Positions 1 through 24,000 of a stretch of DNA of 24,000 nucleotides are shown in pieces. The notes beneath the pieces are model-generated. The model made no database searches. It worked only from the letters and a program-made list of their open reading frames with translations, and was not told the DNA's origin. Made by a program: the position numbers and the translations under genes. The stretch is from Pseudomonadota bacterium (GTDB lineage: Bacteria > Desulfobacterota > Desulfobacteria > Desulfobacterales > Desulfobacteraceae), in NCBI GenBank assembly GCA_043806875.1, contig JAZDGN010000049.1:185254-209253 (forward strand). Reading direction: 5' to 3'. How positions within the stretch are numbered: position 1 is the stretch's first letter; each line of letters starts with the position of its first letter.

Positions 1-30
1 GTTTGCCTTCCTTGTCCCGGAGGAAAAAAA

Positions 31-1137
31 TTGACACGGATGAAGAAAAAAGACACTGCTGCAGTCGTTGGACAAAAGGATGTTGACAGCCTTCGCTCAC
101 GCTGGTTTATCAAGGACCCGGACACGGGCCTGACCGCCCGTGAGACCATGCTGGAAAAACTCAAAACCGAGTGCCGTCCGGAAAATTCCCAGCGGCCCGT
201 CGGCCTTGATCTGAGGGGGATAAGCCTGATCAACGAAGACCTTAAGGGTCTTGATCTGTCCCTTTACGATTTCTCCCATGCCAATCTGAACCGGTCAAAC
301 CTTGCCGGCTCCAATGTCAGTTATTGTCGGTTCCAGGGAGCCAGCCTTGAAAAAGCCTGCCTGGACGAATGCGAGTTTCTGGGGTCTGATCTGAGCCATG
401 CCAGCCTGAATGAATGCACCGCAAACCGGACAGGATTCGGGGGTACGGATCTGTCCAACACCAGCATGATCGGTGCCCAGATGAACGAGTCCACCCTGAG
501 CCAGTCCAAGCTGGTTGATGCAGACCTCAGGGCCGTATCCATACGCAATTCAAGAATAACGGAGACAGACCTGTCCGGTTCCCTGTTTACCCGGGCAGTG
601 CTCCAGGGAAGCGACCTGAAAAACAGCAACGTCCTGAAAGCCAGCTTTGATCTGGCAGACATGCGGGATTGCCGTCTCCTGGGAATCCGCAATTTTGCAT
701 CGGCCCGATGGATCGGGACAGATATCCGGGGGCTTGACCTCAGGGGGGCCTACCTGGTACGGCGGCATATTGCAGATGAGAATTACCTGTACGAGTTCAA
801 GACACGCAGCCGTTCCCACGGCGCAATTTACTGGATATGGTGGTTTACTTCGGACTGCGGCAGGAGCCTGCTCAGGTGGTTTGTCTGGCTCCTGGTGGTC
901 ACCTTTGTTTTCGCCGGGATCTACACCCAGGTAGCCATCGACTACGGCGATTACAGGACAGTGTTCTCCCCGGTCTATTTCAGTATCGTCACCCTGACCA
1001 CCCTGGGTTACGGGGATGCCATTCCCATGTCCCTGACCGCCCAGATCTTTGTCACCATACAGGCGTTTACCGGGTACATGGGTCTTGGGGGCCTGCTCAG
1101 CATCCTGGGCAACAAGATGGCGAGGCGCTCGGAGTAA
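31..1137 (+). CDS. Pentapeptide-repeat domain fused to a 2-TM K+ channel pore
   Basis: Start is TTG 31, 7 nt after GGAGG (20-24); ATG 40 is an alternative. Residues ~55-245 are tandem A(D/N)LxX pentapeptide repeats (ANLNRSNLAGSNVSY, SDLSHASLNEC, ADLRAVSIRNS). The C-terminus reads TM1, pore helix, TLGYGD selectivity filter (nt 1000-1017), TM2. Confidence 0.8.
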   Translation: MTRMKKKDTAAVVGQKDVDSLRSRWFIKDPDTGLTARETMLEKLKTECRPENSQRPVGLDLRGISLINEDLKGLDLSLYDFSHANLNRSNLAGSNVSYCRFQGASLEKACLDECEFLGSDLSHASLNECTANRTGFGGTDLSNTSMIGAQMNESTLSQSKLVDADLRAVSIRNSRITETDLSGSLFTRAVLQGSDLKNSNVLKASFDLADMRDCRLLGIRNFASARWIGTDIRGLDLRGAYLVRRHIADENYLYEFKTRSRSHGAIYWIWWFTSDCGRSLLRWFVWLLVVTFVFAGIYTQVAIDYGDYRTVFSPVYFSIVTLTTLGYGDAIPMSLTAQIFVTIQAFTGYMGLGGLLSILGNKMARRSE

Positions 1138-1187
1138 CAGGAATTTTCTAATAATTCATCGTCTATCGGTGCATGTGAGGATGACCC

Positions 1188-2036
1188 ATGTTTTCGTTTT
1201 TTACCAGAAAAGTTGATCCCAAAGCCAATCTGAAAAAAGTGCTCAAAGGTTATGCGCTGCCGTCATTTCCTGCGGTCGTCATGCAGATACTCCAGAAGAT
1301 CCGGAGCCCCTATGCAACCTTTTCCACCATAGCCCAGACCCTGTCCCTGGATCCCGGACTGTCGGTCAGGCTGCTCAGCATAGCCAACTCCGCAGCCTTT
1401 TCCCCCGGGAAACGCGTTGAAAACCTATCCCAGGCCATAGCCCTTGTTGGTCTTTCCCAGGTGGAATCCCTGGTGCTCAGCGTGGGCGTATCCAAGAGCA
1501 TACCCAAGACAACCTGCCAGTGGCATGACCCGGCCCAGTTCTGGCTGACATCGGCAAGGCGGGCCATGCTGGCCGATGAGCTGGCCAAGGTCCTGTGCCC
1601 TGCCAAGGAATCCGAATGCTTTACTGTGGCCTTTCTCCAGGACATGGCCCTGCCGTTTCTTGCCTGTCACAACATTCTGGAATACGACCCCATACTGGAA
1701 AAATGGCATCTTGAGGGTGGGAGCCTGGCAGACCTGGAGCGGGAGAGGCTGGATTGGGACCATGCAGAAGTGGCCACATGGATCTGCGCGGAATGGGGAC
1801 TGCCCGAGAATATCGCCGCAGGTATCCGGGGGCATCACGACGCCAGGGTGGAAGGATATGAAAACCTGGCGCCGGTGCGCCTGGCAGCCATTCTCAGGCC
1901 TGGGGAGACCAATTCGGGTGTGGATGAAATACTGGCCACGGCAGAATCTGCCTACGGGATCGGGCCTGAAAGAATGCAGATAATGATTGATGCAAGTTTT
2001 GAACGGGCAAAGGACCTGGCACGCCTTATGGTATGA
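1188..2036 (+). CDS. HDOD domain signal-transduction protein
   Basis: GAGGA lies 6 nt upstream of ATG 1188. LPSFPAVVMQIL...DPGLSVRLLSIANSAAF...ENLSQAIALVGL is the HDOD signature. An HD-like helical C-terminal part follows (DHAEV, GHHD). Confidence 0.8.
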   Translation: MFSFFTRKVDPKANLKKVLKGYALPSFPAVVMQILQKIRSPYATFSTIAQTLSLDPGLSVRLLSIANSAAFSPGKRVENLSQAIALVGLSQVESLVLSVGVSKSIPKTTCQWHDPAQFWLTSARRAMLADELAKVLCPAKESECFTVAFLQDMALPFLACHNILEYDPILEKWHLEGGSLADLERERLDWDHAEVATWICAEWGLPENIAAGIRGHHDARVEGYENLAPVRLAAILRPGETNSGVDEILATAESAYGIGPERMQIMIDASFERAKDLARLMV

Positions 2037-2052
2037 GGTGAATAACCTGTTG

Positions 2053-2580
2053 TTACAGTGAGACCGGGCCCTGGGAATGGCGGAAAATGTGGGCCCTGCG
2101 CTCCCGGAAGTCAATCTCTGATTCAAGGTGAGCACCTAGTGCCATGGCCAGTTTCGCAGACTGGGTGTTGTCGGCGAAGATCAGGCTGATAAGCCGGATA
2201 TGGGGCAGACAGGTTGAAGCCATCTGTTTTACGGCCCTGGCCGCTTCCAGGGCATACCCTTGGCTCCAGTAGCAGCGTGCCAGGGCCCATTTGATTTCAG
2301 GTTCCGGCCAGTCAATGGGATACCAGAGTCCCACGGTTCCAAGGACTTCTCCGGTCTGCCGATGTTCAACGGCATAGGGGCCGTATCCGTGGATCTGCCA
2401 GTGTCCTATCATGCAGGCCAGGGTTCGCCAGGTTTCACCTTCAGTCAGGACCCGGCCCAGGGTATGACGGATACATTCCTCGTCCGAGTATAGCCTGTGT
2501 AGGTCTTTCCAGTCTTCTGACCTGAACTGCCTGAGGAACAGACGCGGTGTTTCCAGTTTTTCAGGTACGATGGCTTTCAC
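2053..2580 (-). CDS. GNAT family N-acetyltransferase (RimJ/RimL-like)
   Basis: GTG start at 2580 with AAAGGAA 7 nt upstream. ETPRLFLRQFRSEDW, GYGPYAVE, GEVLGTVGL and WSQGYALEAARAV resemble RimJ/RimL-type acetyltransferases. Confidence 0.75.
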   Translation of the reverse strand: MKAIVPEKLETPRLFLRQFRSEDWKDLHRLYSDEECIRHTLGRVLTEGETWRTLACMIGHWQIHGYGPYAVEHRQTGEVLGTVGLWYPIDWPEPEIKWALARCYWSQGYALEAARAVKQMASTCLPHIRLISLIFADNTQSAKLAMALGAHLESEIDFRERRAHIFRHSQGPVSL

Positions 2581-2646
2581 GGATAAATTCCTTTCTCTGC
2601 TGTGATCCGGCTATCCGGCTGGATGCGGCGTTGTCCGTGAACTGGT

Positions 2647-3111
2647 TTATCCCACGATATAGGAGCCTGTTCCCACTGCAATGAGCAGTCCGTCCTGGTT
2701 TTTAAGTTCCATGCGGGTAACCGACACCTTGTTCCCGGTGCGCATCACTGTTCCGGACGAGTAGAAGTGGGAGCCCCTGCCAGGCCTGAGATAATCGACG
2801 CGCATGTCTATGGTCCCGATATGGTATACCCGGAAAAGGATATCGTCCATGGTCGCATTTTTCATCCTGCAGATGGCCGATGCCGTGGCTGTTATCCCGC
2901 CGGTTGTGTCCAGGACCGCTGAAATGACGCCACCATGCAGGATTCCATGGGCAGGATTTCCCACAAGCTCGGGTTTCATGGGAAATTCAAGACCGGCGCC
3001 ATCGGTATCCAGGTAGGAGACCTTTATCCCCAGAAGAAGGTTAAAGGGAAGTTTTTGGTATACTTCCCGTACCTGTTCCAGGTGCGGTTTCATGTCATGG
3101 GTATCTGTCAT
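2647..3111 (-). CDS. PaaI/4HBT-type hotdog-fold thioesterase
   Basis: 154 aa with the HGGVISAVLDTTGG motif. The start overlaps the stop of the upstream gene (ATGA at 3108-3111). Confidence 0.75.
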   Translation of the reverse strand: MTDTHDMKPHLEQVREVYQKLPFNLLLGIKVSYLDTDGAGLEFPMKPELVGNPAHGILHGGVISAVLDTTGGITATASAICRMKNATMDDILFRVYHIGTIDMRVDYLRPGRGSHFYSSGTVMRTGNKVSVTRMELKNQDGLLIAVGTGSYIVG

Positions 3112-3452
3112 ATTGTGATCAGCTTTTCATTATTTTTCAGCAGCTTTGTCAGCGGGTCGCCCCAGTAGATCACTTCGATGCCCAGGTCTTCCAGGGTTTT
3201 GGTTACACCCAGCTGATCGGCGCAGGCTTTGCATGCCGTAATATGAACTCCGGCCTCCATAGCTTCCTGAATTTTCTTCTGGATATGAAGATTTTCCCCG
3301 ACAAGTTTTGCAGGGGCTCCCCAGATAATCAGGGTGACCTTTTCCCACCACCCGCGGAGCATGGCGTTGGTGGAATACATGAATACCATTTTGTCAGCAG
3401 TCACGAGATTGTCATTGGTCCATAACATGTACAGGTGGGTTTTTTCTTCCAT
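3108..3452 (-). CDS. DsrE/DsrF/DrsH-like small protein
   Basis: The ORF is open to 3602, but the conserved part begins MEEKTHLYMLWTND. ATG 3452 has an AAGGAAAA RBS; ATG 3467 is an alternative. WGAPAKL and ITACKACADQLG resemble the DrsE_2 family. Confidence 0.6.
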   Translation of the reverse strand: MEEKTHLYMLWTNDNLVTADKMVFMYSTNAMLRGWWEKVTLIIWGAPAKLVGENLHIQKKIQEAMEAGVHITACKACADQLGVTKTLEDLGIEVIYWGDPLTKLLKNNEKLITI

Positions 3453-3595
3453 GGCTTTTCCTTTCATTGCTTTGGGCCTGCCTTTGCTGGGATCGGTTCT
3501 GGTCAGCGGCAGTAGTATATTCCTACCAGTATCAATCGGGATTGTAAAGGGGCAGCAGTATGCACAGGTTAAGTTACTGCAGATTAAGTTGATTG

Positions 3596-3624
3596 TTGTC
3601 AAACCGGTGGATTTCCTTTAATGT
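3596..3624 (+). promoter_or_regulatory. Candidate sigma70 promoter for the NUDIX/M48 genes
   Basis: TTGTCA (3596-3601), 17 nt, TAATGT (3619-3624), about 75 nt upstream of ATG 3700. Sequence match only. Confidence 0.4.
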
Positions 3625-3699
3625 AGGGGTTTTTAATATATAAGACTATTTCCGGGAAACCGGGACTGTTGCCCATTTTGGCTATAAAGGCGGGCTGTC

Positions 3700-4275
3700 A
3701 TGGAAATACTGACAATGGAAAAGGTTACGGACTTCAGGCACTTGAATCTGTTTTCCCTGACCTATAAAAGCAGGTCCGGCACACCCAAATCCTGGATTTT
3801 TGCATCCCGGTCAGAGCATCCGGTGATCACCAGGGACTCGGTGGATATGCCCGATGCCGTGGTGATTGTTCCCTTTCACCGGGATCTTCAACGGCTGGTA
3901 ATCATCCGGGAGTTCAGGGTTCCCCTGGGCGGGTATCAGTACGGTTTTCCAGCAGGCCTGGTGGACAAGGGGGAAACCACCCGGCAGACTGCGGCCCGTG
4001 AACTCAGGGAAGAGACCGGTCTCACCCTGCTCAGGGTTGTGAAACAGAGCCCTCCGGTCTACTCGTCCTCGGGTATGACCGATGAGTCCGTGTCCATGGT
4101 TTTTGTTGAATGCTGCGGTGAACCTTCGGTGGCCGGGAATGAGGATTCCGAGGATATCCAGGTGATCCTTGTTTCACCTGAAGAAGCAGGTCGTCTCCTG
4201 GATGTCCCAGGCGCACGGTTTGACGTGAAATCATGGATTGTTCTTTCCATGTTTTCAGAACATGGGAAACTATAG
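3700..4275 (+). CDS. NUDIX hydrolase (ADP-ribose pyrophosphatase-like)
   Basis: NUDIX box GFPAGLVDKGETTRQTAARELREETGL. ATG 3715 is an alternative start. Confidence 0.8.
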   Translation: MEILTMEKVTDFRHLNLFSLTYKSRSGTPKSWIFASRSEHPVITRDSVDMPDAVVIVPFHRDLQRLVIIREFRVPLGGYQYGFPAGLVDKGETTRQTAARELREETGLTLLRVVKQSPPVYSSSGMTDESVSMVFVECCGEPSVAGNEDSEDIQVILVSPEEAGRLLDVPGARFDVKSWIVLSMFSEHGKL

Positions 4276-6111
4276 ATGTTTGCAAATTTTCTTTATCTTC
4301 TGGTTGCCCTGATCCTGTACACCACCTGCCAGCACCAGGGGCCAAAAGCCGTGCTGGCGGACAATGCACTGCTCTGGGCCCTGTTCATGGTTGTGGCGTT
4401 CACCGGGGTGTGCCGTCTTACGTTCCGGCGTCTGGAGAGGCTGAACTCCCTGGATCGGTCCGGAATGGACCTCCACATGGACAGGGCATTGTCCCGGCTG
4501 TCTGTTCTTGCCCTGGTAATGTTTGCGGTTGATCTCTATGGTTTGCGGCTGAAGCTCCTGTTTGCCCATATCCGCCTGTTCCAGATCTTTCCCACGGTTG
4601 AAGCCCTGGTGTTTCTGGGGTTATTCATCACCCACCTGGTGATCATCTGGGTGTTTGCCTGGAATTTTCAGAACAAGGCCTTCATGGGGCCCCTGTCCAG
4701 GAAGAGCTTTGTTATCTCCAATATTTCCTTTTCCCTGCCGGCTCTGCTACCCTGGTTTTTTCTCTCTCTCATGGCCGACATCATCCAGATTCTTCCCTTT
4801 GAGGGGCCCAAGAATTTTTTGTCCACACCCCAGGGGGAGATCTGCTATGTTGTCTCGTTCCTGTTTGCCATGGCAGCCTTCGGGCCTTACCTGATCCAGA
4901 AACTGTGGCGGTGCAAGCCCCTTGAACCCGGAGAAACCCGTGACCGCATCCAGGATCTGTGCCGCAGGGCAGGGCTCAAGGTAGCTGATATCCTCAGGTG
5001 GGAGCTGTTCGGCGGGTCCATGATCACAGCCGGTGTCATGGGGATCGTGGCACGGTTCAGGTATATCCTGGTCACCCCGGCCCTGATCTCCCTGCTGCGT
5101 CCCGATGAGATCGATGCGGTCATCGCCCATGAGATCGGCCATATCCAGAAAAAGCACATCCACTTTTACCTGTTCTTTTTTGCCGGGTACATCGCCTGCA
5201 TCTACGCCCTGTTTGACCCCCTGCTGCTGCTCCTTTACTACTCCAAACCCCTGTTCGATCTGGTGGCTGTCACCGGCATGGAACACGAGACGGCCTACAC
5301 CCTGTTTATCAGCCTGATTCTGATCAGCCTGTTCCTGGTGTACTTCCGTTTTGTGTTCGGTTTCTACATGCGCAATTTTGAGCGCCAGGCAGATCTCCAT
5401 GTGTATACCCTCCTTGGCAATGCTTCGTCCCTGGTGGACACCTTTTTCAAGATCGTCCGGTTCAGCCGTCAGTCCTCGGATAAACCCAACTGGCACCACT
5501 ACAGCATCAGCGAGCGGATAGGGTTTTTGAGGCTCTGCGAAGCCGATCCATCACATATCCTGCGCCATAACAAAAAGATCAGGGCCATGATCCTGGGGTA
5601 TATCGCTGTTATGGCCGGAATCTCAGTGATTGGCTATTCCCTGAATTTCGGGGCCGGGAAACAGGCTTTTGACCGGTTCGTCACCGGCATGGTCATCGCG
5701 CGGCAGGTCCAGACGGACCCGGGCAATACGGAAATGATGACACTGATAGGGGATTACTACTATGATGCCAAGGCCTTCGGCAATGCAGTGGACGCCTATG
5801 AAAAGGTGCTTGACTCTGATCCGGGCAATCTCCATGCCCTGAACAATCTTGCCTGGACGTTTGCCACCTGCGAGGACGAGACGGTCCGCGATTTCCCCAG
5901 GGCCCTGGCCCTGGCGGAAATGGCCCTGGCCCTGGACAGGGCGGCTTATATTTTAGATACCTATGCCGAAGCCTGTTTTGTGAACGGCCAGTACGACAAG
6001 TCCCTGGAGGCAGCCAGGGAAGCGCTGGCAAAGGCAACGGACCGCCTGGAGTATTACCGGGAACAGGTCAGGCGGTTTGAGGCCGGTGCCGGCTTGCGGG
6101 TGCGGGGCTGA
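4276..6111 (+). CDS. Polytopic M48 family zinc metalloprotease with C-terminal TPR repeats
   Basis: ATG 4276 immediately follows the NUDIX stop (TAG 4273-4275). Several TM segments flank the HEIGH motif (AHEIGHIQKKH). TPR-like repeats sit at the C-terminus (YYYDAKAFGNAVDAYEKVLDSDPGNLHALNNLAW). Confidence 0.75.
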   Translation: MFANFLYLLVALILYTTCQHQGPKAVLADNALLWALFMVVAFTGVCRLTFRRLERLNSLDRSGMDLHMDRALSRLSVLALVMFAVDLYGLRLKLLFAHIRLFQIFPTVEALVFLGLFITHLVIIWVFAWNFQNKAFMGPLSRKSFVISNISFSLPALLPWFFLSLMADIIQILPFEGPKNFLSTPQGEICYVVSFLFAMAAFGPYLIQKLWRCKPLEPGETRDRIQDLCRRAGLKVADILRWELFGGSMITAGVMGIVARFRYILVTPALISLLRPDEIDAVIAHEIGHIQKKHIHFYLFFFAGYIACIYALFDPLLLLLYYSKPLFDLVAVTGMEHETAYTLFISLILISLFLVYFRFVFGFYMRNFERQADLHVYTLLGNASSLVDTFFKIVRFSRQSSDKPNWHHYSISERIGFLRLCEADPSHILRHNKKIRAMILGYIAVMAGISVIGYSLNFGAGKQAFDRFVTGMVIARQVQTDPGNTEMMTLIGDYYYDAKAFGNAVDAYEKVLDSDPGNLHALNNLAWTFATCEDETVRDFPRALALAEMALALDRAAYILDTYAEACFVNGQYDKSLEAAREALAKATDRLEYYREQVRRFEAGAGLRVRG

Positions 6112-6178
6112 CCTTGTCAGGACTTTTCGTTTCTGGTTTCAAAACGGTGCATCTGGCTCCTGGGAATCAGAAGGATGA

Positions 6179-6796
6179 TTATTGGATCAGGTCTGCGCCG
6201 AGGTCATAGGCCTTGAGGTTAAGGGACACCTTGTCCCTGGTAAATGTCTCGGCCAGGGTCTGTTCAAAGACCTGACGGTCCAGGGGGAGGTCATGGGTGG
6301 CAGCCAGGGCCCCGGCCATGATGATGTTGGCAAAAATGGGGTCCCCCATGTCCGAGGCCAGGGCAGTGGCGTCCAGGAACCAGGCCCTGGCTGCAAGTTC
6401 CCGGACCCAGGCCTGGATTTTTTCCATGGACGGGTAGTCCAGGCGTCCCGAGATGACGCCTATGGGGTGTGTCGGCCGGGTGTTGCAGATGACCTTGACC
6501 CCGGGGTTGCCATAGGCGGTCAGGACCCTGATGGTCTCGATGGGCTCCAGGGAGACAACCATGTGTGCCATTCCCTGGGGGATCTGGGGCGACAGGGCTT
6601 TCCCGGACGAGATCCGCACATGGCTCATGACCGAGCCGCCCCTCTGGGAGGCTCCGAAGGTTTCCCCGATGGTCACGCCATAGCCCTTTTTCGAGAGCAT
6701 GGATCCGATGATGCGGGAGGAGATGACATTGCCCTGGCCTCCCACGCCAGTGATGATCAGGTTGTAGGGATCATGAATCAAATCAGGGGATTTCAT
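6179..6796 (-). CDS. iorB: Indolepyruvate:ferredoxin oxidoreductase subunit beta
   Basis: The conserved start is MKSPD...YNLIITGVGGQGN, and ATG 6796 overlaps the iorA stop (ATGA 6793-6796). The domain is the gamma type of 2-oxoacid oxidoreductases. Confidence 0.8.
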   Translation of the reverse strand: MKSPDLIHDPYNLIITGVGGQGNVISSRIIGSMLSKKGYGVTIGETFGASQRGGSVMSHVRISSGKALSPQIPQGMAHMVVSLEPIETIRVLTAYGNPGVKVICNTRPTHPIGVISGRLDYPSMEKIQAWVRELAARAWFLDATALASDMGDPIFANIIMAGALAATHDLPLDRQVFEQTLAETFTRDKVSLNLKAYDLGADLIQ

Positions 6797-8724
6797 GAAG
6801 GGCGTTCCTTTCTGGTAATGGCGCGGTTGGGGCAGACCGAGGTGCAGACCCCGCATCCGGCGCAGATGTACTCGTTGATCCGGGCCTGGTTCAACGCTTT
6901 ATCCCAGATCAGGCCCGGACAGGCAAACACCCGGGTGCAGAGCCTGTTGCAGCCGCAGTCCCCGCCCAGGCAAAGTTCCGGATCAACAGCCATGTCAAAG
7001 GCCTTGTGTCTTTTTCTTTCAGGGCTCAGGGCACAGGCCTGTCGCAGTACCAGGACCTTGACCCCATGGTCGGCCTGGATCAGTTCAAGGAGGGCTGCCT
7101 GCGTGGCCTCCAGGTCAAAGGGGTCGCAGACAACGGTTTCAGCGCCCATTGCCTGGCAGATGGACGCGATGTCCAGGCCTGGGACCAAATTCCCGCGCGC
7201 GTCCACCGGGAGTCCGGGGTGGGGCTGAAACCCGGTCATGGCAGTTCCGCTGTTGTCCAGGATCACCATGGTAAACTGTGAACCGGTGTGGATGGCATTG
7301 ACCAGGGGGGGCATACCGGAGTGGAAAAAGGTGCTGTCACCGCATACGGCCAGGACCGGTTGATCCATGCCAAAGGCTCCGAGCTTCCCGAATCCGCTGG
7401 CAAGGCCTGACCCGGAGCCCATGGAGTGAAGGGTTTTCAGGGTGAAATACCCGCCATGGAGCATGCCCATGGAATAGCAGCCGATGTCTCCGCAGGTGAA
7501 ACCCTTCCGGTTGTCAAGCTGCAGGACCGTGTTGATGGTAAAGTAGGAGGCCCTGTGGGGACATCCGGGACAGAAGGAGATCTCCCGGTCAGGGATCCGG
7601 GTTGCCATGGCAGAGGTCCTGGTCTTGTACTCATCGGTCACTGCATCATGGGCCAGACCGAACAGTCCGGCCAGAGCCTTGATGACGAGATCGGGGTTGA
7701 GTTCATTCATCACGGGGATGTGGCCGCTGTGTTTCCCGAAAAAGATGTTCCCCTGACCGCCGGTCCCAGACTCGGCTGCCAGGATTTTCACCCCTTCCTC
7801 CACAAAGGGCTGGACCTCTTCCACGAACAGGACCCTGGGGGTCAGGGCAAGGCGTTCCTGGATGAGTTTTTGGGGCAGGGGCCAGGTGGTGCCCAGTTTG
7901 AGGATGCCGACCCTGGTCGAAAGGCCCAGTATCTGAACCGCCTCCCGGCTGTACAGGCTGCAGATGGAACTGGTGATGATGAGCAGTTCCGGCCGCTCGG
8001 GTCCTTCATAGGTGTTAAAGGGCGATGTTTCGAACAGGGCCTGGGCCCGGGCAAGGCGCTGGTGCTGAAGATTTCTTTTGTATCCCACAGGCGGGGTCAT
8101 GACCAGACCGTCTGCGGGGTCCAGCATGTTGCCGTCGCAGTTGAACACTGCCTTGCCCTTGGGAGGTAGCATGTCGCCCAGAACAACCGGACCGCTGGCA
8201 TGGGAGAGACGGGTCACGGTACGCACCATGACCAGGATGCCCAGGGTTTCGGACAGTTCAAAGGCCCACCGTGTCATGTCCTTGGCTTCCTGAAAATCAC
8301 CGGGTTCCAGCATGGGGATCTCCATGAGCCTTGCGTAGTAACGGGTTTCCCCCTCATTGATGCTGGACAGGGCGCCGGGGTCATCGGCCGCGACCAGGAC
8401 CATGCCGCCCCGGATCCCGGACAGGGCCAGATGCATGAGAAAATCAGCGGCAACGTTCACGCCGGGCTGTTTCATGACAGCCAGGGCGCGCAGGCCCGCA
8501 AAGGACCCGGCAGCCGCAACTTCCAGGGCGACCTTTTCATTGACCGACCACTCTGAGTAAATGTCGGGGCATGCCTTGGACAGACGTTCGATGATCTCCG
8601 ACGACGGGGTTCCCGGATACCCGGCTGCAACGCTGATGCCGGCTTCCACCGCTCCCCTGACAATGGCCTCATTGCCCATCATCAGGTGGCGGGCTCCGGG
8701 GCTGTTCTGATTAAAAATGGACAT
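6793..8724 (-). CDS. iorA: Indolepyruvate:ferredoxin oxidoreductase subunit alpha
   Basis: ATG 8724 (MSIFNQ) has a GAGGAAA RBS. TPP-enzyme motifs are present (GYPGTPSSEI, GDSTFFHSG). The C-terminus has 2x[4Fe-4S] motifs (CAGCGVCTSVCP). Size is about 640 aa. Confidence 0.85.
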   Translation of the reverse strand: MSIFNQNSPGARHLMMGNEAIVRGAVEAGISVAAGYPGTPSSEIIERLSKACPDIYSEWSVNEKVALEVAAAGSFAGLRALAVMKQPGVNVAADFLMHLALSGIRGGMVLVAADDPGALSSINEGETRYYARLMEIPMLEPGDFQEAKDMTRWAFELSETLGILVMVRTVTRLSHASGPVVLGDMLPPKGKAVFNCDGNMLDPADGLVMTPPVGYKRNLQHQRLARAQALFETSPFNTYEGPERPELLIITSSICSLYSREAVQILGLSTRVGILKLGTTWPLPQKLIQERLALTPRVLFVEEVQPFVEEGVKILAAESGTGGQGNIFFGKHSGHIPVMNELNPDLVIKALAGLFGLAHDAVTDEYKTRTSAMATRIPDREISFCPGCPHRASYFTINTVLQLDNRKGFTCGDIGCYSMGMLHGGYFTLKTLHSMGSGSGLASGFGKLGAFGMDQPVLAVCGDSTFFHSGMPPLVNAIHTGSQFTMVILDNSGTAMTGFQPHPGLPVDARGNLVPGLDIASICQAMGAETVVCDPFDLEATQAALLELIQADHGVKVLVLRQACALSPERKRHKAFDMAVDPELCLGGDCGCNRLCTRVFACPGLIWDKALNQARINEYICAGCGVCTSVCPNRAITRKERPS

Positions 8725-8775
8725 GGTTTCCTCTTCGGCTCTCAATATTCCAATGCAGTACCGTTGCCATGACGA

Positions 8776-9885
8776 TTATCGCAATCCCATGATGGTCTGT
8801 TTTTCCTGTTTCAGGGCAGGTTCCTGGAAGGCCTTTGATGTCATTCCCAAAGTCTGGGCCTTGTCACTGGCCCTCTGTCTCTTGTTGGCTGCTGCCTTGG
8901 AAAGGCCGTCCAGGCACGCCTGGGCAAAAGGTTCAACCTCGAGCATTCCGTTGATCACAGCCTGGTCCACAAGGCGCTGGCCAAGGGGTGTTCTGACGAT
9001 CAGGGTGTTCCAGCCAGTTCTGCCTTCCAGTGCCCCGACGGACAGGTCTGTAAACTCCCCGGTCATGTCCGGGCAGATGGCGCATCCACCGGGCACGAGC
9101 CGGCGCAAGTCGTCCAGGGGGAAGGTCATCACTGAATCGGTAAGATTCAGCACAAAGGTTTCGGCAGGCGGCGGCGGGATATCCATGGACCGGATTGATT
9201 GGGTGTCCACCCCTTTGGCAGCCATATACCGTGCAAAACGGGCCGCGTCCACAGCCCAGGTGCAGAAGAGTCCGATTCTCAGGGACGTGATGTCGCGGAA
9301 TCCGGTTTTCTGCAGCGGATTCATGCGCAGTTGGGCAAGGGCTGTCATCTGGCATGGGGTGCCCACCACGGCCAGTTTGCCCAGAGGACCGTCCATGGCT
9401 GCGTTCAGGGCTGCCAGTGTAGGCGTGGCCATGTACTTGGATGACGCGCAATGGAGGATGCCCGCCTCCGTGTCCGTGATCAGTGGGGCTGGGGTCAGGC
9501 CGTGCCTGTCCGTGAGCAGGGCCCCATGGATGAGGCCCAGACGCAGTGCCTGGATCACCAGGGAGGATACGGTGCCGCCGTTCTGGAACTGTCCGTCCGG
9601 AGCCTTTTTCCCCCTGCGGGCTGAAAGGATGGACAGGCATGAACCCAGGGGTGACTGAGGCTGGGGTTCCTTGAAGCAGTGCCTGGACAGCTCATCCCTG
9701 TCCACACCGATATGGGGGCAATGGGCATAGCACCGTCCCTGGGATCTGTCGCAGGCAAAGACCTGGATCACAGACCCGTTGTGGGACCTTAAATAGGGGC
9801 ACATGTCAGCGCAGGCTCCGCAGGATGTGCACAGATTGGCATCCCGGATGCGCTGGATAAGTTCCAGAGGGCCGAATATCTGCAT
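8776..9885 (-). CDS. FrhB/FdhB family (F420 hydrogenase/dehydrogenase beta-like) FeS flavoprotein
   Basis: AGGAG lies 8 nt before ATG 9885. The N-terminus has the ferredoxin motif CTSCGACADMCP plus CYAHCPH. VVGTPCQMTALAQL is typical of FrhB/FdhB C-terminal domains. The gene sits 51 nt upstream of iorA on the same strand. Confidence 0.7.
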   Translation of the reverse strand: MQIFGPLELIQRIRDANLCTSCGACADMCPYLRSHNGSVIQVFACDRSQGRCYAHCPHIGVDRDELSRHCFKEPQPQSPLGSCLSILSARRGKKAPDGQFQNGGTVSSLVIQALRLGLIHGALLTDRHGLTPAPLITDTEAGILHCASSKYMATPTLAALNAAMDGPLGKLAVVGTPCQMTALAQLRMNPLQKTGFRDITSLRIGLFCTWAVDAARFARYMAAKGVDTQSIRSMDIPPPPAETFVLNLTDSVMTFPLDDLRRLVPGGCAICPDMTGEFTDLSVGALEGRTGWNTLIVRTPLGQRLVDQAVINGMLEVEPFAQACLDGLSKAAANKRQRASDKAQTLGMTSKAFQEPALKQEKQTIMGLR

Positions 9886-10194
9886 CAGGCTGGCTCCTGT
9901 TAAGTGTTGACCGGTACGTGTTCCTGCCGCACCGGATTGATCCCGTCCCCTGGCATCATCCCCTGGGATGCATGTTGTGATCAGCTGTCCAGGGTGTGTT
10001 AGGTGTTGGACTGCCAGGCCGGATTTACCTTGTGTATCACAGGTTGATTATGAATTGAACACAAAAAGTGCGGACAGGTTACAGGGCCTTTCCCTTGCTG
10101 ATTCCTGGGCCCCCCGGGCCAGCCCTGGACAGGGCACCGGGTATGGGAGGCTATTTGGGATAGGCATTCTCAATAGACCCATGGCCAGTCATCA

Positions 10195-10215
10195 TGATTA
10201 ACAATTTGATTAACA
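10195..10215. repeat. Perfect 9-bp direct repeat TGATTAACA-N3-TGATTAACA
   Basis: Copies at 10195-10203 and 10207-10215 (12-bp period), 80-100 bp upstream of the preferred MauE start. Possible regulator site. Confidence 0.35.
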
Positions 10216-10293
10216 GTTTTTGCTTGTGTAAAACTCTTTCAGGCAAAAATATGAATGATGAACGCAGGAGAAATTCTGCATTGCGGAGACTGT

Positions 10294-10794
10294 ATGTCCC
10301 GGTTTTTCATGTCAGAGTTCGTGTATGCAGCAGTCCGGTGCGGACTCGCCATGGTATTTCTCTATTCCGGTGTGATGAAGCTGGCTGATCTTGGGGCCTT
10401 TGCGTCGGTGATCGAGGCCTATGGCATTGTCCCCTGGGAATTCAAGTCTTTGTCAGCCCTGGTGATCTCCCTGGCAGAGGTCTTTGCCGGGGCAGGGCTT
10501 CTTTTGGATGTTCGGGGAAGCCTGACCGCTGTAGCCGTGATGCTGGTTGTATTCATGGCAGTCCTGGGTTTAGGGATCCACATGGGGTATGACATTGACT
10601 GCGGCTGTTTCGGTGAGGATGACCCGGTGGGCAAAGCCATGCACGGGCTTGGCCGTGCCTTGATCCGCGATTTGGTTTTTACGGCAGGAGTTTTGTACTG
10701 TTATGTCTGGCGCTATCTGCATTCCCATGAACCGGCAGGCCTGGCAACCTATTTTTATCACCTGGTAAATGGAAAAAAGAGGAGAAGTTTATGA
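10294..10794 (+). CDS. MauE/DoxX family redox-associated membrane protein
   Basis: The ORF opens at 10255; ATG 10294 is preferred because GGAGA lies 4 nt upstream. Four TM helices are present, with LYSGVMKL and DIDCGCFGE motifs. The stop overlaps the next start (ATGA 10791-10794). Confidence 0.7.
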   Translation: MSRFFMSEFVYAAVRCGLAMVFLYSGVMKLADLGAFASVIEAYGIVPWEFKSLSALVISLAEVFAGAGLLLDVRGSLTAVAVMLVVFMAVLGLGIHMGYDIDCGCFGEDDPVGKAMHGLGRALIRDLVFTAGVLYCYVWRYLHSHEPAGLATYFYHLVNGKKRRSL

Positions 10795-11336
10795 AGAAAT
10801 CCGCAATGTTTTCAATGGTCGCAGGTCTGGCAGCAGCGGTTCTGGCGCTTGTTTTCACGGCAGGCCAGTCCCACGCGCTGCTCGATGGCAAATTTGAAAA
10901 AGAAGTAGAGGTTGAAAAAAGTGCTGTAAAACTGGTAAAAGAAGTTCAGCGGGGCGGTTATGATATTGTTGACACTGCCCAGCTCAAAGGGTGGATCGAT
11001 GAAAAAAAGGACATGATCATTGTCGATACCATGCCCTATGCTGACAGTTATGTTAAGGGGCATGTGCCGGGAGCAAAACAGTTCCTGTTTCCCATCCCGG
11101 ACATGACAACCTGGGATGCCAAGGAGACTGACCAGAAGTCCGTTGACGATTATAAGGCCCTTCTGGGACCGGATCTGAATAAGCTCATTGTGGTCTATTG
11201 CGGGTTTGTCAAATGCACCCGCAGCCACAACGGTGCTGCGTGGGCCAAAAAACTGGGATATACCAATGTTTACAGATACCCCGGCGGAGTATTCGCCTGG
11301 AAGGGTGCCGGATTTGAAGAGGAGACCGTCAAGTAA
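10791..11336 (+). CDS. Exported rhodanese-domain protein
   Basis: AAGAGGAGAAG RBS. Sec-type signal peptide (AGQSHA/LL). Rhodanese motifs IIVDTMP, YVKGHVPGA and IVVYCGFVKCTRSHNGAAWAKKLGYTNVYRYPGGVFAW. Confidence 0.8.
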   Translation: MKKSAMFSMVAGLAAAVLALVFTAGQSHALLDGKFEKEVEVEKSAVKLVKEVQRGGYDIVDTAQLKGWIDEKKDMIIVDTMPYADSYVKGHVPGAKQFLFPIPDMTTWDAKETDQKSVDDYKALLGPDLNKLIVVYCGFVKCTRSHNGAAWAKKLGYTNVYRYPGGVFAWKGAGFEEETVK

Positions 11337-11979
11337 CGACCCTGAACTCATTGTTTTTGTGAGAGCCCCTGAACAGGGGAAGGTAAAGACCAGGCTTGCC
11401 CGTCATCTGGGTGAGACCCTGGTCCTTGCCGTTTACAGGGGCCTGGTGGAACAGATCCTGGCGGCCGTATACCAGTCCGGAATAAGGACGGTGATCTGCT
11501 ATTGTCCGGACGATAAGGGAGCCATGGTGAGTGATTGGCTGGGGACGGATCCTGAGTATCGTCCCCAGTCAGGGGACGACCTGGGGGATCGCATGTTCCA
11601 GGCCCTGGACCATGCCTTCTCCTCCGGGTGTTCCAGGGCTTTGCTCATGGGTTCGGACATACCGGATGTGACGGCGGCCCACCTCCTGGAGGCGCTTTCC
11701 ATTCTGGATCAATGCGACATTGTGCTGGGACCTGCCCTGGATGGCGGTTACTGGCTGGTGGGTCTCAACAGGAATGGGCTTGACCGCAGTCTGTTTCACA
11801 ATGTTGACTGGGGAACGGACAGGGTCCTGTCTGCAACAACCAAAACTGCGGCCGCCCTGGGGCTGACTGTGGGTTTTGCTGCAACCTTGAGGGATGTGGA
11901 TACCCTGGAGGATCTCATGCTGTCACCTGCCGGTTCAGGACTTCTTGAACGGCTGAAAGATAGGGTGCGGGGTACCTGA
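11314..11979 (+). CDS. DUF2064 / TIGR04282-type transferase (family now named arsenosugar biosynthesis glycosyltransferase)
   Basis: Hallmark motifs LIVFVRAPEQGKVKTRL, LMGSDIPD, ALDGGYWLVGL and VDWGTDRVLSATT. No ATG exists after the rhodanese stop. TTG 11314 was chosen because GGAAGGG lies about 9 nt upstream; alternatives are GTG 11305, ATG 11266 and GTG 11359. Confidence 0.7.
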   Translation: MKRRPSSNDPELIVFVRAPEQGKVKTRLARHLGETLVLAVYRGLVEQILAAVYQSGIRTVICYCPDDKGAMVSDWLGTDPEYRPQSGDDLGDRMFQALDHAFSSGCSRALLMGSDIPDVTAAHLLEALSILDQCDIVLGPALDGGYWLVGLNRNGLDRSLFHNVDWGTDRVLSATTKTAAALGLTVGFAATLRDVDTLEDLMLSPAGSGLLERLKDRVRGT

Positions 11980-12019
11980 ACCCCTCGAAAGGCTGAAAAC
12001 AGGATCGCACCAAAAGCTG

Positions 12020-12058
12020 CCATGGCCGTGTCCGGTTTTATGCCGGGTCCGGCCATGG
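12020..12058. terminator. GC-rich hairpin between convergent genes (likely terminator, clearest for the minus-strand gene)
   Basis: A perfect 9-bp stem, CCATGGCCG (12020-12028) with CGGCCATGG (12050-12058), is extended by inner CCGG/CCGG pairs. On the minus strand it is followed by GCAGCTTTTG. Confidence 0.55.
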
Positions 12059-12087
12059 ATGCTTCCGGGGTCAGGGGAATTTCGAAA

Positions 12088-12696
12088 TCAGGGCATGGCG
12101 GCAAGTTTGTCATAATCCACTTTTTTGGCATAGGCGGTCAGGTCTTCCTTGGTGACACCGTTGCCTTCAATGGAGACAAAAAACCTGTTTGCCACAACAA
12201 TTTTGATATTGCCATCCCTGTCGTTTTCATTGTAGGTGACGATGGCTTTCTGTTTACCGACCTTTTCAAGTTTGCCTCCCTCGGAGGCTGCAAACATGGG
12301 GTTGGAAAACATCATCATCACGCCCTGCATCAGGGGCGAATCCGTGAGGATCTGGATGGTCACCTGGCTGGAATCTTTGGTATAGGTTCTTTCTGCGGAT
12401 ACGCCGCCGCCGAACATGGCGGCTCCGGCTGCGGTGGAGTTGGACGGTTCTGCTGTCCACCCGCTCAGGGGCGCAGGCAAATAGGCCTCCAGGCCCTGGG
12501 CTTTTGTCTGCATCATGAGCTGGGTGGCATAGTTCAGGCTCTGTATGGCTGCGGAAACGTCTCCCTTTTTGTAGTTTTCCAGACCTTCGTTGATGGAATC
12601 GGTGATGTCATCCGCAGATGCACTCAGGGCAGATCCGAGAACAATGATTCCCAGGATGGCGAACATCACTGTCATACGTTTAATCAGATGTTTCAT
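12088..12696 (-). CDS. Secreted protein of unknown function (Met-rich, Cys-free)
   Basis: AAGGAGAA RBS. Signal peptide MKHLIKRMTVMFAILGIIVLGSALSASA/DD. Composition is normal, unlike the antisense ORF 12022-12810. No family recognised. Confidence 0.7.
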   Translation of the reverse strand: MKHLIKRMTVMFAILGIIVLGSALSASADDITDSINEGLENYKKGDVSAAIQSLNYATQLMMQTKAQGLEAYLPAPLSGWTAEPSNSTAAGAAMFGGGVSAERTYTKDSSQVTIQILTDSPLMQGVMMMFSNPMFAASEGGKLEKVGKQKAIVTYNENDRDGNIKIVVANRFFVSIEGNGVTKEDLTAYAKKVDYDKLAAMP

Positions 12697-12781
12697 GGTC
12701 GTTTTCTCCTTAAAGGGTTTATCTTTTCATGTGGTTTGTTATTGTGCTTGCGGCAGGGGTGCTGCATTGTTTTCCCCGGAA

Positions 12782-12811
12782 TTTATATCAGATTTCAAAT
12801 CACGGTGTAAA
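12782..12811 (-). promoter_or_regulatory. Candidate sigma70 promoter (extended -10) for the secreted-protein gene
   Basis: On the minus strand: TTTACA (12811-12806), 18 nt, TATAAA (12787-12782) preceded by TGA. It lies about 85 nt upstream of ATG 12696. Confidence 0.4.
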
Positions 12812-12870
12812 GGGAAACATGGTGTCTCCCGGTAAGAAGCCTTGGGATCGTTTCCAGGGCAGGACCAGTT

Positions 12871-13572
12871 TTAATAGTACCGGGCCAGACGCTCCGGGGG
12901 AATGCCCAGGAAAAACAGGCTCACCAGAGCCCAGTTTCGCAGTGTCGTGCACACGATACCCTGGGACTCCCACCGTCTGGCTGACGTGGACACGGTATGC
13001 CTGAAAATCAGAGGTTTTTTTCTGGTTTTTTTGAGTTTTCCCATCAAGGCCACATCTTCCATGATGGGAATGTCCGGAAACCCGCCCACGGCCTCAAATA
13101 CCTCCCGGCCCATGAACATGGCCTGGTCACCGTAGGGGATCCCTGTAAGCCTGGAGCGGAGCGAGATGACAGCCTCAATGATCCTGTATATGGGGCGCCG
13201 GCAGTTGATATTGAGGTCAAAGGCGCCGAAAAGCCAGTCACCCCGGGACTGGAAAGCGGTGTGGATCAGATCAAGTCCGGTCTGAGTGATGCGGGTGTCG
13301 GCATGGAGGAAAAGGAAGATGTTTCCACAGGCTGTCCTGGCTCCGGCATTCATCTGGGGCCCCCGGCCCCTTAGAGCCTTGAGCAGGAGAATCCTGGAAT
13401 CCATTGCTGCCTCTGATTTTAGGCAATCCAGGGTGCTGGCCTGCGCTTCCCCGTCAACTACGATGATTTCCATCCCTCCGGGAAAGGCCAGGCTCAGAAG
13501 ATGGTCTAAAGCCGTGCGGATGATTTTTTGTTCCTTGAAAACAGGAATTATGATAGATAGTCTGGACGTCAT
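12871..13572 (-). CDS. GT2-fold TIGR04283-type transferase (family now named arsenosugar biosynthesis glycosyltransferase)
   Basis: Motifs LSIIIPVFKE, IIVVDG, GRGPQMNAGARTACGNIFLFLHADT, GAFDLNI, IPYGDQAMFMGREVFEAVGGFPDIPIMEDVALMGKLKK and STSARRWESQGI...IPPERLARYY. Start is ATG 13572, or GTG 13590. Confidence 0.8.
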   Translation of the reverse strand: MTSRLSIIIPVFKEQKIIRTALDHLLSLAFPGGMEIIVVDGEAQASTLDCLKSEAAMDSRILLLKALRGRGPQMNAGARTACGNIFLFLHADTRITQTGLDLIHTAFQSRGDWLFGAFDLNINCRRPIYRIIEAVISLRSRLTGIPYGDQAMFMGREVFEAVGGFPDIPIMEDVALMGKLKKTRKKPLIFRHTVSTSARRWESQGIVCTTLRNWALVSLFFLGIPPERLARYY

Positions 13573-13608
13573 GGGAAAATGAATTAACACACCTATAGGC
13601 TTTTTTGT

Positions 13609-16600
13609 ATGATTATTTCAGGTTTGGAAGACTGGGAACGTGTTTCATGGGATGGACTTGTCCTGTACGTAAGACCGGAGGCGCCGGACTGGTTTGTTCC
13701 ATCGGAAAAAGGGGACGCCATTCTCCGGAAATTGAGGGCAGGTCAGCCATGGCAGGATGAAACCCTTACCGGACTGGACAGGGTTAAGGCGCGGCAGTTC
13801 CTGTCCATCCTGCCGGAGACGGTTGTATCTCAACCCTATAAAGGACGGGGCAGGTGCTTAACCCTTACGGGACTTACGGAATTCTGGTTCCATGTCACGG
13901 ACCGGTGCAACCTGGCCTGCAGGCACTGCCTGTTTTCCTGCAATGGGACCGGGGCTGTCATGGATTTTCACCTGTTCAGGAGTGTGGTGGACCAGGTCCA
14001 TGACCTGGGTGCAAGGACACTCTACTTCACCGGGGGCGAGCCCCTGGTTCATCCACGGATCCGGGCCATGTGCCGTTATGTCCTTGATAAATCACCGGAT
14101 ACCCACCTGGTAATGCTGACCAACGGGTTCGCTATCCCGGGATTTGAACCGTTCATCAGGAGCCTTGACCTTTCAAGGATCCATTTCCAGATCAGCGTTG
14201 ACGGGGATGGCCCCCTTCATGATCAGGTCAGGGGCAGAGGCACCCATGCCGTACTCATGGAAGCCATTAACGTCCTGTCGGCCCTGGGGGCTGATATTAC
14301 CCTGGCCATGACCGTCCACCAGGGAAATCTCGGGTTCATGTCCGGATTGATCGACCTGGCCGGTCAGTTTTCCATAACCAATGTCCACTTCCTGTGGCTT
14401 TTTGTCACCGGCAATGCAACCAGTGACGGGTTTGCCGGACCACGCGAGATTTTTCCTTTTCTGGAAAAAGCCCATTACCATGCCCGCAGAGCCGGCATTG
14501 TCATTGACAACATCCAGGCCATGACCGAACAGGTGTTTTCCGTGCCCGGGACCCGGCACGACCTGTCCAATGCCGGGTGGGAATCCCTTGCCATGGCACC
14601 TGACGGATCCATCTATCCTACCCCGGCCCTGATCGGAAGGCCAGACGCCCTGTGCGGGAAGGCTGATTCGGGGATAGGGGCTGTATGGAGACACAGCCTG
14701 ATCCTTTCAAAAATCCGCAGCCTGTCTGTTGAAGGCGATGACAAGCTCCGGAACAATCCTTTGAAATTCATCACCGGGGGCTGCGACCTGGATCACTCCT
14801 TTTATGCAGGGGGCGAATTTACCGGTTATGATCCCTACCTTGAACTTTACGACCGTATTGCCCTGATGCTTATCAGGGAGCATGTGGACCGGCACAGGGA
14901 TGGTCTGGGTCGGGTCTGGCCCGGAGTCCTGGCCCGCATGGGCGACCGCCTGGAGAACTGTGACTACACCGGAAGCGGTGTTGTTTTCACCCATTCCAAT
15001 TGCGTGCTCTCCTTTTCCGGTGCCCGGAAAAAGGTAGAGGCCTTTTATGCCGGTGCAGCCCGTAACCCGGAAGCCGATGCCGCCATCCTGAACCCTGTGT
15101 GCTATCCCCCGGATCAGATCGCCCACATCCCGGACTATGCCCGGGTTCGATCCTTTGGGTGCGGAAGCCCGGTAATGGACGCTGCCGTCCAGGAGGGGGA
15201 GACTGTTGTCGATTTGGGCTCGGGCACAGGTGTCGAGTGTTTTATTGCCTCCAGGATCACAGGAAAAAGTGGCAGGGTCGTGGGCATCGATATGACCGAC
15301 ATTATGCTGGACCTGGCCACACGGGCATCACGGGATACAGCCAATACCCTGGGGTATGGGAACACGGTGTTTGTAAAGGGTTTTCTGGAGGATATCCCCC
15401 TGGAGTCGGGGTGTGCGGATGCCGTGATCTCCAATTGTGTCATCAACCTGACATCGGACAAACCCGGGACCCTGAATGAAATTTTCAGGATACTCAAACC
15501 CGGAGGCCGGCTGGTGGTTTCAGATGTGGTCACCGATTCCCGGCCTGGGCCAGGGATTCTCAATGATCCGGAACTCAGGGGGGAATGCATTGCCGGTGCC
15601 ATGGTCCTAAATCAGCTCATGGCACTTCTGGAGCAGACCGGGTTCGTGAATCTCAAGATTATCAAACGGTTTTTTTACAGGGAAGTCAAAAATCACCGGT
15701 TCTATTCCGTCACCTACCAGGGGAACAGACCCGGAGCGGAACAGGCCCTGAAATCTGTAATCTATCCCGGCCCCTTTGCCGCTGTTATGACCGATACCGG
15801 TGAAATTCTGGTCCGGGGCCAGGTCCTGGACCTTTGTGTATCCCATGCCCTGGAAACAGATCCATCGCTGTACATCCTGGATGCCCTGGGGAATGCTCTC
15901 GGGATGGAAGGCCAGAATACCTGTGCCTGCTATCTGCCCCCTGAAGACCAGGCGCCTGTTCGGGAGATTTCCGGACCGGTAAGGAGCCCGCTCCAGACCG
16001 CCGGGCCCGGAGATACCACGGCACAGGGCCTGGGAATCGCCAGAAGCATGACCGGATGCATGGTCTGTTCAGCTCCCCTGGTGTACACGGATGGGTTGGA
16101 AAAGGGGGTGTGCCATTACTGCCAGGCCCTGCTTCCGGTGGACGCCAGGTGCGTAAACGGCCATTTTGTGTGCAACCAGTGCCACTCCCGGGATGCTGTT
16201 AAGGTTGCGGAAACCATACTCACCTCCACCCGTGAAACCGACATGATCACCCTGATGAATATTGTCCGCAGCCATCCGGGGGTACCGCTCCACGGTCCGG
16301 AGCACCACTTCATTCTTCCCGGGGTTATCCTCGCGGCCTTTCGCAACAGCGGCGGTGCCCTGGACAATGACCGGATCCTGGCCGGTATCCAGCGGGGAAA
16401 GGCGGTTCCCGGGGGCGTGTGTGCCTTCTGGGGAACCTGCGGTGCCGTGACCGGTGCCGGTATTGCCCTGGGGATCATCCTGGAGTCCAGTCCCCTGAAA
16501 CCAAGACCGCGCAGGATCGTCCAGGAAATTACCGCAGCCATAATCAAAGAACTGGCAACCATCGAAGCCGCCCGGTGCTGTCAGCGGGAAACATGGACGG

Positions 16601-16728
16601 TCCTGAAAATGGTCGGCGACCTGTCCCTGAAAGTGCTTGGCGTTGAACTCAAGGCAGAAGGATCCGTGAGCTGCGCCCAGAAACATTTGAACAAGGAGTG
16701 TGCCCTGAAGCAATGTCCTTATTTCTGA
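13609..16728 (+). CDS. Three-module fusion: radical SAM (SPASM-like) + ArsM-type arsenite S-adenosylmethyltransferase + Cys-rich C-terminal domain
   Basis: Single uninterrupted 1039-aa ORF. ATG 13609 is the first possible start (in-frame TAA at 13585-13587). Radical SAM CNLACRHC at aa 100-107. ArsM motifs FGCGSP, DLGSGTGVEC, GIDMTDIMLDLA, VISNCVINL, FRILKPGGRLVVSDVVT and RGECIAGA. The C-terminus has CxxC zinc-ribbon-like pairs plus CAFWGTCGAVTGAG. Confidence 0.85.
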   Translation: MIISGLEDWERVSWDGLVLYVRPEAPDWFVPSEKGDAILRKLRAGQPWQDETLTGLDRVKARQFLSILPETVVSQPYKGRGRCLTLTGLTEFWFHVTDRCNLACRHCLFSCNGTGAVMDFHLFRSVVDQVHDLGARTLYFTGGEPLVHPRIRAMCRYVLDKSPDTHLVMLTNGFAIPGFEPFIRSLDLSRIHFQISVDGDGPLHDQVRGRGTHAVLMEAINVLSALGADITLAMTVHQGNLGFMSGLIDLAGQFSITNVHFLWLFVTGNATSDGFAGPREIFPFLEKAHYHARRAGIVIDNIQAMTEQVFSVPGTRHDLSNAGWESLAMAPDGSIYPTPALIGRPDALCGKADSGIGAVWRHSLILSKIRSLSVEGDDKLRNNPLKFITGGCDLDHSFYAGGEFTGYDPYLELYDRIALMLIREHVDRHRDGLGRVWPGVLARMGDRLENCDYTGSGVVFTHSNCVLSFSGARKKVEAFYAGAARNPEADAAILNPVCYPPDQIAHIPDYARVRSFGCGSPVMDAAVQEGETVVDLGSGTGVECFIASRITGKSGRVVGIDMTDIMLDLATRASRDTANTLGYGNTVFVKGFLEDIPLESGCADAVISNCVINLTSDKPGTLNEIFRILKPGGRLVVSDVVTDSRPGPGILNDPELRGECIAGAMVLNQLMALLEQTGFVNLKIIKRFFYREVKNHRFYSVTYQGNRPGAEQALKSVIYPGPFAAVMTDTGEILVRGQVLDLCVSHALETDPSLYILDALGNALGMEGQNTCACYLPPEDQAPVREISGPVRSPLQTAGPGDTTAQGLGIARSMTGCMVCSAPLVYTDGLEKGVCHYCQALLPVDARCVNGHFVCNQCHSRDAVKVAETILTSTRETDMITLMNIVRSHPGVPLHGPEHHFILPGVILAAFRNSGGALDNDRILAGIQRGKAVPGGVCAFWGTCGAVTGAGIALGIILESSPLKPRPRRIVQEITAAIIKELATIEAARCCQRETWTVLKMVGDLSLKVLGVELKAEGSVSCAQKHLNKECALKQCPYF
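13870..15018 (+). other. Radical SAM core plus degenerate SPASM/twitch-like extension (module 1 of the fusion)
   Basis: CxxxCxxC at nt 13906-13929. FTGGEPLV, MLTNG and ISVDG strands follow. The segment LAMAPDGSIYPTPALIG...FITGGCDLDH resembles a SPASM hairpin but has only four Cys (C349, C392, C451, C465). Boundaries are approximate. Confidence 0.6.
15031..15735 (+). other. ArsM-type methyltransferase module (module 2 of the fusion)
   Basis: Colinear with characterised ArsM as I recall it from R. palustris: LGCGNP / DLGSGGG / LDMTDEML / VISNCVINL / FRVLKPGGRFAVSDVVT / GCLAGAL. The three As(III)-ligand Cys contexts are conserved (C518, C610, C660). Boundaries are approximate. Confidence 0.8.
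16051..16728 (+). other. Cys-rich C-terminal module (zinc-ribbon-like CxxC pairs plus a C_GCAxxG_C_C-like/DUF5714-like helical domain)
   Basis: CMVC-x13-CHYC-x8-C-x5-CNQC, then HGPEHH, CAFWGTCGAVTGAG, ARCC, and C1022/C1031/C1036. The family name comes from memory of the motifs only. Confidence 0.5.
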
Positions 16729-16747
16729 TCGAGAGTCTGTTTGTCTG

Positions 16748-16776
16748 TTGACAACAGGCTGAGCGGGATGTAATGT
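16748..16776 (+). promoter_or_regulatory. Strong candidate sigma70 promoter of the thi operon
   Basis: TTGACA (16748-16753), 17 nt, TAATGT (16771-16776), about 30 nt upstream of the TPP aptamer. Confidence 0.55.
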
Positions 16777-16808
16777 GCCTGAAGTAGACTAAGGTGCAGC
16801 GTACTACT

Positions 16809-16905
16809 ACGGACTGGGGGAGTCGACGGATATCGACTGAGAGGAAACTGTTGAGTTTCGACCCCTGGAACCTGATCCAGATAATACTGGCGAAGGGAAG
16901 CCGGC
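16809..16905 (+). promoter_or_regulatory. TPP (THI-box) riboswitch aptamer
   Basis: CGGACUGGGGGAG...CUGAGAGG...ACCCCUGGAACCUGAUCCAGAUAAUACUGGCGAAGGGAAGCCG matches the conserved TPP aptamer core of the E. coli thiM type (GGGGUGC..CUGAGA..ACCC..ACCUGAUCUGGAUAAUGCCAGCG.AGGGAA). It lies directly upstream of thiamine salvage genes. Confidence 0.9.
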
Positions 16906-17018
16906 GATCACATTCTGTTGACACTGTTTCCCCGTTTTTAAGTCCTTTCAGGTTCCCCCGTACCGTCGCCTGCCTGTTAACAAGTACCCAAGATCAGACA
17001 TCAGGGTGACCAGGGACC

Positions 17019-17765
17019 ATGTTGCATGTTTCCGGACTGACCAAAGCTTTTGATTGTAAGACCATCTTTGATAGGATCAACCTCACCGTTGCTCCGGGCC
17101 GGTTTGCCGTTCTCATCGGACCGTCAGGATGCGGGAAGAGCACGTTTTTCGATGTGCTGACCGGAATCACACCGGCTGACGGTGGCACCATATCCTGGAA
17201 GCAGGAGAATGTTTCCCACCTGGGGCGTACTGCGGCCTACATGCACCAGAAGGATCTGCTGCTGCCCTGGTGCTCCCTCATGGACAATGCCCTGCTGCCG
17301 GCCCGTACCGGAAACAAGGACCTGCCTTCGGCCATACCCGAGGCCGCCTTCTTGTTCAGACGCCTGGGGCTTTCAGGGTATGAGCGCCATTTGCCAAGCC
17401 AGGTGTCGGGCGGCATGCGCCAGCGGTGTGCCCTGGTCAGGACCCTCATGTTCAACCGGGAACTGATTCTCCTGGACGAGCCCTTGTCGGCTCTGGATGC
17501 CATTACCCGCCGAAGTCTCCAGTCCCTTCTGGCCCTTGTCCAGGCCGAGTTTGACAAGACCCTGGTCATGATCACCCATGATATTGAAGAAGCCCTGCTT
17601 CTGGCTGATGACCTGTACCTGCTCAGCGCCAGACCCATGGCCATCCAGGAGAAGTTTTTCCTCGCAGGCCCCAAGCCAAGGCGCTTTAACGATCCTGAGC
17701 TTCTGGCCATCAAGGAGCATGTCCTTGCAAAGCTTGAAGGAGACATCGCCCATGAAGCGTTCTGA
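17019..17765 (+). CDS. thiZ: ABC transporter ATP-binding protein (NitT/TauT family; thiamine-pyrimidine uptake ThiZ-like)
   Basis: Walker A GPSGCGKST, signature VSGGMRQRCALVR, Walker B LILLDEPLSALD. First gene after the TPP riboswitch. Confidence 0.75.
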   Translation: MLHVSGLTKAFDCKTIFDRINLTVAPGRFAVLIGPSGCGKSTFFDVLTGITPADGGTISWKQENVSHLGRTAAYMHQKDLLLPWCSLMDNALLPARTGNKDLPSAIPEAAFLFRRLGLSGYERHLPSQVSGGMRQRCALVRTLMFNRELILLDEPLSALDAITRRSLQSLLALVQAEFDKTLVMITHDIEEALLLADDLYLLSARPMAIQEKFFLAGPKPRRFNDPELLAIKEHVLAKLEGDIAHEAF

Positions 17766-18513
17766 TGTTTTTTCCGGAGTGCTCATGGCCCTTATTTTGG
17801 GACTGTGGGAATCTGCCTGCAGGGTTTGGGATATCCCTGTTTTCATTCTTCCCCCGCCTTCAAGAATTTTGATGACAGCTGTGAACAAAGCCTTTCTCCT
17901 GGCCCCCCATGCACTTGTGACCGGACTTGAGATCCTTCTGGGTATTGCCCTGGCCCTTAGTCTCGCTGTGCCCCTGGCCGTGGTCATGTTCTCCAGGCCC
18001 TGGCTGGAAAAGGCCCTGTCTCCTTTTCTTGTGGCGTCCCAGGCAGTCCCGGTCTTTGCCGTGGCGCCCCTGCTGGTGGTCTGGCTGGGATATGGTATTG
18101 CCAGCAAGGTGCTCATGGCCGGGGTGATCATTTTCTTTCCCATAACCGTTAGTCTGCTCGAGGGGTTCAAGGCCTGCGACAGGGAGTACCAAATCCTGTT
18201 CAGGCTCATGGGGGCAGGGTTCTGGAAAACCATGCGCCTGTTGTACTGGCCCTGGGCCATGCCCTATTTTTTCGCAGGTCTCAGGGTCGGCGTTACCGTG
18301 GCCACCATCGGGGCGGTTATCGGAGAGTGGGTCGGGGCTCAGAAAGGGCTGGGCTACCTGATGATCCAGGCCAATGCCCGTCTCAAGGTTGACCTGGTCT
18401 TTGCAGCCATTCTCTGGCTTTCCGTAATGGGCCTGGGTCTATGGGCCGGAGTGGGATGGCTGGAAAAAAAGACCCTGTACTGGAAACATTTAAACAAGGA
18501 AATACTGTCATGA
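17752..18513 (+). CDS. thiX: ABC transporter permease (ThiX-like)
   Basis: ATG 17752 (MKRSDVFSGVLMAL) has a GAAGGAGA RBS and overlaps the ATPase gene by 14 nt. Six TM segments and an EAA-type loop (EGFKACDREYQILFRLMGAGFWKTMRLLYWPWAMP). Confidence 0.75.
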   Translation: MKRSDVFSGVLMALILGLWESACRVWDIPVFILPPPSRILMTAVNKAFLLAPHALVTGLEILLGIALALSLAVPLAVVMFSRPWLEKALSPFLVASQAVPVFAVAPLLVVWLGYGIASKVLMAGVIIFFPITVSLLEGFKACDREYQILFRLMGAGFWKTMRLLYWPWAMPYFFAGLRVGVTVATIGAVIGEWVGAQKGLGYLMIQANARLKVDLVFAAILWLSVMGLGLWAGVGWLEKKTLYWKHLNKEILS

Positions 18514-19466
18514 AAAACTGTAACCGGGTGTCCATCGTCCTGGTATCCATTGCTGTCGGCCTGCTGTTGACGGCAACAACGGCCATGTCCGCCCAAAAGT
18601 TGTCCCTGATGCTGGACTGGTTTCCCAATGTCGATCACCTGCCCGTCTATGTTGCCAGGGATATGGGACTGTTCGAGCGGGCAGGCCTCAATGTGGAAAT
18701 CATAACACCGTCCGAGACTGCGGACGGTCTGAAACTGGCTGCGTCAGGCACTGTGGATATGGCCGTATCCTACGAGCCCCAGACCATCATTGCCGCATCG
18801 GGAGGTCTGGACGTGCGGGTTGTGGGAACCCTGGTGGACCATCCCCTGACCACACTGCTGTTCCTCAAGGGCAAGGGAATATCAACCCCCCGGGACCTGA
18901 CCGGCAAAACCATCGGGTACACGGTTCCGGGTCTCATGGATGTTCTGCTCAAGGCCTTTGCGACTGTCAATGCAGTCGGGGAATATAAGGCTGTGAACGT
19001 TGGATTCACCATTATTCCGTCCCTGGTGACAGGACAGGTTGACGCTGTCATGGGCCCGTTCAAGACCTATGAGACAGTTGAGATGGCCCACCAGGGATAT
19101 GAGGCCGGCTACTTTGAACTGGAGAAATGGGGAATTCCGGATTACGAGGAGCTGGTTTTTGTGTGCGGGAAAGCGGTGCTGGCCAGAAAATCACCCGCAG
19201 TCAAGAGCTTTGTCCAGGCTGTGGCCGCTGCCATTGACTATACCCGGAAGAATCCCCAGGATGCCCTCGAGATTTACCTCAAGGCTGTGCCCGAGGCTGA
19301 CCAGGCAACGGAAAGGGACGCCTTTAAGCTGACCCTGCCCTTTTATGACGCCCCAGGGGAATCCGATGCGGCCTCCTGGCAGAAGTTCGCTGATTTTGCA
19401 CTCCAACACGGGCTCATCGAAACCCGGGTAGATGCGGCCGGGTTGATCCATATATGGAAAAATTGA
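18510..19466 (+). CDS. thiY: NMT1/THI5-like periplasmic substrate-binding protein (ThiY-like, HMP/FAMP binding)
   Basis: ATG 18510 overlaps the permease stop (ATGA). Signal peptide MKNCNRVSIVLVSIAVGLLLTATTAMSA. LMLDWFPNVDHLPVYVARDMGLFERAGLNVEI is typical of NMT1/THI5-type binding proteins. Confidence 0.7.
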   Translation: MKNCNRVSIVLVSIAVGLLLTATTAMSAQKLSLMLDWFPNVDHLPVYVARDMGLFERAGLNVEIITPSETADGLKLAASGTVDMAVSYEPQTIIAASGGLDVRVVGTLVDHPLTTLLFLKGKGISTPRDLTGKTIGYTVPGLMDVLLKAFATVNAVGEYKAVNVGFTIIPSLVTGQVDAVMGPFKTYETVEMAHQGYEAGYFELEKWGIPDYEELVFVCGKAVLARKSPAVKSFVQAVAAAIDYTRKNPQDALEIYLKAVPEADQATERDAFKLTLPFYDAPGESDAASWQKFADFALQHGLIETRVDAAGLIHIWKN

Positions 19467-19573
19467 AGAAAACATATACTGCAAAATTCCTGCCGCTGAC
19501 AGGTGCTCTTTCCGGGAACCTGCCCAGGATTCAGGCAGAGTTACGGGTACCACATGATAAAGGAGACTAGACC

Positions 19574-20386
19574 ATGACAATTACACCGGAGAGTATCTGG
19601 GCAGATGTGACGGCAATCCGTCACAAGGCCCCCCTGATCCACAACATAACCAATTATGTGGTCATGAACACCACGGCCAATGCCCTGCTTGCCCTGGGTG
19701 CATCTCCGGTCATGGCCCATGCCCTGCCCGAGGTGGAACAGATGGTGGGGTATGCCGGCGCCCTGGTGATCAACATCGGTACCCTTAGCGATGCCTGGAT
19801 CACTGCCATGACAGCTGCTGCCCGGAGGGCCGGGGAGATCCACGTGCCGGTTATTCTGGACCCTGTCGGGTCCGGAGCAACCCAGTACCGTACCCGAACG
19901 GCCAGGAATCTGGCAGAAGAATTCCGGCCTGCCATCATCCGGGGCAATGGTTCGGAAATCATGTCCCTGTGCCGTCTGGATGTCCGGACAAAGGGGGTTG
20001 ACAGTGCAAACTCCTCGGATGCAGCCCTGGAAGCGGCAAGTGCCCTGAACCGGGAAACCGGATCCATTGTCTGCATTACCGGACAGACAGATTATATCGT
20101 GGGCGGTCCGGTGACCCACGCGGTTTACAATGGCCACCCCATGATGCCCAGGGTTACTGGGCTGGGGTGCACTGCCTCTGCCCTGTGCGGTGCCTTTGCC
20201 GCAGTGAACAAAAATTTTGACATGGCTGCTGCCCATGCCATGGCGGTTATGGGCATTGCCGGAGAGATGGCCGCCCGCACGGCCAGGGGCCCGGGGAGTC
20301 TGCAGACAGCCTTTATCGACAGCCTGTATCTCATGACCGAAGCCGATATCCGGGAGTTGTTCAGGACTGGGGGAGCAGCCGCATGA
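19574..20386 (+). CDS. thiM: Hydroxyethylthiazole kinase
   Basis: AAGGAGA RBS. PLIHNITNYVVMNTTANALLALGASPVMAH and the overall length match ThiM. Confidence 0.9.
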   Translation: MTITPESIWADVTAIRHKAPLIHNITNYVVMNTTANALLALGASPVMAHALPEVEQMVGYAGALVINIGTLSDAWITAMTAAARRAGEIHVPVILDPVGSGATQYRTRTARNLAEEFRPAIIRGNGSEIMSLCRLDVRTKGVDSANSSDAALEAASALNRETGSIVCITGQTDYIVGGPVTHAVYNGHPMMPRVTGLGCTASALCGAFAAVNKNFDMAAAHAMAVMGIAGEMAARTARGPGSLQTAFIDSLYLMTEADIRELFRTGGAAA

Positions 20387-21024
20387 AAGGGGTTTACCTG
20401 GTCACGGATCCCAGGTACCAGGCGCTGCGCCCCATGGAAACCCTGGTGGCCGAAGCTGCCAGGGCAGGGGTCACCTGTGTCCAGCTCAGGGAGAAAACAG
20501 CCGGGACCCGGGATTTTGTGGACCTGGCTCTGAGGATCAAGGCCGTGCTCAAACCGTTCCGGGTTCCCTTGATCATCAACGACCGCATTGATGTGGCCCT
20601 GGCAGCCGGGGCTGACGGCGTCCACATCGGGCAGACCGACATGCCCTATACCATGGTCCGGAACCTCATGGGCCCTGATGCCCTTATAGGCCTCTCCGTG
20701 GAAACATGGGAGGACGTCCTGGCTGCCCAGGATCTTGATGTGGATTACCTGGGTGTGAGCCCGGTGTATGCCACGCCCACAAAAACCGATACCAAACAGC
20801 CCTGGGGTCTGGACGGCCTGACCCGGATCCGGAGTTATTCCCGCCATCCCCTGGTGGCCATCGGCGGCCTCAATGCCGAAAATGCCGCTGATGTGATCCG
20901 GGCAGGGGCCCATTGCGTGGCGGTTGTCTCAGCAATCTGCGGGGCAGATGATCCCTTCCTGGCCGCAAAGGATCTGGCCAGGACCGTTGAGATGGCTATT
21001 CATGACAAGGAGAACAGCAGATGA
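20383..21024 (+). CDS. thiE: Thiamine-phosphate synthase
   Basis: ATGA overlap with thiM. GVYLVTDP, VQLREK, LIINDRIDVALAAGADGVHIGQTD and VSPVYATPTK match ThiE. Confidence 0.9.
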   Translation: MKGVYLVTDPRYQALRPMETLVAEAARAGVTCVQLREKTAGTRDFVDLALRIKAVLKPFRVPLIINDRIDVALAAGADGVHIGQTDMPYTMVRNLMGPDALIGLSVETWEDVLAAQDLDVDYLGVSPVYATPTKTDTKQPWGLDGLTRIRSYSRHPLVAIGGLNAENAADVIRAGAHCVAVVSAICGADDPFLAAKDLARTVEMAIHDKENSR

Positions 21025-21851
21025 AAACCTATTACCGGGCATTGACCATAGCCGGATCGGACAGCGGGGGCGGTGCCGGTATCCAGGCGGATCTGAAAAC
21101 CTTTTCGGCCCTGGGGTGCTTCGGCATGTCCGTCATCACGGCCCTTACCGCCCAGAACACCGTGGCTGTCACAGGCATTCATCCGGTGCCGCCGGAATTC
21201 ATCGCCCTTCAGATGGATGCCGTGATTACAGACATCGGGGTGGACGCCGTCAAGATCGGCATGCTCCACTCCCCGGATGTTATCCGGACCGTGGCCGAGC
21301 GCCTTGGGCATCATGGCTGCCGGTCCATTGTCCTGGATCCGGTCATGATTGCCAAGAGCGGGGACAAGCTCCTCAGGGACGATGCCGTCCAGGCACTGAA
21401 AACCCTTCTTATTCCCATGGCAACCCTGATTACCCCTAATCTTCCCGAAGCATCGGTCCTTTTAGACCGGCCTGTCACGTCCCTGGGCCACATGGCCGAT
21501 GCCTGCAGGGACCTGGCATCCCTGGGCTGCCCTGCCGTGTTTTTAAAGGGCGGGCACCTGCCCGATGCAATAACAACGGATCTGTTTTATGACAACAGGA
21601 CAGGGGAGATCCTGGAACTGGAAACTCCGCGGGTGGATACCCCCAACTCCCACGGAACCGGATGCACCATCTCATCGGCTATTGCGGCAGGATTGGCCCG
21701 GGGGCTCGGACTCACGGATGCCGTGAAGGCCGCTAAAAACTACATCACCGGAGCACTGGAGGCCGGTGCCGGGGTCACGGTCGGCCGGGGTCACGGCCCG
21801 GTTCATCATTTTCATGGATGGTGGGATCCAACAAAAATCCCGGCACAGTGA
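21021..21851 (+). CDS. thiD: Hydroxymethylpyrimidine/phosphomethylpyrimidine kinase
   Basis: ATGA overlap with thi[38 protein letters not shown] and [16 protein letters not shown] match ThiD. Confidence 0.9.
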
Positions 21852-21960
21852 CAATCAGGCACTGCATTGAAAATGGTTTCCCAAAAGATTTTTGCAACTA
21901 TTCATGGCAGCTTCAGAGCCTGGCTCAGGGATGGCGGCCTTGGTCGCCATTCCTGTAATA

Positions 21961-24000
21961 TCACAAGGATTTCGGCAGGGCAGGGGAGTGCCGGATACCG
22001 TACATCAGGCAGTAAAGGACAGGTACGACGATCAGGGTAAGGACGGTGGCTACCAGGAGACCACCCATGATGGTGACGGCCATGGCCCCGAACAGGGGGT
22101 CAACCACCAGGGGCGCCATCCCAAGGATAGTTGTCCCGGATGCCATGGTAACGGGTCTGACGCGGCTTACCGAGGCATTCATTACAGCAGCCAGGGGCTT
22201 GCTTCCAGACCTCAGATCGATTTCGATCTGTTCGATGAGTACGATGGCGTTCTTGATGAGCATTCCCGAGAGACCCAGAAATCCCAGGATGGCCATGAAC
22301 CCGAAGGGGAGCTTCATCAGGAGCAGACCGCAGGCCACACCTACCAGGGACAGGGGCACGGTAAAGAAGATGAGCAGGGGCCGCCGTACGGAATTGAAGA
22401 GCCAGACCACGGTGACAAACATTCCCAGGATGCAGATGGGGAATATGGCCCTGAGCGGTGCCTGCCCGTCGGCAGATTCCTTATACTCTCCGGCCCATTC
22501 CAGGGTGTAGCCCAGGGGAAGGGGGATGGCTTCGATGCGGCCCTTGACCGCATTTCTGAGCGGGCTGGCCAGGCCGGTTACCGGGTTGCACTGGACAGTG
22601 ATGGCCCGTTGCTGTTCCCTGCGTTTGATCAAGGGGTTTTCCCATTGGGGATCCATGCCGGTCATGACCTGGCGGATGGGGACGAATGCCTGGTTGATGG
22701 AACTCCATACCTGGACATTTCCCAGGTTTTCCACAGAGGTTCTCTCGGGCTCCGGGGGGCGGCCTAGGATGGGGATAAGTTTGTCCTGTTCACGGTATAA
22801 TCCCATGGTGATGCCGTTGAAATTCCATTGAAGGGATCTGGACAGATCGCTGCGGGATACACCGATGCTCCTGGCCTGGGTTTCTGAAAATACAGCTTTG
22901 ATAACCCGGGTGGGCTGGCGCCAGTCGGTCCGGACATCCCTGGTGTTGGGGGTGTCCCGCAAAATGGCCATGGCCTTGCCTGCCAGGTCCTGGAGCACCT
23001 GGATGTCCGGTCCCCTGAACCGGGCCTCCACCAGGAAATTGACCGGAGGTCCATTGACGATTCGGGTGATATAGGGCTCGGAATCCGGGAATTCACGGGA
23101 GATCATGGCCAGGGCTTCCCCGGAGATGGTGTCGACGTTCCGGTAGTCATTCACTTCCACCAGCATCTGGGCGTAGCTGGAGTTCCGGATCTGGTAATCA
23201 TAGGAAAGCACGAACCGGAGCGCACCTTCCCCAACAAAAGAGGTGATGTTCCTGACGCCTCTTAATTTCATGACGGTGTCCTCAATGCGGCGCACGTCAT
23301 CGGTGGTCCTGTTGATATGTGTCCCCTGGGGTTTCCAGTAGTTAATGTAGAAGTAGCGCTGGGTGGATGGGCTGAAAAAGGCATCCGGAACAGCCCTGAA
23401 CCCCACCACGGCACCTGCGAGCATTACTATGATGGTCATGGCTGTGAACCACCGGTATCGTATGGCCATGGACAGAATGGACCTGTAGATCCTATAAAAG
23501 GGACGGTCATAGAGGTCATGGATACTGTCTTCACCGGGAATTCTGAGGAACCAGACACAGAGCAGGGGGGTTATGGTTACCGCAAAAATCCAGGAGAGCA
23601 TGAGGGACATGGCCATGACATCGAACAGGGACCGGCAGTATTCACCCACATTGCCCTTGGCGAATCCGATTGCTGTGAATGCAAGAACAGCAACAACCGT
23701 GGCGCCCAAAAGCGGCCACATGGTTTCTCGGACAACCTCCCGGGCGGCCTTTTCCCTGGTTTCTCCCCGGCTCACCCGCACAAGGATGCCGTCTGCCACC
23801 ACAATGGCATTGTCCACAAGCATACCCAGGGCAAGAATCAGGGCCCCCAGAGAGATCTTCTGGAGATCGATGTCCATGAGGAACATGCCCAAAAAGGTCG
23901 CCAGGATGGTTAGAATCAGGATCATACCGATTAGAAGGCCGGTCTGCCATCCCATGAAAAGCATGAGCAGGCCGATGACGATGACAACTGCTTCAACCAG
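21961..24000 (-). CDS. RND efflux transporter permease (AcrB/AcrD/AcrF family), C-terminal ~680 aa; 5' end lies beyond the window
   Basis: Motifs LGMLVDNAIVVADGI and LSGMLIKNAIVLIEQI, plus two 5-6 TM bundles separated by a large periplasmic domain. The frame stays open from 23964 to 24000 (LVEAVVIVIGLL), so the gene is truncated by the window edge. Confidence 0.85.
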   Translation of the reverse strand: MVEAVVIVIGLLMLFMGWQTGLLIGMILILTILATFLGMFLMDIDLQKISLGALILALGMLVDNAIVVADGILVRVSRGETREKAAREVVRETMWPLLGATVVAVLAFTAIGFAKGNVGEYCRSLFDVMAMSLMLSWIFAVTITPLLCVWFLRIPGEDSIHDLYDRPFYRIYRSILSMAIRYRWFTAMTIIVMLAGAVVGFRAVPDAFFSPSTQRYFYINYWKPQGTHINRTTDDVRRIEDTVMKLRGVRNITSFVGEGALRFVLSYDYQIRNSSYAQMLVEVNDYRNVDTISGEALAMISREFPDSEPYITRIVNGPPVNFLVEARFRGPDIQVLQDLAGKAMAILRDTPNTRDVRTDWRQPTRVIKAVFSETQARSIGVSRSDLSRSLQWNFNGITMGLYREQDKLIPILGRPPEPERTSVENLGNVQVWSSINQAFVPIRQVMTGMDPQWENPLIKRREQQRAITVQCNPVTGLASPLRNAVKGRIEAIPLPLGYTLEWAGEYKESADGQAPLRAIFPICILGMFVTVVWLFNSVRRPLLIFFTVPLSLVGVACGLLLMKLPFGFMAILGFLGLSGMLIKNAIVLIEQIEIDLRSGSKPLAAVMNASVSRVRPVTMASGTTILGMAPLVVDPLFGAMAVTIMGGLLVATVLTLIVVPVLYCLMYGIRHSPALPKSL

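What the first reader, a model, noticed from the sequence alone, without database searches (positions are those of the whole stretch)
10294..16728. Candidate anaerobic organoarsenical (arsenosugar-like) biosynthesis locus lacking canonical ArsS and ars resistance genes
Seen: within 6.4 kb lie a TIGR04282-type transferase, a TIGR04283-type GT2 transferase and the radical SAM-ArsM fusion. A MauE/exported-rhodanese pair and a secreted unknown protein are interleaved with them. Established: TIGR04282 and TIGR04283 were defined by co-occurrence with the radical SAM protein now called ArsS. Current annotation names them as arsenosugar biosynthesis transferases. Experimentally, arsenosugar synthesis (ArsM plus ArsS) has been shown in cyanobacteria. 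Inference: this locus contains every predicted catalytic class for an arsenosugar-type product but swaps ArsS for a different, fused radical SAM module. No arsR, arsB/acr3, arsC or arsA is present in the window. That suggests a dedicated biosynthetic role rather than detoxification. Organoarsenic natural-product synthesis in an anaerobe of this type would be new biology.
Basis: partly seen in the sequence, partly recalled or inferred. Interest (0 to 1): 0.8.

Follow-up and report, generated by a model that had tools for sequence, protein, structure and literature searches.

The report
Fused radical-SAM/arsenic-methylase gene cluster
A likely sulfate-reducer-type anaerobe carries one large gene that joins a radical-SAM enzyme, an arsenic methyltransferase and a cysteine-rich domain, next to two transferases otherwise tied to arsenic-sugar synthesis, so these anaerobes may make organic arsenic compounds by an undescribed route.

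Summary
Window 10255-16728 encodes MauE, an exported rhodanese, a TIGR04282 transferase, a secreted unknown protein, a TIGR04283 GT2 transferase and a 1039-aa fusion protein. The window has no ars resistance genes.

The fusion has four parts: an RRE-like domain, a radical SAM domain of SPASM lineage (not ArsS), an ArsM-fold methyltransferase that keeps the As(III)-binding cysteine triad, and DUF5714. It belongs to a conserved family found mainly in Desulfobacterota.

The link to the two transferases is real but not obligatory.
- They flank the fusion in 5 of 11 loci, in two separate clades with different gene orders.
- A Planctomycetota protein fuses the same radical SAM-ArsM module directly to TIGR04283.
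- Another protein fuses TIGR04282 to a SPASM radical SAM domain.

DUF5714 has its own arsenic links. It occurs fused to ArsC-like domains, and as a separate gene beside acr3-arsM.

Against the reading:
- None of the 11 fusion loci carries ars genes.
- The "arsenosugar" name of the transferases rests on gene association only.
- The radical SAM half descends from peptide maturases.
- The product is unknown.
- I could not test whether the genome lacks ArsS.

Verdict: a plausible, uncharacterised variant of ArsM/ArsS-type organoarsenical synthesis.

The parts
10255..10794 (+). MauE/DoxX-family membrane protein. Its stop overlaps the rhodanese start codon.
   Evidence: Pfam MauE 88.9 bits. Conserved with the rhodanese and TIGR04282 in L086 and L089.
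10791..11336 (+). Exported single-domain rhodanese with a signal peptide and a six-residue active-site loop, CTRSHNG.
   Evidence: Pfam Rhodanese 62.1 bits. Best NCBIfam hit is the rhodanese part of TsoB, 82.5 bits, below cut-off. 73-76% identical in L086 and L089.
11266..11979 (+). TIGR04282/DUF2064 transferase, with a CofC/MobA-like nucleotide-diphospho-sugar transferase fold. The start is ATG 11266 or TTG 11314; either overlaps the end of the rhodanese gene.
   Evidence: TIGR04282 191.4 bits against cut-off 134. PDB 3cgx E 3e-32. Sequence read.
12088..12696 (-). Secreted 202-aa protein of unknown family, downstream of the GT2 gene on the same strand.
   Evidence: No Pfam or NCBIfam family. 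56% identical orthologue in the same position in L086 only.
12871..13572 (-). TIGR04283 family-2 glycosyltransferase.
   Evidence: 226.6 bits against cut-off 182. NCBI protein P0121 is 233 aa.
13573..13608 (.). 36-bp divergent intergenic spacer between the GT2 gene and the fusion gene (37 bp in L086).
   Evidence: Sequence read. L086 gene table.
13609..13818 (+). Fusion residues 1-70: a derived PqqD/RRE-like domain (three strands, then helices).
   Evidence: AF2 secondary structure. hhalign 89.5%, E 2e-6, to the PqqD-bearing N-termini of distant homologues. StsB/AlbA models align from residue 11.
13876..14538 (+). Fusion residues 90-310: radical SAM core with invariant C100-x3-C104-x2-C107 and the GGE motif (T141-P145).
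   Evidence: Pfam Radical_SAM 63.1 bits. Invariant columns. PDB sequence hits PqqE and SkfB. Foldseek hits SkfB, PqqE, anSME and ChlB.
14566..14943 (+). Fusion residues 320-445: SPASM-like extension that has lost its auxiliary-cluster cysteines (YPT338 in place of PC).
   Evidence: Alignment to PqqE. Column counts T/S/A at residue 338. No Pfam SPASM hit here, although 18 of 63 homologues have one.
15085..15888 (+). Fusion residues 493-760: As(III) SAM-methyltransferase (ArsM) fold with invariant C518, C610 and C660.
   Evidence: PRK11873 205.8 bits, below cut-off 263. PDB 5evj E 1e-36, with the three cysteine motifs aligned. The Foldseek top 13 are all ArsM/AS3MT. Invariance in 23 homologues.
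16039..16728 (+). Fusion residues 811-1039: DUF5714. It has a zinc-ribbon-like CxxC...CxxC...C..H..C..C part, then a helical part with HGPEHH, GGxCxFWGxCGA and RCCQR motifs.
   Evidence: Pfam DUF5714 181 bits. MbdU 126.8 bits, below cut-off. Invariant Cys/His. AF2 model pLDDT 87.8 with no PDB fold match.

Best explanation
The locus encodes an anaerobic pathway that builds a carbon-arsenic compound, and the 1039-aa protein is its core enzyme.

Shown by the sequence and comparisons:
- The protein combines a catalytically intact radical SAM domain, an ArsM-fold methyltransferase that keeps the cysteine triad which binds As(III) in solved ArsM structures, and a Cys-rich DUF5714 domain.
- DUF5714 is linked elsewhere to ArsC-like and acr3-arsM contexts.
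- The enzyme family is genetically coupled to the TIGR04282 and TIGR04283 transferases.

Inferred mechanism:
1. As(III) is held on thiols. DUF5714 may act as the carrier, handing it to the ArsM triad.
2. The methyltransferase domain methylates it once or twice.
3. The radical SAM domain cleaves a second SAM and joins the resulting radical to arsenic. By analogy with ArsS this would be the 5'-deoxyadenosyl radical, giving a dimethylarsinoyl-adenosine-type nucleoside.
4. TIGR04282 (nucleotidyltransferase-like) and TIGR04283 (GT2) then tailor the ribose or aglycone.
5. The MauE-exported rhodanese pair, which is translationally coupled to TIGR04282, and the secreted protein are clade-specific accessories. 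They may carry out periplasmic sulfur transfer or handle an exported product.
For: - **Arsenic-binding methyltransferase.** The three As(III)-binding cysteines of ArsM (Cys72, 174 and 224 in CmArsM) align to C518, C610 and C660, which are invariant in 23 homologues. The 13 best PDB fold matches are all ArsM/AS3MT.
- **Intact radical SAM domain.** The CX3CX2C and GGE motifs are invariant.
- **A distinct, coupled family.** 95 representative proteins match the radical SAM domain at E<=1e-30. Of 63 examined, 46 carry the ArsM-like domain and 20 carry DUF5714. Reverse-order ArsM-radical SAM fusions also exist (P0412, P0434). In L010 the two parts are separate adjacent genes.
- **Link to the transferases.**
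  - Window-type arrangement: the window and L086, which is 61% identical.
  - Desulfobacter-type operon: fusion, DUF2064, DUF3047, GT2 in L005, L087 and L091. The two groups are separate clades.
  - 0 of 76 ArsM-only loci carry the transferases.
  - A natural radical SAM-ArsM-TIGR04283 fusion occurs in three Planctomycetota assemblies.
  - A TIGR04282-SPASM radical SAM fusion exists, P0507.
- **DUF5714 and arsenic.** It is fused to ArsC-like LMWP domains (P0315, P0326, P0335). It also lies 2.3 kb from acr3-arsM in L068.
- **Precedent.** ArsM and the radical SAM enzyme ArsS are co-transcribed neighbours. ArsS adds the 5'-deoxyadenosyl radical to a methylated arsenical (papers read).
Against: - None of the 11 fusion loci has an arsR, acr3, arsC or arsenic-responsive context.
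- Six of the 11 loci lack TIGR04282/3 within 10 kb.
- TIGR04282/3 also occur without the fusion and without any ArsS-like gene nearby (L089, L090, L093).
- The methyltransferase domain scores below NCBI's ArsM cut-off (205.8 against 263).
- The radical SAM half descends from RRE-dependent peptide maturases and keeps a conserved RRE-like domain. That points to a peptide or protein partner rather than a small molecule.
- The 'arsenosugar' label on TIGR04282/3 comes from association only. No experimental paper was found.
- No product, no expression data and no whole-genome context are available.
Confidence: 0.45

Rival explanations
1. The fusion is a self-contained anaerobic metalloid methylase. 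The substrate is As(III), or Sb, Se or Te. The radical SAM and DUF5714 domains support methylation, for example through an extra radical methyl transfer, reductive regeneration of the cysteine disulfides, or metalloid delivery. No adenosyl transfer occurs. The transferases beside it belong to a related but separable pathway.
For: - Six of 11 fusion loci have no TIGR04282/3 nearby.
- A MerA/Lpd-like flavoprotein disulfide reductase and a DedA/VTT protein are as frequent a neighbour as the transferases (L005, L087, L091, L088, L092). This fits thiol or disulfide recycling.
- The ArsM cysteine triad is conserved.
Against: - The triple radical SAM-ArsM-TIGR04283 fusion and the tight co-directional operon in the Desulfobacter clade (gaps of 0-20 bp) argue for one pathway.
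- No known ArsM needs a radical SAM partner to methylate.
- No efflux or regulator genes typical of detoxification are present.
Confidence: 0.2
2. The enzyme is a peptide- or protein-modifying (RiPP-like) or cofactor-maturing radical SAM/methyltransferase whose chemistry does not involve arsenic. On this view the ArsM-like cysteines bind another soft ligand or a metal cluster. TIGR04282/3 act in an arsenic-independent glycosylation or redox pathway in this lineage.
For: - The N-terminal domain is homologous to PqqD/RRE peptide-recognition domains.
- The closest characterised radical SAM relatives are sactisynthases, PqqE, SkfB and MftC.
- The methyltransferase is below the ArsM cut-off.
- Neighbours such as MsrA/B, DedA, a flavoprotein disulfide reductase and a fatty-acid hydroxylase suggest thiol, oxidative or lipid chemistry.
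Against: - There is no room for a precursor-peptide gene next to the fusion in the tightly packed Desulfobacter-type operons.
- The SPASM auxiliary-cluster cysteines typical of peptide maturases are lost.
- The exact As(III)-binding triad is invariant, and ArsM structures dominate the fold matches.
- DUF5714 has independent ArsC, ArsM and Acr3 links.
Confidence: 0.15
3. The MauE-rhodanese-TIGR04282/TIGR04283 set is a sulfur or selenium trafficking and glycosylation module. The fusion sits beside it only through shared regulation or genomic drift.
For: - MauE-rhodanese-TIGR04282 with a divergent GT2 gene occurs without the fusion in L089.
- The rhodanese resembles the rhodanese part of the selenoprotein TsoB.
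Against: - The same fusion family is linked to TIGR04282/3 in a second clade that lacks MauE and rhodanese.
- It is also physically fused to TIGR04283 in Planctomycetota.
- 0 of 76 ArsM-only loci carry the pair.
Confidence: 0.1

Closest known systems
ArsM + ArsS arsenosugar pathway of Synechocystis sp. PCC 6803 (ArsS = TIGR04167 radical SAM; Xue et al. 2019, as cited in the papers read)
   Same: - An As(III) SAM methyltransferase is genetically coupled to a radical SAM enzyme: co-transcribed there, fused here.
- The same two accessory transferase families, TIGR04282 and TIGR04283, are associated. JGI names them 'rSAM/selenodomain-associated transferase'.
- Both have a Cys-rich C-terminal module.
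   Different: - The radical SAM domain here is of SPASM/twitch lineage with an RRE-like N-domain. It has no DUF3641 domain and is not a TIGR04167 member.
- Everything is fused into one 1039-aa protein with DUF5714.
- The hosts are Desulfobacterota-type anaerobes and Planctomycetota, not phototrophs.
- No product is known.
ArsL + ArsM arsinothricin pathway (arsQML of Burkholderia gladioli; PMC8552651 and the bioRxiv papers listed)
   Same: - A radical SAM enzyme forms a C-As bond from SAM.
- An ArsM-type enzyme methylates the arsenic.
- The NCBIfam 'arsinothricin ArsM' model gives a partial hit of 148.8 bits.
   Different: - ArsL is a non-canonical radical SAM enzyme that makes a 3-amino-3-carboxypropyl radical.
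- That cluster sits in an ars operon with the ArsQ permease.
- The methyltransferase here is far below that model's cut-off (148.8 against 500).
Canonical ArsM (PRK11873/NF008823) in ars resistance operons
   Same: - The same fold and SAM-binding motif.
- The same three As(III)-binding cysteines.
   Different: - The score is below the curated cut-off (205.8 against 263).
- The domain is embedded between a radical SAM domain and DUF5714.
- No arsR, acr3 or arsC lies nearby in any of the 11 loci.
SPASM/twitch radical SAM peptide maturases (AlbA, SkfB, PqqE, MftC, StsB)
   Same: - The closest sequence and fold relatives of residues 1-445.
- An N-terminal RRE-like domain.
   Different: - The auxiliary-cluster cysteines are lost.
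- No adjacent precursor peptide gene.
- Fused to ArsM.
DUF5714 / MbdU 'metal-binding double selenoprotein' (NF045648) / C_GCAxxG_C_C proteins
   Same: - The C-terminal 230 residues match DUF5714 (181 bits) and the first half of MbdU (126.8 bits).
- The invariant CC pair probably corresponds to the 'CU' motif that the review table gives for MbdU. The positional match was not aligned here.
   Different: - This is a Cys form, not a Sec form.
- It is below the MbdU cut-off of 600.
- No function is known for any member, and the fold has no match in the PDB.

Membership tests
TIGR04282 family (named 'arsenosugar biosynthesis glycosyltransferase' by NCBI) | Whole-protein HMM score above the curated cut-off of 134 bits | tested here: met
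   191.4 bits over the full model, positions 1-189. DUF2064 113.7 bits. PDB 3cgx E 3e-32.
TIGR04283 family (named 'arsenosugar biosynthesis glycosyltransferase' by NCBI) | Whole-protein HMM score above the curated cut-off of 182 bits | tested here: met
   226.6 bits over model positions 1-221. The NCBI record carries this name.
TIGR04282/TIGR04283 pair | A catalytic role in arsenosugar synthesis | not testable with these tools
   The name rests on gene association. No paper in the library connects these families experimentally to arsenosugars.
ArsM, arsenite S-adenosylmethionine methyltransferase | NCBIfam PRK11873 score at or above 263 bits | tested here: not met
   205.8 bits. True stand-alone ArsMs in L010 and L068 score 333 and 355 bits.
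ArsM, arsenite S-adenosylmethionine methyltransferase | Conserved As(III)-binding cysteines (Cys72, Cys174 and Cys224 of CmArsM) and the SAM-binding motif | tested here: met
   GCGSP (C518), SNCVINL (C610) and GEC (C660) align to the ArsM structures 5evj and 4kw7 and are invariant in 23 homologues. DLGSGTG is present. A candidate fourth cysteine, C498, is present in 18 of 23; C451 and C465 are invariant.
ArsM, arsenite S-adenosylmethionine methyltransferase | ArsM three-domain fold | tested here: met
   The Foldseek top 13 PDB hits are all ArsM/AS3MT, E about 1e-18, with 264-332 aligned columns.
ArsM, arsenite S-adenosylmethionine methyltransferase | Arsenic methylation activity | not testable with these tools
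   Needs an enzyme assay.
ArsS (TIGR04167 radical SAM/Cys-rich protein) | Family-level HMM match and a DUF3641 C-terminal domain | tested here: not met
   No DUF3641 hit in Pfam. TIGR04167 is not among the 25 best NCBIfam families, which are all of SPASM, twitch or MoaA type.
ArsS (TIGR04167 radical SAM/Cys-rich protein) | Canonical CX3CX2C cluster motif able to generate the 5'-deoxyadenosyl radical | tested here: met
   C100, C104 and C107 plus the GGE motif are invariant. This is a superfamily-level feature only.
SPASM-domain radical SAM peptide maturases | SPASM seven-cysteine auxiliary-cluster motif | tested here: not met
   No Pfam SPASM hit. The first SPASM cysteine is replaced by T/S/A338. 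Only C451 and C465 are conserved downstream.
SPASM-domain radical SAM peptide maturases | RRE/PqqD-like recognition domain and an adjacent precursor peptide gene | tested here: inconclusive
   The RRE-like N-domain is supported by hhalign at 89.5%, but Pfam PqqD is not detected in the window protein. Gene spacing leaves no room for a precursor ORF in L005, L087 and L091.
ars resistance operon | arsR, acr3/arsB, arsC or arsA in the neighbourhood | tested here: not met
   None in the window or in the 10 other fusion loci. L001 was checked only by an ORF list and tblastn with cluster proteins, not by a Pfam scan.

The most novel reading that the evidence does not exclude
Desulfobacterota, and some Planctomycetota, have a previously unrecognised trifunctional C-As bond-forming enzyme. 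It combines a SPASM-derived radical SAM domain, an ArsM domain and a DUF5714 arsenic-carrier domain, and replaces the separate ArsM and ArsS proteins. Together with TIGR04282/TIGR04283 it makes adenosyl- or ribosyl-type organoarsenicals (arsenosugars, their thio-analogues or arsenolipid head groups) in anoxic sediments. That would reveal a non-phototrophic, anaerobic source of complex organoarsenic.
Probability: 0.3. Interest if true: 0.8.

Novelty: new variant of a known kind. Interest (0 to 1): 0.62.

Why it matters
- **Source of complex organoarsenicals.** To my knowledge, arsenosugar synthesis genes (ArsM plus ArsS) have been shown experimentally only in cyanobacteria. The steps after the adenosyl-arsenical, and the roles of TIGR04282 and TIGR04283, are unknown. 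If this family does make C-As compounds, anaerobic sulfate-reducer-type bacteria would become a candidate source of complex organoarsenicals in sediments.
- **An experimental handle.** It would provide a single-polypeptide system for studying radical C-As bond formation coupled to methylation.
- **First functional context for three families.** It would place DUF5714 (no paper found, no solved fold) and the two transferase families in a pathway for the first time.
- **Ready-made tests.** The natural radical SAM-ArsM-TIGR04283 fusion, and cultured carriers such as Desulfobacter hydrogenophilus, Desulfoluna and Desulfosarcina ovata, make the hypothesis directly testable.

Tried and rejected
- **Metagenome scan with alignment A1.** It was driven by generic ArsM and radical SAM motifs and returned mostly stand-alone ArsM loci. 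I reused these as a background set. Only L006-L009 carried the fusion, and their flanks were too short to inform.
- **Literature searches.** Searches for DUF5714, for ArsS with arsenosugar and glycosyltransferase, for TIGR04282/3, and for ArsM/radical SAM fusions in anaerobes found nothing relevant.
- **First homologue search for the GT2.** It timed out and was repeated.
- **Is the secreted 202-aa protein a DUF3047 equivalent?** I found no detectable similarity, and it has no family.
- **Promoter and terminator scan.** Counts were near the shuffled expectation, so I did not use it beyond noting the tight divergent spacer.
- **Chance adjacency.** Rejected as the main explanation because of the two independent gene orders and the natural fusions.
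- **'ArsS homologue' for the radical SAM domain.** Rejected.
- **Not possible:** walking the 211-kb source contig to look for ArsS or ars operons, and any genome-wide co-occurrence profile.


Full report
**1. What is in the sequence**

| Coordinates | Strand | Gene | Key score |
|---|---|---|---|
| 10255-10794 | + | MauE/DoxX membrane protein | Pfam 88.9 bits |
| 10791-11336 | + | Rhodanese with signal peptide | Pfam 62.1 bits |
| about 11266-11979 | + | TIGR04282/DUF2064 | 191.4 bits, cut-off 134 |
| 12088-12696 | - | Secreted 202-aa protein | no family |
| 12871-13572 | - | TIGR04283 GT2 | 226.6 bits, cut-off 182 |
| 13609-16728 | + | 1039-aa fusion ORF | see section 2 |

- The MauE stop overlaps the rhodanese start. 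TIGR04282 starts inside the end of the rhodanese gene. These three genes are therefore one translationally coupled unit.
- The GT2 gene and the fusion gene diverge from a 36-bp spacer. The spacer is 37 bp in the syntenic locus L086.
- Upstream lie genes for a 2-oxoacid:ferredoxin oxidoreductase-type enzyme and an FrhB-like protein.
- Downstream, a TPP riboswitch at 16806-16915 (70.4 bits) opens a separate ABC/thiM/thiE/thiD operon. This fixes the right edge of the cluster.
- No arsR, acr3/arsB, arsC or arsA is present in the window.
- The fusion protein is identical to an NCBI MAG protein annotated only as 'DUF5714 domain-containing protein'. It lies on a 211,680-bp contig labelled Pseudomonadota. 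All named relatives are Desulfobacterota: Desulfoluna, Desulfobacter, Desulfosarcina, Desulfocapsaceae and Desulfurivibrionaceae.

**2. Anatomy of the fusion**

An AlphaFold2 model built from 23 homologues (pLDDT 77.5, pTM 0.67) shows four folded parts joined by disordered linkers at residues 451-496 and 766-810.

(a) *Residues 1-70.* Three strands followed by helices. Profile-profile comparison with the N-termini of distant homologues that carry Pfam PqqD hits gives 89.5% probability, E 2e-6. Sactisynthase models (StsB, AlbA) align from residue 11. This is a derived RRE-like domain, and R11, W28 and D36 are invariant in it.

(b) *Residues 90-310.* A radical SAM core with invariant C100, C104, C107 and the GGE motif. 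The best solved relatives are PqqE and SkfB by sequence, and SkfB, PqqE, anSME and ChlB by fold. No NCBIfam model comes near its cut-off. ArsS (TIGR04167) is not among the best 25 hits, and there is no DUF3641 domain.

(c) *Residues 320-445.* A SPASM-like extension whose auxiliary-cluster cysteines are gone. The position that holds a Cys in PqqE is T/S/A338 here. 18 of 63 more distant homologues still have a detectable SPASM domain.

(d) *Residues 493-760.* An ArsM fold.
- Best PDB sequence hits are ArsM structures (5evj at 1e-36, 4kw7 and 4fr0).
- The GCGSP, SNCVINL and GEC motifs align.
- C518, C610 and C660 are invariant in 23 homologues.
- The 13 best fold matches are all ArsM/AS3MT.
- The domain is nevertheless below NCBI's ArsM cut-off, 205.8 against 263.

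(e) *Residues 811-1039.* DUF5714 (181 bits), matching the first half of the 'metal-binding double selenoprotein' MbdU (126.8 bits, below its cut-off of 600).
- Invariant features are CxxC...CxxC, C..H..C..C, HGPEHH, GGxCxFWGxCGA and RCCQR.
- The domain models confidently on its own (pLDDT 87.8) but has no fold match in the PDB.

**3. Is the family real, and how is it built elsewhere?**

- Full-length homologues of 1010-1092 aa at 42-62% identity are numerous.
- An exhaustive HMMER search with the radical SAM half found 95 representative proteins at E<=1e-30.
- Of 63 examined, 46 carry the ArsM-like domain and 20 carry DUF5714.
- Reverse-order fusions (ArsM first, then SPASM radical SAM) exist: P0412 and P0434.
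- In L010 a SPASM radical SAM gene and a bona fide ArsM (333 bits) are adjacent separate genes.
- The coupling of this radical SAM lineage to ArsM is therefore recurrent, and it arose in more than one arrangement.

**4. Link to TIGR04282 and TIGR04283**

I examined eleven fusion loci with about 10-kb flanks.

- *Five carry both transferases.* These are the window, its 61%-identical syntenic relative L086 (MauE, rhodanese, DUF2064..., GT2, then the divergent fusion), and three Desulfobacter-type loci, L005, L087 and L091. The Desulfobacter-type loci have a co-directional, tightly packed operon: flavoprotein, fusion, DUF2064, DUF3047, GT2.
- *The two groups are separate clades,* separated by clades without the pair.
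- *Six loci lack the pair:* L001, L002, L004, L088, L092 and L094.
- *Background.* None of 76 ArsM-only metagenome loci (20 of them at least 10 kb) carries the pair. Fisher p is 0.003 per locus and 0.07 if only clades are counted.
- *Natural fusions give the stronger evidence.*
  - P0365, P0510 and P0511 come from three assemblies of Planctomycetota-type MAGs. They encode the same radical SAM family (40% identity), the ArsM-like domain and a complete TIGR04283 domain in a single reading frame.
  - P0507 and P0512 fuse a TIGR04282-like domain to a SPASM radical SAM domain.
- *The pair also stands apart from the fusion.* Three loci centred on close TIGR04283 homologues have neither the fusion nor an ArsS-like gene within 10 kb. 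L089 has MauE-rhodanese-DUF2064 with a divergent GT2 gene. L090 has only the pair. L093 has the pair with DedA, MsrA/B, a fatty-acid hydroxylase and a flavoprotein.

So the link is real but facultative at the level of gene order.

**5. Is arsenic the substrate?**

For:
- The ArsM cysteine triad and fold (section 2d).
- DUF5714 occurs fused to LMWP domains whose best matches are arsenate reductases, with a CVHNSCRS loop.
- DUF5714 also occurs as a separate gene 2.3 kb from an acr3-arsM pair in L068. There ACR3 scores 297.8 against 282.8, and ArsM 355 against 263.
- Precedents exist. arsM and arsS are co-transcribed in Synechocystis. ArsS adds the 5'-deoxyadenosyl radical to a methylated arsenical to give dimethylarsinoyl-adenosine. 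ArsL and ArsM together make arsinothricin (papers read; listed).

Against:
- No arsenic resistance or regulator gene lies in any of the 11 fusion loci.
- The recurrent neighbours are instead a DedA/VTT protein and a MerA/Lpd-like flavoprotein disulfide reductase. The latter scores 518 bits to PRK06370 and 397 to MerA, both below cut-off.
- The radical SAM half has a peptide-maturase ancestry with a retained RRE-like domain.
- The methyltransferase score is sub-threshold.
- Other soft metalloids (Sb, Se, Te) cannot be excluded.

**6. Most likely mechanism (inference)**

1. As(III) is bound by thiols. DUF5714 may act as a carrier domain on the flexible linker, and the RRE-like domain may be its docking site.
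2. The ArsM domain methylates it.
3. The radical SAM domain cleaves a further SAM and joins the radical to arsenic, by analogy with ArsS.
4. The nucleotidyltransferase-like TIGR04282 (PDB 3cgx and CofC relatives) and the GT2 TIGR04283 process the sugar or aglycone.
5. The neighbouring flavoprotein could re-reduce the cysteine disulfides formed during ArsM-type catalysis.
6. MauE, the exported rhodanese and the secreted protein occur only in the window's clade. They may add periplasmic sulfur chemistry or handle an exported product.

I put this at about 0.45. The rivals are a self-contained methylase (0.2), an arsenic-independent peptide or cofactor maturase (0.15), and a separate sulfur/selenium module placed beside the fusion (0.1).

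**7. Comparison with what is known, and novelty**

The system works like the ArsM/ArsS pair and shares its accessory transferases, but it fails the membership tests for ArsS, for canonical ArsM by score, and for SPASM maturases. NCBI already labels the two transferases 'arsenosugar biosynthesis', so that part is not new. What is new:
- The fused enzyme family, on which no paper was found.
- Its demonstrated genetic coupling to the transferases.
- The arsenic links of DUF5714.

I rate it a new variant of a known kind, with moderately high interest. It is directly testable in cultured carriers.

**8. Limits**

- No experiment, product or expression data are available.
- Whole-genome content, including a possible stand-alone ArsS, could not be examined.
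- The neighbourhood sample is small and phylogenetically clustered.
- The structure models are predictions.

Noticed in passing
window 16806-16915 (+): TPP riboswitch (RF00059, 70.4 bits against a gathering score of 54.3). It lies just upstream of an ABC transporter with an NMT1/THI5-like binding protein and thiM-thiE-thiD. It marks a separate thiamine-regulated operon immediately after the fusion gene. The same downstream genes follow the fusion in L086.
   Followed up: partly
P0365, P0510, P0511 (Planctomycetota-type MAG proteins; no window coordinates): A natural single-ORF fusion of the same radical SAM family, the ArsM-like methyltransferase and a complete TIGR04283 glycosyltransferase. 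It was seen in three assemblies.
   Followed up: yes
P0507, P0512; P0412, P0427, P0434: Other domain orders exist: a TIGR04282-like domain fused to a SPASM radical SAM domain, and ArsM at the N-terminus followed by a SPASM radical SAM domain. P0427 is inferred from its match position only and was not scanned against families.
   Followed up: partly
L005 7800-9947; L087 7805-9952; L091 8491-9954; L088 7729-9905; L092 13202-13903; L093 10703-11425 and 14241-15701: A DedA/VTT membrane domain, a MerA/Lpd-like flavoprotein disulfide reductase, or both (sometimes fused) lie next to the fusion. In L093 they lie next to TIGR04282/3 without the fusion. Neither is present in the window cluster. MsrA/MsrB also lie nearby in L005 and L093.
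   Followed up: partly
P0315, P0326, P0335: DUF5714 fused to a low-molecular-weight phosphatase domain whose best matches are arsenate reductases (69-79 bits, below cut-offs; CVHNSCRS loop).
   Followed up: partly
L068 8821-13627: A metagenome locus with ACR3, then ArsM, then a NosD-like protein on the opposite strand, then a stand-alone DUF5714 gene.
   Followed up: partly
window 16039-16728 (fusion residues 811-1039): The DUF5714 domain models confidently (pLDDT 87.8), but Foldseek finds no PDB structure with E below 0.6. It appears to be an unsolved fold with many invariant Cys and His residues.
   Followed up: partly
window 31-1137 (+); L087 21066-22280 (-): A pentapeptide-repeat/ion-channel fusion protein lies about 12 kb from the fusion gene in the window, and a similar one lies about 8 kb from it in a Desulfobacter locus. 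This may be coincidence.
   Followed up: no
window 2647-6111 compared with L086 1827-5291: The 4HBT thioesterase, small protein, NUDIX and M48 peptidase/TPR genes are syntenic with L086. In L086 they directly abut MauE. In the window, a block of 2-oxoacid:ferredoxin oxidoreductase-type and FrhB-like genes (6179-9885) is inserted between them.
   Followed up: no
window 13609-16728 (source record): The NCBI source MAG is labelled 'Pseudomonadota bacterium', but every named homologue of the fusion and of the GT2 is from Desulfobacterota. The taxon label looks outdated or wrong.
   Followed up: no
L005 13770-14528; L087 13839-14573; L091 13805-14545: A DUF3047 protein with a signal-like N-terminus sits between TIGR04282 and TIGR04283 in the Desulfobacter-type operon. 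It has no NCBIfam family and no counterpart in the window.
   Followed up: partly

Follow-up and report, generated by a model that had tools for sequence, protein, structure and literature searches.

A conserved fusion of a radical SAM enzyme, an ArsM methyltransferase and DUF5714 as a candidate single-polypeptide organoarsenical synthase

The window (the whole 24,000-nucleotide stretch of DNA analyzed here) contains an uninterrupted ORF of 1039 codons, from an ATG start to a TGA stop, whose product combines, in this order, a putative RRE-like domain, a radical SAM core, a degenerate SPASM domain, an ArsM module, a cysteine arm, a Zn-ribbon-like cluster and DUF5714 (Table 1). Judging from its sequence and genomic context, we lean towards the view that this protein is a single-polypeptide organoarsenical synthase that would do the work of ArsM as well as that of ArsS within a TIGR04282/TIGR04283 cassette. 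On the best reading, its radical SAM half would be a non-orthologous counterpart of ArsS that adds a third carbon group, probably 5'-deoxyadenosyl, to dimethylarsenite. If so, complex organoarsenicals in anaerobic bacteria may be the work of one enzyme that unites all these steps and has not been described before.

Table 1 Features of the fusion protein and of its neighborhood in the window
Feature	Coordinates	Strand	Evidence or remark
Complete ORF, 1039 aa	13609..16728	+	Identical to NCBI protein P0001
Putative RRE/PqqD-like domain, aa 1-85	13609..13863	+	AlphaFold model, pLDDT 68-91: three beta-strands, then helices
Radical SAM core, aa 90-300	13876..14508	+	Pfam PF04055, aa 96-239, E 4.5e-17
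SPASM-like fold without cluster cysteines, aa 301-445	14509..14943	+	Predicted fold matches SPASM enzymes
Linker, aa 446-489, with invariant C451 and THSNC motif (C465)	14944..15075	+	Model pLDDT below 50
ArsM module, aa 490-745	15076..15843	+	PRK11873, 205.8 bits; PDB ArsM matches; conservation
Predicted disordered arm, aa 760-811, N-x-C772-x-C774-Y	15886..16041	+	pLDDT below 50
Zn-ribbon-like cluster, aa 812-860	16042..16188	+	Beta-ribbon in model
DUF5714, all-helical, aa 869-1039	16213..16725	+	PF18978, E 1.8e-53
TIGR04283-family glycosyltransferase, divergently transcribed	12871..13590	-	NCBIfam, 226.6 bits (cut-off 182)
TIGR04282-family (DUF2064/CofC-like) transferase	11188..11979	+	NCBIfam, 191.4 bits (cut-off 134)
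MauE/DoxX membrane protein and rhodanese	10255..11336	+	Abut the TIGR04282 gene, same strand

A genuine and conserved fusion

The original prediction placed two catalytic modules in one ORF, and this was borne out by the lack of any interruption and by the Pfam matches to Radical_SAM and Methyltransf_31; all the motifs that it listed can be read from the translated ORF at their expected positions. The radical SAM and ArsM modules thus stand, but a third module, DUF5714, had been missed. An assembly or sequencing artefact is ruled out by the presence of the identical NCBI protein on a 211,680-bp contig and of homologs in finished Desulfobacterales genomes. The fusion is genuine and conserved, with at least 120 full-length homologs (42-61 % identity, some from the finished Desulfobacterales genomes) and the same architecture in at least 120 clusters, with lengths of about 1010-1090 aa. 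It was further confirmed in 459 metagenome stretches, from which 80 loci were retrieved, and its modules co-evolve (r = 0.83-0.88). Residue conservation was assessed in a census of 117 family members with 32-60 % identity. As to the novelty of the architecture, our literature search found no paper describing the fusion, but such proteins are abundant in the databases under generic names.

The radical SAM half

The radical SAM core carries the CxxxCxxC motif as CNLACRHC at aa 100-107 (nt 13906-13929), with C100, C104 and C107 kept in 117 of the 117 family members, and the GGE motif, T141-G-G-E-P145, is likewise invariant. Because the cluster ligands and the GGE motif are invariant across sequences as divergent as those of the census, a catalytic radical SAM enzyme is indicated. 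The predicted fold (model pTM 0.85) matches radical SAM structures, and sequence matches of the core in the PDB include PqqE, SkfB, CteB and MoaA. Pfam yielded no direct match to a PqqD/RRE-type domain in aa 1-92 of the fusion, and relatives match PF05402 (PqqD). Over 465 columns, the N-terminal half can be superposed on CteB (5wgg), a sactisynthase with an RRE (TMq 0.65, E 1.4e-15), and aa 1-445 match the RRE radical SAM/SPASM maturases CteB, SkfB, SuiB and AlbA/StsB in predicted fold and domain order. Unlike these maturases, the fusion has neither conserved SPASM cluster cysteines nor a precursor peptide gene and is joined to ArsM.

The loss of most auxiliary-cluster cysteines from a SPASM-type enzyme, proposed at the outset, was supported by the fold match together with the cysteine census. 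Pfam detects no PF13186 (SPASM) domain in the fusion, and neither the 7-Cys SPASM nor the 3-Cys twitch motif for auxiliary [4Fe-4S] clusters is found, although the fold is present; no cysteine in aa 300-445 exceeds 56 % conservation, and C349 alone is partly kept (56 %). Relatives P0290, P0292 and P0346 retain an intact SPASM domain. The cysteine motif of the linker is a signature of the subfamily and appears as FHCAC or FHCNC at the C-terminal tails of stand-alone and permuted forms.

This half was also predicted not to be ArsS, and we agree. Neither TIGR04167 (ArsS) nor NF040542 (ArsL) is among the 25 NCBIfam matches listed for the fusion, which reach down to 38.5 bits; the ArsS cut-off is 300 bits, and a genuine ArsS (locus L086) scores 410 bits. 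BLASTP similarity between the fusion and this ArsS is confined to 135 aa of the core (core residues 99-227), Pfam finds no match in the fusion to PF12345, the DUF3641 Cys/Sec tail of ArsS, and the RCCLKC tail motif of ArsL is missing from the fusion sequence, which has only an internal RCCQRE within DUF5714. The NCBIfam listing, the extent of the BLASTP similarity and the absent RCCLKC tail led us to reject assignment to ArsS or ArsL. The best partial NCBIfam matches, StsB, ScmF, ACGX and AlbA, fall far below their family cut-offs. The radical SAM half belongs to a subfamily without a name of its own, whose likeness to peptide maturases lies in its PqqD/RRE-like domain, radical SAM core and SPASM fold.

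The ArsM module

The methyltransferase module contains the SAM-binding motif DLGSGTG (aa 535-541) within a Pfam Methyltransf_31 match (aa 529-645, E 1.1e-24), and the top solved structures for aa 475-765 are arsenite methyltransferases, namely 5evj (E 8.9e-37) and CmArsM (4fr0/4fs8, E 1.6e-32); the module also aligns to the CrArsM structure. PRK11873 remains the best-scoring family although the score is below the cut-off of 263 bits and the match spans profile positions 42-242 of 272. The prediction that all three As(III)-ligand cysteines are present, in the contexts FGCGSP (C518), VISNCVINL (C610) and RGECIAGA (C660), held: counted along the alignment, they fall on Cys72, Cys174 and Cys224 of CmArsM, and they are kept in 117/117 family members. 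A fourth, N-terminal cysteine of ArsM, equivalent to CmArsM Cys44, is needed for methylation of As(III), not of MAs(III). A candidate for it is C498 of the fusion (in NPVCYP), which lies outside the PDB alignment, lines up with the ELCCP of two-domain relatives and is only 54 % conserved.

The C-terminal region

A Cys-rich tail had been thought to be lacking, which is correct for the radical SAM half but not for the protein as a whole, whose C-terminal 270 aa hold 14-15 nearly invariant cysteines. C772 and C774 of the arm are conserved at 97-98 % in the family census, and two-domain relatives possess Cys-rich C-terminal tails at the equivalent position. In the Zn-ribbon-like cluster, C817, C820, C835, C838, C848, H852, C855, C858 and H859 are all invariant; the Pfam match to a double zinc ribbon is weak (E 0.018). 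The PF18978 match to DUF5714 is full-length, scoring 181-186 bits (cut-off 26.2) over profile positions 3-173 of 173, and the module contains C938, a CGAxxG motif (C944), the vicinal R989-C990-C991, C1022, C1031 and C1036. It matches NCBIfam MbdU with 123 bits, whereas it is only weakly similar to C_GCAxxG_C_C, with 26 bits where the cut-off is 27 and an hhalign probability of 2.6 %. DUF5714, MbdU and C_GCAxxG_C_C proteins share the CGAxxG and vicinal CC motifs, and MbdU, a metal-binding double selenoprotein, is listed with 'CU'; joining to two enzymes sets the module of the fusion apart from them. We found no structural relatives of DUF5714 among solved structures, and no function or structure for these three families in the literature and among solved structures.

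Genomic context

The fusion gene is flanked by genes of two families, TIGR04283 (likely start, the ATG at 13572) and TIGR04282 (HMM match from ORF residue 54, with the true start probably near 11305-11359), that NCBI names arsenosugar biosynthesis glycosyltransferases and that normally accompany ArsS. The naming rests on the association with ArsS, and our literature search found no paper that tests it; the corresponding association of the fusion is a functional analogy, not a proof of homology. The MauE/DoxX and rhodanese genes are possible accessory members of the local cassette, a weak link given that they occur near the fusion in just 2-4 of 85 loci.

Cassette genes are present in 36 of the 85 fusion loci (TIGR04282/3-type genes in 25), many of which form overlapping operons whose gene order is shuffled. 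None of the cassette-bearing loci encodes a separate ArsM or ArsS. About half of the well-flanked loci, for example, those of Desulfoluna and Desulfosarcina, have no cassette gene within 5-10 kb. The canonical cassette with the genuine ArsS shares DUF2064, PNDR, MsrAB and TIGR04283 genes with the fusion cassettes, and in several anaerobic phyla the radical SAM subfamily sits where ArsS would be. It occurs unfused, between GT2 and DUF2064, in loci L088 and L089. At least three architectures join the subfamily to ArsM. Among them are the reverse order, ArsM-rSAM, found next to GT2 in L090, and a two-domain rSAM-ArsM beside VTT, DUF3047 and PNDR (L091). A fusion to TIGR04283 occurs once, in P0245, where rSAM-ArsM is joined to a TIGR04283-type domain. 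In related cassettes, C_GCAxxG_C_C is a protein in its own right; these cassettes also contain GDPD and membrane proteins linked to lipids (VTT/DedA, LPG_synthase_TM). Furthermore, two phyla show translational coupling between a PiT/PHO4 permease and the two-domain forms; carriers of the PiT type also take up arsenate.

Proposed reaction and alternatives

A close functional parallel is the ArsM and ArsS pair, the two enzymes with which arsenosugar biosynthesis begins in Synechocystis sp. PCC 6803. Here, too, an arsenite methyltransferase that uses SAM works with a CxxxCxxC radical SAM enzyme, and the pair shares with the fusion the accessory families TIGR04282, TIGR04283, MerA/Lpd-like disulfide reductase and MsrAB. 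The same chemistry, DMAs(III) plus a 5'-deoxyadenosyl radical giving DDMAA, is predicted for the fusion, which differs from the pair in being covalent, in the lineage of its radical SAM half, devoid of the DUF3641 tail, in its additional Zn-ribbon/DUF5714 module and in its anaerobic desulfobacterotal rather than cyanobacterial hosts. The ArsL and ArsM pair of arsinothricin synthesis also joins a radical SAM enzyme to ArsM in building a non-methyl C-As bond, as proposed for the fusion, and the Cys-rich RCCLKC tail of ArsL is reminiscent of the conserved Cys-rich flexible segments and the invariant RCC in DUF5714. ArsL binds As(III) on this C-terminal tail, not on an auxiliary cluster (bioRxiv 10.1101/2024.02.01.577332). 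However, ArsL belongs to another radical SAM class, transfers 3-amino-3-carboxypropyl, precedes ArsM in action and is not fused to it, and no arsQ-type permease is found at the fusion locus.

In the proposed mechanism, the ArsM module would bind As(III) on C518, C610 and C660, with help from C498, and methylate it twice with SAM to yield dimethylarsenite, DMAs(III). The trivalent product would remain thiol-bound and be handed to the radical SAM active site along conserved cysteines, those of the flexible C772-x-C774 arm, C451/C465 and possibly the vicinal C990-C991 pair of DUF5714; such channeling of a trivalent methylarsenical between the modules is plausible. The RRE-like domain may serve as a docking site for the cysteine arm, like the one for the peptide substrate in RiPP maturases. 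A [4Fe-4S] cluster on C100, C104 and C107 would then reductively cleave a third SAM, and the 5'-deoxyadenosyl radical would add to arsenic in the manner of ArsS to form 5'-deoxy-5'-dimethylarsinoyl-adenosine or a similar compound. For its adenosylation of DMAs(III), ArsS needs no net reductant (PMC13598754), and the absence of conserved SPASM auxiliary-cluster cysteines fits because the ArsS reaction is redox-neutral. The Zn-ribbon/DUF5714 region may correspond, in fused form, to the C_GCAxxG_C_C protein that stands alone in related cassettes, and act as a metalloid-binding or redox partner. The product would be processed or exported by TIGR04282, TIGR04283, DUF3047, VTT/DedA membrane proteins and a MerA/Lpd-like disulfide reductase, all encoded at the window locus or in orthologous loci.

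The foremost alternative retains arsenic and changes the radical chemistry, for example, to 3-amino-3-carboxypropyl transfer or to hydrogen abstraction by the 5'-deoxyadenosyl radical, which would tailor the arsenical or the sugar or lipid that accepts it; the product class would then differ from DDMAA-derived arsenosugars, as was originally suggested. The separate lineage of the radical SAM half, the two SPASM auxiliary clusters of ancestral or stand-alone relatives (typical of hydrogen-abstracting and cross-linking enzymes), the lipid-related proteins and GDPD of the related cassettes and the precedent of ArsL, a canonical CxxxCxxC enzyme with non-canonical SAM cleavage, all lend it some weight. 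Nevertheless, because TIGR04283 and TIGR04282 flank the gene, a chemistry unlike both known pathways is less likely than a role in an ArsS-type cassette with another radical SAM enzyme replacing ArsS: the fusion holds the place of ArsS in an otherwise shared cassette, the same reaction is the simplest substitution there, the RCCLKC tail is missing and ArsL is not among the 25 listed NCBIfam matches. We regard this alternative as unlikely, though deserving of attention.

A different substrate is a poorer candidate still. The ArsM-like module could be a selenium or tellurium methyltransferase in a pathway acting on Se, Te or Sb and yielding, for instance, seleno-organics, given the abundance of selenoproteins in the surrounding families (ArsS, MbdU, ArsM fusions, TsoB-like rhodanese), the score below the curated arsenite methyltransferase cut-off and the MsrAB and disulfide reductases suited to chalcogen redox chemistry. 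The invariant cysteines aligned with the CmArsM ligands, the action on DMAs(III) of ArsS, the sole experimentally characterized member of the cassette, and the PiT-type permeases coupled to related fusions all speak for arsenic and render this reading improbable. Somewhat more doubtful is a plain detoxifying ArsM to which the radical SAM and DUF5714 parts would lend structural, regulatory or redox support with no extra C-As bond. One such role would be electron supply for reducing the disulfides of the ArsM catalytic cycle. NCBIfam does define ArsM fusions to AhpD and DUF2284 that are interpreted as C-terminal redox-type additions, and this role needs no ars resistance genes and suits the many loci devoid of cassette genes; the invariant cluster ligands and GGE motif, which point to a catalytic radical SAM enzyme, and the existence of both fusion orders and unfused operonic forms leave little room for it. 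Finally, a RiPP-type maturase with no arsenic role, in which the RRE would bind a precursor that the radical SAM domain cross-links and the methyltransferase methylates, is very improbable despite the best structural matches to RRE-containing sactipeptide/RiPP maturases, the partial matches to StsB, ScmF, ACGX and AlbA and the annotation of relatives as 'PqqD family peptide modification chaperone', because no conserved small ORF adjoins the fusion in the 85 loci, the family has not conserved the auxiliary-cluster cysteines on which known sactisynthases depend, the methyltransferase resembles ArsM in particular and keeps its arsenic ligands invariant, and the conserved neighbors are TIGR04282/3 genes, not those for peptides, proteases or exporters.

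With respect to the synthase reading itself, we counted against it that the radical SAM half falls outside ArsS and has a fold closest to the peptide maturases CteB, SkfB and SuiB, along with the association-based naming of TIGR04282/3, the well-flanked loci devoid of cassette genes, the ArsM score under the NCBI cut-off, the partial conservation of C498 and the weak likeness between DUF5714 and C_GCAxxG_C_C.

A conserved radical SAM–ArsM–DUF5714 protein

The fusion gene of the window encodes a protein in which every motif of the original prediction was recovered at its residues: CNLACRHC (residues 100–107) in the radical SAM half, and DLGSGTG (535–541), C518 (FGCGSP), C610 (VISNCVINL) and C660 (RGECIAGA) in the ArsM half. 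Pfam searches bore out the two modules originally proposed but also uncovered a third, DUF5714, which had been overlooked (see the table). An identical protein is present in NCBI on a 211,680-bp contig, labelled 'MAG: DUF5714 domain-containing protein', and the same three Pfam domains are shared by at least 120 protein clusters (approximately 1010–1090 aa, 42–61 % identity). Homologs also come from isolate assemblies, some of them complete, including Desulfoluna, Desulfosarcina ovata and Desulfobacter hydrogenophilus, and of the 459 stretches confirmed by scanning metagenomes, 80 were retrieved as full-length loci. The identical NCBI protein and the more than 120 full-length homologs, including those from complete genomes, rule out an assembly or frameshift artefact. 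Furthermore, the pairwise identities of the three modules correlate (r = 0.83–0.88 among 117 unique proteins), indicating that the modules evolve as a single unit. The three-module protein is conserved, and both its ArsM and its radical SAM domains are catalytically equipped. Hundreds of members are deposited in databases under generic names, and we found no description of the architecture or the family in PMC or bioRxiv.

Table. Features of the window, of the fusion protein and of related loci
Sequence	Feature	Position	Strand	Details
Window	Pentapeptide repeats with C-terminal ion-channel domain (Ion_trans_2)	31–1137	+	One ORF
Window	HDOD-domain protein	1188–2036		Follows the pentapeptide/ion-channel ORF
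Window	Indolepyruvate:ferredoxin oxidoreductase alpha and beta, FrhB/FdhB-like Fe-S protein	6179–9885	−
Window	MauE/DoxX membrane protein and rhodanese	10255–11336	+	Mutually overlapping; abut and precede the TIGR04282 gene, which has the same orientation
Window	202-aa protein	12088–12696	−	Apparent signal peptide; between the TIGR04282 and TIGR04283 genes
Window	Fusion protein	13609–16728	+	Single ORF, 1039 codons, ATG start, TGA stop, no internal stops
Window	Residue 871 of the fusion	16219–16221	+	Leu
Window	TPP riboswitch RF00059	16806–16915	+	70.4 bits (gathering score 54.3)
Window	ABC ATPase	17019
Window	Permease	17578
Window	NMT1/THI5-like binding protein	18441
Window	thiM	19574
Window	thiE	20383
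Window	thiD	21021
Fusion protein	Radical_SAM	aa 96–239		Pfam
Fusion protein	Methyltransf_31	aa 529–645		Pfam
Fusion protein	Disordered arm	aa 760–811		Predicted by the model; N-x-C772-x-C774-Y motif, 97–98 % conserved
Fusion protein	Beta-ribbon			Model; invariant C817, C820, C835, C838, C848, H852, C855, C858, H859
Fusion protein	DUF5714	aa 869–1039		Pfam, E 1.8e-53; all-helical, confident in the model; C938, CGAxxG (C944), vicinal R989-C990-C991, C1022, C1031, C1036
L088	VTT/DedA, LPG_synthase_TM, free-standing C_GCAxxG_C_C	5231–7301
L089	GDPD (glycerophosphodiester phosphodiesterase)	10056–10886
L090	VTT/DedA, LPG_synthase_TM, free-standing C_GCAxxG_C_C	4668–6716
L091	PHO4/PiT permease	10460–11590		Abuts or overlaps the radical SAM–ArsM stop codon
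L092	PHO4/PiT permease	10460–11542		Abuts or overlaps the radical SAM–ArsM stop codon
L093	TusA-fused radical SAM protein	8001–10139		Chloroflexota

The best NCBIfam family of the ArsM module is the arsenite methyltransferase PRK11873 (205.8 bits, under the curated cut-off of 263), and its top solved-structure matches are likewise arsenite methyltransferases (5evj, E 8.9e-37; CmArsM 4fr0/4fs8, E 1.6e-32). Counting residues along the alignment, Cys72, Cys174 and Cys224 of CmArsM correspond to C518, C610 and C660, which are invariant among 117 family members. C498 lines up with 'ELCCP' of two-domain relatives and may correspond to the fourth cysteine of ArsM, the N-terminal one, but it is conserved in only 54 % of the family.

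The C-terminal third, modeled over residues 760–1039 (pLDDT 75), has no solved relatives detectable by sequence or by Foldseek search against the PDB (best E 1.9). It matches the NCBI model for the 'metal-binding double selenoprotein MbdU' at 123 bits; the selenocysteine motif of MbdU is listed as 'CU' in a review (PMC13188914). The Pfam family C_GCAxxG_C_C is matched at 26 bits (cut-off 27), and the CGAxxG and CC motifs are in register between DUF5714 and a free-standing C_GCAxxG_C_C protein. The hhalign comparison of the two is weak (E 0.017, probability 2.6 %) and a custom HMM search of DUF5714 against the free-standing proteins returned no matches, so that kinship between them is at most suggested by the shared motifs. 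Residue 871, occupied by Cys in 91 % of the family, is the sole position at which the window protein deviates from the conserved cysteine set.

The radical SAM half belongs to an unnamed subfamily

The C100/C104/C107 triad and the GGE motif are invariant in the family. As originally predicted, this half is not ArsS, the arsenosugar radical SAM enzyme: the ArsS model TIGR04167 is missing among the 25 NCBIfam matches listed, which go down to 38.5 bits. For reference, a genuine ArsS encoded by a Nitrospirota MAG (locus L086) reaches 410 bits with this model (cut-off 300), and BLASTP of that protein against the fusion aligned only 135 core residues (26 % identity, E 2e-8). The model for ArsL, the arsinothricin enzyme, is also missing among the 25 matches listed, and its RCCLKC tail was not found in the fusion. 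HMM scores, direct BLASTP and the missing tail domains thus rule out membership in either family. The matches to the Rv1681 family, ScmF, StsB, ACGX, AhbD, AlbA, MftC and PqqE are all far under their cut-offs.

The AlphaFold model of residues 1–478 (pLDDT 83, pTM 0.85) predicts three strands and helices at residues 10–66, followed by the radical SAM barrel and a SPASM-like region. Peptide maturases are its nearest structural relatives: the best Foldseek matches in the PDB are the RRE-containing RiPP maturases CteB (5wgg, E 1.4e-15, TMq 0.65, 465 columns), SkfB, SuiB and ChlB, with anSME and PqqE next. Pfam PqqD is matched in relatives, with no match on the first 92 residues of the window protein. 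The SPASM cluster cysteines are not kept, no Cys in residues 300–445 exceeding 56 % conservation; C451 and C465 ('THSNC'), just past the SPASM-like region, are invariant. The unnamed subfamily to which the radical SAM half belongs has a PqqD/RRE-like, radical SAM and SPASM organization. No small ORF is conserved alongside the gene as a possible precursor peptide: searching the 85 fusion loci for ORFs of 20–69 aa turned up only out-of-frame noise, common to at most five closely related loci.

With the N-terminal domain as query, an exhaustive profile search identified 708 representatives (50 %-identity clusters, E <= 1e-30). Custom module HMMs assigned the best 150 of these to radical SAM–ArsM–DUF5714 (22), radical SAM–ArsM (29), ArsM–radical SAM in reverse order (3) and radical SAM only (96, many of them fragments). 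The three reverse-order proteins (P0292, P0293 and P0306) carry a complete ArsM signature (N-terminal CC pair and GCG, NCV, SCIGGA), with 248.8 bits against PRK11873 for P0292, together with an RRE-like segment and an intact Cys-rich SPASM, and their C-terminal 'FHC(x)C' tail matches 'THSNC' of the window protein. The two-domain proteins have short Cys-rich ends ('...NCCGPSCC', '...SCDPTKGCC', '...GCCACG') positioned as the CxC arm of the window protein. In another protein, P0245 (948 aa, cut by the contig end), radical SAM, ArsM and a Cys-rich linker are followed by a domain whose top NCBIfam match is TIGR04283 (140 bits, domain truncated) and which is 38 % identical (E 1e-32) to the TIGR04283 protein of the window. 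The closest relatives of one stand-alone member are mostly fusions with methyltransferases from Nitrospirota, Thermoanaerobaculia, Gemmatimonadales and Omnitrophota. In a Chloroflexota variant (P0408–P0427), the fusion partner of the radical SAM domain is not ArsM but a TusA-like sulfur-carrier domain, and separate TusA and DsrE genes come next; in locus L093, DUF2064, GT2 and a second radical SAM–SPASM gene lie approximately 4–8 kb upstream.

The fusion occupies the place of ArsS in a transferase cassette

Directly upstream of the fusion in the window lies a divergent gene of the TIGR04283 family (226.6 bits, cut-off 182) and, 0.9 kb beyond it, a TIGR04282 gene (191.4 bits, cut-off 134). NCBI labels both families 'arsenosugar biosynthesis glycosyltransferase'; these labels rest on association with ArsS, and we found no paper testing the roles. 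When all flanking ORFs of 85 fusion loci were clustered without prior assumptions, the neighbors found were a VTT/DedA membrane protein (26 loci), TIGR04282/TIGR04283-type genes (25), a MerA/Lpd-like FAD disulfide oxidoreductase (16), DUF3047 (11) and a CCG-domain protein (9), with at least one of these in 36 loci. Of the 34 loci that are flanked by 5 kb or more on each side, 13 contain the transferases and 17 any cassette gene, so that about half of the well-flanked loci have no cassette genes nearby. In many of the cassette-bearing loci, the genes form tight operons in which the stop codon of one overlaps the start of the next. Examples are L004 and L012, with the order disulfide oxidoreductase/VTT, fusion, TIGR04282, DUF3047, TIGR04283, and L026, L054 and L065, in which a fused TIGR04282–TIGR04283 protein follows the fusion; this lineage-dependent gene order argues for functional linkage over inherited synteny. 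Neither ArsS nor a separate ArsM was found in the fusion flanks of any of the 85 loci. In the canonical cassette of L086, the genuine ArsS adjoins MsrAB, DUF2064, a disulfide oxidoreductase of the same type and TIGR04283, and because these are the same cassette neighbors, the fusion can be said to occupy the place of ArsS.

The same cassette accompanies other members of the subfamily. In L088, the order is VTT, LPG_synthase_TM, C_GCAxxG_C_C, GT2, a stand-alone radical SAM/SPASM gene and DUF2064; in L089, another stand-alone gene of this kind is found with DUF2064 and GDPD, and the reverse-order fusion of L090 follows VTT, LPG_synthase_TM, C_GCAxxG_C_C, a hypothetical gene and GT2. In L088–L090, GT2 and DUF2064 align over their full length with the window TIGR04283 (37–41 % identity, E 1e-45 to 1e-48) and TIGR04282 (31 % identity, E 1e-26 to 1e-30) proteins, respectively. 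The VTT/DedA, LPG_synthase_TM and GDPD genes hint at a lipid-linked or glycerophospho-linked product. Collectively, these observations show that, across several phyla, the subfamily is found in one of two settings: in fusion with ArsM, which can stand first or second, or in a TIGR04282/TIGR04283 cassette at the ArsS position.

The two-domain radical SAM–ArsM genes of L091 and L092, from Nitrospirota and Thermoanaerobaculia, are translationally coupled to a PHO4/PiT permease; permeases of this type transport phosphate and can carry arsenate too. Further neighbors in L091 are VTT, DUF3047 and a disulfide reductase, and the L092 pair is within a mer/cop metal-resistance island.

Proposed function

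To our knowledge, just two biological routes to non-methyl C–As bonds are known, those of ArsS (arsenosugars) and ArsL (arsinothricin). The pairing of ArsM with a C–As bond-forming radical SAM enzyme is already known; what is new is the lineage of the radical SAM half, its covalent fusion to ArsM and the presence of DUF5714. We infer that the radical SAM domain corresponds to ArsS in function without being its ortholog, and the fusion family would then be the third radical SAM lineage partnering ArsM. The reaction of ArsS, in which DMAs(III) is adenosylated to DDMAA, is redox-neutral (PMC13598754; bioRxiv 10.64898/2026.04.29.721666; PMC8552651). Auxiliary clusters are not required for redox-neutral chemistry of this type, in keeping with the loss of SPASM cysteines in the fusion clade. 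In ArsL, a Cys-rich tail delivers As(III) (bioRxiv 10.1101/2024.02.01.577332); by analogy, candidate sites for handing off arsenic in the fusion are the conserved CxC arm, the C451 and C465 residues and the vicinal CC within DUF5714. More speculatively, the RRE-like domain may dock the protein's own arm.

A more specific scenario, which as a whole we consider unlikely, is that a maturase-derived radical SAM enzyme has convergently assumed the role of ArsS. The Cys-rich arm, docked by the RRE domain, would act as an intramolecular metalloid carrier that takes arsenic, bound to thiols, from the active site of ArsM to that of the radical SAM domain. The cassette, together with VTT/DedA, LPG_synthase_TM and GDPD, would yield an arseno-sugar or arsenolipid linked to the membrane, and its hosts would be strict anaerobes of several phyla. 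If true, this would be an unrecognized anaerobic source of complex organoarsenicals.

The radical SAM lineage is joined to ArsM in several independent architectures and is distributed over anaerobic phyla (Desulfobacterota, Nitrospirota, Thermoanaerobaculia, Omnitrophota and others). As Rosetta stones, such fusions provide independent genomic support for the TIGR04282/TIGR04283 cassette acting with an arsenite methyltransferase, and they place DUF5714 and C_GCAxxG_C_C, both without known function, in a working context. If confirmed, sulfate reducers and other sediment anaerobes would be candidate producers of complex organoarsenicals, which is relevant to arsenic cycling and to the speciation of arsenic in food webs. 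A single-chain enzyme would also lend itself to studies of how toxic trivalent arsenicals are passed from one active site to another.

Other genes of the window

A canonical ars resistance operon is ruled out, given that arsR, arsB, acr3 and arsC are all missing from the window. The TPP riboswitch, ABC transporter and thi genes downstream of the fusion form a thiamine-precursor salvage operon that is regulated separately; the riboswitch opens a distinct unit whose genes are not recurrent neighbors of the fusion, which rules out a functional tie between the two. The MauE/DoxX and rhodanese genes are found near the fusion in just 2–4 of the 85 loci, and the window rhodanese weakly matches the TsoB selenoprotein and 'rhodanese near glycosyltransferase' models. 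The 202-aa protein matches no Pfam or NCBIfam family. The indolepyruvate:ferredoxin oxidoreductase genes and the FrhB/FdhB-like Fe-S protein fit a strictly anaerobic host.
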